This document shows, piece by piece, positions 1 to 64,000 of a DNA stretch of 64,000 bases. This DNA is from Lingula anatina (Eukaryota > Animalia > Brachiopoda). The notes under the pieces are model-generated. The model did not search any database and had not been told where the DNA came from. It saw only the letters and a program-made list of their open reading frames with translations. The translations under genes were made by a program, and so were the position numbers. How positions within the stretch are numbered: the stretch's first letter is position 1; each line of letters starts with the position of its first letter. The stretch spans positions 25,922,401 to 25,986,400 of the forward strand of contig CM120641.1 of the NCBI GenBank assembly GCA_051362555.1, read 5' to 3'.

Positions 1-3000
1 ATTATTTTCATCAACCTCATTACTGGATTTCCACAATATTGGTATTTTTTACCTGAAATGCCCCGATTGACAAATAGACTCATCAATTACATCAACACAC
101 TCAGCCTATCAAAAATGATTTGCCTCACAGATTCTTCATTCTATCAATTGCTCGAATGAAACAAGTTGTACATAATGAAATTACTTGCTGGCAATGTACA
201 TGCAGTTATGATCTAGCTGCTTTGTCATGCCTTATCACAAGGGCTGTAAATTACTAACTGGACTTATAAAGGCAGTTATTATGTATCTGATGAAATGCAA
301 ATCACGGATATATGTTAAATGGTATCTCAGTCATACCCATAAACATTTGACAATTGAACTAAATATTAGATGAAAAGAGTGCATGTGAATTATCACGCTC
401 TATGAATACGCAGTTTATAAATTATAGCACTCATAGTTAAGCCCCTAGAGTAGGCTTAATCAGCAAAACTCATTGGCCTGTAAGCAAATAAGTACTGTAG
501 CTGCATTATTTTCCATGCAATATTCAGTTTAGCTATTAACAACGAATAACATGGAGATGGTTCACATATGTAAAAATCTTGAATTGCAGGAAATTCCTAC
601 CCTCTACCAGGGTCGCAGTTATTATTGTGGACATTTTTGGCTGAATGACATCAGATCAAAATGACTATTCATCTAGAGACATATATCTGTGAATATCTGT
701 TGAAAATCAATCTGTCGCCCTAGTAGAGGGTAGGAAATTCCCATGATTTTATATGAAGAAAACCGAAATACTGGCACAGAATGGATATAATAAATATTCA
801 ATAAATTTATTCCAATACATTCATGTAAATATTTGACCAAAATGATTAGTCCAAACAATCTTTTTTTACAAAGAAAAACAATTTCCTCCAGTATGCCTTT
901 GCAGCCATTAAAAACTTGGGCCAAAAGTAAAAACAAAATTTTCTGAAAAAAAGAAAAACCAGAGTGTCAACAGTTGTTACCCCTCAAACATCTGAGAAAT
1001 AATTGTCTTAACTTACGGCAAAGTAGAAATATTCAAACATGTGTAGCTCTATCTACCTGGGAAGATCTTGGGAAGATAAAGCTGTGGTGCACTGCATCTG
1101 TTAACAGTTCTCCCCTGACAGGTGCTGATTTCTTGCTTGCGGGCACGGCCAGGAAATAACAGCTCACCCGCCTGCTCTAACATTTACTACTCCCGTCCTG
1201 TGCAGGCTCCACTAGTTAACAAGCCAACTGCAGTACCGAAGGTTTAAATGAATAGGAGCTGGTTAGACATCCATATACTCTATCGGCTCTATGCTCGCCT
1301 TTTTTTCCTGTAAATACAACCAGGGGCTGCTTTGAAGTAGAGACTTGTGCTGAGCGTCAATATGCTGAAGAAATATGCTCTTGACTGTTGTCCCTTTTTT
1401 AAAGCAGCCAATTCTTTCTCTGAAACAACTCAACAAGAACCAAAAGTAATTGATGAAGGATATTTATCTATCCTGCAGAATCCCTTTTTTTTCTACATGA
1501 ACATGAACCAATGCTGGTACTGATCGAAGCAAGCACAGCTGATGAGAATCAGTGGTCAAGATGAATGAAAGATGGTCCTCAGTACAATTCCTAATGCCTT
1601 AGTACACTGTAACTGCGATATGAAATGGTAAATCATAAGCTAAATCCAAAACCGAAGATTAAAATGATGACATTCATTTGTTGACTATAAGAACCGATCC
1701 AAAGCTCCAACTCCAAGACCCTGTCCAACTGGCAGTGATTTTCAAAACCAGTCCATTGCCAACAGATTTTTCTCCTCCACACTAAATCTCTGTTCCTTTA
1801 AATGCCAGCATCCGACTATATTGAATGTTCAATAAAAGCTAATCACTTCCAACACCCTGACTTGCTATTATTTGTCCCCCATTCACCAGAGGCTGAATCA
1901 TGTCAGAATAAATCTGCACAGACAAAAAGAGCAGGGATTGATAGTGAAGAGCAGAACTATCTACCATTGATTTGCAACTAAATCTTGTTAAAGCAATTGG
2001 TTCTTATGAATATTTGATGCACGTTAGAGTTGTCCCTCAAAAATCTGAAGCGCTTCGCTGTAATCAATCTGCGCTAATGCGTTTGCCGAAACCGTTCAAC
2101 AGCAACTGGGACTTTCTCCAATACTTTCAGTATTTGTGAAAGGCATTAAAATAAACTTGTGAACACTACCCTTCCATTTAAAGGGCACAAATCAATGGCA
2201 GCCTCCGGGAAGTAAATAGTTACCCTAAGTACGGTGCTATTAATTAACGAAGACTGCCATGCAAGAAAGACAAGAGGATTAATATGATCCTTCCTCAGAG
2301 CAGCTCTACCTCTTAGATTCTTGAATTATCCTTAATTTATTAGGAAAAATTATATAAGGAACAATGTTATAAACTTAATTGCTGCTTTATCAAGGGGGAC
2401 TTATGATTTGATGGGACCTTGGTCCAGCGTTCTTTAAATGCCTATGGATCATGATTACAGCCAGGTTATTTTAGTTACAGCCCAACCCATTCATTTTAAA
2501 CTTAATATTCGAAAAAGGCTGGACTCCTGAGAGATTTCATTAATATTCAATATTCACTACTGAGATTGGGAATTAAATAGAATGTACTTTTACCTGCACT
2601 TGGATGAATCTATCTAACACTGAAGTGCTTCATTTCCATAAAGCCATCTATAATCAGACTTCCCACATTCATTGGTTCAACATCAATTCTCCCAAAAATA
2701 ATCTTTTATACTAAAGAGGAAACAAAAATTAATCTTTAAAATTAAAGACACTTTCCCAGTTAAATTCCATGTATAATTTCAAAAAAAAAAAATTTTTTTG
2801 TTAAATTCTTATTAAATTTTAATTAAAAATGTTCTGCATGTTAGAATTACAGTGAAGAATACAAGTCTTTTCAAATCCTTAACTTGGCAAAACCTACGAG
2901 CCCTGAGAAATCATCCATATGTACCTAATTTCTTGATGGAACAAAACAAATAAATATAATATTTTGTCCATCGATACTATTACTGGCAAAAAAACCATTA

Positions 3001-4902
3001 GTGATGTAATATGGTAATGACTCGATCTTTTCAATGGGCAAAAATTATTAAACTTTCAGATACATAATTCTATAATCAGAAAAATTATATTTTTATATAG
3101 TACTGCACAGAATAGAACTATAGAGTAGCCTCCTTTTTAATTCTGTTGCTAAAACTCAGTATAAATGTTCTAAGTTGAAGAAATCATGCCTGTAAAAATC
3201 ACAATTTTTTCCTCCATTGAAAAGACCAAGTAATTACTGGACTTGTGTAACACTCTTTTAATTGCCCCAACTGCCAAGTACATCAATGATGATGCAATGT
3301 CCAGGAATACACCTCACTTATACTTAATATCATATCACATCATATCATATCATATCAAGTACATGACCATAGAAGTGTTGGCTTTAATAAAGACATTCTG
3401 GTGACATATGTTTTACCCATGCTTTGCAATAAAATTATTTAATTACAATTTTCTGAATAAACAAAACATACATCAATGACAAAAGAGCTTAATCTGATAC
3501 CTCAATGGGGAACAATATCCAGCATGTTTTATCAAATATATATACTTTTGCTTTTATTTATATTCAAGTTTGTCAGACCAAGTTACACAGTGCAGAGTCA
3601 CATTTTTTTGTTTCCTATGTGAAGTTAGCCTAGGCCATGATTAAATAAACTGAAGTATATACTTGTTGTTAGTCTTTCACAAAAATAGAGCAGCTGATAC
3701 TTAAAAAATAAGAAGAAGAACTGCAATCAAATAACATATATATTTTCAGGATTTTTAAAAATCTTTTTCATGAAAAAAAAAATTGAAATGGTAAAAACTA
3801 TGGTGTTGTTGGGCTTCTGTAATTGGCACTGAACAATAGTACATTATTGACAAATAAATACTTATAATAATTTAAGAATCAAATTCAACACATGATATCA
3901 AATAAACTTTCTTCTAATATTTTTGTCTAAAAATACACCTTCCTTCAACAAGAAAATGTACAGAGCAGTCTGTGCACATGCTCAGGTTAGACTTCATAGG
4001 TCTTCTTTCCACTTCAATTCCCAAAGGAACGGTAACCAGATTTGCTTCAGTTGCGTAAAACATGATTGTCACAAATGATTTCCCACAATTCAAGACTATC
4101 CTTCACAATTTCATTTCCCTTGATCTATCATCTCCCCTTCTCCTTGCTATCTCATCTCCTTTTATATAAACCACTGCCATTTGCACATGCTTTAAACGGA
4201 AGATGCATTGCAATATCAACCATTCTGAGCCATTTTTACTATCCTTGAGTAAATGGGTGCGATTCCAGATAATGCCATTTTGGGGAACAGTATATGAGCA
4301 TACAATAACACTGTGGGCAAACAGTCATAAAACCTTAATACTTACCTCACAACGAAAGCTAATTTGCATCATCGGGGATTGAGAATCTATATTTAAAGTC
4401 AGTTAAAGGTTAAAATGTAAAATTAATTTTGACAGTGCAGCAATGGATTGTGGTTACAATAAGGATGTTGGCAAATATCCAATTTTTTTTCTTTAAACTA
4501 ATGGGAAACTAAGTTAATATACAGGAATAAAAAATCTACATTAACATGCAAAATCGTTGTATAGAAATAAGAGCACACTGAGCAAATACAATAAAAAAAA
4601 AAAACCATTTCTTCCTTAACACATTATTTATGAGATTTTAAATTTAATGAAGAAATGAAGAGCTGGGGATATTTCCCTTTTCCAAAAATTAATAATCATG
4701 TCTATGATATATTGATAGCTTACTTACTGAATTTAAAAATCTGAAATTATATTTTACAAAATATCCTGTGATTTTTTTTTGCTTAGAAAGAAATTCTGAC
4801 AAAATAATTTATCCAGGCACGAATCAAATTAAAATGAAAAGGTTAAATATCAAATAAAAAAGGCTACATTTCAGTTACCTATGATGACGTGGAAGAAAAA
4901 AA

Positions 4903-4905
4903 AAA

Positions 4906-4952
<47 letters not shown>
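4903..4952. repeat. (AAAT)n microsatellite
   Basis: About 12 perfect AAAT units after an A-tract. Confidence 0.95.
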
Positions 4953-7900
4953 CTATAAATGTATGTACTTTTTTCCATAGTATGTAATAGTAGGGGCTAA
5001 CTCAAGCACTTAAATTGCACCCATTTTACGCATCTGACACCTAATACATAGAAAACTCCACAAAATCAGCTCAAAACTTTAATTCAATTTTGTTGATTTT
5101 TTTTTAATGAACAAATTGCAGTTATGCATGAAAATAAGAATTCCTAAATTAAAAAAAAGACCTCTGCTCAAGCAGCACTCAGGGCACTGACCCCAAATTG
5201 CAATACTCTAGATAAGCCACCTATCTGATTGTTGCCCAATTTATTAGCACCTGTGCTATCCCAGGGCATATACATGCATGCTTAAACTCCCATACGCAAT
5301 TGACTTAACCCAGGTAAAGAAAACAGATCAGGCCATTAACAAAACAAACCCTCCTTAATAATCAGACTCCTTAATGGCATGCCATAGCTCTTATATATTT
5401 AAAAAAAAAACATGTACATTGACAATGATTGTACATTGTACAACATCACCATACAAAAATATCCTTACTACATGTATTACTGAATGCATAAATTTTTAAA
5501 ATAAAAGTCTAAAAAAATCATTAAAAAGTCATCAATAATCAAAAAATGAAATAACAATCAATAACAGATGATATTTACGTGAATCAGAATGAAAGTTGGA
5601 TTAATTAAATGGCATAGATCTACGTCTGTGTAATAGTAAATATACCATGCACAAAGCTGCGCGTGTAAATTAAGGCTGCATACAGCTACAGGGAAATGCA
5701 ACCATTTAACTTTTACATTAACAGGCGCGACTGTTCAGCCTAGTCGTACTCCCAAAAGGACTATACACATGTTGGCAATGGTTCAAATATGATGAACAGT
5801 GTTCGGGACCACTTCTCCAATATTGTAAGCTGCAAAGATCTACTAAACTGATATTTTCATCTTCAATTACTCTCAGATTCATTCCTTCAGGACCAGTCAA
5901 AAACATATTATGCACGACCTGCAAACGCTGTGCTCTGCCGCTTACAGAAGGATGCTATTAAAGCAATGCATGCATATCCTATCATTTATCTGACAGACAT
6001 AAACAGCCCAGTGCTATAAAAACAGTGGGCCGAGGTCGCAAGAATAATAGCTCGTTACGCAGTCGCCAAAATCAATGAAGGTGACCATTTTCACTAATAG
6101 CATGCATACGCAACATACGAAGTGTACATAGAATTTCATATTTGCTTACCTATTTAAATATTTGAAACTGTATTGAGGCAAGTACACGCGTCCCTACCTC
6201 ACGGCCTTCTACAACACGTCAGCCATGTTGACATTCCGAGTAATGGTGGGGGCGCCATGCATCGGTCGATTTAACAAGAGGAGACCAAGCCGTATTTTCC
6301 TGGAAATTGACTCAGATGCTCAAGTGTATAAAACAGTGAAACAGAAGCACGCAAATCGAAGAAGAGTAGAATAACACGTACTTTCCAGCTGTAACATCAG
6401 TGAAACCTTTCGGAGGGTAAAACAAAATCTGTGACAAATCATTATTTAAAAGGGTTATCCACAGAAAACTGATAAAAACAGTGTTTTTTTGTCATCATTA
6501 AATCAATAACTCCTTACAGAATGGAACGTCCCCAACCGCAAAATTCTCTCCTCTCCTTCACCACAGTAGCTGAACCACTGAGCCCAGAAAATATCAACGC
6601 ATATCAATTCACCATGAAACAAAAATTCATTCATAATGCATTATGTAAGCATCCGTAGCAGGTAGAGAAGAAAACACACACGCAGTTGCTTCTAGAAATA
6701 ACCCTTTCTCTATCACATATCGGACATATATAGGCCTACGTGAGACACGCAAATTTCCTCAAAAACCATGCGTACATTAAAACTGGTATACGCATGAGCC
6801 AGTTTTTTCTTTAGAAACCCAACGGCATTAGGAAATTGCAGAGGAAATGTTTAGTCAGTTCAGCGCTAGTACGTCAGAGTTAAGAATTATCTGAATAACC
6901 GCTGGGCTATAGGCCTATATTTACGTATATAAAATCTCCCTCTTTATACTTTAATATATATCTTTAATCATGAGGTAAAATCTAAACATAAAGATACAGA
7001 AAATAGGAGGTAAATGTCCCCAGTAGTTCCGTCTTACGGAATTTTCAACCTATAAATTTTCAATTTATTAAACGTAAGAAGTAGGCCCCTACATGTAGCT
7101 TTATCCCCGGTGTGGCTGGTGCATCTCAAGTGATAGGCCCTTAAAAAGATTCAACAAATTTTCTTTTGTTTTTGCATTGTTCCAATAACGTATTGGTAGG
7201 AAATATAACTATTACCATGAACATTACCTGTGACTTGATGAATGATTCATGAAACATGGTGCTTGGACCACGCAATACAATTAAATCTTACAAGCTTAAA
7301 AATGATTGTATCACTCTACCTGAGGCGCAATTTTTATGTATTATTTTTTGTCATGCTTGTGGTGGAATTTCCAGGACGGCAATGTGCCCCTTGAAGCGTC
7401 CTAGTCGAAGTGAAAAATCAAACTCTTCAAATAATTCTTTACCCTGAGGCTATGGTGTCTCGAATACCTTTGCATCTCTTAACGTTCACAGCACCGTTGT
7501 TAAGAAAAAAAAAAATAGGCTTAATAAAGAAAAACAAACCAACAGATGTGTGAAATGGATAAGATAAAGTGAAATGAAAAAATTGAAAGAAAAATGATGA
7601 ACAAAGAATTACAACTAGGGTATCCATATACAGGAGTAAAAAAAACAACTAATTATTCAATTGATCTAATAATGACATACCATACACATAGCGTATATAT
7701 GTTATCTTTCTCGGCAGCGTTTTGAAGCGCCAACTCGCTTTAATGGCTCTTTCCTACCGGTGAGACGGCGCATTAGGCGGTAATAAGTGTATTTAGTGAG
7801 ACTAGATGTCTCCAGAGAAGTGAGCGAGGTCAGAAGGTAACATTACTTGAAAGAATGGAGACTCATTTTCCACACGTTAGATAGGAACCGTAATTAGATT

Positions 7901-9346
7901 ATATGATTCCAAATTGGTACTGGGTACCCTGCGTTTCGCTTTAAAATTAGGTTCTCATTGAAGTGGTCAGCTTTTGAAGCATGTGTCCAGGTTAAGCCTT
8001 ATACAAGTGAGAGCAGGAGAGAAAAAAGCAGGCGTGGTGACATCATGGCAGCTTTGAATTGTTGCCTTTCTCGGCTAATGTGCCAAATTGGCTGAAATGG
8101 GGGAGGGGGGTGACAATTCAACAATTGTCGATCAGGTAGAGAAATAAAGGGCAAGCAATAATAAAAATATATAAACTATTTCTAACTATAAGGACAATTT
8201 TTATATTTCAACATTAATGGCACGAGTTGAAGGTACACGAAAGAAATATTTTGTATCAACTAATAGCAATTTTATTTTGTTTGAAAAATTATAATATAAG
8301 TAATTAGAAACTTGAAATAATGAACTGAGGTTCATAACTGTAAGCAATGTAAAATACTTAGATTTTTAATGAATTAGGTTTGAAGTTGACAAAGGACATT
8401 CTGGGAGTATCGAACATGAACGCTTTTAATTACTTCTGCGTAGAACAGGCCAAGATGATACATAAGCTTTTTATATATCCAGATACCCATACTTGTCAAG
8501 CGAGAAAAACGGTGATCAAATCAGTTTTATTTTAAAAGATGCTTTTCTTGGTACTTTACATTTGTAACAAGGCCTCTAATTATTTGTAGTGAAATCATTA
8601 GTTTTCATTATGATATACTTCACTACCTTCATGCCAATGTTATTTCAATTGGTAATCTAATTAAGACAACTTTAATTCCCAAGGTTTTTAAAAAAGTTAA
8701 TATCTTACTATGGAATGTTCACTTCTGCTAATTAATTAACAATATGGTAGTGACACCATTTGGAACTTAGATATGGTGTCAGTTTTCCTTTGGTCTTACG
8801 GTTCATGAAGTTGCACCAACACATCCTAAATGGTCAACCGCCAAAACTGCAGGGGCTTATATACAGAAGCCTTTTCACCTTATCAAATAATATAAATGTG
8901 GATATTACCATATTTATAACATATAAAATTGCTTTTTTATGGCATTTCCTCAAATGATCAATTATTCATCATTTCATTGTCCTGAATAATATCATTCCCC
9001 ATAACAATTAACATAGTACTTAACTTTTTTTTGCATTTTTTTAAAACTCATTTTGTCAATTCATTAATATATATGTACACCATCCAAAGTTTCGATCCTC
9101 TATCAATTCACCAATACTATTCTATTTGTTTTATACTAATGCTTATATACAAATGAAGGTTATTTAAGCACGGCTATGTATGTCCTAATATTTATATATA
9201 TATAATCCTGTGAAATGGTGGAAAAAATTAGATCCATTCAATGTTTAACTCGAACAAAATCAATCAGATTCACTGTTATTTTGTCAGCAGCTCCTAAGCA
9301 TTGTGTCCTTCAAAATGATAAAAACCATTAACAGTAACAGTCCAAG

Positions 9347-12300
9347 TTAACTTGGGCTAACACCCAGTTTTTCTAACACTCCCAGTCCTTTCTCTTGGTA
9401 TTCTTCACGTGTCATCCAGAATGAGTCCTTATCTTTCATAATAGATGCCAACACAGCACCACCCAAAAACACCATGTGCTTCCTTCTGGGTGGATCTTCT
9501 ATACGAATCTTGAATTTCTACAATAAAAGTAAAATAAAGCAATGAAACTTGATTACAGAACATCCAGACTTTCAATATCTTAACATTAATCATGTACGCA
9601 AAAATAAATACACAAATAAATAAGAATAATAACAACAAATAAGTGAAAATAAGTACTACAAACAGATTAAAAGTTCTATTGGCATATTTTCTTTTATACT
9701 GAAAAATATATTTCTTATATTGCAAGAATAGGAAAAAGGAAACTATATGCTCTTTACCTTAATCAAGTAAAACTGGAAGGGAGAGAATTGGCAAAAAAAT
9801 TTAGAGAAAAACTTAATAAATAGCCAATGAAAAACATGGAATGCCCACTGCTCTATTGAAATATTTAAAAACAGCAGCAACTGAGATGCTTACAGATAAC
9901 TTGGTTGTATCTCCCCTGAGCACTCTCTCCAGATAGAGTTGCTTAATCTCTCTCTCTAAACGACTGGGAAGCCCTGGGTACATGGTGGATCCTCCAGATA
10001 GCACTATATGTTTGTAAAACTCTGGCCTTGTGTCCATGTCTGCAGCCTGGATGGTGCTGAACAGTAACTCTGCCATGCCCATGCCTTCCACATTGATTAA
10101 GTGTGGCTGGAACAGGGCTTCTGGGGCCTCAAATCTCTCACCACCAACCTTGATCGTTCTGCCATCAGGTAACTGAAAAAGAGCATGCAATACAATTTAT
10201 TGAAAAAATTTTGACGTGGGGGGAAAATGATCCTCAAATGTTACATTCCGTTTTATTCAAAGTCTCTGAATGCACAAAATCCTTGATCCTTAGTGCACAA
10301 TTCAGTTTCTGGATGCAATATTGAGCTACTCAAATAAAACACAACCAAAAGTGGATAGGACTTGCAATGGATGTCTCAAGTTATTGGATGCCTTTCCACT
10401 TATGCCATTATGACTCACTGCAAAACACAACAGGAATCAAATAAATATATATCAGCAGTTTAAAATTACCTTACCAATAAAATTGTTTCACACATACTAA
10501 ATTAAGTAACAAAATTATTTAACGCTCAGAGGCAGATCTTAATTATTATTCAAGCGCCAATAAATCTGACTCACAGAATATGACTCCACCAGAACTGTTG
10601 TTTCTACTGCTAACTTTTGTTCAGATTCAATGTCATATCCTACATAGCACAATTTTTCCTTCATCATGCGCACAGTCTCAAAATCTGCAGAGTGATTGAA
10701 AGCATAGCCTCTCAATAACAGCAACTGGAATACCAAGATATAGATAACATTGAATATTTTCACATTAAGTGTTCCACTGATTATGAATGGTATGGCTTCC
10801 CTCATCCTTTCATTCATAATTTAAAAAATTCATACTATTCTATAGTATTCTTAAAAGTGAATTTTAAAGCACAATCAAATACAGGTGTTAAGTTTTACTT
10901 GGAAACAATGAGAAAAAATGTTAAACATAAAGAAGTCATTGCACATTGAACTTTTTCAAAACTTCTGAAAAACAAAAAAGTTAATAAAATCACTAAAGAC
11001 TTTCAAAACATTTACCAAGTGTTTAAAATATAAATCTATTGAATATCCTGAAAGAACACTAGACCATAAGATAAGCAACAATATTCATGTGTTTCACACT
11101 TACCTTGATAAGATATCTGGTTATGTCTCTACCAGCAATATCTAATCTTCTTGTCAAATGTGGAAGTGCAAAGCCTTCATACACTGGACATATGTGTGTC
11201 ACACCATCCCCTGAATCTACTACAACTCCTGTGAGTAAACCTGCAAAATGAAATCAAGTATTATTTATTTACTATATCACCAGTGTTTGAGCTGGAAATC
11301 TGTCTTGCAATAAAAGCAGTAGACACTTGGACAAACATAGAAATTGTAGATCTGACAATATTATCTGGCAGTGGCAAAAGTGACAAATTTGTGTTTTTGC
11401 AAATAACTTTTTATTGGCATAGAAATATTTTCATGAGATATTCACAAGCATGTCAAGAAGGTCTAGTGGTAATTACCTTGTGCATAAAGTGTCAACACTG
11501 CCTGTATAGCAATGTATACACCTGCAAATTGGTACTTCTCAAACATAACCTGAAAGAAAGTGTTAGAGAATTAGAAGGAGCAAGAATTAACAAAAGTTAA
11601 TCGTGCATTTTATAAACGCATACCCCTTTACCATGAAGTTTAAACTACCTGACAGAATTTTATTGTAGTATGTTTTTATAAAATTAAGAAATACAGGCAG
11701 GCACTGCAGAGTATTGAATACAAAACAAATAGTTTCATAATAAAAATGTGACAGGTTATTAATGCAATTATTGAGCAGAATTAAAAATAAGTGTTCAATC
11801 AATTCTAAAACTATATTGCATCCTAAAAAAAAAAAGGCAATGGGGTATTATTTTGCTAAATGAAATACAGGCAGCATTGTATTACCTCAATCATCTTTTC
11901 TCTATTTTTTGTTGGATTCATTGGTGGTTCAGTCAGCAAAACCTTGCAGTCCCTGGGTTTGATATTGAGTTTATCTTCTCCAAATGTATAGTTCCACACA
12001 TGCATCATGTCTTCCCAGTTCCTCACTATCCCATTCTCCATGGGGTAGTTGACTTCTAACATGGACCTCAGTTTACTGGCATCATCTCCAATCATCAAAT
12101 CCTGGGTATTTTAAAATACATTAAAATCAGCCTTCCTTTCATTATGAAAAGTAAGGGGTCATCTTGTTTTTATCATCATTTTCACAAGCCTACAAAGAGT
12201 AGATTTTTCCAGACCCTCCTCCACAGAGTAAAAGATGAAAAGCTAAAAATGATGACTTTTGACAACAATTTAGATAATCCCTCACCCCACTCAGACTACT

Positions 12301-13001
12301 AGTGCTAATACACAAATGCTTACTAGTACCTTGATTTCTATATCTCCAACTTTAGTATTAGACCTGATGATAGGCCTTCCTACCAAGGAAGGGAAGATGT
12401 GTTCTGGAAAGTTGGAACCTGCATAACCACATTTGACAAACTGAAAATAACCAAGATTATAAAGTTAAAAGATCTGCAAAGCCAGTCTCTCTCCTATTAG
12501 TCCTAACTCAAAAAAGTTTTTAGCATCTTGACACCTTGAGCAAAGCCACATGAAATGTTACTATCCTATGTTCCTGGAATCTCTTTACTTGAAGAGTGCA
12601 ATGTGATTAAACAAATGTACTGTGATTTACTAATCTGTCCACTAACTTTTATAGACTTTCAGAAATAGTAGGATATACAAGTAGGTTTATACGTTAAGTT
12701 TTTAACAATTGTAGCAAAATACACCATAAATAACTAGCAAATAGCAATTAACAATAATCTAAACCTATTCTAAAATCAAACGTCAGAAGTTAGAAGGCGG
12801 CAATTGTCAAATTTTAATCAAAACTCATCATAAATTTGTATGATGGGGCAGTACTTCCGTGAACGCCAAAAACAAGCTGACCGGCATCTCAAAATATAGA
12901 GTATATGAGACGGTCTACAGTGTCAACGAATAATCCAAAGTTTAGATACTAACCCCAGTGCCATTATCGCAAACTATAACTTTTCTCCCTTGGCTGTCCA
13001 T
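9347..13001 (-). CDS. ACTR2: Actin-related protein 2 (Arp2/3 complex subunit), 8 coding exons, 394 aa
   Basis: Exons 12954-13001, 12330-12440, 11886-12101, 11477-11549, 11104-11240, 10575-10724, 9894-10172, 9347-9517. All GT-AG and phase-consistent; total 1185 nt. Translation [39 protein letters not shown]...[18 protein letters not shown]...[18 protein letters not shown]...[19 protein letters not shown] is Arp2. Confidence 0.97.
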
Positions 13002-13190
13002 CCTCGATGGGCTGAGATTTAAACGTTAAACACCTATCCAAGCACAGACGACTTTTTTCCTTTACCGTAGACCCTCCCCATCAATTCCTGAGACATGTGT
13101 ATTGAATGCATTGATTGGATTATTTCTCACACCACGGTGAGACTGGCCAATAAAATGCGTTTTTACATACTAACCTAGGCATTATCCAAG
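13002..13190. promoter_or_regulatory. Bidirectional promoter between ACTR2 and NENF
   Basis: Divergent start codons only 189 bp apart; oppositely oriented CCAAT boxes (ATTGG 13114-13118, CCAAT 13147-13151). Confidence 0.7.
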
Positions 13191-14460
<1,270 letters not shown>

Positions 14461-15001
14461 CACAGCTCCCATTTTGTCTATTAAAAAAGGTATTTTTCTA
14501 TATATTCACAGCTGTGATGCACAAAATTCCAGGTGTGGCATTACTTTTTCATGGTGCACCAACATTGCAATATTTTTTACTTTTTCACTTTATATGATTG
14601 CAGTACAGAAGCCTGAACCTCTTCTTCAGGATTAGGAAACTTATAAATGCTGTTGAATTTTGCATGCAGCTCATAATATTCTGAATGTTGTTAAAGGTTC
14701 TAGTATTGGTGCCCTCGTGAAAGCCATCTGCACAATACTTAAAAGGTTGGAGAAAATGATATGTGCCATGTCAGTAAACTTGCATTTAATGTTTAATGAT
14801 ATTTTTTGTGAAGATCAAAGATGAAACAAAGTACATAACAAACCAGGAAGATTCCTATAAGAGAGTCCACATTTATTGGTTCTGTGCTTTATATTTTTAT
14901 AAACTTTTGAGCCAGTGGTAAACGTATGACAGCAATTTAAACAAGCCTATAGCTTAATAAAGATGAATGAAACAATTACTTGATGTGTCTGTTGTCCTAA
15001 A

Positions 15002-15333
15002 AGGGATAATAACTCTTCGTTTCGGCCAAAAAATGAATTTTCCTGGAGTAAGCAACAATTTTCCCATACTTACCAATGGTTAATGAATCCATTTTTACAT
15101 TCAAAGTCAGTCCCTGGTTTTTTTCTAAAAAGTTTGGTTTTTTGTTAAAATCTCTTAAGAGATTTTAACAGAGTATAGCCATAAATGGAGGTCACGTGGT
15201 CTAAAGACAAGCTCAGATATCAGAATAATAGCTATAACTGCCGTTTTTGTGGTAAAACAATATATATTTCTATGAGTTATTCTCAATGTTTTTATTGTGA
15301 AATATAGATCTCATACGAAGAGTTATTATCCCT
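15002..15333. mobile_element. Non-autonomous DNA transposon (MITE), Kolobok-like termini
   Basis: Terminal inverted repeats AGGGATAATAACTCTTCGT / ACGAAGAGTTATTATCCCT, flanked by TAAA (left) and TTAA (right); no ORF. Confidence 0.6.
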
Positions 15334-15639
15334 TTAAAGGTTTTTAGAAAGTTTCCTCTATTGCAATAGGTGCAGTGTTTTATGAAGTGCCCTTACCAAT
15401 TAACAGATACAGTTATTCCTGTGCATTCCATTTAGTAATTTCAAGCAAATATTTGTCTCTGTTACTTGACATGTTCAGGTATGTAGTACATGTATTATAT
15501 ACATGTACCCCTTTTATTAAAATACTCCTTTAACTTGAAAGAAAAGCAGTAATAACATCAGTAATTTTGTCTGTTTTCTGAGTACCAAATGTAAACATTT
15601 TACACAAATCTCCCCCCCCCCTCCATGATTTTCAAAACA

Positions 15640-18600
15640 TTAATCTTCAGATTCTTCATCTTTTTCATCAAATATGTTGGGATCTTCTGCCAGTTTTTCC
15701 AGTTCAGTCCTCAATTCCTCAACTGCTAGATGAAGTCTTCCTTTCTCGGACTCCTCGCTTATTTCCAGCCAGTCATGGCACTGCTTCAAGATCATTTGGC
15801 ATTGTAGATAAAAATGTCTACGTATGACAGTTTCTGAACCTGGAAAGTAATGTGGTTCTTTTTTTTTACACAAAATACTCAGATATTTTATCAAAATTTT
15901 AAATAACACTTAAATTACCAAAGGCCTACTTATGTGTTCATGTCAGAATTTTCTTTAAAAGGCAAGTGAATCTGGGTAAACTAACACCAATATTTTATGA
16001 CTGCAACAGTATGCATGTTCAATATAAAATTAAAAAAGTAATAATCTGCTGTTTCAATGAATGGTATGATCAATAAAGTTGGGAGAGAACATGAAATACT
16101 GTTATTGCAAGGATATTAACTATGACAGTTCCAAAATTACAATACATACTATTAGATCTACCGTTTATTATTACATTTAGCTTCAAGAAGAAACAAATGT
16201 AATCAAAAGGAAAGTGAAAAAATATATATTCAAATTTCTCTACTTATTGTTTATGCTGAAGATTTGCATAAAGGGTACATTCAAGAACCTGTTTCATTTA
16301 CATGTTAAAGTTGAAAACTGGTTTTTAGCAAAGACTTAAGAATTTTAGCCAAGTTGCAATAATCCAATGTAGACTGTGTACTAACTTTTTTTGTCTTTTT
16401 TGATTTTTTAACTAAACCCTACAAAATTGTTTGCACAGACAATATTTTTATTCTAAGTGGAGATAAAAGCTCTTTTTTAAGAGTTGAAAGTTCATCAACT
16501 ACATGTATTGTGGACCAACCACTTGTGAAATGCTTTTACTGAAAGACAAATATGAGTGCAAAGTTGACTTTGCAGTTCATTATATGCTTTCAGCAGTTTA
16601 AGTTAAACCCCAAAACTACACTTTTTATGAAACGGGCCCAGGGACTGTCAAATATGATAAAATTCACTTTGTGTATCAGATGTGACCCTTACCTGGGGGA
16701 GGTTTTCTCAGCTGTCCCAGCATAGCATGGCGTATGGTGTAGAGTCGTATCTTACTGTTGTACTGAGCACTACGGGACTAAAAAAGGACAATTAAACATT
16801 TAGATTACTTCAATATTTTTCTTATGAGCATGTTTTCCTGCTACCTGATCATCATTAAAAATAATTCAAAAGGTGGCCATTGCTGACTCTGTTGAGGGGT
16901 TGCTTGAGAAGGTTGAGAAGTGGAAGATCGGGATGGAGAAGAACGGACTTAAAGTGAACATGGGTAAGACGAAGGTGCTGATGTCAGGCCATAATCTTGA
17001 TGTTCTGAAGAAGTCAGGGAAGGTTCCATGTGGAGTATGTCTGGCTGGCACGGGCAAAAACTGCATCTTTTGTGGTGGTTGTTCCCACTGGATCCATAAG
17101 AAATGCAGTGGCATATCAGGACCGCTATGGGAGGATCCAGAGAACCGTTGTCCACGCTGTTTGGGTACCGCAAGACCAATAGACGGCAGGTTGATAACAG
17201 AAGTGGAACTGGGTGGCGAGAAACTGGAAGTTGTGCCACAGTTCTGTTACCTTGGTGAGATGATTTCTGCTGGTGGAGGTTGTGACCTCGCTGCGATCAC
17301 TCGCTGCAAATGTGCCTGGGGCAAGTTTCATCAACTTTTACCACTCCTCACAAATCGTCACTTACCACTGCTCTCAAGGGGGTGAGGTACTCTGCAGATG
17401 TGGGCTGCCACCGGTAACACTATTCAACGACTGCGCCGTAATGACCGAGCCATGATCAGATGGATCTGCAATGGCAAGCTAAAAGACGAGGTTAGCTCTG
17501 ATTCTCTGCTCCTGAAGTTGGGTCTGCAGGACATTGAGGAAGTGCTGCGCCGCAGCAGACTCCGATGGTTTGGGCATATAGAGAGAAGCGATGGCTGGAT
17601 TAACCGAGTGAGAGAAGTTGAAGTAGTGGAGGACAGAAAGAGGCCTGGCAGACCAAAGTTAGCCTGGAAGGACGTGGTGAGAAGAGACAGGGAAGCGCTT
17701 GGTCTAGTCGGCGAGGACCCTCAGGATAGATCAAGTTGGAGAGGAAGACTGCGTGTCAGACTGGCCCCACCCTCTGTTGAGGATTAATTCCAGCCAGTAT
17801 AAAATAAATCCAGATGATGATGATGATGATGATGAAAAGGCAATCAAATTTTGCTAAATTATCTTTGACAATTTTATGAAAATGTTTCACTTCATAAGTA
17901 ATATTTTCCCAACCAAAGAACCACAAAATTTTAAGTTAAAGAGAAATACACTCACTGCCTGCATTTTCATGAACAACAGCACTGAAAAAGTCTACTCTAA
18001 GAAAATATTCAACCAATGATTTATATTATTCATACTAATGTATCCTAAAATAATACCTCTCCTTCTTCAGTCCCTCTTATGCCATCATAACCAGGTTCAT
18101 TAAACATAGGATCTCCAATCAAGATCATCCCTTGTATGGAAACCAGTACCTAAGATAATAACAACTTCTTAGTGATATTTTCAGTTTATTTACATGAGTT
18201 TTTCTTTAAACATTTTTCCTTGGTATTTCATTGGACTGTCACTGATTCACTTCAGATTTAAAAAGACTTAAATCTTTGGTCCTAATGTTGTGACCAACTT
18301 TCACTCTAAAATTTTAAACAGACACATGGTTAAAGACCACATTCAGAGTCACACATCATACTAGCTGGGTCACTCCAACTCTGTAAGGGATTCCCGCTAA
18401 AGTGCAATCAGTGGAATCAGCTTAACTGTCTGACATGCCTCCTCAAGCTGCTAGGAGGTAATAAACTATTGTGCTGATTAAGCGTATTCCACCGATTTCA
18501 CTTTAGCAAGAATCCTCTACAGAGTTGGACTGAACCAGCTAGTACGGGTGAATCTGAATTCGCTCTAAGATATAGTTCCATGTTATTTATCCCCTTATCA

Positions 18601-21600
18601 TAAGTTACCTGGTACAATGATGAGGTCTTGGGGTTCCACTTCTCACTGGCGTCACCCCCGTGCCATGTTCCCAGCAGACTCAAGCACACCTTGCCATCCG
18701 CATAGAGGTTGGGATTGAACCTGTGTGACAAAAGATGCTCAGAGTATTTTTAAAATGTTCTTATTGTCAAAATCATAGTTTAACAATATCATTTACTATT
18801 AACACATATCAAATGTGTTGAAGCTATGTTTTTTGGCCTTTTTGATGCAAAAATTAAATTGAAACTCCCGACAAAAAGTGATGTTCACAGATGTAAGAAA
18901 ATTATAGAAAATACTAATGTTAAACCAAACATTTAAAGGCACATATTTTTTCAGTAATTTTTGTACATGTATGAAAATAAACTTAGTGACTGTAAACCAC
19001 AAAACTGACAAAAACCAAAATCAGAAGAAGAAAATGTAACATTCATTAGGAAAGTTTTGATGTCATTGGCAAGGTAAATCTTTTGCTTATTTTCAAATTA
19101 AATTATTAAAAAAGGACTTCAGCTAAACTTAGTGCTAATGCAGGCTAGCTGATATTTCCCCACAGAACTGACCTGACAGTGCCATTCCCTGTTGTCACCA
19201 GTTTGACCAGAGGTGGTATATGTGGGTAGTTGGTGGGGAAGTAGATGTCAAACACAAAGCAGCCTCGACTGTATGGCGTATCAGCAGGACCTGTGATCAC
19301 AGCACGTACTATGTCCATCTGATTCTCATCCTAGAAAAAAAAATTCATTTCCGATCCAGTTGATTCCAATCAAGAGTTTATATCTTAATATAAATTAAGT
19401 CAATAAAATATAAATAGAAAAAGAAATTGTTATAAAATGTACATTAGAATTGAAAGTTTGCGCAAATCTTGCGATGAGAACCAGTACAATTGTAGAATAT
19501 CTTGTGGCTTTTAACCTTTAAAACAAAAAAAAAAAAAACAAAACAAAAAAAAAAAAAAAAAAATTACCCAGTATAGACAAAATATGATCAAATTTAACAA
19601 TGCAAAATTCCTTTTCCATTTGTATCGACCTAGAATTTATTTTCAATTTGTATTACGTAATCTGTAGTTCTGGTCATCAACAGATTAATAGATATGCACT
19701 AAGGGCCATTATAGTGACATAAATAATACCTGTCTTGCAAAAATGGCAGCATTCAAGTGTACAGGCAAGTCTTTTTGTAATTGTTTGATTTCTTTCATAA
19801 GAGCCTTCCACTTCTGTGACCTGGAGAAAAATATTTCCATACATTTTTAAGAGTGTATTTTATGGAGATGTTTTAAGGCATATTCATAATGTGTTGAAAT
19901 TAAGGTCTTTTCACATCAAGCATTTATTTTAGTGTTCCAGCTGTAGCGTTCAGTTTTAAGAGGTCCTACATGTATCCTGCAATTACACATTATGTATCTT
20001 GAATGTGTTAACTTTACTTTGTGGAAGAGCAAGGCAACCTTAGGAAGTGGGGGTTTGCCTTTCTACTTCTTAAGCTTTTATTTTTATTCACAGAATGTAT
20101 TAATTTCAAATATTTGTTATTCAAATCTCAGCTATAATAACATGCTTTTCAGTCTTAAAATATACAAAGTTCACAAAACGATGTCACTAAATGCATTTTA
20201 CAACTCACCGAGGATCATGAGACTGGCCTGCACTAGTTCTAAAGCTATGACTCTCCTGGAATTTCCAATGACCATTATATTTGTTTAAAATTATTTATTA
20301 CACAGCAATGTTCAATTCCATACATCATAATCCTATACTCTTTAAAAAATCAGTCCAACACTTCAAAATATTTTCAGGGTATGAATATGGTATATCTGTG
20401 GTTTAAGACAAATGAAACGGATAAACTGACATTATGCTAAGAAAATTTTGTTTCAACTCTTAAGATCCATTATAAAGAGGATTCTAAATCTGGAGGAAAT
20501 GAATATTATTAAAGGTCCATTATTTTTACCCTCAAGTTACCTGTATGTCTGCTGTTCCATACTTTAAATCGACCATCCTGTTGTGGTATTCTTCTTCAAT
20601 ACTGGGTATGTCTAGAGGAGCTAAAATGGTGTCCCAAGCTCTTTTTTGGTCTTCTGCTCTACCCTCCACCTCTTGGACTTGTATTTCTCTCAGTTTGTCA
20701 ATCTATTGAGTATGAAAGCAATCTGAATTTCTTTTAGTTCTTCATGCTTTCATGTTTTACTTCTTCATTTTAAGTGTTACATACTATCATTTCATACCAT
20801 GATAAACGTATATATAATGATGAACTGTTGAAAAGCCAATCCTGCTGCACTGGAGGATGAAGGTATCAAGAAAGGGACAAGAAAACATGTCTCTGTGGAC
20901 CTTCAGTGTCCTTGATGCTTTTTTAGAAAATTGAAGCTCAGGCACACTCTTGATACTCCTGGATATCAAAAGAGCACTGACATAGGAAGAAATCATATTC
21001 CACCAAAGCCTAACAAATTGATAAAAAAATTAATTCACAGATAGCTCTTAATACCTGTGTTAAAAGTTCACCAAACTCCTCCACCATTTGATCATCACCA
21101 ACTCCTTTCTCGCTAAGGACTGTGTACGTCTTGGCCCATGCAGTCGGGGAGTAGTCAGGATCCATAGCCAGGCTGTGAACAAAACCTTCTGTTTTGAAGG
21201 TTTCCTCCTTTGCTATCCTCAGCAATACTTGGCAGACATCTGACAGAAGCTGACGTGGATTGAATGAATACCTGCATATGAAACATTCATTCAAATAAAA
21301 AATATTCAATGACATATAACAAATTTTCCCTATTCACATGTATGCATGCTTTACAGACTTGGCAATGTTTGTAACATAAAAACCCATGCTACATGTAGAA
21401 ATCTGTTGTTTTACAGCAAAATGCTTGAATTTTGTTTTACATATGACATGCTCTTTATTTAACTGCTGAGGAAAAACTGGACCACATCTATATGCTTACC
21501 ATAGAGACAGACTTGAAATATTGTGGCTTAAATCTTAAACAATTTTTTCAATATGTTACTGTACATGGACTATACTAAGATCCTATTTAAGCACTTACTT

Positions 21601-24600
21601 ATCCATGTCTTTCACTTTAAACTCAACAGACTTGCTCCCACAAAGAGCTTCAATAAAACCTATAAACTAAAATAAAAAACAGCATAATACCTTGAAAATA
21701 CATGTAGAACATTAAATAACTAAGAACACAGCCTGGACAAAAAAAAAAAAAAAATTCTAGAAATTAAACTTTTTTTCGATGAGGGCCTGAGACAAGACAG
21801 TAGATTTATGCAAAATGTTTCACATAATACATTTCTAAACACTGTTAGTGTAAAAAGGTTGCTGAAAGGAGAAATTCTATACTGCTTACTGCATTAGCAG
21901 CTCTCTGTGCCATAGGTTTCTGGGTAAAACATCTGGCCACTTCCTCCGATTGACTCAGCATGGTGATAAGGCCCAAAGTTTGCTTTGCCTAAAATAAAAT
22001 ACAATGACCATATGATATACACATTGACATCAACTAGCCCAATAAGAAACTGTTACAAAATTAGAATTTGAACACCACTGCAGAATTACAGAACTGGATA
22101 TTAATTTTTCTATCTTTAATATAGAAATGGTTTTAAATGCACTGCATTAAGTTGAAAATAATCTCTTGTTTCCTTTTTGTTTGTTTTTTTTTTCACATTC
22201 CGTTCAATTTCATCAACTGACTTACTTTTACTACATCTACAGCAAATCTAGTTCAAAATAGCCAAGGTGAGTGAATCCATGATAAGAAAATATAAGAAGG
22301 CAAGAGAATATGAGAAAGTGTCCCATGAAACCTCTGTTAGCAAGAGGACCTACCATTGTCATAAATCCCCTAGCTACACCCTCCTCTGATTTTAAAAACT
22401 TTTCTTTCTCTTGTTGCTGTTCCCAACTAAGTTGATCCCAAGTAGATTCTGTAAAATACACACGGTTGACACATAGAGACAGACTTCATCATTATTTTAT
22501 AGGAAATAAATAGTTGCTGTTTCCATAGCAGTCGATTGATCCTCCTTAGGAAGTTAAAAGTTAAAGTATATAAAATATAAGTTAATGTCATAAAATTACA
22601 ATATTCAAGCTGATAAATTAAAACTTCAAAATAATTTCAATTATGTAAAAAAAAAAAGTGGGAAGGGGGATAATTCTGATTACCATCCTCTTTGGCAATT
22701 TGTAGTTTTCTGACATTGGCCAACCTTGCTAAACTGTCATGTAGCTGGTACAACAGTGTATCCAGTGTGGCTCCTAGAAAAGCCTGGAATTACACACACA
22801 TATGGAAACTTTAAACAAATTGTTACCTCTAAAAGAATGTTAAATGGAGTACACTATCATACCTAACACACTGCCTCACATACCCTGCTGCCATGTCTAT
22901 CATATTTAGCACTAATATTTAGCAAGTACATAAGCATATTGTATTAACCAATGAACATTTTAATACTGTATTGTCAATAAATTGAAAATGATGTCAACAT
23001 ATAAGAGCATTTTATAATGGATATTTATACATAAACTCCTAATAATTACGTAGGCAAGTAAATGATCCATCATAAATGTGAGGCTATGAAATGTGCAATA
23101 AGGTGTGCATGTAAAATTGTAGTGGTATAGTATGTGTGAGCCATACCTGAAACTCTTCAGTTCCACACATTTTCAACACAGATATCCTGCTGTCTCTACG
23201 GTTCCACAAGAATTCCATAAGTTTACCAATATCAGCCCTAACAAAAAAGGAAAAAAATACAATGTTACCATATTAAGAAAAAAAGCACAAAATAGAATAA
23301 AATATTTAAGGTATGACAAAAGATAATAAATAAAATTTAAAAATATGTTTTTCATGGAACAACAGTGTATATTTTATTGAAATGGAACAACAGAGCAGTA
23401 TCTTGGATTGGAGTTGAATGTCTTTCTTTCAGTGCCTGTCAATATGCTCCCATATGTGTGCACAGTGTGTTAATGCCTGTGCGCGCATGCATGATTTTTT
23501 CCAACATCTCACCTTGCACTGTATTTATCAAAGTCCTCCTTGTCTACATCCAGTCCTTCAACCACATCCACACTAACATAGGTGTGGAGTAGGGCAGGCC
23601 CTAGGTGATGTTGTACTGCCTCACACGCACACACCATTAACGCCATCTCTGACATCACTTCATTGCCCCATCCTACAGATCTAGCCAGTAAACATAAATA
23701 TAATATAATTACGATAAAAACCTGAAAATTTCATCACCAAAAAAATTAATAAAAATTTTTAAATGTGTGAATCCAACATGGCAATATTAGGTGACAAACA
23801 TTTCAAAATCATTGAGAGACACATTTTCAAAATGAGAAATAATTACACTGGCATTACATTTCTGAAAAAATTTTCATGACTGACTAAATTTTTAAGCTTT
23901 TACTGTAAGCAGTAATCACAGTCAACCTTTGAAATATTGTTAGTGCTACCTCTGATACCATTTCATTGCACCACTCTACAAGAGATCCATACAGATCTAA
24001 GTATAGAATAAAAATACCTTTAAAAAATTACCCAAGTGACCATGTAGCAAGGTTTTAGATAAATGAAATCTTGGAATATCTGTGCGATCACATTTATTAA
24101 ACAAGTGAACCTTGTAAGTGGTTCTACAATTGTCTGTCAAGGTACACCCTTCCTAAATGCCACTAAAATAGGCTACACTGACACAAACTCTGTCACATTG
24201 TCAAGGAAGGACCCCCAATATGTCGCTTCACTCATTATAACAAAATACCTATACCTGCTTCCCCTGCTAGAAGTCTGCATAAAGGCTGCCAGCGCCCCCA
24301 CTATCTTACTGGCTGGAATGGGACCAGGAACAAGATCTGGTCTTTGTAACAGGTTCACACAGCAGTCCACAAATGGTGCCAGCTAAAACAAGAAATTGAA
24401 GACATATTTTACAGATAAAGGACTATCATTATGAATTTTGAACATTGCTATATAGGTAATGAAGGGTTATAACACGAAACATAAGTGTACATTTTGAAAA
24501 ACAATTTCATTCGTTCTAAGGTTCATAATTCAAGCAAGAGATAAGCAACTGTCTTTTTTTTTAATATATCAATTTTTTTCTCTATTATCAAAGACACAAA

Positions 24601-26742
24601 ATTTATTTTTCATATGGTTGGTTATTACTGTCATTGGTAAAGAGAAAAATATTACAGTATGAAAGCAATGTCAATTTTCAATTAGGCCAATCTTTATATA
24701 CAAACATGTCAAAATTCTTTGTACACAAAAAAATGATGCCTGCAATATGAAAAATTCATCAGGTAGACAAAGATAGAACTACTCATAGTTATATACTGTA
24801 GACCTCATGTGCAGTGTAGTCAATGCCCATGTACCCTGCTATAAATACCTGCAGTCCTATGAGAACTTTGGGTTTCAGCACTACAACTTGTCTGGCCACA
24901 AAAGAGAACCATATGGCCATGTCCTTCACTATGTACTCAGGGAGCTGAGCAAACACCCGTTTTTCAAGCATGGTAACTTCTGCTTTATTTCCCTTTGGAA
25001 AAAAAGAGATAATGCAAGAATTAATGTAGAACAGCGAGTAAAGGAAATAAATCAATCTCAATAGATTCAAATGCAGAGTAGAGCAGTATGTTCTAATCTG
25101 AGGAGGATTAAGATTTCCTTGGTCAATGAAAAAGACTCTTTCACCTTCTCTCTACATCTTTGTAGCAACAGGTCAAGCCACATTGCCTGAGTTATGTAGA
25201 ATTCGGAGGTTTTCCTTATGAATTCTGGGTCCATAATGCAAGAGTCCCATCGCCAGCAATACACCTAAAATGGTATAAAAATAGTGATGTGGAAAACTTT
25301 ATCTCATGAAATTAAAGAAGAAGGATATGGGTGTGGCAGTGTGGAAGACAGTTTGAAAATATTCAATATTCACTACAATAATGTTTGCAAAGGTAAGTAT
25401 GTATGATATTATATATCCCAATCTTTCTTTGGTTATACCTGATAAAAGTATGCTTACTGCTATAAATTGATTAAAATCCAGTTGCGTATTCTATCATTTC
25501 AAAATTTAACTGAATCTAAGAATTAAAAGTAACTGATTTAAGAATGACACATGGTTTACAAGCTTATATGTTCAATATCATTTTTCTTACTGCTTCTTGT
25601 GCTTGAAGTTGTTCTTCCAAAGGTGTCCCTTGTTTGGCAGCTCTAGCTCTCTGAATCTGACTGTAAGAATAAAGAATGGAGAAATGCTTCATCAGCATAT
25701 ACAGCAAGACGTGTGCCTCAAAACTCAGTCATTGCTAATTTTAGTAATAGATCCAAAGTTCCTCTCATCAACATTTTCATAAATTTTGAAAAAATCTTAT
25801 TTCTTAAAATTGACTCCAGAACTCGCTTAAGTTTTGATATTTAGAGCACAAAAATAGGAATATAATTCTTTCCACAAAATACAGAAAGTGTTGAAACATG
25901 AAATTACATACTGAATATACTCACCCTAAAAGTTTGATGAAATGTGTCAGAGATGGAAGGCTTCCAATGTTCATTGCTCTTTGGGTCAAATGGAAAACTT
26001 CCGTCATAAAGTTAAATTGTTCTACACTACTCTCACATTTATTCTTGGTGTCATCATCATCCAGAGTTTTCTCAGAAACTATTTTTTAAGAAAAAGAATG
26101 ACATCATGATGAATTAATATGACAACTTATCACCATGACTATCAAAACAGTTTTCAGATTTAAATAATTTATTTGATAACTGACCCATTTCAGGGTTATC
26201 ATCTGATACTGTATCAACAATTTTCCCATGAACATATTAAGTTGTGTACTTTTTAAACACCTAGATTTATAAGGCAGGTTATGATATTCAAAAAATTCCT
26301 AATAACTTGCTACACTACTTTTTCTTATGGAGAAAGTTCCATAGCAAATATCCCAGGGCTGTAGTTATTATAACTATTATAGGACATTTAGAATTAATTT
26401 TCCCTATTTTTCTGTTTGGTCCACTCACCTATTTGACCTCCAGCCAAGCAGGTCTCATAATCATAGTTTAATAAGCATGCAGCAGAGTGCGAGTAGCCGG
26501 AATCAATTTTTTCCAGCTTGGATATGTCTTTGAAAAATGGCACACAAAACTCTAAAAGGACTGCACAGAGATTCTGCATAAAGCCTAAAAAAGTAGCAAA
26601 GATACAGATACATTTTTTATTATTTCAGCGAAAAATTTCCTGACAAAAAAATGATGGTGTGAAAAGGCGTTCATACTTTATAACATATAACAAAACTACT
26701 AAGTATGTGAATATATTTAGAAAAAGTTGTTTTATGTTACAC

Positions 26743-26841
<99 letters not shown>

Positions 26842-26845
26842 TCAT

Positions 26846-26902
<57 letters not shown>

Positions 26903-28910
26903 ACGTGACAATGCATTAGATATGACAGTGTATGACCCATTGCAGTAGTTGTGGCAAAGTGTTGATAGTGCCAGTATAGTGTAAAAGACAGTGTGCTGGT
27001 TGTGACAATACACTGTGTATATATACCATCAGTACAGCTGGCAGAACCATCTGTGTTATCTTGGTAAGGATTTGAAGAGAGGCGCATCTCATTCATGTTT
27101 ATCACTGTGGCTATCCACTCCAGTGCTACATCACGGCAGCTCTTCATCATCTTCTTCAATCCACAGTAAACTGCACTTTGGCATTTGTAGAGGACAGCTT
27201 GAATGTTGCCCTGTATATAAAACAAAGCATTCATGTGTAGGCACAACTACTTAAGTCTAAGTCTATTAAATTTATTGTCCTTTAAATCTCCTCCAGAGTT
27301 GAATCAATTTTAAGAAGTATTCTGTTCATTTCAATTGTTCCATCCAACTTTTACTAACAAGTAAATGTTATCCTCATAGAATTTACCTGACAGAAACTCA
27401 TAAATAACACTAAAACATAAAATGTATATATCTTACGAAAAGCCTCAGAAGAGAAATGTGAATCTCAAACTTAATTTGGCTTTATCGTTTCACAACAAAT
27501 TATCCTTCACAAAATTTCCAAAAAAATTCTAAGAAAATTCCTGAGTACCTGTACTCTTTGTATATCATCTGCAAAAGGTTTTGGAAATCTAGGCAAACTG
27601 GTGAACATCTGGGCCTGAACTGCCTTCAGATTTAATCCATCTTTCACATCAGTTGGAATGATGCTCACTGACAGCAGTGGACCAAATACAGACTCCCTCT
27701 CAAAGTAGGCTCCCTAGTACAGAGTCAGCACATGTTAAATCATGTGAAGTATAATGAACCATATAATTTTTAATTTACAAAATATACAAAAAAAAAAAAA
27801 AAAAAAAAAACTAATGAAATTATATTTTTTCTCTTGGTATAAATAATATACTTTTTGTAAAACATCAATTAATACAATAAATATCCTACTGTGTAATGTC
27901 CTTCTAATGAAACTCAACTGATACCTTTAGCCAAAGAAATACTTAATAAAAACATATACACTATTATCAAAATTTGTAAATAGCTTGTCCTTACCAAATG
28001 TTCTTTGCCAGCCTTTATTTCTTCCTTTAGTCTAACACTCAATACTGGCACCAGCAGAGGCTACAAATCAGAATTAGATGTGAAAGTTTAGTTATTAACT
28101 CTGAAGATAACTTTATTCTTATATTTTACATTAATATACATATAACCGCAAAGCAATTATTGCAGATTCAAAATACACATCTTTTGTAAGAACCCTACCT
28201 GATTCATCAAGATCTCCACTCCATTGAGTAGAGCTGCATTTTGTAATATGGCTTCATCAAGCCTGAAAATACAGAGACACAATGTATCTGGATCATTGTA
28301 AGGTGTTCAAATCAGCAGTAACGACCATGACATCTATTAAAAATATCAAATCTTCATTAAAAAATAAAACTGCCAAGGACCAGTAAGTATAGAAAAAATT
28401 TACATCAAAATACACCAAAACTACAGTAACTTTGGTACATAACAACAAAAATTAAACAAATCTCTTCAATTTCACCTGAAAAAAAAATGGATTACATCAG
28501 AGAGCAACATTTCCTTGTAACTCAATCAATTAATATATTTTAAAAATTGATTAAATGCAGTGCTTAAAATTAATGCATAAGTATAAATACCATACCTCTT
28601 GCTGTTTTTGATTTGCAGCCCACTGACTCTCAGCACCTGAATTATGGCCTTTCTTCCCTCTGCTGTCTGCACTGCCTGTGTTAGGATCAGTTCTAGTAGA
28701 GCTGGGGGCACTGCCACCCCGCCACACCCAGACACCCCCTGCAGGAACTGTGTTATCACTGTGGAGATACTGTCGCTTGTTGTTACATCAGACCAAAAGT
28801 CATCATCATCTGAAAAATCTGAAAGACAGAAAAAGAGCAATTCATATAAACTTCTTTTATGTAGACATCTTCCTTTTTGTTCCCTTATTACCCTTTTTAT
28901 TTGACGCACA

Positions 28911-28980
<70 letters not shown>

Positions 28981-31900
28981 TTTTTATTAAAAAATGTACT
29001 AGGTAGCTGCAAACATCTATACCAACACACAACTTACCAATTTCTAACTCCTTTAAAATAGCACAAGCTAGCCCTGTCTTCACTGCCTCCAGTATGAATT
29101 TTGCCAAGGATTCAGGTCTCTGAACCTCAAAACACCTGTCAAAGCATTGCACACAAAGCCCCACCTTGTCCCTGTGTTCACGTCTGACCCTCTTCTGGAC
29201 CACCTCACAAACCACTGCACTAAGCTCAGCCTCTGAACTGGGGATGTTCTTTAAATACAGTTTTGAGAGACTTTTTGGGGTGCTTTTTTCGCCCTGCAGC
29301 TCCTAAATATGATTAAATGAAGGAATATATGAAATATTGAATGACTGTATTAGGGAAGGAAGGAATAGTATCACACGATATTCTATCAAAATTCATGAAG
29401 GAAATTTATTTGAATCAAATACTTGCAATTGAAGTCTGAACATATCTTCTAAAATTAAATACAGGGTTGCATTATTCTATAATGTAAATGACAAATTGCA
29501 TAATTGGAAAAAAGTGAATAGCATGTGATATTCATACCACTGGAATGTCAAGGACATCAGACAGCAGTAGTGGAACCAGAGTTTCATTTGGCAGTTCTTC
29601 AACACTTTTACTTTCACTTATTTCTTCCACTTTCTGTGCAATAACTTTAGATTGTGTTTTTTTCTCAGGTGACTGTGACAGGAGACAGGTATGTTCTTCA
29701 CTTTCAGGCTCTATTATAGTTTCTGACATGTCAGGACTGTTCCCCTGAGCTATGGGTGTGACAAGTGTTTGAGCTGAGGAAACAGCATGCTGATTTTCTT
29801 TAGCAGTATCATTTGCTGACACTGAAGACACCATAAAACCAGTGTCTGTTTTATCAGTTCCTGTATCTTGTTCATTTTTGGATAGGGTATGTGATAAATG
29901 CGACGTCAATTCTTGACCTGTAAAAGATGTAACCATAATATCTGCATTTACACTTAAATCTTGAACATGCTCAAGAACATTTTGCTCATCTTCTAAGTGC
30001 CCCTGATGTAAATAATGCTGTTCTTCATTAACATCTTTTTTCTCTTGTTTCTGCAGTAAAATTTGGTGACACTTCAGTTAATGGTTTGTTCAATTTTGAA
30101 AGTCAAGCATTCCTTAGTTCATCAGCTGATAGCACTATAAAGAAATAAAAAATTGGGTATAAAGAATAGTTGCATATGATTTTTCACTTTTAAACTTAAT
30201 TTTCAAATTTTGCTAACTTATATTCATGTGCATCTATGCAGAGTGCAAGTGTGCACGAAGTTTTGTAATAGAAATATCTGATAGACTTGAAGAACGATAT
30301 ATTTCATTTTGGTGTGCCAGTAAAAAGAATGAGTGTACTATTACTAACCCCTCCCATGTTGCTGTTGCTTCTTTTGTTTGACTTTTGTTTTTGGTACTGC
30401 TAGCGCACCGGGGCTCCTCACTGAACCAGTCATTTCCGCAGGGGAAGTATCCTGCTGATCCTCTTTAGCAGTATGGGCATTTGTCACTGTGGATATTAGA
30501 GGTTCTGTGTCTGTTTTACCAACAACTGCGGCATCTTCACTGTCTGCTCGATCGTTGTCACAATCATCATAATTTTGTTTCAGTGCTGCTGGACTCTTAT
30601 GTGATGACTCCTGGTTTTCATGTTTCCTCTTTCTCACATTTTTCTGTGAAATGTCACTTTTTCCATCTTTCTGTGGTAATTGTGATGGCTCTTGAGGGGA
30701 AGACCTGGTCAATTTTGATAGTCGCGCATTTCTCAACTCTGCAGCTGACGGTGCTGTAAGAAGATAAAATCATGAGAAGTATTCAACTAATACCTTTGTT
30801 TAAGTTTTTTTTTTCTATTTTAATGAGGCACAAAAAAAAATTCTGCTCTAAATAATGGAGCTTATTAAATTAATCATGATCTGAAACTACATGGTTGTTA
30901 TCACCAGAATAATTTAAAATCATCAGACATCCAGATGAAATATATAAAATATAATTTTGTACATATGTATTATCAAAAGGAACTTCTGATTACTACAGAT
31001 GAAATTATTAAGTTGTCCTACTTCCAGGTGGATTTGGTGTCTTTCTTTTCTTACCTCTCCCTAACTGTTCTTGTCTTTTCCGGGTCATTCCATACCCTAT
31101 GGCTGCCAGCAAGAGCAAGAAGACCACAAGACCTACTTCACGAAAACCAAATTTCCATGGTGGAGTTTCAACCACTGGCACATGCCTGTCATCATGTACT
31201 TGGCCTTTTCTACTTTCAACCACTTTCAGAAGAAGTTCCTTCAATTTCTACAAAATTAAATAGATTTCATAGATAATAAATGATTTTTAAATAACTGATG
31301 TAAAGTTATTAAGGACGTATGTAAATACAGAAATAAATTGAATTGAATTGAATTGAATTGTTAAAACAGATGTCTGGTAAATACCTCCTATCAGTAGGCA
31401 TGCAAGACATCAGAATCCCTTAAGCTGAATGCAATTTAGTGAAAAACCTCTCAGAGATGGGTCGATACTGCTAGATCGATCTAGGTACACCGGAAAAGGG
31501 TCTAAGACTTGACCCAGATGCCCAGCTGAGTGATTAGACCCCACCCCACAATATTATCCTCCTCTGCTCTTGAGCCACTGTTTAAGACTGGGTTCCCATC
31601 CTTATATCGATCTAACAGGATCGGTCCATCTCCACGGGGTCCCTCGATAAATTGCTTTCAGCCTAAGCGGATTCGACGTCTGGGATAGCCACTAAAGCGG
31701 CTAAACGATAGTTAATTACCCCCTATCAGCCTCAGCAGGTGTGACAGTCATTTAAGCTGCCCAAGTTAATTGCAATTAAGTGAGAATCCCCTCGGAGATA
31801 GTTCGATCCAAAGTTAGTACAATACTCTCTGGGAATGGTCTCTAAGAAGCCAGTGTGGGCAGGGTAGTTGCATAAGAGCAGACATGCTGATTGAGTGAGT

Positions 31901-34222
31901 TCCTACAGTGACCTATACTTTAATTTTGTATACTATTTTAGATGTCCCTGATATCAGAGGGTAATTAAAAGGTTACAGTACAATGTCAATTGATAATTAA
32001 TTGTAATTTAAATATATAAGAAAAATAGAGGACTTCTCGTACAAAAATCATGAAATACCCTACAGAATATGACAAATGAAAGTTCTGTAGACCTTATCTA
32101 ATGGGATCCATGTAGTTACATATAGAATCTGCGATTAAGGAGTTACATGGCTGCTTTACCCATGGAATGCATGATGACACTAAAAATTTAGTTAAATGGG
32201 ACTTAGATGGGATTTGTTAACTATAAGGGTGCTTGGGACCTTATGGTTCATGAGAAGTAATGTTTACATTAACTCTCAAACCTTAACAAATGCCAGTACA
32301 GAGCACTATTACATGTATACTTGTAACACTAACAACTGCATACATGTATAAAGTTAACATTTTTAAAACAGAAATGGACATTGTTTATATACATTACCTC
32401 CTGTGATAGCCTTTCAGTAACATCCCAGACAGCTTCATCACTTTCCTCCAGGCTAAAGTAGCCATCTCTATTTAGATCATGAACTATTTTTAAGTCACTT
32501 ATCTCCTAAAAGAGAAAGAAGTGATTAGAACATTTACTTTTACTGGCACTTTCTGGCACTGGTGCAAAAATTAAAATATAAGAAGAGAAAAGAAATGAAA
32601 AAATTAGGCAACAAAGTATTAGGCTATAGTTACTCATAATCATTTACTTAATTCTTTTAGGACCCTCATACATAGATATACCTGCACGTCCACGAACTGG
32701 GTAACAGTAGTGGGTGATCATCTTTAAAAGTCTGTCAAAATATGCCTGTGCGTTGGATTTCAATGGGGGGGTTTTCACGTGAAAGGGGATAGATTTGTCT
32801 TATTACAACAAACAATTTCATGTTTCCAAACATTGCTGTGTATTTAAAATTTTTTTATTCTTACCCAAAAATGACACTAAAACAGAGCTCAAATCTGGGA
32901 CACAGCCATACCAGTCCGTTTTGCAGCTTTACGTTATGGAAAAGAAAGCTCTCACAATAGTATTTTCATGTTTTTTTGGTCATCTCAGGGATCATTTACG
33001 GCACACACACTAGAGAAAACAAAAATTGCTCTTGGTCGCAAATTTTAATTTAAGAAAACAGGTTGTTATGTGTTACTATCATTTCCGTTTTCAACTTCAG
33101 TACAAAGTATCATCTCCCGAAGACATGAACTAAACAAATCGTTTCGTTTCGGGATGTCCCACATTAAAGCATTGTTTACCTTAAGTGTCATTTTCAGCTA
33201 AGAATTAAAAAAAAGTTTAGAATAGTCACAGCAATTTTTAGAAACACAAAATTATTTTTTTAATAATAAGACAAATCCATCCCCTTTTACATGAACCCAG
33301 CACCACTGTAATCCAACACATAAGAATATTTTGACAGTCTTTCAAAGATGTTGTTACCCAGTATTGTGGACGATATATATATATATATGCATGATGATGA
33401 GAGAGTAGCACCTGTTCTGAGAGTTTTAGCTCCTTAACCAATTCTTCAAATGACACTGTTACACCTTGCTGTTTCTCTGTAGCCTCGCTGCAATCAGAAA
33501 AATATGATTCATAGTGTCAAATATTGTACAGAAACCGTAAGAAAAAACACCCATAAATAAAAGGTACGTGTCAATGGAGATTTAATCTTCATACACATCA
33601 AAGGTGAATTTTTGCTGAAATTGTAGAAATTCATTGTCACTGTAGAGATGTCATCACACCATTTTTAAAAATCAATAGATATTTGCAAGAAAAATTGATT
33701 TGAAGTCCATTCTAGTACATACCAAATACATATAAAAGATCATATAAACATACAATTTGCAATCTTTAAAATGGAACAGAGGGGGGGGGGGGGGGGGGCA
33801 AATCATGGCCTATAAACATGTTAATTAAAATTAACAGATTTTAACAAAAGGAAGTATCCATCTAATGATACATTGATACATTCAAAATTGTTATGGTCTT
33901 AATTTTTTGTAGCAATCATGAGCTAACTCACTTAATTAAGTTATTGGGATCTTATCATGTTACAAAACCCTCAGTTTGTATACATTGTGCGTCATGAAAC
34001 TTTAGCAAAAAGGTTCATTTTAAAACCATGGCGGCCTTGAACGGAGAAAGCACCAGCATATAATGGCAATGATTTATAAAGCGAAAGTTATCCTCCTTTC
34101 ACATTTACTGTACATGTATTTCATTAAAAAAATTACGTTTAAAATGGTTTTACAGGTCCTTATACTTACCATGAAAAATACACTACCAAGAAAAATGTCA
34201 TTAAATGCACGAGATTCAGCAT
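15640..34222 (-). CDS. Chimeric type-I membrane protein: signal peptide, EF-hand, TM, VBM-like motif, Ufd2/UBE4 core and BIRC6/UBE2Z-like UBC (E2) domain; 33 exons, ~1579 aa
   Basis: Exons 34170-34222, 33412-33487, 32398-32505, 31055-31247, 30349-30753, 29538-29917 (acceptor inferred), 29038-29302, 28596-28818, 28199-28262, 27995-28060, 27549-27713, 27027-27210, 26429-26584, 25925-26078, 25591-25660, 25145-25264, 24849-24992, 24255-24382, 23513-23680, 23147-23237, 22684-22783, 22354-22448, 21890-21988, 21599-21666, 21055-21271, 20541-20702, 20209-20255, 19730-19820, 19173-19330, 18609-18720, 18057-18149, 16693-16777, 15640-15839; total 4740 nt, all GT-AG and phase-matched. Ufd2-core hallmarks: [32 protein letters not shown]...[54 protein letters not shown]...[35 protein letters not shown] hallmarks: [66 protein letters not shown]. 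Confidence 0.82.
16874..17834 (+). mobile_element. 5'-truncated RTE-clade-like LINE fragment, antisense in intron 31 of the Ufd2-UBC gene
   Basis: Two consecutive ORFs (16873-17385, 17398-17787) encode the 3' end of an RT ([43 protein letters not shown]) with an inserted Cys/His finger. (GAT)7 tail at 17813-17834; AAAAGG target-site duplication at 16868-16873 and 17835-17840; GC-richer than the host intron. Confidence 0.88.
26746..26899. repeat. Compound (GA)n(GT)n microsatellite
   Basis: GA run to ~26790, then two GT runs separated by GCGCGCATTCATGA; intronic. Confidence 0.95.
28910..28977. repeat. (AAAT)n microsatellite
   Basis: About 17 units in intron 7 of the Ufd2-UBC gene; causes the YLFI repeat in ORF 28526-29215. 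Confidence 0.95.
29918..30134 (-). pseudogene. Disabled 5' part of a duplicated exon (second VBM-like copy)
   Basis: Phase-1 acceptor ttatag|TG at 30134 reads [14 protein letters not shown] (TGA at 30103-30105 where exon 5 has CGA). It is then one base out of frame with the downstream KQEKKDV...MVTSF frame. Confidence 0.7.
31394..31693. mobile_element. Degenerate foldback element (MITE-like) in intron 3 of the Ufd2-UBC gene
   Basis: Left arm GAATCCCTTAAGCTGAATGCAATTTA...GAGATGGGTCGATACTGCTAGATCGAT pairs imperfectly with right arm ATCGATCTAACAGGATCGGTCCATCTC...TAAATTGCTTTCAGCCTAAGCGGATTC. Confidence 0.55.
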
Positions 34223-34616
34223 GGCTTTAGTATACCAAGGCATTCCTTAAAATAGCTAATATAACATTTGGCAGGCCGACAGTTCAGGTAAACACAACAT
34301 CATTCCAGAGCGGAAATCCTAGAACTGGATCTTGGGCGAATAAAATTAGGTCAAGGGAATCCCCCCAAACTAACAAGTAATGTAGAATAACAATGAAACT
34401 GTTTAAACCAGATTGTTTTTCGAAAATCACACTCTAAGAAGAGCGTAACGACCAATTTCTTCTTTTAAATAACCAGTGGCTTTAAACTGTTTGACGTAAA
34501 CAAGATGTTTTTGGGGGAATTTTCCACAAATTTCTAAATGACGTGTACCGCTATGGACTGTGGGATACATTAAAGACCCAGTTATGTTGCGCACGCGTAA
34601 GCATTCTGTAGGCAAC
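34223..34616. promoter_or_regulatory. Bidirectional promoter between the Ufd2-UBC gene and DNAAF2
   Basis: Divergent ATGs 394 bp apart; CpG-enriched relative to flanks; forkhead cores GTAAACA at 34288-34294 and 34496-34502; CRE-like TGACGTAA at 34492-34499. Confidence 0.6.
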
Positions 34617-37600
34617 ATGGCGTCGAAACGAGGCGGCTTAGAGGGTTTGGATTTGAGTTCTGATGAAATCAAACGTTTAACAAATGCCCTGAAAAATGAA
34701 GAGTTTCGAAAGCTATTTGCAGAATATGCAGAGGAAATATCTGACCCGGAAAACCGCAAACGGTATGAAGAGGAGATCGCGCAACTGGAGTCGGAAAGAG
34801 GCATGGACATCACGTTTGTAAACCCAGACCCTGGATACGTAATAAAAACAACCGTTAATGGTGAGCAAAAGGCCTTCATAAATATCTGTAAGAACGAGCA
34901 CATTGATAAGCCACAAATGACGAAAGAGCTTGGGCCTAATGGAAAGACGAGAGTGGGTTGGCAGATTCCACACAGTTTCTCTCCACCGCGCGATGACTTG
35001 GACAAGGGAGGACAGAAATGCAAAGTTTACGATGTCGTTTTCAACCCTGACGCCTACAGAATGGCAGAGTCTAATGCGCGATTCAAGAAGATGATCCAAG
35101 ACACTGCATTCGATGGCATTGAAAGGCAGTTTGATGTGAAACTGGATCGAAAGAATTTGAAATTTCCGAAGATGAAATTTAAAGGCGTTCCCGTGGCGAC
35201 TGTGATTCGAAAACGAAAGGATGAAGGGCCTAATGAGCAAGACAAACCAGCGACAAAAGTTGAAGGTGATGCAGATGATGATGACCCATTGAGTAAATTA
35301 CCATACCCATATGATAACAAAACAACAGAAGAAAAGAGGATAGTCAGAGAAGAAGAACTGGCAAAACAAAATGCTAAAAAGGCCGAAACTGAAGCAAAGA
35401 CCAAAGTTACAGCAACATCAACTAAAGATCCAGATGCTGCAGAAATTCCTGTATACCACATCATCCATCGCTCAGACATGGACTTGGGAGACTATCGTAA
35501 TGCTCCAGATGCTAAGACCAGCACACGACCCAAGGAATTGGCAGTTGTAGTAACACTACCTCTTTTGAAATCGGCAGCCAATATTGATTTAGAGATATTT
35601 GAGAAAAGGCTGCTTTTAGAATCGGAGACTCCAGCTAAGTATAAGCTGGACCTAAACCTGCCTTATCCGGTGGATGAAACCAAAGGATCAGCCAAATTTG
35701 ATAAGAACAAGCGCCAGCTTATTATCACTCTACCTGTTTTGCCAGCTGAGACACCAAAACTGCCTTCATTTATTGATGATAAAGAAGAAAACCCGCCTCT
35801 GCAGAATGGAACTTTGTCCAATAGTGCTGCAGATGGCAAACCACTGGTTGAAGTGATATCGTCTTTAGAAAATGAAAATCCATCAGCCACTGCCACTGCC
35901 CCAGTGAGCTCAACAAATCACTCAGTGAAACTACAAATTCCATACAGCCTTCCTGAGTATGACATATTCCAAGATGAAACCAATGTCTCCGTCATTATAA
36001 ATGTGAGGAGAGTTGACAAGGCCAGCTGTAATGCCACTTTCACTCAGGCAGGATGCTCGCTGCAGATGACATCATTAGGAAGCGGAGGATTCCCGAACCA
36101 CTACAGTATTTGCCTCAGTTTTCCCGATAAACACTGCCTGGCCAAGGACATGTGCACTGTTGATATTGGAGAGACCAATGTTGTCGTCCTCTTGAAGAAA
36201 AATGAAGATTGTCAAAGTCAGTGGGAAAGCTATTCAGTTGGCCTAAATGAAGACCATTTAGAGGTAGGTTTATATTACTGTAAAAGTGTATATGAAAGGA
36301 TTTAAAAAGATTTTCGTTTTAACTGAAACGGGTATTTTTTTCCTACCCTCTTTCCTTTATTTCTGTGGATTCTGTTGTGTTAGGGAATGTGGAAAAGAAG
36401 TTGCCATCTGTAACATAAAAAAATTATACAAAGGTAAGCGGAGGTTAAATATAATCAGTAACAGAAGTTTGTTTGCAACCAGGAGCAACAGTATTTTTAG
36501 GAAGTTTCTTGATATTTCTTCTGGAGGTTTGTAGGTTTTTAATTAAGAAGTAGGATTATTTACACATTTGACAATAACCTCATTTCAGGGGATTTTTCTG
36601 ACCCAATTATTCGATTATTCATGGGATTCCCCACATTATGAAGGCGTGCATGATTGCGATTGGTTTATTTATGAACCTTTAACATCCCCAATTGATAGTT
36701 TATATTGTAGATGTATGGTGGAATGAGAGAAGTTGTAACAGTGAGTACAGGCCAGCATTACTTTAATATTATAAGATAAGAAACATCACATAGTAATCCA
36801 AACTTGTCACCATGTTAATCTGAGTAGTTAATGTAATACATTTAGTCTGAGGTGGCCACAGTGTTATTTGTCAGTTGTCCACTGACAAGATTTATGGGAA
36901 TAGTATGAAAACATCAGAGTAGTCATCACAATGTTTCAACATTAGTTTGATAGGAATATTGCATCACTGGCATGATTATTTTATGAATTGCAAAATGATA
37001 TGGGCGAAATGTGTGCACAGATGCAGTGAGGTCAGTGAAGAGTGACATTGCAGTAGGTGTGACAGCTGATTGTGTAGATGACGCACCTTGGAGGATTTAT
37101 TGCATAGTGTCGCGGCACATCCTGGTTAAGTGCTTGTGAGATCTGATCAGCAAAACTAGGTGAGATTTGCAAAATAGGTTAAGATTCATTTTTAAATACT
37201 GGTAAATTGCTTCACTTGAAAGAGTGTGTTAAGCATTAAATTGTGAAAAGAGCTATTTTATTGATGAGAGAGAAATATAGTATTTTAAAGAAAATATTTC
37301 AGCTGGTAGAATATATGTCCCTAAATTTTTGTCGCTTGCACTTCTTGATATTTTTCTCAAAATTTTATTGAGTCAGAGTGTGCTAGAATTGGAAGGAAAG
37401 CGATTATGTTAATAAAAAGAAAACTAATACTGTTTGAAAAGACAGGACTGTTGGATGTCAGGGATTCATTTGAACTGATAACCTAGGCAATATTTTAACA
37501 ATGCCTGGACTTGTTTTAATTAAAGCTTGTTCCAATCAGTAGCAGAAACACATTGCTATTCAGCAGTGTGCGACATGTAAAGGTGAAAGATAATGAAAAA

Positions 37601-39984
37601 GCCCTGAGAGATTCCAACCCACATTGTAGTCGGAAATTGAAAACCATTTTCACCTTAACCTATAACTTTCAGAAACCTAGACCTTTTAAACCCAGATTTG
37701 TAGACAGAAATAATTGAAAATCATATTCTCCTTAACCTATGTGTTTTATACTAGGAAAACGGTGAATGTGAACAGCTTAAGTAGGTGTGCTAAAGGCTTA
37801 TTGCATAGACTATAAGGATATAGTATATATGGGGCATGCAAGATATAATATAGGTAGCAGGTTTATTGCTTGTTTGTCAGCCAGGTGTGTTAATGGATTT
37901 TCGAAACGTTAAAACATCTCATTTAAAAGTGCATTAATGGTAGTGCATGGGAATTTGTTGTTTTTTTTTTCACTACCTTTATCCATATATAATTATCAAA
38001 GGTTGCAGAACATTTTTTATCCTACTGAATTTTAACTTATACACAGAATACATCTAAATTACAGAAAATCTGTATTTGACATCTGTAAATTACTCTGTTC
38101 CAAATGATTTCTTTTATTCAATAAGCACTGCCCCAACATTTTTTGGGCATCTGACCTTTGGTGTTATGAGTACTATGGTCAGTAATAATGAAAGGTTGGG
38201 GGGGGGGGGGTAGTGATAGAAATGGGAAATTAGAAATCAACTCCAGTGTTGTTGAAATAGTATGAGGTGGCAAGACATTGCCTTTCATTTCCCTGCTGAT
38301 GGCTAAAATTGATTATAGGATCCACATATTTTGTATCCATTTGCTGTGTTGGAAAAAAGTAAATACTGCCTATAGATCTTTGCATCCGCATGCTATCGAG
38401 TTTAACAGTTTGACAACTCAATTTACATGACAAATCCATATGATTTTAAGATGTATCTTTAGATTAGTCCTGTGAGAAAAAAAAACTGAGTTTTATCTTT
38501 GCTGAAAATGACTGTCATTGAAAAGTATGTTTAGATCTTTTGAGAAGATGGAGATGCACAGTTCATGACAGTTGTGATTATGTGATGGAAAGCCGAGCTG
38601 AAATCTGGGTCGGGATTGGTTTTGTGTGAAATAGATATGGTGACACTGCTGATTTGAAAAGCTTTGCTTCACGTAACATTTGATAACTGATGTATTGTTG
38701 CTCATGATGCAAATGTTTGAAAGCCATTTGTTTAGATCCTTTTTTCTTTGGTGAAATACTGAGGTGTGGCATTTAAACCATGTTTTTTTTATTCTAGCGA
38801 TTGCATTGTCTTTGCGTTCTTATGATATTTTCAAAATACTGCAATTCCCTTGAGACTGATAATGAATAGAAAACGATTATCTGAGCTTTATTGAATTGAT
38901 CAAGGGGATCTTATTGATATGTTTGCGGTTAAGATGATAGAGTATAAAATCTATTAGGGTCAGATGCTCAGTTTCCATTTCAAAACCTGCTGCACTTGCA
39001 ATCCATCCCCTTAACACTAATTATCAGTCTCAAAATTGCTCTAATCAGGAATAAAAAAAAACATGCCAAATGGAATAAATGACCCGCAATTAAGTTATTA
39101 CGTCAGTTGATTACTATTGTGCGGATTGTTAATTCTAATTGTTGTACAACAAAACAAGCAACAGGTTTAAATCCGGTCTTTTCCCTCTCCATTATAAATC
39201 ATTGTTGTCGTCCAGGGGTTTTGGGTTGTACCTTAGGCCATGCCAGCTCATGTAGTTATACATCAACAGCATTCAGCATCATCACAAGCGTATATGAATA
39301 GATTTAAATAACAATTGCTGCAAGGCGACGTGACAGCTATCTGGTCACAAATACATGCCACACCAGTGATTTTCTAAAGCCTAACCTAGAGTGTTTCATG
39401 CAGAAAGGCTTGTGTGGTAGAGTCTCTGCAGAGAAAACGGGAAGATTGACATGCAACTGCTTGTTGTAGCGTATGATACCAGGAATAGTAAGAGATAGCT
39501 ATAGTAGAAACGCTGAGTGTTAATTCTAGCAAAGCTTATTGTGAGTTACTTTGGGGAAAATATAATTGATCTCTGCATCAAGTGGTATAGACATCATCAC
39601 ATAAATCGAGGCTGTGGGTTTGAATCCGGGGAGTTGATGTTTGAATGGCCTGGGAGAAGATGGAAAGAGGTGGAGAAAACACGAGGCTGGGCGGTCTTCC
39701 CCTTAGTTTACCTGTAGTTCTCGAAGTGTGTGGATACTTGGCCAGTGCATTGGTGACAATATGGACCCAGTATGTGACACTGGGTCTGGTGACATTGCTG
39801 TGGGTGGTGACACATATTACCCAGGGTCTCATAGCTCTACTCTGTGGGGCAGTGGCAGTGGTTCATGTCATTGTGGTAAGTAGGGAATTGAAATTGAAGA
39901 GAGCTGCAAGACATGAAAATTGAAAAGATATAACCTAGAAGCCTAGGATATAAAGCTATTCTTTGGAAAGAAACCTAATAAATG

Positions 39985-40035
<51 letters not shown>

Positions 40036-40480
40036 GGGATTCTGTCTTTTCTTTTAAAAACACCATTGAAATTAAAAGATGGAAGCTTAGATTTTTTTTA
40101 TATGCTGTGATCATTCTGGAGCAGCAAATTTCCAATATTTCTTTTTTCCCCCAAGATGTTGCTAATGTTTCCCCAGTGCTAATGATGATATGAAAATCCT
40201 CATGAGAGATGATGTGCAATATAGGTTGTGGATTCAACTTTGCAATTTAGTTTGTGCAGAAAACAATCTACCATCACATTGCTTTATGACAGAATTGATG
40301 TGCAAAGCACTTTTCTCATTAAGAAAGGGATTTGAGTGGTTTGTATGATGTGCTAATGGTCATCTCAATTCATTGGATTGGTATTTTATTAGAAGCTTTG
40401 TATTGAATCTTTTAACTTTCCAATTTTCGTGTTTCAGTTACATACTCATAATCCATCTTTCTCTCTCTTTTCTCTCTCTT

Positions 40481-40516
<36 letters not shown>

Positions 40517-43087
40517 GCACGTGCACACACGCACAGCCTACACACATTCTGATCTAGTATTCCTATCTCCCATTAAACAATATTTACTTAATGCCAATCA
40601 AGGATTTACATCAGTCATTGAAATCACCTATGTGATCTGTGTAATGTTCATGGTATAATGGCCGTTTATCTGAGAGAGATACTGCTAAAATGTTGATTTA
40701 CTGCTGCATCAGAGTGAAAGATTAGAACATAATATCCGTATGCAGCAATAAAGAGAGATATTTTTTAGATTCAGACTGTATGGGATTGGGCAGGGAGCAC
40801 AAGGATTGTATGAGGAATTTCCTTGTGTTTGCATATTACTGGACTTTTATTGTGAAAAATTGCTCTTTCATGTGGTTTTCAAAAGTGTTTGTTGTCATAA
40901 CTGTTTATCTTTTTTAAGTTGTTAAAGAGTGAATTTAGGAGTAAAATTTTGAACTGGTGTTTTATCATTTGAATTGAGAAGCTTAAAGCTTGATTGAAAG
41001 AGAAAATAAAACAGAAATCTTATGAACATTCCTTTCAGCCAATTCCTGTGTGCTTTTGGTAAAGACCTTTGGCATAGCACACATAATCAATTACAGTAAT
41101 AACTCAATCTTTTCAGTGGACAAAAATGATCAAACTATACTTAATTTTATAATCAAAAAATAATATAAATTTCTATGTAGCATTTGTGGTGCTTTTACTG
41201 CATAGAGCAGAACCATAGAGCAGTCTGCTTTTTAATTTTGTTGCCAGAAATTATGACTAAAAAAATTCAGTTTCTGTAAAAATCGCAATTTTCCCCCTTA
41301 GAAAGGATTGAGTAATTGCTGTAATATAGAAATACATTAATTTAAGTATGTGTGCATTTCCTAGACTAAACCCCCCTTTTTTCGTCACATTTCTAGGAGA
41401 GGCTTTTTGTAACAGAGAATACCTTGGAGAAGGAGTTAACAGGCATGAAGGAACAAAATGGTCAGGCCACAGCTCAGCAGGTCATGCCAGAACTAGAAGT
41501 CACAGAAATGAATGACCAGAAGGTGACACTGTTGGTGAAGGTAAACAAAATTTGTTATTCAGTTTAATTTTCCTTTTACACAAGTAAGCATCCTCAAATG
41601 TAAGTAATATAATATGACACTCGGAAACCAGTCCTTAAATGATGATTATGCTGAGATGCACATTGTAACTTGATGCAAGCATTATGAAACTTTCTGAAAT
41701 GACATGCAATGTCATGTGTTTATTATGTTGTAACTGTAGTCCAGAGAAGAATATAGATGCATTCCACATGTTGCATTTCCTTTTAAAATCCACTTCATGC
41801 TTTTATGAAATAAATATTTCATTTTGGCACATATTCATATTAATTATTGATTTTGGATCCCTAGGTTTTTGCCAGAATGACCAGTGTATTTTTATACATT
41901 TGTTAATGCAATAAATGAAAGGTAAAACATTATGATTCTGTGTTTGTAATACACGTATTTTTAATATTGAGTTTTCTTTTTTTACCATGCAGGGAAACAA
42001 TGGTCCTGTAAACCCTGGTGCCTTCAGCCGCCAGACCCCTGATGTAGAATTGGAAGACCCCAGTGGGAATACAGCCGAAAACATAGAGGTGGTATTCGAC
42101 AAAGAAGTCCCAAAACTTCACAGCATCCTAAAACAGAGAAGCACTTCCGAGTCTGGCTCGGAGAAACAGCGGCACGCATCTGGGGACTCTTCAGGAGGCC
42201 GAGCAAGGAGTACTTCAGAGTCAAGTGTAGGGAAACAGCGTACAATCTCCGAGTCCAGCACCGATGATCTCAGTGCTAGCCTGAGTGCCAGTCACAATAG
42301 TTACAACAGCGAAAGCTTGCAGTCCAATTCCAATTCTGATTCGGGGGAGGAAGGGGATCACCCCAGACTCAAGAAATCTGTCTCTTTCAGCGAAGATGTG
42401 GACAGTGTGCACTACAAGTCTGGAGCAGCAATTTCAGCATTCCACAACACTTTGAAGAACAAGAAGCGACGGGCTCGTAAGAGAGAACAGAAACAGGAGA
42501 ACAGGAGAAGTCGCAGGAGGCACAACAGCAGTACCTCAGAATACAGTAGCAGCAGTGACAAAGAGGAGGGAGAATTACAGGGGCATAGTGAAAAGGATAA
42601 ACAAGCAGAGAGCAACCTTAAAAAACAAACCACTTTTGAGGAGGTCTTTGATCATAGGGGTCAAGATGAAGGTCAGGTTGCAGGTCACGTAGATGCTGCA
42701 ATTACAGAAATGATGCAAGAACAGCAAAACTCCAGTAACAGGGATGCTACAATACCAAATGCAATTGAAAATGATGAATTAATGACTAAACAGCAAACCA
42801 TCACAGGAAATGGGAAACTAGAGACCAGTAACGAATGCGATGAAAAGAGTAGCAAAAGTGCCAGTGATAAAATGGATAAGTTGAGGGTTAAGCACAGTCA
42901 GGGAGATGACAGTGATGACAATGAAGATACTCAGGAAACCTCAGAGGAAGTTGTAAAACCAAAGGATCCGGATGATAAAGTGGAAACTGTGTTAAGTTGG
43001 GAAGAACCCAGAAAAGGTCCCAACATAGAAAACACTAAGTGTGCCTTTGATTTTGCCAATTCTCTGATGTATGATTTGGATGACTGA
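34617..43087 (+). CDS. DNAAF2: Protein kintoun (dynein axonemal assembly factor 2, PF13), 3 exons, ~961 aa
   Basis: Exons 34617-36263, 41397-41540, 41993-43087, all phase 0. PIH1 domain (EEFRKLFAEYAEEISDPENRKRYEEEI, PGYVIKT, KAFINIC, WQIPHS, YDVVF), CS domain (RPKELAVVV...YKLDLNLPYPVDETKGSAKF), second CS-like region, exon 2 ERLFVTE, and the conserved end CAFDFANSLMYDLDD. Confidence 0.95.
39645..39875 (+). CDS. Candidate alternative first coding exon (hydrophobic, 77 codons) in DNAAF2 intron 1
   Basis: ATG at 39645 after an in-frame TGA; long hydrophobic stretch; consensus donor GTG|GTAAGT at 39875/6 in phase 0, compatible with DNAAF2 exon 2. Confidence 0.5.
39987..40032. repeat. (GA)n microsatellite
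   Basis: About 23 AG units. Confidence 0.95.
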
Positions 43088-45162
43088 TATCGCAGTTAAT
43101 TCACATACAGCATGCTCACCATGTTGCATTATATTTTGATGATATTTAGATCATTGAAATGTGGTGAGCTTTCCGTTAAGTAAAGGGAGAAATATAACAT
43201 GGAGCAGGTGAATAAAACTATTTCCTTAACAAATCTACAAAATACTGCAGCCAGCCTTAATTTTTCATTGGATTTGTGAAAGCTTGCAGAAGGACCCCAT
43301 TGAAACAAAAAATGATTATTTTCTTACTGACTACCAAGTTAATGTACAATTTCAACTTTAAGTCGGTTGTATTGTAAGTAATACATGTAGGTTTCCAATA
43401 TAATATCCAAGAAGCAGGTTAGCATTTATAAAGATCAGTATGTTTGCTGTGTATATGATACCAGTGTGAACAGTTTAATGATTCTGTTTAAAATCTCAGC
43501 ATGAAGGTCATTCTCAGAAACTGGACCATTGTAAACTGTTAATTTTGGCCAGTTTTATAAGCTCTCCAGAGAGTTGTTATCAGCACTGCCACTCAATACA
43601 CTGCTATATTTTTCCAAGAAATCATCAGGAGGGAGGTGGAATCATGTGGATGTTTTGAACAGTTATCAAAAGCCTGCCTTTTTGATTTAGATACTGAGAA
43701 GTGTTTCTGAGGTCTTGTTATAAAATACAGATGTCAAGCTGAATGTGGAATTGACGTGATTTTTTTTTCTTTTCTTTTTTTTTTTTTTTTTTTTTTTTTT
43801 GAAAAGGCAGCTAATTGTGAAAAGGAATCTTTCAGGAGGAGTCTTTCATAGGGGGAAGAGGATGGAATTTAGCTTTCTTCACTCTGGGATTAACTTAAGC
43901 CAAAAAAGATCTTTGACATCTTAACATGTCTAGATGACATCACTGAACTTTTATTTTTGAGCTAAGAAAGTCTTGGTGTGAATTATGCTTAATTCTCTAT
44001 TTGAGTATTTTAATATCTCGAGCTGCTCAGCAGACACAACAGACACAGATATTGTGCATAATTGAATTGAAATTGTGGCTGTGAATAATGGGGTTTTTAT
44101 GGATTGCTAATGGGTCTAGCTTGACAGTTTATAATACATTTAGCTTTTTCCTTAGTCTCTTATTTCGTCTTTCTTAATTTGTGTTACTTTACCTGCCAGA
44201 GACTGTTAGTCTCCTTTCTCTCAAGGTTCAGGGCCAATCAGAATTCTGCAACATGGTCTATTCTTTGGCACTCAGGCTCCTGTAATTAGGCATTCTAAGG
44301 AAGCAAAATTCCATTGTCTGATCTTCAGTTTGAATCTTTTTTTTCCTGCAGACAAAGTCAACAGAAAGTCCATGTCTTGGGCTGGTTTCACTGAAGAACT
44401 AAAGTGGAGAGTTGATCTTGACCAAAGAATTTTGTCCATTTTGATTCAAGAATATCACAACTCATCCACTTCAATGAGAATGTTAGACCTGCTTCAATGA
44501 AACTTCAAACAAACTTTATTTTCTCATGAAGCTTGGTTAATTTTTTTCTTTCAATTCAGTTCTTATTAGTAGATGGGATCTATTTTACTTTTTTGTTTTT
44601 AGAAAACAGATGATGAGATTCAAGTATCAAATGTAAATGAGGTTATTCCAGAGCAGTTGAAGGAGAACTTGTTTAAGATGACCTTAATGATGTACCATGT
44701 AATCTCCCATGTCCATTCTGTTCCTTGACATTCATTGGTATAACCATTAGTTTAAATGGCTCCTCTGAGTTCATAAGTGGCTTTTATTTGGAATTCTTAT
44801 TATTGTTTTGTTTTGTTAGGTATACAAAGATATATATTTTTTGGCATGGTAAGTTTTTGTTTGTTTTCAAGAAATGAAAAGAGTGCCGTTTTCAATTTAA
44901 GGCAGCACATGTCAATTGAAATTTAAATTTCTTTTTGCAGATGTTCCAGTTATATTCGGAACAATTTACATTTGTTGCAGTTTGATGTGTGGTGATAATG
45001 CAAGCATTTAAAGTGCATAGTTTTGTAAAAATGGAATGGGAAGAGAAATTAATAAAGAATTGTCTCAAACAATGTTATTTGATTTCATTTGAAAGGCACA
45101 ATTAATTTTCTGCTTTTTACAACTCTACAACATACAAGACTGAAAATAATGGATTCCTCTTA

Positions 45163-45420
45163 GGCTTTGTTCACATGGAATGTCTATTTTCTAAAAATCT
45201 ATTTTCTATTCGCACTATCTTATGATCACGGTCTGTGCCCTGAATATCCCGCCGCGTAATTACTGGCAGCGCGAGCCAGTTACTTGTAGTAACTTATAGT
45301 AACTGGCTCGCGCTGCCAGTAATTACGCCGCGGGATATTCAGGGCACAGACCGTGATCATAAGACATACCGCAAATAGAAAATAGAATTTAGAAAATAGA
45401 CATTGCATGTGAATGAAGCC
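45163..45420. mobile_element. Palindromic Tourist/PIF-Harbinger-like MITE, copy 1
   Basis: 258 bp and nearly fully self-complementary around the central AGTTACTT...AGTAACT; termini GGCTT...AAGCC; TTA target-site duplication on both sides. Confidence 0.88.
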
Positions 45421-46824
45421 TTAGAATGGGAGAGGGAGTTGATTTATGTGCAGTAAGTGAGGTTAAGCCATCTGGATGAGAACCACCAGCAGAGTTACAC
45501 ATATAAGTGGATTTATTTACCACTCCAAGATCTTTAATGCAAAAGGAAAATGATAAAACTTATATCCCAAGTTGAAAAACTGAGGTGGGAAGAGTGTGTG
45601 TCCATGTATTAATAAAACTGGTGTTAGGGGATATTATCTCATATAAGAAACAAGTGTCTTGAGCATATTTAGTGCTATTTAGTTTCCAACATTTAACTCT
45701 ACAGGTTAACTCAAGCTGCAACCAGAAAAAGGCCATTTTTGCCATTAACCTCCATTTTAGTCTTAAAGATGGTTTCAGAAAAAAAGTGCAAAAGTCATAA
45801 AAATTGACATTTTGTGCTATCATAATAATACAACTAAACCAGTATTTTGGAAAATCCAGACAAGAAAAAGAAATGTGTACAACTCCTTCTCCTACATGCC
45901 TATTCTTCACTGGGCCATAAAGAGGAAATTAGGTGAAAATTATATGTTCAGGTTTTCAATGGATAATATTATTTAAAGTTATTAAAAGCTTTTCAACAAA
46001 ATTGCTGGTTAAGACTTTTTCTAGGTTTAATGATCAACCTATGTTAGGACATTCCCCCCTACCAAGGAGGGGGGGGGATAATAAGATATTTGGAGGTTTT
46101 TATATCATGTCATGATTAAACAGATAATTGTGTCAATTTAAAAACCTTCCTGCATATCCCATAATATATTTAGGAAGTGGTTATCAACAGTATCAAAGGA
46201 AATATTTTTTCTCACAGTTAGTACTTTTATATATTCTATGTATTTAGATTTTTTCATAACTCGGATAATTTAGTTCTGACAAAAAGTATGGTAGTACAAT
46301 GATGGAACACTTCTGATTTGAATTTTTAGCTCTGATTACAAGTCTATGACTTTAATATCATGAGCATTTTAAAAGGTGAAATGATAATGAGCAAACTACA
46401 TATATATCTACCAGTATATATATAGTTTATTTAAACCACTGTTCAATTGCATATATCATAACCATTACCAAAAAGGCAAGTCTATCTATAAAAATCTGTA
46501 AAAAGCACAGTAACCAAGAATGGTGTAAATGACCACAAAACTGGTCCTTATCCAATAGCTCCATAAACACCTAAAGAAACACCTTTGCCTGCTATGCTCA
46601 GAAAAGATTATATGACATAAAGATATTTAACAGTTTATGGGAATATATGAACAGATCTAGAAATGGAAGACTAAGAGATGCATAGTTCACTTGGCCTGTA
46701 TATATTGGCATGTCCACCTTTGCTTTAAAGCACCCAAAATCACATCACCTTCAAATACAGCTTTCCTCTAAAAGGTAAAATCCCTTAATTAGGTCCCTGC
46801 ATCATAACTAACCCACATCATTAC

Positions 46825-46855
<31 letters not shown>

Positions 46856-48448
46856 ACACACTACCTGCACCATAAGGATATGAGAAAAAATGGTGTAGCA
46901 GAGAAACGATGAAGAAAAGTAAAGCGAGAGAGCTTTGATTTGGAGTATATCAATAATATATATCGGGTAATATCATTCACTTAATAGGGTTGAGTAAGGA
47001 TGCAAGTCAGTAAGGATGCAGTAGGATAACAATGTTAGGACCTAAAGAGATGACCCCACCTAAAAGCCCAATAATGCTTTCTTTGAAAATACATTTTTTA
47101 CATACACATAATTAAGCTATGCAAATAAAAATCTATCTCTCAAAAAAAAAAAAAAAATGCACTTCTATGCATTTACTCTATTTAAAACAAGCAAACATAT
47201 AACAATCTTCCACTGGCAGCTGAAATACGCTTAAAAGATGTGACCAATATTGTAACAGACAATAAGTAAAAGTTCAGAATATGGGGGAGGGGGTGCACAA
47301 ACTACATCAAAGCAGTATTTATTTTAAAATATTTGGGCTAAAATAATTCCTTTTCAGGCTTTCTAGCCCCATAATGAGTTTCAGAGTTTGCTGAAAACTA
47401 ACCGATGTATCAGCAATACCATTAGCTTCCAGTTTATTTTGAAACCCAGGGCGATTTATCATAGATATATGACATATATTTAACAAAATACTGAAGGGGT
47501 ATAAGACTGTCTACACTGTGAAGTGTATTCATATACAGTTAATATCAATATTAATCTACACTTGACAATATAAATGCAACCCCATGAAATGTAAGCATAA
47601 GTCCATTGTCATATTCATGATTAACCTATATGGGGACATAACTGGAATTTCAGACTCTTCCAACTTTTGTAGCCATGCAAATTTTCAAATTGAAAACCCA
47701 AGGCCTGGTTCTAAAACCCTGTTGGCTCTAATTAATTGAGTGGTAACACATAACTGCAGCAGATAGCTTAAAAGCAATCTGAAGATTTGTAAGTTAAGCA
47801 CTTTCGATAATACATTTGAACCTCTTCCACCCTGTCTTGCTCTTGAGTAAAATTATGGGCTGTGCACTCCCAAAGAGACTAACATGAGTGTAAAACCATT
47901 TCTTTTTCCAATACACCTAAAATGTTCTAATTCAAAGAAATTATGACTTTAAAAAATACAGTATCTGTAAATTTCACTATTTCCCCCCATTGAAAAGATC
48001 GAGCAATTATCTTAGTTTTGGTAAAAAAAATCATTTTCAGGCTTTTTAACAGAGTGTTTAAGGTATAATATAACATATACCTTTTGGTGATGTACCAAGA
48101 AATGGAATTTTCTGGGAGTTTTTTTCAAACTTTTTCAAATCCCCAGTATAACAACATAAAACTAATATTTCCTTTTCCATATATCTATCATATTAGCTGT
48201 CAAATTTGGAAGTCATCTCCAATGACATCTATGAAAAAATAAAACCTATCTGAGTTTTCCTTAACAAAAAGGCAGTTTTGCATTCATAAGATACAGTAGA
48301 AATAAGTGTTGATGATTTATGAATTTTTTTCCCAATTTAGCGCTTAGACCTTTGTCCTTCCGGTAGTTTTGAGATTAAGATTCCCCTCACAGTGACCTTA
48401 AGAGTTGACCTCCCTCCTCAATGACCTTGAAGTTGACCTCCCTCCTCC

Positions 48449-51400
48449 TCAATGGCCTTGGAGTTGACCTTTCTTCTTGAGTGTGCTGGTGCTGCTCTGT
48501 TTGTCCAGACTGCGTGTAGAGGTTGGTACCTGGTTCCTGGCATTAATGTAACTGGCCAGTAGTAAGGTTAACTCAAGGATCTAAAAAAAATTGAAAAAAT
48601 AAATTTCTGATGACAGCTTATTCCTTTCATTTTCTGTTCTTATCTGGGCTTGTTATAGTTTTTTTAAGAGAAGAAAAACGAGATGAGAAGTTTTCTTGTT
48701 GAGAAAAATATCTATTATCAGAGAACTACTAAAGCTATTCACCTGTGACAATCAATAAATAACCCTTCGTTATATAATATACTGCTCCATCAAATGTGAA
48801 TTTCACCAAGGTACATAATGTATTTGTAATCCATTTCACTGTATAATGGTTACATCATAAATCCCAATATTCAAATCTCACCCTTAGCTTAGGCATATGG
48901 AACTGAATTTTGCAAGTCCTCTTTCTCCTATGCTCTGTTCTTGAAGAAGTATCTTGTTTTCTATTGACAACCAACATGAAGTCGTCCCTGCAGCCTCCAA
49001 ATGTCACAACGGCCTTGTAGCTGTATGATGTCACATATTGCTGCAATACAATACGTTTTGAATTTATTTATTTATTTTTTAAGTTTTCACAGCTAAGCAA
49101 AAAATAACTGAATCTGTCTACACATCTCCATCATGGTGTTCTTGGTATTTCCAAAAGATGGCAGCAACAAGAACAGCACCATCACTCTATCCTTAATTTG
49201 GGAAAATCTTAAATGATAAAATACACATCTTCAAACATTTGAAAATAGTTAAATAAAAGAAGCTGTTTCCTCACCATAGTTCCATACTCTAGTATGGCCA
49301 CCCCATCATCAGTGACAGCCAACCAGACTTTTCTGATGTCTGCTGAAACCACCTGGAATCACAAATACAAAGTACATAAGTTCTGAGGACAAAGCCTGAA
49401 AAGAATGTTGTTTTTTTCAGACATAAAATAATCACTCGATATTTTCAATGGGGGGAAAATAGTGAAATTTACAGATACTGTATTTTTTAAGTCATAACTT
49501 CTTTAAATCAGAACATTCCTATTGAGTGCTAGCAACAAAATTTTACGCAGGCCTCGGCTACTCTATAGTTCTATTCTATGCAGTACAACCACACCAAGTG
49601 CTATAAAGAAATATAATTTTTGCGATTATAAAATTATGTATCTGAATGTTTGACAATTTATGTCCATTGAAAAGATTGAGTTATTACTGCAAAAGATTCA
49701 TTGAAACTGACAGTCCTTGAAAATAAATTTGAAACTGGTTTGCATTCTGTACATCAAAACATGCCCAGTACTGGCATCTTACATGATCATTCTGCAGTCT
49801 CTGACAAAGTTTTTGTTTAAGCCAAATAGGCATTTTAAACCAAAACTAACAAAAATGACTTTTTTTCTTTTGCCTATATTATACATACATGTACATGACT
49901 ACAACAGTTACTGTACTTTACCTTAGCTGCAAACAGTTCTGCTCCAAAGAAAGGCCACTTCCTAAGAGCTGTGAGATATATTCTGACACACTCGTGGTTG
50001 CTTCTTCCCTTCAAACTGGCCCACCTCTCTGCTATCTTTGACATCAAAAGTCTGCAAATAATATGGATACATAATATGATTTATTCTCTACAAAAATGAC
50101 CTCATATCAAATGTTAACCAAATGCTGAAGAAATATGCTATAAAACATTCAAGGAATATTTGGTAACTTTTTTTCCAAATTCAGCTGCCTGACTGAAATA
50201 AAAAACAACTGAAAATATCCCCCAATCAGTTCAAATTTGTTCTTCAACGTTCAGTGTAATATAAGTAACATGTAAATGGCACAGTGAACAATTGTTTAAG
50301 CGATCCATTCATTTTTGAGAAGGCCTCTCACTTGACAAATAGGCAAGCCAGGAATGGAAATATATATATATATATATATATGATAATTCAAATGAAAAAT
50401 GAAATGCATATGCATGTTATGACCTGGTGCATCATTACAGATTGTGAAATATTGTGGAGAAACAAAGAGAGATCCAGGGAAGCAAAGGAGTCTCTACACT
50501 CCATTTAATGTCTCTTTTAGCCTAGAGATGCAAAACATTTTATTCTCTAGCAGCCATAAATAAGCAATGATAAAGATGCACCTAAGAAGATCCACTATAA
50601 AGTTGTAATATCCAAGCCAAGCTTTCGGGAATCCCTGCCTAGTATTCGAAAGGTTGGATTAGATATTACATCTTTACAGTAGATCTTCAAAGATGCATCT
50701 TTATAATTAATTTATTTATTTCTTAAAGATCTATATGGTGTTTTGATATGTATTTTCCAGCAGCTACAACAGCAAAATTTTGACAAAATAAAAACTTATA
50801 TAATGTCACCAGAATTGTTAGCCAACAACACTGAAAACACAGTTCTTCCGATTTCCCAATATGTGAACAAATGTGTTATTTAAAAAAATTAATGTAAAGA
50901 AAAAGTCATTTTCTTACGTCTTATCCTCCTCTGTACAGTTCTTGTCTTTGTAGCGTTTGGGGTAGAATCTCTCTATGATGACAGGCAGCTGAGTGGAAGA
51001 ATTAGGCGGAGTGGTGCGCTCTCCTTGGTTGGTGCTCTCTGGGTGGCGAAAATCTCCAAATTCCACCTTCAAATGGAATATGATTATTTTTCTGTTCACC
51101 TAAACACCACTTCTAAATGCCACCCATTTCTGAATTAGATGTCATACAATTAAATCTATTTATTAAATACAAATATAGGTTTTTTTTAGTGCAGAAAATG
51201 AAAAGCTAAATTTTTTTTTTAAACATTTTCTGCTGAAATTTTCACACTCTCACTACAGATCTCCCTTAGTAAAAAAAAATCTGTTAAAGAATTGACAAAG
51301 AATGTACATCTCCATTCACCTGAGCCAGTATAGATGCCAGCTGCACAGCCATTTCCTTGCTGACAGGAAACTTCCCATTGACGATGGCATGGTTGATCTG

Positions 51401-51461
51401 GTAGGCTAATAAGTGGCGCTCACGCTCTGTCTCTGATGACACATTCTTTTTTAAATATAAT
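48449..51461 (-). CDS. PLEKHH1/PLEKHH2-like (PH-MyTH4-FERM, MAX-1 family) gene; last six exons only, 5' part not found in the window
   Basis: Exons 51320-51461, 50918-51066, 49922-50051, 49275-49352, 48882-49040, 48449-48580, phase-consistent. Translation RLYLKKNVSSETERERHLLAYQINHAIVNGKFPVSKEMAVQLASILAQVEFGD...RFYPKRY...WASLKGRSNHECVRIYLTALRKWPFFGAELF...VWLAVTDDGVAILEY...VVTFGGCRDDFMLVV...ILELTLLLASYIN matches the PLEKHH FERM domain. Confidence 0.9.
50570..50704. mobile_element. Short hairpin (foldback) repeat
   Basis: ATAAAGATGCA..GAAGATCCACTATAAAGTTGTAATATC..CTTTCG pairs with CGAAAG..GATATTACATCTTTACAGTAGATCTTC..TGCATCTTTAT. Confidence 0.6.
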
Positions 51462-51830
51462 CTGGAACATGCACAATGCAGATTTGTAATAGAATTCAGA
51501 TACTCTGGAATGACAAGAAATTGTTCAATATTGTTTTAAAAAAAGTACTATGTTTACTGATAAGATTAGTCACTCCAAGGGAATGTATTCTTTAAGTTAT
51601 ATCTTCAAATGAAAAAAGAGCAATACAAAAAAATGATGAAGCGGGATCATGTTTTGGCCTTTCAGAAAATTCAAGAAGTTGCAGCAGCAGCAAAAAATAC
51701 TCAGACTATCACCTTACACAATTATCATTTCCTCATTACAAAAGAGTAAATAATTTCTCAGTGTTTCATCTTGTGAATTATTTTAATTCACATTACAGAC
51801 GTCAGTAGTTATAATACTGGCGTGTAGGAA

Positions 51831-52203
51831 ACAAAGTTTAACCAAGCAGAAATAAAGATAATTATTGACAGGTTAGGGATGGAGAGGATATCCAATAACT
51901 GCAGAAAATATGCACTTTGAAGTTGAACACTGATTGCATGTTGTCTCACTCATGACATATTCTAATAAATTTTTGAAGTCAAATGTCTGCTTAGATAAAT
52001 TATTAGAATATCATGTCACTTGTTAGTGAGACAAAGTTTAACTAAGCAGAAATAAAGATAATTATCGACAGGTTGGGGATGGAGGGGATATCCAATAACT
52101 GCAGAAAATAAGCACTTTGAATTTGAACACTGGTTGAATGAATGGTGTCTCACTCATGACATGCTATTCTAATAACTTATCTAAGCAGACATTTGACTTA
52201 AAG
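51831..52203. repeat. Local ~140-bp tandem duplication with an inverted spacer
   Basis: ACAAAGTTTAAC.AAGCAGAAATAAAGATAATTAT... starts at both 51831 and 52031; about 51971-52017 is the reverse complement of about 52158-52203. Confidence 0.85.
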
Positions 52204-52324
52204 AAGTGGACTGGGCCCTTAGGCACCTCGTCCCATTCCCTTCCTTTGGATCCTAAACAGATGTAATGAGTGCACAATTTCAGACATTGTGCTGTCTCAC
52301 CTAACACAATGACATGTTCACAAA

Positions 52325-52600
52325 GAGCGGATTCAGAACAGATGATCCGCGGACTTAATACGGCTGACCCCATTTAAAAAGCAATGCTGCTAATTCCCCG
52401 ATGGTCTCTCCGCCTCCACATGCGCCGTTGCTGTAGGAGCCTAGCAATTTAACCTCTGAGCCGAGATTTATTTTGTTTTATGGAGTGTGTGGTGGTGTGG
52501 AGACCATCAGGGAATTAGCGGCATCGCTTTTTTATGTGGGGTCGGCCATATTTAGTCAACGGATCAGTTAGTCTGCAGATCATCTGTTCTGAATGCGCTC
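52325..52600. mobile_element. Foldback MITE-like element
   Basis: GAGCGGATTCAGAACAGATGATC / GATCATCTGTTCTGAATGCGCTC termini; inner arms GCTAATTCCCCGATGGTCTC / GAGACCATCAGGGAATTAGC. Confidence 0.7.
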
Positions 52601-55600
52601 AGACATAAACTCCTTTGGCACACAACTTGGAACCCAAGAACTTTTGTATAAATATACACGAAACTTATTCATCAGGGCAAAAACTGGACCATGTAAACAC
52701 ACTGTTTTTATATTTATTTAATACATAAACTTGGGTGTAACTTTTGCAAGTAGGCTGCTCAATTTTCTACACTGGTAAATGAAAAATGTCACTTTGATAA
52801 AAATATTATAAAGATGTTCGTGGTTCAACTACTGTTACATTATTTGAAAAATATTTTTCATAAAAACAATTACATAAGAAGGCTTATGTTTTTTATATGA
52901 TTAACAGAATCATTTTAATCATATTATAATTTTATCATTTTACTGAAAATTAAGAAGAGAGAGATTGTGATACAACCAGAAGTATTAATTCCTTACATAA
53001 CTCACGGACAAAATTTGTTATTATGTTTAAGCATAACTCTTCCATCTTGTTATTTTTAAAAAGGATCTCAAACAAGCATGTCTGAAAAAGTGTAAAGAAT
53101 TCTTGTACAGTTGTCAAAAAAAAAAAACCTTGTTCAATTTTGATAACAAACCAACTGCGCTGCAAAAAAAAAGGATTGTTTTTACGTCAACAAACAGTCA
53201 TTTTAATCTATGATGTTTTCATCCCTTGTTAAAATTTAATAAATGAGCCTGTCCATGCCAGAAAATCATGATAAGTATGACCACAAGCATTCCTTATGTA
53301 ATTGCACCACCTTGTAAAAAATGTATACAGAATTGAGAGACAATCAAAACAATCACTTTAATTTGACAGTACCATTAGTATTAATAAGTAGGAAAAACAT
53401 GTACTGGAGTACACACTATCCTCAACATCTATTGGGCCAATTCTGTTACAGGACAAAAATAATCTTTGCCAACGTTTTGTGCCTATTTATCTACATTATC
53501 AGGTCAAATTTATTCCCTGCAGGTACCTGTGACAAATTATATCCTCAAGGCATTATTACTGATAACAAAGCATGCTAATAACCTCTTAGCATTGGCATGC
53601 CCCTTTTTTACGACATTTTTATTCCCTTCCTGTTTGTTTGCTTTTGTCATGAATTCTGTATTGTTCTCTCAAAGACAACATCCTGAGATAAAAATCAAGC
53701 ACATGTATCCCATGTCTATACAAAACAACAAGTCCTATGAAATGACCCATGCATCAAAAAATAAACATTTCAAATCTATATCTTGGTTCAAATTTATGTC
53801 GCGAAACTAGGCTAATATATTCATATTTGTCAACGCTTTCAAAGCAGGTGCTCAGACTATATATAATCCGCTACTAGGGTTAACTCAACCATAATCAGGC
53901 AGAATACAGCCAGCCTTGGCACAATATACTTTTTTTAGGCTGTCACTTTTTATGTACTATTCCTAATCCTGGACAAGGCAAGGGAGAATTCTGTGTGTTT
54001 AATAAGGTATGTTTAATGTCTTCCTAATATGTATGTATGTATGTAATAGCTGCTCGGATCTACTCAACCACATACAAGTAGAGTATACAGAATATGAAAC
54101 TCTCTGGGGACAATCAACACCTACACTATATTGATGGTCTTGGCATGTCTCTCAGATTGTATGATTCTAAATGTCAGCTTGGCAAAAGATATACTGTTTT
54201 TTAACAATTTGATATCAATATCCTGTAATTATACAATCCCCAATAGGAGTGATCGTAGGATTACAGGGACAACAAAGATTGGCATTGCTGGGTAAAACTG
54301 GAATGAAAAGATCGTAAACACATTAATCAGATACACTGTAGGAAACACAAAGGTTCATGTCATAGACAGTATTTTTTTAAATAGAATTTGACCTTGGAAA
54401 TAGACTTAACTTGTTAAATGTTTCCTTTTCATTCCCTTTCAAATGTTTTTGCAAGGGCTAGCCCAGACTTCACATCTTGTGATGAGAATTTAAAAACCTG
54501 TTCTAAGGTGATATCTTTTCTTAAATAGTCTTGCACAAGATGAGCACTATTTGTTTAGGGTTTTTTAATTCCATTCCATTACACTAGCATGGTTCTGTTA
54601 AGGTTAACAGCAGGTCTAATGTCATCCTTAGGGCAAGTTACCGCTGTGAGCCACAGCCGTTCCTTGATTAAATGGCTTAGTATTGTTCAGCATTTTTTAA
54701 ATTTATTTCCACATTTAACCCTGTTTATAAACAAACCAGCGTGATTTTGGTATAAATTACATTATAGTGTTTCGGAGAAAGGTCGAGGTAATCTAATACT
54801 TCACATCCCACGACTTAATTTTTGTTTCCTGTGAAGTGCTGCTTGTCCTTTCATACAGAATAGTCCTCCCCACCCATGTTACTTAAAACTGAAAGTCAAC
54901 CACATTTACAATGGTGAATTATAATGATAGCATCTAAGATGTCTCAATAAAAAAGTTCTTAAGTATATAATATTTTTATGCCAAAACTATGCTCATTGAC
55001 AAATTTCAAATATTTCTAGTGTTCTAATATTTCATTCCAGATTATCATTTTTATTTGATTATTTTCGGGAACTGTAATTTCTGGAAGTTATCGATTTAAT
55101 ATGTTACAAAAATGTTGTAAAATAGAATTTTAAATGCTAATAATCTTCCTCTTCATGTCATACATTAGGTAAACTGTTGGGGGTATAAGAATTATAGGAT
55201 TTTGCTTGAATTTAGAGAGTAAGAAAATGGTAATTTAATTTCAACAATGTGCTGTAAGAGATTCTATCCACTTCTAGTGTAAATGATACCCTCGGTACAT
55301 CCTGGTAACATTAAGTGTTGAGAAGATATCGATTGAGCTCTTCAAGTACCATATGTGCCTATCACTAGATGGCTGCTGAAGTACTGAAGGAATTAAATTA
55401 CTTCAGCTCAATCTTCTTTGCTGCAAAGCACACACACTAAGGGTCATAAGAACACAGTTATAGTCAGTCATTTATTTGACAGTCCCATCAAAACTGCATA
55501 ACAAATAAAACTATGCACATTTGGGTACTTAAAAGTCCAATGAATAGTGTAGACATTTGTTAAATGTTTTTTACTTTTTTCGTTTTCATCATAGTTGACA

Positions 55601-58600
55601 CGTGTGGCAAAATCATAATTAATGTTTGTGATCTTTCAATTTTCATCAATTTTCACCATCTGTTGCATCTGGCTTATCCACATGAGGTCATAGAATATAA
55701 ATGGTTGTATTTGTTATTTTGACATTTCGGCTTTTACAAGTATAGTGTACTCCATGTGAAGTAATTACACTTCATTTAGTAATTTATCATTCTACAGCTT
55801 ATTTCAACAGGTTAACACATGGCCCAGTCACAGTATCTGTTCTGGCAACCACATTTTCTTAAAATCTGTTTCACTTGCAATATTTTTGTTTTCATGTTTA
55901 CAAATCTATTTTCGCCTCTCAATATAGCACTGGGTCTTTTTTTTTTCCTTCTTCACACATGATGTTGTTCTGTCGTTTCAGATCTAAAAGCACCAGCTCT
56001 ATCTGGCTCTGTCTTGTGAGGTCATAGCAGTGCTGTCTAGGTGTGGGGGTCAGAGTTCAGAACTGTGGTTGTGGAGGCTCAGTCAGACTTGGCACAACAG
56101 AGCTCACAGAGAGAGCACGTTTTTTAACATTATCGCATACACGAGGAAACGGAACACCAGCAGCTTGAACTCTGAGGTAGGTGGACTGTTTTACAATGTT
56201 TTTGACAAACAAAGTAGTGAAATTATAGTCAGAGTCAATCATCGAGCAACTGGGTATAAAAAACGGACAAGCTTTTCATTACTCTACAGCATATAAAATT
56301 CCCAACATGCGAATAGAGCTTAAAAATGGACACAATACAAGTAATTTGAACTAGGTGCTGCTTTCATCAAATTCATCCCATCAAAGTTGTTTTGTACCTC
56401 TGTACCTGTGATGTAGTTTTCATGCTACCTTAAGAAAGATCTTAAGTGATTTGAAGTATCCAATTTTAATTTAATTTTTTTTCAAGTACATTTCAATACC
56501 TACCTCTGAATAACAATCAAACTGCATTGTGCTGACATGGATTTTGAAACATCCTGTTTTCATTTATTACCACATGCTTGAAGCATGTAGATTAAATCAT
56601 TCGCCGAGTAAAAATGACAGAGTTAGCCCATGAATAAATATGTTAAATTCAACTGTAGAATACAACACTGTGGCAGGACATGACCCCATCTATTACATAC
56701 AATAGAGGTATGATTCAAAGAAAAACGCCAATGTTTTTGTAATGCAGAAAGCTGACTCAATTTCTCAACAAAACAGGATTCCTCAAAGTACTGAACTGCA
56801 TGTAATTATGGCATAGAACACCTATTTATTTGCTCATATTTCCTACTGCTAGTGATTAGGTGGAAAATGTCTTCGACTATGTTTAATGTATCCATATAAT
56901 CATAAAAAACATACTTGTTCTATTTTCAACGTCTCAACAGCTTTGTCATAATCTTAAAAGGCCATAAAAACCATTGAGCTGAACATTCCCATAAGTAAGC
57001 ATCATAATTTACATCACTATAATTCCCCGACCACAAAATATAACATATTCTGTTTTCTACAATCTGACAGCCGTGTAACTATGTTAATAGGCCAGAAAGC
57101 CACTTTGAGTTTTGTATTTCAAAAAGAAACAACTGCAAAAAACAACTGAAATTTATGGGTGGGCACTGGAGCAGTTCTATAGGGAAGACAGATAACTTCT
57201 CAGGGACAGCACAGGTGGTTACCCATGAGTTAATGTCCAGCATTTACTTACATAGGGGAGGGTCAAGAATTCTTGTGAAGGTGAGCAATGCTGAACTGTG
57301 AGTGGATTAGGGATCTCCACAGATTTTTTTCAGGGGGGGGGGGGGATTGCACTTGATTAAACTTTTGAAGTCACAGTACTTAATTCCAGATATAAATACT
57401 TGGAAGGAAATGAAATAAATAAAATGGTAGGAGTACTGTTCATATGGTATCATTATTATTATCACTAGAAAAGAGAAGAAAAGAGAAGAGAACTGTTGAA
57501 GAGGGAGAATGGGGAGTTGAAGTACTTCTGCTTGAAATGCCCCTGAAAACCTTCACACTACATCAATGCTACATACACTATTCCTCACAGTACTTGCATG
57601 AAAAGACCAATTCACCCACACTCATATTCATATGTGTTAGAAATCAGCGACAACACGATATTGGCATTTAAGTTTTATATATAGCTGCCTAACTCACACG
57701 GTAAAAAATGTGACACAACACGTAAGAGTCACTTAGTGCAGACTAAAACTGTTGTTTTTAAAGTGTGCAAGTATATTTGAGTTAGCTGGGCCGGTTACTC
57801 AATTGTCCAGAATAATGTTATTTACACTGTTGTGAACAGCACTTTGCAGCACTACAATTCATATCTACCCCCCAAAAAATGCAAAAGTCATGGATAGTTA
57901 CACTGGTGAATCCGATATATACCAATGATACATATCTATTATAATGAAGTATTAACATTGGAATTCCATAGATTATCTGATTAGTTCTATAACCAGACTT
58001 GGCGTAAAGCTTGGAATGGCTCCTTGATTGAATCATCATATGTGAAGCATCCAAGTGTTTTGTGGAAACGATCCCATCTGAGGCCAAATGTGATCTTAAC
58101 TCACAAGTTTAAGTCATTTTTCTGGTGAATCATTCCAGAGTAATGCATTAAGTCAATTGTTTTTAAAGTCTTCTAGTTTGTGAGAGCAGTAACTATACAT
58201 ATATACATATAGCAATAATTTCCTGCTTTAAGACCGGTTGATATGCAATCTCAATTTTTGATATGCAATCTCAATTTTTTCTCAAAGAGATTTTGTTTTA
58301 CAAACAATAATGACTCTCTATACATTCCCCAGACTAGACCAGGTGTGCACCTGCAGAAAAAAAAATGACCCCCTTTTCTCAATGTATTAGACCAACCACT
58401 ACAGATCTCCAATAGCATATATGAACATTTTTGAGCCCAAACTTCAACAAAAAAAGAATCAAGGTAGAGCCGCAAGGCTTTTGGGGGCCAAAAAAACTTA
58501 ACCGTAGTTGCAGGCTCACGTTGTACACAGGAAACCCGACACCTGACAGGTTCATTAAGGTAGATAGATTTCAGTAAAAGTAATTGAATTTTCGAAAAAG

Positions 58601-59654
58601 AGCTAATGGAAGCCATACTGTGAAGGCTTTAACAAGCATGACCCACAGCTGGTACCACATACTTTCAATCTTATATTCTTATTAAGAAAAGCTTGACCAT
58701 TTTATACATTGGTGTTTACATAATTTTCTTTAATGTGCACTCTGTATGCAAACCTCGGTGCCAGACACCTGCCAACAATTCTATCGCCTTGTTCCTTAGG
58801 TTAAATGCATTAGGCTGGGTTAAGACATTGTTTAAGGTTAGCCTCAAAAGTTAGCTTCAACAGTTATAAATACATCACAGTGTGATTGAATCCCAACCTG
58901 ATTTTACCTGTGGCTTAAATATTGAGCCTAATATGTTCTCTGCCTTTCTGTACAACCAACCACAAGCAAACGGTCTTGAGAAACATATAATTTTCTGGTT
59001 CCTTTTGCATAAATCACCGCCACATACTTTTTACACATGGAGAAAAAAGTTTAAAGCCATTTTTTTCATTATGTGTAATCTTGTTTCTATCAAAATCTTA
59101 TTTGTTTTACAAGGGCAAAGACCTCTCATCTGTTTCTGCATAAGACTTTCAGCAAAATGTGTTAAATAAATCAACAAATTTAAAACAGTTATATTTAAGT
59201 ATTCTTCTTCTCATTTAAATTGTTTTCATGGCAAATTCATATACATTGTCTGGAAAGACAACACCCCTTAGAGTTGCCAAGTAAAATATTTCCAAAATAA
59301 AAGCATGCATCCTAACTGATAGCCAATTTGCCTGACATGTTTAAAAAAGAAACTAAGTTAATACAGAAAAAGTGCTCAAGAATATAAACAGTGTATCACA
59401 GTCAGTGAAGCAACTATTAAGAGTTAAATATGTGTGTTCATATCTTAAACAAATTTCAGCAACATTATATCATTTTTCTTCATTCTTCGCCTTTTCCAGC
59501 AAAAACAATTTGAATATGTCAGCTTCACTTGCAAAATTTATCACAGTTGGCAAAGCATCAAGATAAAATTTAAAAGATGCTCACATCTTTAAGAAATATC
59601 AGTAGTACTATAAATTTGTGCACTCTTTATTCTTCCAGCCACAACACTAAGAAC

Positions 59655-60881
59655 ATGTCAGATACAACAGATCTTGCAGCAGCAAGACACCAAACTCAGC
59701 TCGAGGCCAAATCAAATTCAAACCACGAGGACAAAGCATCCCTTCAGATATCATCAGAAGTGACTGTGCCTCTCCACCGCCATACAATGTCCGACTCACT
59801 TTACGTAGACCAGGCATATCCTTCCTCTTTGACAGTGGAATCTGAAGGAGTTGGCCAGCATCACTATCTCGATGAGGTGATGCTGAAGCAAATCGGTAAG
59901 GCACACATCTTGCACCATCACCACCACCACCACTCACATACGCTCCATGGTGAGCACCACAACCATGGTCACCACTACTGTCACCACCGGCGCCATTCAC
60001 AACCTCTGGAACCAAAGGCCCATGCAAAAAATAAAAAGGAGCACAACATTTTGCTCCCAATGCAGAAACTTTTCACCATTGATACCCATATGGAGTCAGA
60101 ACAAAAATCTAGCGCTTTGGTCAGTATATCTGCGAACAGTGACAATGATTTGTTTTGCATAGACCAGAATAATGAGACCCTCAAGAAGTTTTCTGCAAAA
60201 TGTAACTACGTAGAGCATGTCCAGCTGATCAAAGATGTCCGCTTCAAAACACTCTCCAGCATCACGGTTCTGCCGGACGGGAAAATGGCAATCACGGACC
60301 GAAAGGAAAAACTGTTGAAAATCTTCACACCAGAGGGCACACTGCTCAAAAGCATCAATGAACACTTCAAAAACCCATGGGGCATTACCTCAAACAAGCA
60401 GGGACAAATCATCGTCACAGACTTCTGTACGCTAGACAACAATGGCTCCATCTATCTATTCGACAGTGAGGGAAAATATCTAAAGAGAATTAACATGCAT
60501 GATAAAAAGACCTTGTTCAAGCACCCATGGTACGTAACCACCAGTAAAGCCAATGACAATATCATAGTGTCAGATTACTGGGGGTACAGAATTACAGTGT
60601 TGGACCCCCTGGGGAATTTTCTCTACAACTATGGCTCACATAACCCAGGGGTGGAACACCTGTCCCGACCCAGGGGGGTCTGCACTGACCAGGAGGGGAA
60701 GATATATGTGGCAGATACTGAGGCAAACCGAATTCACGTCTTATCTCAATCAGGCAAATTGATCGGCCACTTGCATTCAGATGAAGAGATGGCTGACATG
60801 ACAGATTTGGAGTTTACCAATGATGGGAAACTGATAGTTTGTCAGTGGGAAGGAAAGATGCATGCATTTAATATAATCTAA
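59655..60881 (+). CDS. His-rich, NHL-repeat beta-propeller protein (TRIM2/3/71-like C-terminus, no RING/B-box); single coding exon, ~408 aa
   Basis: Uninterrupted ORF 59577-60881. A strong acceptor TTCTTCCAG at 59638 favours ATG 59655 as the start. NHL repeats: FKNPWGITSNKQGQIIVTD, FKHPWYVTTSKANDNIIVSDYWGYRITVLD, LSRPRGVCTDQEGKIYVADTEANRIHVL. His tract HHHHHHHSHTLHGEHHNHGHHYCHHRRH. Confidence 0.88.
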   Translation: MSDTTDLAAARHQTQLEAKSNSNHEDKASLQISSEVTVPLHRHTMSDSLYVDQAYPSSLTVESEGVGQHHYLDEVMLKQIGKAHILHHHHHHHSHTLHGEHHNHGHHYCHHRRHSQPLEPKAHAKNKKEHNILLPMQKLFTIDTHMESEQKSSALVSISANSDNDLFCIDQNNETLKKFSAKCNYVEHVQLIKDVRFKTLSSITVLPDGKMAITDRKEKLLKIFTPEGTLLKSINEHFKNPWGITSNKQGQIIVTDFCTLDNNGSIYLFDSEGKYLKRINMHDKKTLFKHPWYVTTSKANDNIIVSDYWGYRITVLDPLGNFLYNYGSHNPGVEHLSRPRGVCTDQEGKIYVADTEANRIHVLSQSGKLIGHLHSDEEMADMTDLEFTNDGKLIVCQWEGKMHAFNII

Positions 60882-61416
60882 AGAAAAGAAAGAAGAAATA
60901 TATGTGCAGAGAAATATTTGATTATTTAAAAAGATGTAAGAGAAGAGGATTGTCACATGGTGTTACGTGTAAAAAGTGTAATTACTGACAAAGATATCCT
61001 TAATTTTTCTTCAGCAACAATTGACATTTTGTAATACAACCATTCATATCCATAATTCAGGAAAGTACTTACTAAAATGTTTTGTCAACACAAATTATCC
61101 AATTTAGTTGTCTTTAATTTATAGATGGGTCAAAACTGCACGAATGCCTCTTTGTTTTTGTTCTACCAAACTTTACATCTAAGTGTAGTGAAAGCAGTAA
61201 TGACCATAGATTTAAAACCACTTGTAAATATCTGACAAATAATTTATAAACATTGATATCATTGTTATTTAAGGTCAGCCCTAGGTTCAGTCTGCTCTCA
61301 CAAATGTCATCACAATGCTATTATAGTCCATGATTATCTCTATTTAGATTAGATTAGTATCTGGCACATGAATGAATGTTTATCATGATATAGACAAACT
61401 GTTCATCAAAACCTTA

Positions 61417-61673
61417 GGCTTCGTTCACATGCAATGTCTATTTTCTAAATTCTATTTTCTATTCGCGCTATCTTATGATCACGGTCTGTGCCCTGAATAT
61501 CCCGCCGCGTAATTACTGGCAGCGCGAGCCAGTTACTTATAGTAACTTATAGTAACTGGCTCGCGCTGCCAGTAATTACGCCGCGGGATATTCAGTGCAC
61601 AGACCGTGATCATAAGACATACCGCGAATAGAAAATAGAATTTAGAAAATAGACATTGCATGTGAATGAAGCC
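61417..61673. mobile_element. Palindromic Tourist/PIF-Harbinger-like MITE, copy 2
   Basis: 257 bp, near-identical to 45163-45420 and in the same orientation; TTA duplication at 61414-61416 and 61674-61676. Confidence 0.88.
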
Positions 61674-63192
61674 TTAATGACCAGAGCTTTGGAACCACAA
61701 ATTACTTTTTCCGTAGAACTTTTGACCCACCCAGTACTTTCCATCATAAGTTTGTTATTCTAGTCTGTAATGTAAGCATGTAGCCTGTTGTTGTAGTAAG
61801 TTTATATTACTGGAAATAAAATTTCACATTCTGTGAGTTGTCATTTTCATGGATCATATTTACTGGGTGCTGAAAAACATCTAAGTACAATGGACTTTCT
61901 CATAAATATCTTATGTGTGACTTGCAGTAAATGTGTGAAAATAGCATGGTGATTAATTTACATAAATATCTTGTAAAAATAATGAAGTCAATCACTACTA
62001 ATTTTGGACATATGAAAAACTGCACCAAACTTTCTACGTGCTTTTGTCATTGAGATTGAAATCTGACCTAATTTTGCATTAGGACCAAAGTTAAGAAAAA
62101 AAAAAGAAAAAAAAAACTGATGTGGAGATTACTCCATTTTTCCATATATTCATTGCCTATAGCTTATCCATGTTGAGATAACAGCACATTTGGTGACACT
62201 GTTGACAGTGACTTATGGATGATAACATTGCGTGAGGCAGGTTTAACTGGCCTTGACACATGATGACATGGTGACCAGTGTCTCCAGGTGTAGCCACACT
62301 CTCATACACATTATTCAGCTTTGAAAAAGAAAGAAAAGAATATGCATAAAAATATATATACATATAATGCCAAAACCGCGCCCAGGCAGGCATCGAGGCA
62401 ATGACAGGGCAAGGGGAGGAGGAAGAAAAAAAGAACAGACAACTGGACTGACAACTAGATAACTATAAAGATAAAAGCATGGGACAGGACAAATAAGGCG
62501 CCTTTGGCTCAATACATAAATAAGGAACATATTGTTGCATCAGTTGGCTAACTGCTTGACCTGCAGCATGTAAGAGATACTGAAGCATGTTGGCCTACAC
62601 TTGAATATGGCATACCAAAAGTACTTACATGTCAAACCCACTTTATTATTTCTACAATAAAAAATCTTCTTGCTTCCTGATTGTGGTTTCAAGCTATTTC
62701 TCGCCTAGCAACTCAAAAGTAATCAACATAACCACAATACGGAAACCAGCATCCTCTCTTCAGTGGTAAAATGTGAGATATTCATTCAAAAAAACACTCC
62801 CCGCATAAATTCTTCCACATAATGTTCTTTGCCCTAGGATTTCACAACTATTTTCAACAGATGTGATCGCTTTCCTACTCACTTCAAACAGTAAGATACA
62901 AGAGTTGGGGATGTCTGTTACCAGGCTCCTTCCCAGTAGGACTCAAGTTGTACAATGTTTATTGAAATTCCAGTTATTAATTTCAGAACCACATGGCATT
63001 TACACAGATTTTTCCGATTAAACTTTCAGTTGTTTGCTGAATTTTTATTCCAAATGTTCTTAATGCCATGAATAATTTTATTATCCCCGTACCAGACTCT
63101 CCTACAATGGAAAATTTGAAATAAATTACATTAAATTACATAAAAATTTTCCTTCTCTTCTCATTTATGATATATACATATAATTATTGTAT

Positions 63193-63195
<3 letters not shown>

Positions 63196-63267
<72 letters not shown>
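63196..63267. repeat. (TA)n microsatellite
   Basis: About 36 TA units. Confidence 0.95.
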
Positions 63268-63271
<4 letters not shown>

Positions 63272-64000
63272 TAGCATCTTTTCTGATTGAAAGGGGGGGC
63301 TGAAATAGTCCAATTGAAAGCCTTTACTTCTTCCAGACATACCAAAGAATCTTCCAAATGAGTTGAAACTTTTCTCAACATAGGCAGTTCCAATGATAAA
63401 AACAAGCAAACTACACAAAGTATGACACACAGATTCCGGGTTAAATTGTTCCATACCTGCTGATCTATCTCACCATTCACACACACAGGTGGATCTATTT
63501 AGTACTGATTATTTTCAAAGGTGACGGGTTTTTAAAAATAACATGACCTTATCCATTTTCAGCTTGGGATACTCTTGCTAACTATAGAATTTGGCCGTAG
63601 ACGGCATGCAGTGTTTGTTGCATTTTGCTCTTACACAACTATATTCATCTCATTTTTTGTTTACTCCCCTACTAAATAAATAATTTTATTACAGGCATTT
63701 CTCACTTAACAATATTTTACAAAATAATTGATATTGGATCTCCTCACTGCCCACATGTGGTTTACTTTCATATGAGAAAGTACTGCACTTAATACAATTT
63801 TATGTCTTTTTCAAACCACAGCCCATTAATATCTATATATGTTACCACATCCAATACCTAACCCACAGCTGGACCCTTTCCCTTTTTCTCTTTAAAAATC
63901 TGAGGATTTTTGTTTTTTTAACCTTTCCTTCTCATGTTCCTAAATTTTTGGAGCAGGTGATTCAGGCTTTTTTTCTCCCTTGACGCTACCAAAGGTTTTC

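Follow-up and report, generated by a model that had tools for sequence, protein, structure and literature searches.

Does a gene of the brachiopod Lingula anatina join the helical core of a Ufd2/UBE4 ubiquitin ligase to an E2 domain of its own, and what would such a protein do? A sequence-only reading of a stretch of 64,000 nucleotides (assembly GCA_051362555.1, contig CM120641.1, positions 25,922,401 to 25,986,400; hereafter the window) had proposed a Ufd2 core fused to a catalytic UBC domain of the NPNLY type, acting as a self-contained E2/E3(E4) hybrid.

One transcript encodes the Ufd2 core and the UBC domain

The 28 exons of that proposal, from 29917 to 15640, are phase-matched and stop-free, with GT-AG borders on every internal intron, but 29917 is not the start: the coding sequence begins at 34222, where five more exons complete an equally stop-free model of 33 exons and 1579 residues (Table 1). 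Exons 1–4 were placed from the reading frame and the architecture of homologues. Closest to the predicted product is LOC106153808, an L. anatina entry in RefSeq named uncharacterised, whose isoform X3 matches our model at 98.2% from residue 133 onward; the short exon 6 acceptor at 29917, which is the X3 form, skips both an in-frame TGA and 22 extra bases. RNA reads from four runs of three studies were aligned over 14801-21600, covering the joints of exons 25–33. The core-to-UBC joint, 21055>20702, is crossed by 42 reads summed over the runs, and the next seven introns downstream by 14, 22, 43, 20, 18, 39 and 25; all eight introns downstream of exon 25 have spliced reads in each of the four runs. 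No alternative splice joint from exon 25 is present among the joints listed for these runs, which comprise all but two weaker ones. These reads show that a single transcript carries both the Ufd2 core and the UBC.

Table 1 Features of the fusion gene, in window coordinates
Feature	Position	Strand	Basis
Whole coding sequence, in order: signal-like segment, EF-hand-like loop, transmembrane (TM) helix, VBM-like helix, disordered linker, Ufd2 body, BIRC6-type UBC	15640..34222	-	Splice model, RefSeq, RNA reads
Exon 1, predicted signal peptide, aa 1-18	34170..34222	-	Hydrophobic N-terminus
EF-hand-like 12-residue loop, aa 53-64, predicted luminal	32443..32478	-	Sequence pattern
Single predicted TM helix, aa 112-132, followed by basic residues	31089..31151	-	Kyte-Doolittle 2.05
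VBM-like 10-residue helix, aa 149-158, candidate p97-binding motif	30710..30739	-	Partial match to VBM consensus
Longer exon 6 form, with second VBM-like copy in RefSeq X1/X2	29918..30134	-	In-frame TGA and 22 extra bases here
Ufd2 helical body, aa ~412-1280, N-terminal region and core (Pfam Ufd2P_core aa 621-1265)	20655..29284	-	Pfam and fold
Family-specific core motif EGLDVD	23542..23559	-	Alignment of family
Intron linking last core exon to first UBC-side exon	20703..21054	-	42 joint reads, 4/4 runs
BIRC6-type extended UBC, aa ~1297-1570, with N- and C-terminal extensions	15670..20606	-	phmmer and fold
Five-residue insertion loop GNGTV = BIRC6 4649-4653	19175..19189	-	Alignment; PMC13623948
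Active-site loop: Cys1429 (18684-18686), Ser1431, Trp1436, Glu1443 = BIRC6 C4666, S4668, W4673, E4679	18642..18686	-	Alignment

A complete Ufd2 body without a U-box

Pfam Ufd2P_core matches the protein P0001 with an E value of 1.2e-96 over profile positions 1-627 of 628, and the Pfam listing for P0001 otherwise holds only UQ_con and a weak UEV, bearing out the proposed fusion. When exons are scanned singly, 5 of the 24 pieces give Ufd2P_core matches, in order and spanning positions 40-624 of the 628-position profile; the last lies in exon 21055-21270, after which comes UQ_con. In a structure model of 1177 residues (pLDDT 84.4), model positions 10-878 match yeast Ufd2 13-879 (Z 30.6, rmsd 6.0, 776 aligned), and the pTM of 0.84 by itself suggests that core and UBC may be held in a fixed mutual arrangement. 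Identity of the core to yeast Ufd2 is 17-19%. The EGLDVD motif, in which G, D, V and D are invariant across 41 aligned sequences, occurs in 58 of 102 fusion proteins and in 0 of 64 canonical ones, and a conserved canonical core motif (35/64 canonical proteins) is replaced in the fusions (0/102). Given this low identity and the replaced motif, the ligand of the fusion core may differ from that of Ufd2.

Translated in all six frames, the window yields no match to a U-box profile built from the 64 canonical proteins (best E 2.2), nor do 102 family members (best E 0.29), and Pfam likewise lists no U-box. A hidden U-box exon was rejected on the lack of a profile match in the window and on the RNA joining exon 25 to the UBC exons. 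The Ufd2-like fold match stops at Ufd2 879 and the BIRC6-like match starts at the BIRC6 extension. The U-box has been swapped cleanly for a UBC at the Ufd2 domain boundary.

The UBC domain is of BIRC6 type

Exon 20541-20702 reads as proposed, and the helix that it was said to encode ahead of the UBC corresponds to the N-terminal extension of BIRC6, where the structural match begins. Model positions 895-1168 align with BIRC6 4494-4790 at Z 35.6 (rmsd 1.9, 271 aligned), compared with Z 26.7 for UBE2O and 23.2 for UBE2Z, and phmmer scores fall in the same order (247, 146 and 118 bits). These lower scores rule out a UBE2O-type or UBE2Z-type UBC, so that only the BIRC6 half of the 'BIRC6/UBE2Z-type' label given by the sequence-only reading survives. 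The codon for the catalytic cysteine is TGC, as that reading had placed it, and Met1462 is the equivalent of BIRC6 L4698.

Four residues besides the cysteine, S4668, W4673, E4679 and L4698, are required in BIRC6 for RING-independent activity (PMC12818219). Across 94 fusion proteins the catalytic cysteine is present in all, the first of these positions is Ser in 93, the second is Trp in 82 and Phe or Tyr in 11 (aromatic in 93/94), Glu is found at the third in 74 and a hydrophobic residue at the fourth in 73. Another 24 BIRC6-like proteins likewise retain the closed-state residues, which therefore mark a BIRC6-like clade rather than a self-contained mechanism. The column equivalent to Y4711 is mixed (Tyr 38, Phe 15 of 94). 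Charging by UBA6, which the sequence-only reading raised, may or may not apply: at the sites for UBA6 selectivity, the Lingula protein keeps the BIRC6 insertion loop and E4603 and has Asn for E4604; among 27 animal rows E4603 is kept in 23 and E4604 in 5. Drosophila BIRC6 accepts both E1s (PMC12999496).

A widespread fusion family apart from UBE4A, UBE4B and Ufd2

The Ufd2 core and UBC stand together in 94 of the best 120 matches. Members occur in animals, amoebozoans, euglenozoans, green algae, a haptophyte and pelagophytes, Volvox and Nematostella included, and the animal form is found in cnidarians, molluscs, annelids, brachiopods and amphioxus. In an unrooted core tree, a branch with support 100 separates 98 fusion from 64 U-box cores, and smaller unrooted trees (26 fusion versus 22 U-box cores), including a quick mixture-model tree, give the same split; by these sequence comparisons the fusion cores form a lineage apart from UBE4A, UBE4B and Ufd2. 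Topology tests reject grouping of the animal fusion cores with UBE4B-like rows, and hence derivation of the animal members from animal UBE4B (p-AU 1e-5), as well as grouping with putative UBE4A-like rows (p-AU 1e-47). In the UBC tree, 94 fusion UBCs are separable with two changes from 24 other BIRC6-like UBCs, a set that holds no true BIRC6 sequence; the lone intruder, P0101, has a weak Ufd2P_core match above the cut-off. UBE4A and UBE4B are both present in most animals, molluscs and annelids included (Marin 2010, PMC3087547). With a crinoid UBE4B as query, no Lingula protein is among the best 120 of 922 matches, a listing that does not bear on whether Lingula has a canonical copy.

Databases hold the family under machine annotations: a 64-member ESM Atlas cluster is called 'Ufd2 core/UBC domain-containing', UniRef uses 'UBC core domain-containing protein' and RefSeq 'uncharacterized'. 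As the sequence-only reading had supposed, our literature searches found no published study of a Ufd2-core/UBC fusion. PMC6548493 names both Pfam domains, yet for separate proteins, and the main text of PMC4327156 does not name Ufd2, UBE4 or BIRC6. The fusion family is thus widespread in eukaryotes and apparently unstudied.

Animal members have a predicted membrane anchor

The five exons upstream of 29917 supply a signal-like segment, an EF-hand-like loop, one TM helix and a p97-binding-like helix, features common to most animal members; the sequence-only reading had missed both this N-terminus and how widely the family extends. All 22 animal rows examined have a signal-like hydrophobic N-terminus, and 21 a predicted TM helix; the combination occurs in none of 139 controls (0/75 non-animal fusion proteins, 0/64 canonical), and five animal-clade rows lack the anchor. 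Animal members are accordingly predicted, from these patterns, to be membrane-anchored proteins. The EF-hand-like pattern is found in 18/27 animal-clade rows, 0/75 other fusion proteins and 0/64 canonical Ufd2, with Pfam EF-hand matches below cut-off in two cnidarian members. Measured against the VBM consensus EhRRRRLxhh (PMC5389986), the Lingula helix is degenerate, two arginines being missing. The same VBM-like pattern occurs in 11/22 animal rows and in 17/64 canonical Ufd2 N-termini, and another, Arg/Glu/Trp helix occupies this position in 10/22. Non-animal members are without the anchor and some have other modules instead, UIM-like N-termini in 11 of 75 and a UBA in one, a pointer to clients that may be ubiquitinated.

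Proposed function

We favour, at a probability of roughly 55%, a self-contained ubiquitin ligase in the ER membrane whose Ufd2 body and BIRC6-type E2 ubiquitinate p97-bound clients. A self-contained hybrid is the best reading because the residues for RING-independent activity appear to be kept; the E3/E4 activity itself is one that we infer. Judging by conservation, an E1 would charge Cys1429. By analogy with the biochemistry of BIRC6 and UBE2O, the UBC alone would then hold ubiquitin in a closed, reactive state through its Ser, Glu and Trp and crossover-helix residues, a self-sufficiency that would make a U-box or RING unnecessary. The helical body, if it behaves as in Ufd2, would bind an acceptor, probably an already-ubiquitinated client, and present it to the active site, yielding single ubiquitin additions or branches. 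In animals the signal peptide and single TM helix would place the protein in the membrane in type I orientation, its catalytic part facing the cytosol, and the VBM-like helix would recruit p97. Yeast Ufd2 acts in ERAD together with Cdc48 (PMC5303827), and p97-linked quality control at the ER is our best reading of the role of the animal ligase, its activity being presumed.

Possible, though unlikely, is an E3-independent hybrid resembling UBE2O, in which the Ufd2 body would be a receptor for unmodified clients that become multi-monoubiquitinated, with no E4 or p97 role. UBE2O does multi-monoubiquitinate and builds no chains (PMC12818219), the canonical core motif has given way to an invariant family-specific one and the VBM-like helix is degenerate; the entire Ufd2 body is nevertheless retained, its N-terminal region too, which in yeast is where K29 chains bind (PMC5303827), and the family repeatedly carries UIM-like, UBA and VBM-like modules. 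We consider it less probable still that the fusion is a tethered E2 dependent on a separate RING or U-box protein acting in trans, for instance an ER ligase, with its Ufd2 body serving only to position the E2. Membrane-anchored E2s that serve ER RING ligases are known, and the activity of the fusion itself is so far inferred; however, the family retains the closed-state and safeguard residues of BIRC6, and an E3 is dispensable for the closest UBC that has been characterised (PMC12818219). Read-through or the merging of two adjacent genes can practically be dismissed: short reads span less than the full transcript and the joints examined lie from exon 25 downstream, but the core-to-UBC intron is supported in every run, 94 independent proteins share the architecture, core-to-NPNLY spacing runs from 148 aa with a median of 162, and the same proteins cluster in the core and UBC trees.

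Like Ufd2, UBE4A and UBE4B, the fusion keeps the whole helical body, a full-length Ufd2P_core and a VBM-like N-terminal helix; unlike them it has no U-box, its own catalytic E2, a separate core lineage and, in animals, a predicted membrane anchor. Its UBC shares both extensions, the insertion loop, the catalytic Cys and closed-state residues with BIRC6 (Apollon/Bruce), whereas no BIR domain is found by Pfam on P0001, the substrate module is a Ufd2 body, Asn stands at the E4604 position and the length is 1579 against ~4860 residues. UBE2O and UBE2Z likewise have NPNLY-class UBCs, though less similar ones with another N-terminal module. The layout, a C-terminal catalytic UBC on a large N-terminal module without RING, U-box or HECT, is that of the UBE2O and BIRC6 hybrids. 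As a lead, an Atlas cluster with TPR_RNF123 in 60% of members and Ufd2P_core in 37% suggests that the Ufd2 scaffold may also be paired with another catalytic end, in RNF123/KPC1-like proteins. The C-terminal end of RNF123 is a RING, and these proteins, unlike the fusion family, are RING E3s dependent on a separate E2.

A 2025 paper describes UBE2O and BIRC6 as the only known E2/E3 hybrids (PMC12818219). If our reading is true, the fusion family is a third kind, on a different scaffold, across animals, amoebozoans, euglenozoans and algae. Doubtful as a whole is the wider proposal of a third, possibly LECA-age clan of E3-independent ligases, E4s with an E2 of their own, which yeast, flies, vertebrates and land plants would have lost and whose single-pass ER form in animals would use a luminal EF-hand to couple ER calcium to cytosolic p97-linked ubiquitin branching. 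The family, with members in algae and euglenozoans, reaches lineages thought to lack UBA6, and new rules of E1 selectivity could therefore be tested on it; the Volvox and Nematostella members make genetics feasible. Since a self-activating E2 stands where Ufd2 has a U-box and recruits its E2, the family offers a natural experiment on Ufd2 that could show what the Ufd2 body does without a U-box and whether a BIRC6-type UBC branches chains, and its animal form suggests, from sequence, a membrane ubiquitin ligase that may have gone unrecognised.

Structure of the fusion gene

The fusion gene, which joins a Ufd2 body to a BIRC6-type UBC (E2) domain, follows a 33-exon model with GT–AG introns, encoding 1579 amino acids and ending at its sole stop. 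The sequence-only reading had traced 28 stop-free exons, all retained here as exons 6–33; its gene start at 29917 was too far downstream, omitting exons 1–5 with their signal-like segment and transmembrane helix. The closest database protein is RefSeq LOC106153808 from the brachiopod Lingula anatina, named uncharacterised; from residue 133 on, our model and its isoform X3 share 98.2% identity. The RefSeq protein starts at a Met just after the transmembrane helix, probably 132 amino acids too late. A PIH1-domain gene lying head to head sets the 5′ limit of the fusion gene, with which it possibly shares a promoter.

Reads of four raw RNA runs, drawn from three studies and mapped on 14801–21600 (exons 25–33), cross each of the eight introns in 4 of 4 runs, matching the junctions proposed from 21055>20702 onward (42 reads there, then 14, 22, 43, 20, 18, 39 and 25). 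First mates over exons map to the plus strand in runs X1 and X2, as expected in most stranded libraries for minus-strand RNA. Because exon 25 contains the end of Ufd2P_core (Pfam, profile 559–624 of 628) and is joined by reads to the UBC exons, these reads directly demonstrate the core-to-UBC junction. In RefSeq isoforms X1 and X2 exon 6 is longer, beginning at 30134, and opens with a near copy of the exon 5 start, a second VBM-like helix (VBM, candidate p97-binding motif). The extra bases and TGA within it reflect either polymorphism or assembly error; the short acceptor at 29917 (the X3 route) is open and bypasses both, so the window haplotype can still encode the full protein.

Features of the fusion gene and its surroundings (window positions unless marked aa)
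Feature	Position	Strand	Remark
Fusion gene	34222–15640	-	33 exons
VBM-like helix	aa 149–158	-	10 residues, encoded within exons 1–5
Long exon 6 form	29918–30134	-	in-frame TGA and 22 extra bases in the window
PIH1 + PIH1_CS open frame, long	34617–36305	+	~400 bases from the fusion gene; presumably DNAAF2/kintoun-like
Two abutting open frames, intron 31	16849–17787	+	weak PHD-like match; by appearance presumably a decayed non-LTR retroelement remnant
Transcribed interspersed repeat	~15000–15337		just beyond the 3′ end of the fusion gene; very high RNA depth, many loose ends
Actin-family gene exon	9813–10196	-	Pfam Actin; taken to be Arp2-like
435-aa open frame	59574–60881	+	NHL repeats and a His-rich stretch

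A BIRC6-type E2 in place of the U-box

Pfam places Ufd2P_core at 553–1197 (E 1.2e-96) and UQ_con at 1273–1408 of the RefSeq protein and reports no U-box; a U-box profile built from 64 canonical (U-box Ufd2/UBE4) proteins likewise matches neither the window nor any of 102 family members, bearing out the architecture originally proposed. Among solved structures, BIRC6 is the best match to the UBC (247 bits), ahead of UBE2O (146) and UBE2Z (118), so that of the proposed BIRC6/UBE2Z type only the BIRC6 part holds. The C-terminal 1177 residues, modelled with AlphaFold2 (41-sequence alignment; pLDDT 84.4, pTM 0.84), align at model residues 10–878 with yeast Ufd2 13–879 (Z 30.6, rmsd 6.0, 776 aligned) and at 895–1168 with BIRC6 4494–4790 (Z 35.6, rmsd 1.9, 271 aligned). 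The replacement of the U-box is clean: the Ufd2 body runs through the core end and is followed, after a linker of about 16 residues, by the BIRC6 UBC complete with its two extensions. The region that binds K29 chains in yeast Ufd2 is structurally present in the model.

The fusion protein belongs to neither the UBE4 nor the BIRC6 family and is predicted to function, likely, like an E2/E3 hybrid. Databases list such proteins under automatic names; a literature search, with most subscription papers outside its reach, found no study of this architecture, and the accessible parts of PMC6548493, PMC4327156 and PMC3087547 do not describe it.

Distribution and origin of the family

Among the best 120 of 319 matches, 94 proteins carry both Pfam families, none with a U-box, 2 carry the core only and 24 a BIRC6-like UBC only. 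Named members in this set come from amphioxus, an annelid, molluscs, cnidarians, green algae, a haptophyte and pelagophytes; none is named as vertebrate, insect, fungus or land plant, many rows being unnamed. Two amoebozoans and three euglenozoans are further named members, and Atlas holds a 64-member cluster with both families.

An unrooted core-only FastTree (4 short fusion rows omitted) separates 98 fusion from 64 U-box cores by one branch with support 100, the separation from UBE4A/B that the sequence-only reading had proposed to examine; a subset of 26 fusion and 22 U-box cores gives the same unrooted split under LG+G4 and a mixture model. Trees in which eight animal-clade rows were forced to group with two that are UBE4B-like were rejected (p-AU 1.3e-5), as were trees grouping them with two rows that we take to be UBE4A-like (p-AU 1.5e-47). 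A single ancient origin is likely, short of proven because the trees are unrooted and sampled through fusion queries; given the taxa carrying it, the fusion may be as old as the last eukaryotic common ancestor.

Rows P0097–P0120 of the homologue listing include many proteins of ~870–2060 amino acids from sponge, hemichordate, molluscs and others, some annotated BIRC6, with a terminal BIRC6-like UBC and no BIR or Ufd2 core listed; P0101 is a divergent member combining a SUMO/ubiquitin-like domain, a weak Ufd2 core and a UBC. The BIRC6-type UBC looks like a catalytic module that moves between proteins, with other hybrids still unstudied.

A predicted membrane anchor in the animal N-terminus

The N-terminus encoded by exons 1–5 begins with hydrophobic residues, followed by an EF-hand-like loop (aa 53–64) and a single predicted transmembrane helix (aa 112–132) with basic residues after it. 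In the 22 animal rows whose N-terminus is complete, the signal-like segment occurs in every row and the helix in 21 (the count leaves out the RefSeq protein and P0012, P0021, P0024, P0025 and P0027, animal-clade rows without such an N-terminus); none of 75 other fusion proteins and none of 64 canonical proteins combines the two. The EF-hand pattern, missing in amphioxus and Owenia, is found in 18 of 27 animal-clade rows. The helix after the membrane segment partially matches the VBM consensus EhRRRRLxhh, as given in the accessible part of PMC5389986, in 11 of 22 animal rows; a KREEWL-like helix follows the membrane segment in 10 of 22, the named ones all molluscs. Non-animal members have no membrane anchor; 11 of 75 carry a UIM-like N-terminus by our own pattern, and one a UBA.

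Catalytic site and predicted mechanism

The catalytic Cys first recognized in the sequence is conserved in 94 of 94 members. According to the sections available of PMC12818219, UBE2O and BIRC6 need no RING to keep ubiquitin in its closed state, and BIRC6 depends on S4668, W4673, E4679 and L4698. The window-protein equivalents are Ser1431, Trp1436, Glu1443 and Met1462; across the 94 members these sites hold Ser in 93, Trp in 82 (Phe or Tyr in 11), Glu in 74 and Met/Leu/Ile/Phe in 73. The same residues are kept in 24 other BIRC6-like proteins and thus signal capacity, not a unique mechanism.

UBA6 selectivity of BIRC6 is tied to an insertion loop at 4649–4653 (PMC13623948, in part), whose length the window protein matches. 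The main UBA1 clash maps to the residue pair E4603/E4604, and the Drosophila BIRC6 protein can use either E1 (PMC12999496, in part); the window protein has Glu-Asn there, and of 27 animal-clade rows 23 keep E4603 and 5 keep E4604. Charging by both E1s is at least as likely as the UBA6 charging suggested originally.

Most likely, an E1 would load the UBC, which would activate itself in the manner of BIRC6, and the Ufd2 body would present the acceptor. In yeast, Ufd2 uses N-terminal loops to bind K29 chains, adds K48 branches and acts in ERAD with Cdc48 (PMC5303827, in part); the fusion core contains a family-specific invariant motif, so it may present a different acceptor than Ufd2 does. Some form of E3-independent ligase activity is predicted with good confidence; the whole reading, in which this self-activating enzyme serves p97-linked quality control at the ER, we hold at slightly better than even (roughly 0.55). 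Recurring candidate ubiquitin- and p97-binding modules, together with the predicted type I anchor of the animal proteins, point to such a role at the ER.

Follow-up and report, generated by a model that had tools for sequence, protein, structure and literature searches.

A Lingula anatina gene predicted to join an E2-fused Ufd2-type ubiquitin enzyme to a type-I membrane anchor with an eroded EF-hand-type loop

Does the locus LOC106153808 of Lingula anatina encode a ubiquitin enzyme anchored in a membrane, and could Ca2+ on the far side of that membrane control it? The question arose from an earlier note on a 64,000-nucleotide stretch of the genome (the window), which had joined a signal peptide, an EF-hand and a membrane helix to an E2/E4 chimera. 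Reading of frames and splice sites gave a minus-strand gene at 34222-15640 with 33 exons, GT-AG sites and a single frame of 1,579 aa. From its N-terminus, the protein consists of a signal-peptide-like start, an EF-hand-type loop, one hydrophobic helix, a p97-binding-motif-like helix (VBM-like helix) and, beyond a disordered linker, the Ufd2 core followed by a UBC of BIRC6 type that has its cysteine; a U-box is absent. The features, in window coordinates, are as follows.

34170..34222, minus strand: exon 1, with the ATG and aa 1-17 of a signal-peptide-like segment that extends into exon 2 (to aa 20)
33412..33487, minus strand: exon 2, with the predicted cleavage site, the start of the ectodomain and an unconserved 'partner' (33459-33421)
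32398..32505, minus strand: exon 3, helix-loop-helix with the EF-hand-type loop
32443..32478, minus strand: EF-hand-type loop of 12 residues (aa 53-64); ligands kept, hydrophobic residues at -4, -1 and 13 lost in Lingula
31055..31247, minus strand: exon 4, with the ectodomain stalk, hydrophobic helix and TRKR; donor at 31055
31136-31086, minus strand: hydrophobic helix (aa 117-133)
31085-31074, minus strand: basic TRKR, in exon 4
30349..30753, minus strand: exon 5, with the VBM-like helix at 30736-30713 (aa 150-157) and the beginning of the low-complexity linker
29918..30134, minus strand: decayed tandem copy of the start of exon 5, with a second VBM-like helix; stop codon and frameshift in the window
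29538..29917, minus strand: exon 6, short form (like RefSeq X3), remainder of the linker
20700..27686, minus strand: Ufd2P_core (Pfam), aa 621-1265, exons 11-26
18084..19801, minus strand: BIRC6-type UBC, aa 1341-1476, exons 28-31
18686-18684, minus strand: catalytic Cys1429, within the UBC
19189-19175, minus strand: insertion loop, within the UBC
15640..15839, minus strand: exon 33, the last, with the stop codon

The coordinates given earlier for the EF loop, the helix and TRKR were correct when recomputed on the sequence, and the first exons splice in phase as described: exons 1-5 are open in one frame via GT-AG sites, with in-frame stops 5' of the exon 1 ATG. In four raw-read runs from the same species, whose junctions were inspected down to exon 6, the phase-matched joint from the donor at 31055 to exon 5 at 30753 was borne out in every run (3, 2, 10 and 6 reads, 21 in total). 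The exon 1>2 joint was likewise present in 4/4 runs (5, 6, 6 and 5 reads) and exon 2>3 in three of the four (3, 0, 7 and 10 reads); exon 3>4 was listed in one run only (4 reads), and in one run reads entered intron 2. These reads support a single transcript linking exons 1-5. Depth over 30900-31049 was zero in three runs and 0.12, in the opposite orientation, in the fourth, so the reads gave no sign of read-through to the stop at 31008, and we rejected an independent small gene ending there. All ten allelic differences checked in exons 1-5 were synonymous or missense. The earlier observation, an N-terminus of exons 1-4 joined in phase to the E2/E4 chimera, was confirmed. The three RefSeq isoforms of the locus all begin at Met133, after the membrane helix, and 1,421 of the 1,446 residues from there to the C-terminus of X3 match our model. 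The second VBM-like helix of the exon-5 tandem copy, intact in RefSeq X1 and X2, is decayed in this window, and no reads covered 30000-30299.

The enzyme module resembles two known groups of proteins. Pfam Ufd2P_core matched the Lingula protein (P0001) with an E-value of 1.2e-96 over profile positions 1-627 of 628, so that the core is shared over its whole length with UBE4A, UBE4B and yeast Ufd2. The UBC adjoins this core directly, in place of the U-box, for which there was no match at E<=0.5 in P0001 and 29 other proteins scanned; Ufd2P_core and UQ_con stood together in 75 of 92 matches. The UBC was 76.8% identical to 22 orthologues, its catalytic Cys was invariant (74/74), and its best solved match was BIRC6 (E 2e-72), ungapped over the insertion loop. 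A model of the core and UBC of a relative, P0026 (pLDDT 88.8, pTM 0.89), matched both the BIRC6 UBC and yeast Ufd2 (2qiz/9khs), the latter at ~20% identity in the structural alignment, and is consistent with core and UBC forming a fixed unit. UBE4 and Ufd2 carry a U-box, whereas the Lingula protein has a UBC in cis and, in addition, an EF loop and a predicted signal peptide and membrane helix. With the E2/E3 hybrids BIRC6/BRUCE and UBE2O it shares the BIRC6-type UBC, including its catalytic Cys and the insertion loop; BIRC6, however, has a BIR domain and a body of ~4,800 aa, whereas the predicted membrane-anchored Lingula protein is one third that size and gave no Pfam match to BIR. In a UBC tree a branch with support 91 separated the chimera UBCs from the giant BIRC6 rows. 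The Ufd2 core with a fused BIRC6-type E2 occurs across eukaryotes.

The N-terminal part was judged by hydropathy and conservation only, which gave both the signal-peptide-like start (Kyte-Doolittle 1.55) and the single predicted membrane helix, the top 19-mer of the protein (2.05). Among 27 full-length animal orthologue clusters, 23 had signal and helix and 19 had the EF loop. The complete layout of signal, EF loop, single helix and Ufd2/UBC was found in single frames in a calcareous sponge, cnidarians including corals, and molluscs. Junction reads, the lack of read-through and the conservation of loop and helix in orthologues all agree with the earlier account. The topology alone, with a signal, a luminal EF loop, a single helix and a cytosolic enzyme, is highly probable, and the Lingula protein may reside in the ER. 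Weighing against a membrane reading, the anchor is absent in four demosponge-like rows and in most algal and protist rows; some annotated Littorina isoforms and the RefSeq Lingula proteins also lack it, and the exon 3>4 joint was sparse. Animal rows formed one clade (28 rows, SH-like 100), and among the rows compared the type-I layout was confined to animals, with no full-length vertebrate, arthropod or nematode member named among the matches found. Since the trees were built by FastTree with midpoint roots and had long branches, we claim no direction of gain or loss. The EF loop was missing in three Branchiostoma species and Owenia. Five of 50 non-animal rows carried a membrane anchor but no EF loop, and in most of these an Arg-rich helix followed the anchor, so anchor, p97 helix and enzyme can exist without the EF-hand.

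STIM1/2 are built of a signal peptide, a luminal EF-hand and a single membrane helix (figure legend of PMC11785200), and the proposed likeness to STIM held for this topology but went no further. There was no Pfam match to SAM or SOAR in 30 proteins at E<=0.5 or in 5 at E<=0.1, and no conserved hidden second hand was found among the orthologues, a pair occurring in Sycon alone. STIM1/2 have a luminal SAM domain, cytosolic CC1-3/SOAR and a hidden hand, whereas on its cytosolic side the Lingula protein consists of a disordered linker that leads to a ubiquitin enzyme.

The ectodomain had been described as a canonical EF loop with a degenerate partner, a wording that we rejected. The loop retains the ligand-type residues D1, N3, D5, S9 and E12 and also G6, but has Ser at 13, His at -1 and Lys at -4, positions that are hydrophobic in 18/18 orthologue loops; it did not fit a PROSITE-type EF pattern, and exon 3 alone had no Pfam match. 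The supposed partner (aa 28-40) was 10.5% identical to orthologues, which is background. Judged by its residues, the Lingula loop is eroded, not canonical. Its identity to orthologues was 41.7% compared to 7.6-9.5% in the flanks, making it the sole conserved island of the ectodomain, and shuffling the ectodomain 200,000 times produced a relaxed loop pattern 203 times. In a six-frame search with an HMM built from 18 orthologue EF regions, the Lingula loop went undetected at E<=10; an ungapped position-specific matrix of the region aligned it to aa 53 (z 7.4, 0/3,000 shuffles).

The 18 orthologue loops, chosen by a pattern fixing positions 1, 6 and 12, were all EF-typical at -4, -1, 9 and 13, which lie outside that pattern. 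A Pfam EF-hand was listed in 12 of 17 orthologues, always below cut-off, and Sycon had a full pair above it. A coral ectodomain was modelled as a lone helix-loop-helix (pTM 0.44), for which the top Foldseek rows were mostly EF-hand proteins, none at E<=0.001 (best VIA Z 4.0); the ESM Atlas returned no usable match to the P0018 N-terminus. The EF-hand probably binds Ca2+ in most orthologues. Ectodomains ranged from 22 to 175 aa with almost no cysteines or glycan sites, nearly vanishing in Owenia and including long acidic stalks in gastropods.

A predicted VBM-like helix just under the membrane, absent from the earlier account, is the best clue in the sequence to an ERAD-type role. The VBM consensus is aliphatic-R-x-x-R-x-x-R (PMC5559722) and, with R or K last, directly follows the membrane helix in Lingula, amphioxus, Owenia, 6/7 cnidarian rows and Sycon. 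According to the same paper, UBE4B has a VBM helix N-terminal to its core, the ER-membrane p97 cofactors Hrd1, gp78 and RHBDL4 carry a short Arg-rich p97-binding helix, and Hrd1 and gp78 have ubiquitin ligase activity (PMC5559722). The Lingula protein resembles these three cofactors in its predicted membrane anchor and in a short Arg-rich helix that may bind p97, but is single-pass, lacks a RING, carries its own E2 and has a luminal EF loop. SELENOS/VIMP is also an ER-membrane p97 cofactor. A true U-box Ufd2, P0094, begins with a near-identical helix. Two substitutions weigh against the p97 reading: Lys replaces the last Arg in Lingula, and all 11 mollusc rows have Trp for the central Arg. Between membrane and enzyme lies a linker of 236 aa, 8% conserved and 79% disorder-prone.

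We lean, with reservation, toward a membrane-tethered, self-charging, p97-recruiting ubiquitin-chain elongator in ERAD-type quality control, an enzyme that likely tags membrane proteins for removal. Signal cleavage and stop-transfer would place the EF loop inside the secretory-pathway lumen, with all residues past aa 134 in the cytosol. An E1, possibly UBA6, would charge the UBC cysteine, the Ufd2 core would grip a substrate that already carries ubiquitin, and the UBC joined to the core, substituting for the U-box and free E2 of yeast Ufd2, would lengthen the chain in cis. The helix under the membrane would then bring p97 to extract the substrate. The EF-hand would be an animal-added accessory for pairing or partner binding, dispensable in some lineages.

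Control of ubiquitination by Ca2+, as suggested earlier, would have the lone luminal EF-hands of two chains pair according to luminal Ca2+, clustering p97 helices and enzymes and toggling chain elongation as stores empty. Lone EF-hands do pair up, and the conserved loop in an otherwise unconserved ectodomain, the EF-typical flanks of all 18 orthologue loops, the Sycon pair and the coral model fit such a switch. We nevertheless consider it unlikely, given the lost loops of Branchiostoma and Owenia, the eroded one of Lingula and the lack of SAM or SOAR matches in the orthologues scanned. Moreover, the long, disordered and unconserved linker separates membrane from enzyme, so a signal could pass by clustering only, and a canonical-type loop might remain saturated at luminal Ca2+. 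Its broader form, an ancient animal receptor-type enzyme coupling luminal or extracellular Ca2+ directly to cytosolic chain building and retained in lineages ranging from calcareous sponges to brachiopods and to molluscs, is just as doubtful.

The PA-TM-RING ligases RNF43, ZNRF3 and RNF13 are type-I membrane ubiquitin ligases with an ectodomain, although their ectodomain and catalytic module are unrelated to those of the Lingula protein. A receptor-like ligase of the RNF43/ZNRF3 kind at the cell surface, Golgi or endosome, whose Ca2+-stabilised ectodomain or helix selects a membrane partner for ubiquitination, sorting or turnover, would suit a type-I layout confined to animals, an ectodomain added at the animal base and the stalks of gastropods; it seems quite improbable beside ectodomains so variable in length, poor in cysteines and glycan sites and almost lost in Owenia, and a predicted VBM-like helix that suggests p97 pathways. 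A soluble working product from Met133, with exons 1-4 as a leader or separate small gene, would explain the RefSeq starts, the sparse exon 3>4 joint, the intron 2 reads, the loop missed by the HMM and the anchor-less Littorina isoforms, but is very improbable against exons 1-4 open from an ATG with upstream stops, the absence of read-through and of disruptive changes among the allelic differences checked, the matrix placement on aa 53 and the same layout in single frames of orthologues.

The family appears undescribed so far. We found no paper on the combination of Ufd2 core and UBC, in a search that covered neither supplements nor subscription journals, where an earlier mention is possible. 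In their available portions, PMC7522501 and PMC7838096 give the Chlamydomonas orthologue as a mere table entry and PMC6548493 refers to each of the two domains on its own. Entries in databases are labelled 'uncharacterized' or named for one domain, and the Lingula entry lacks the N-terminus. An E2-fused Ufd2-type E4 scaffold and an animal type-I anchor with a luminal EF-hand were not combined in the literature searched. The chimera offers a single-chain test of E2 positioning by Ufd2. The EF-hands themselves form a series, with two in Sycon, one in corals and molluscs, an eroded one in Lingula and none in amphioxus and Owenia, that provides natural material on whether store Ca2+ steers ubiquitination directly.

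The gene model was supported by existing annotation. The window DNA is animal, and one exon of the Ufd2 region yielded one match, 100% identical: Lingula anatina LOC106153808, which carries the database label "uncharacterized" and has three isoforms (RefSeq X1-X3). Built from splice coordinates, our model joins 33 exons, all with GT-AG introns, into a single open frame of 1,579 aa (P0001). From Met133 onward 1,421 of 1,446 residues are identical to RefSeq X3, so the downstream junctions agree with a separately made annotation based on a different allele. Met133 is the final residue of the hydrophobic helix and the start of all three RefSeq proteins, which therefore include the exon 4>5 joint and leave out the N-terminus in question. 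The features of the locus are as follows.

34617-36305, plus strand: Kintoun/DNAAF2-like gene (PIH1 + PIH1_CS), head-to-head with the E2/E4 gene, start codons about 400 bases apart; a shared promoter is likely
34222-15640, minus strand: the E2/E4 gene
32719-33350 and 31393-31960: a pair of inverted-repeat elements resembling MITEs, the first in intron 2 and the second in intron 3; the second has high RNA depth and many loose ends, a sign that it is multi-copy
29918-30134, minus strand: a tandemly duplicated start of exon 5, matching at 38 of 60 nt
16849-17787, plus strand: LINE/retrotransposon-like frame fragments in the intron that separates exon 31 from exon 32, identified by eye
13179-13373, plus strand: beginning of a neudesin/cytochrome-b5-like gene, recognised by eye
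9813-12400, minus strand: Arp2-like actin-related gene, recognised by eye

To cover the missing N-terminus, reads from four RNA runs of the same species (three studies, other individuals; 6-25% of each run) were mapped over 29850-34340. The predicted donor at 31055 is used: the 31055>30753 joint between exons 4 and 5 was found in all four runs (3, 2, 10 and 6 reads). The alternative, that exon 4 reads through to the stop at 31008, found no trace, as gene-orientation depth is zero in the intron bin 30900-31049 and its 159-aa product was thus not seen. The exon 1>2 joint was likewise present in every run (5, 6, 6 and 5 reads), its position shifted in the reads by a synonymous difference at 33487, while exon 2>3 appeared in three (3, 0, 7 and 10 reads). 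Exon 5>6, at 29917, was found in three (6, 8, 0 and 8 reads), with two further reads nearby in the fourth. The weak point in the proposed splicing of exons 1-4 is the exon 3>4 joint, which was seen in run X7 (4 reads) but is absent from the listings of the other three, where depth on exons 3 and 4 declines towards it; this would fit reads dropped over a junction word, a known caveat of the tool. In run X4, where the exon 2>3 joint was not listed, about 12 same-strand reads extend from exon 2 into intron 2 (33303-33411), five of them starting at 33303; they could reflect an extended exon 2 or derive from the repeat, an inverted-repeat arm lying at 33257-33350.

A search with P0001 aa 540-1511 returned 92 proteins, 75 of which (query included) combine Ufd2P_core and UQ_con; further searches enlarged the set. 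The taxa represented by name are amphioxus, Owenia, gastropods, a chiton, corals, anemones, sponges, chytrids, green algae, an amoebozoan and euglenozoans; none of the named matches is a full-length vertebrate, arthropod or nematode member, which does not imply absence, as searches were word-limited or matches nameless. A tree of Ufd2-core sequences built with FastTree gathers the 28 animal rows in one clade (support 100), subdivided into sponge, cnidarian and bilaterian groups. As assessed by hydropathy and visual inspection, 23 of 27 full-length animal clusters share the hydrophobic N-terminus and one internal hydrophobic helix, and 19 of those 23 carry an EF loop between them. Several animal members are unbroken frames of 1,530-1,640 aa on 4.8-6.5-kb contigs, which we take for transcript assemblies. 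In three Branchiostoma species and Owenia, signal and helix are present and the loop is missing; the anchor is absent from four demosponge-like rows, possibly truncated 5'; and the annotation of Littorina gives forms that carry the anchor, forms with a different soluble N-terminus and forms that start past the helix. Of 50 rows outside the animal clade whose N-terminus is full, 5 have a single N-terminal anchor and none has an EF loop. In these five (P0061, P0162, P0195, P0216 and P0235; a chytrid, Diplonema and others) an Arg-rich helix mostly comes next, and in green-algal-type rows (P0031, P0032, P0056, P0070, P0073-P0076) a UIM-like motif replaces the anchor.

The EF loop itself is conserved. 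Seventeen of 17 orthologue loops fall in one column of MAFFT alignment A1, identity between Lingula and 22 orthologues is 41.7% against 7.6-9.5% in the flanks, and positions left free by the search pattern are EF-typical in 18/18 orthologues. A Pfam EF-hand family hit the site in 12 of 17 orthologues, each below its curated cut-off; Sycon ciliatum, with two loops, passed (EF-hand_7, 33.9 vs 30 bits). The Lingula loop, called canonical in the earlier note, preserves the ligand positions; at -4, -1 and 13, however, it carries K, H and S (Arg at 13 in one population). An HMM built from orthologue EF regions missed it; an ungapped matrix placed the orthologue region on it (z 7.4, 0 of 3,000 shuffles). 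The supposed degenerate partner hand is a stretch without conservation among orthologues, and a predicted coral ectodomain has one helix-loop-helix (pLDDT 80-88 locally, overall pTM 0.44) and no packed second hand. When this coral model was searched by fold, the top Foldseek matches were mostly EF-hand proteins, none of them at E<=0.001. Together, loop conservation, Pfam, matrix and model results indicate that the family EF-hand is real and mostly single, with Lingula's copy among the most worn.

On the cytosolic side, an Arg-rich segment lies about 15 residues past the helix. Measured against the p97-binding (VBM) consensus given in PMC5559722, with Lys or Arg as last residue, it fits in Lingula, amphioxus, Owenia, 6/7 cnidarian rows and Sycon; its central Arg is Trp in 11/11 mollusc rows. 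The tandem copy encodes an intact second VBM-like helix in RefSeq X1/X2 and has a stop and a frameshift in the window allele; the RNA runs have no coverage over 30000-30299. Two helices of this kind are also found in B. belcheri and Sycon. A linker follows (236 aa, 8% conserved, 79% disorder-prone), then a complete Ufd2 core. A nearly invariant acidic motif in this core (aa 957-973; D961 and D963 in 74/74 rows), where aligned yeast Ufd2 differs, may be a ubiquitin- or substrate-binding patch particular to this family. The UBC is BIRC6-type (E 2e-72) and 76.8% conserved, with its Cys invariant in 74/74 rows. It retains an insertion loop, which we located through what we take to be the corresponding BIRC6 residue number. 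Since this loop is linked to UBA6 preference in PMC13623948, but PDB titles pair fly BIRC6 and UBE2O with UBA1, either E1 is possible. An AlphaFold2 model of core plus UBC from the relative P0026 (pLDDT 88.8, pTM 0.89) is consistent with a single unit, and in the UBC tree a branch with support 91 separates the chimera UBCs from the giant BIRC6 rows, which is compatible with one old fusion.

Signal cleavage and stop-transfer would yield a type-I protein, and with an uncleaved signal the EF loop would be luminal all the same. The fused E2, once charged, would lengthen chains on substrates gripped by the Ufd2 core, while the sub-membrane helix would recruit p97; on balance we favour an ERAD-type chain elongator anchored at the membrane. 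Protists, a chytrid, amphioxus and Owenia have members with the anchor and no EF-hand, so the design does not require Ca2+ sensing. Ca2+-dependent clustering of the protein is a less likely possibility, and the long disordered linker speaks against rigid trans-membrane coupling; Ca2+-gated ubiquitination, as earlier proposed, is a testable hypothesis and not a result. The STIM likeness did not hold beyond topology: the protein has no match to SAM or SOAR, domains listed for STIM in PMC11785200, and no hidden hand.

Although all component parts come from known families, P0001 lies outside UBE4, having no U-box, and outside BIRC6, having no BIR. Searches of openly available article text found no description of the family, and PMC7522501 and PMC7838096 mention the Chlamydomonas member just as an entry in a table. 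The architecture is real and conserved, and apparently undescribed. Precomputed Pfam assignments show other BIRC6-type UBC fusions among the matches, with E1-like domains (P0085, P0086, P0088) and with PUB/UBX/RING (P0090, P0091).
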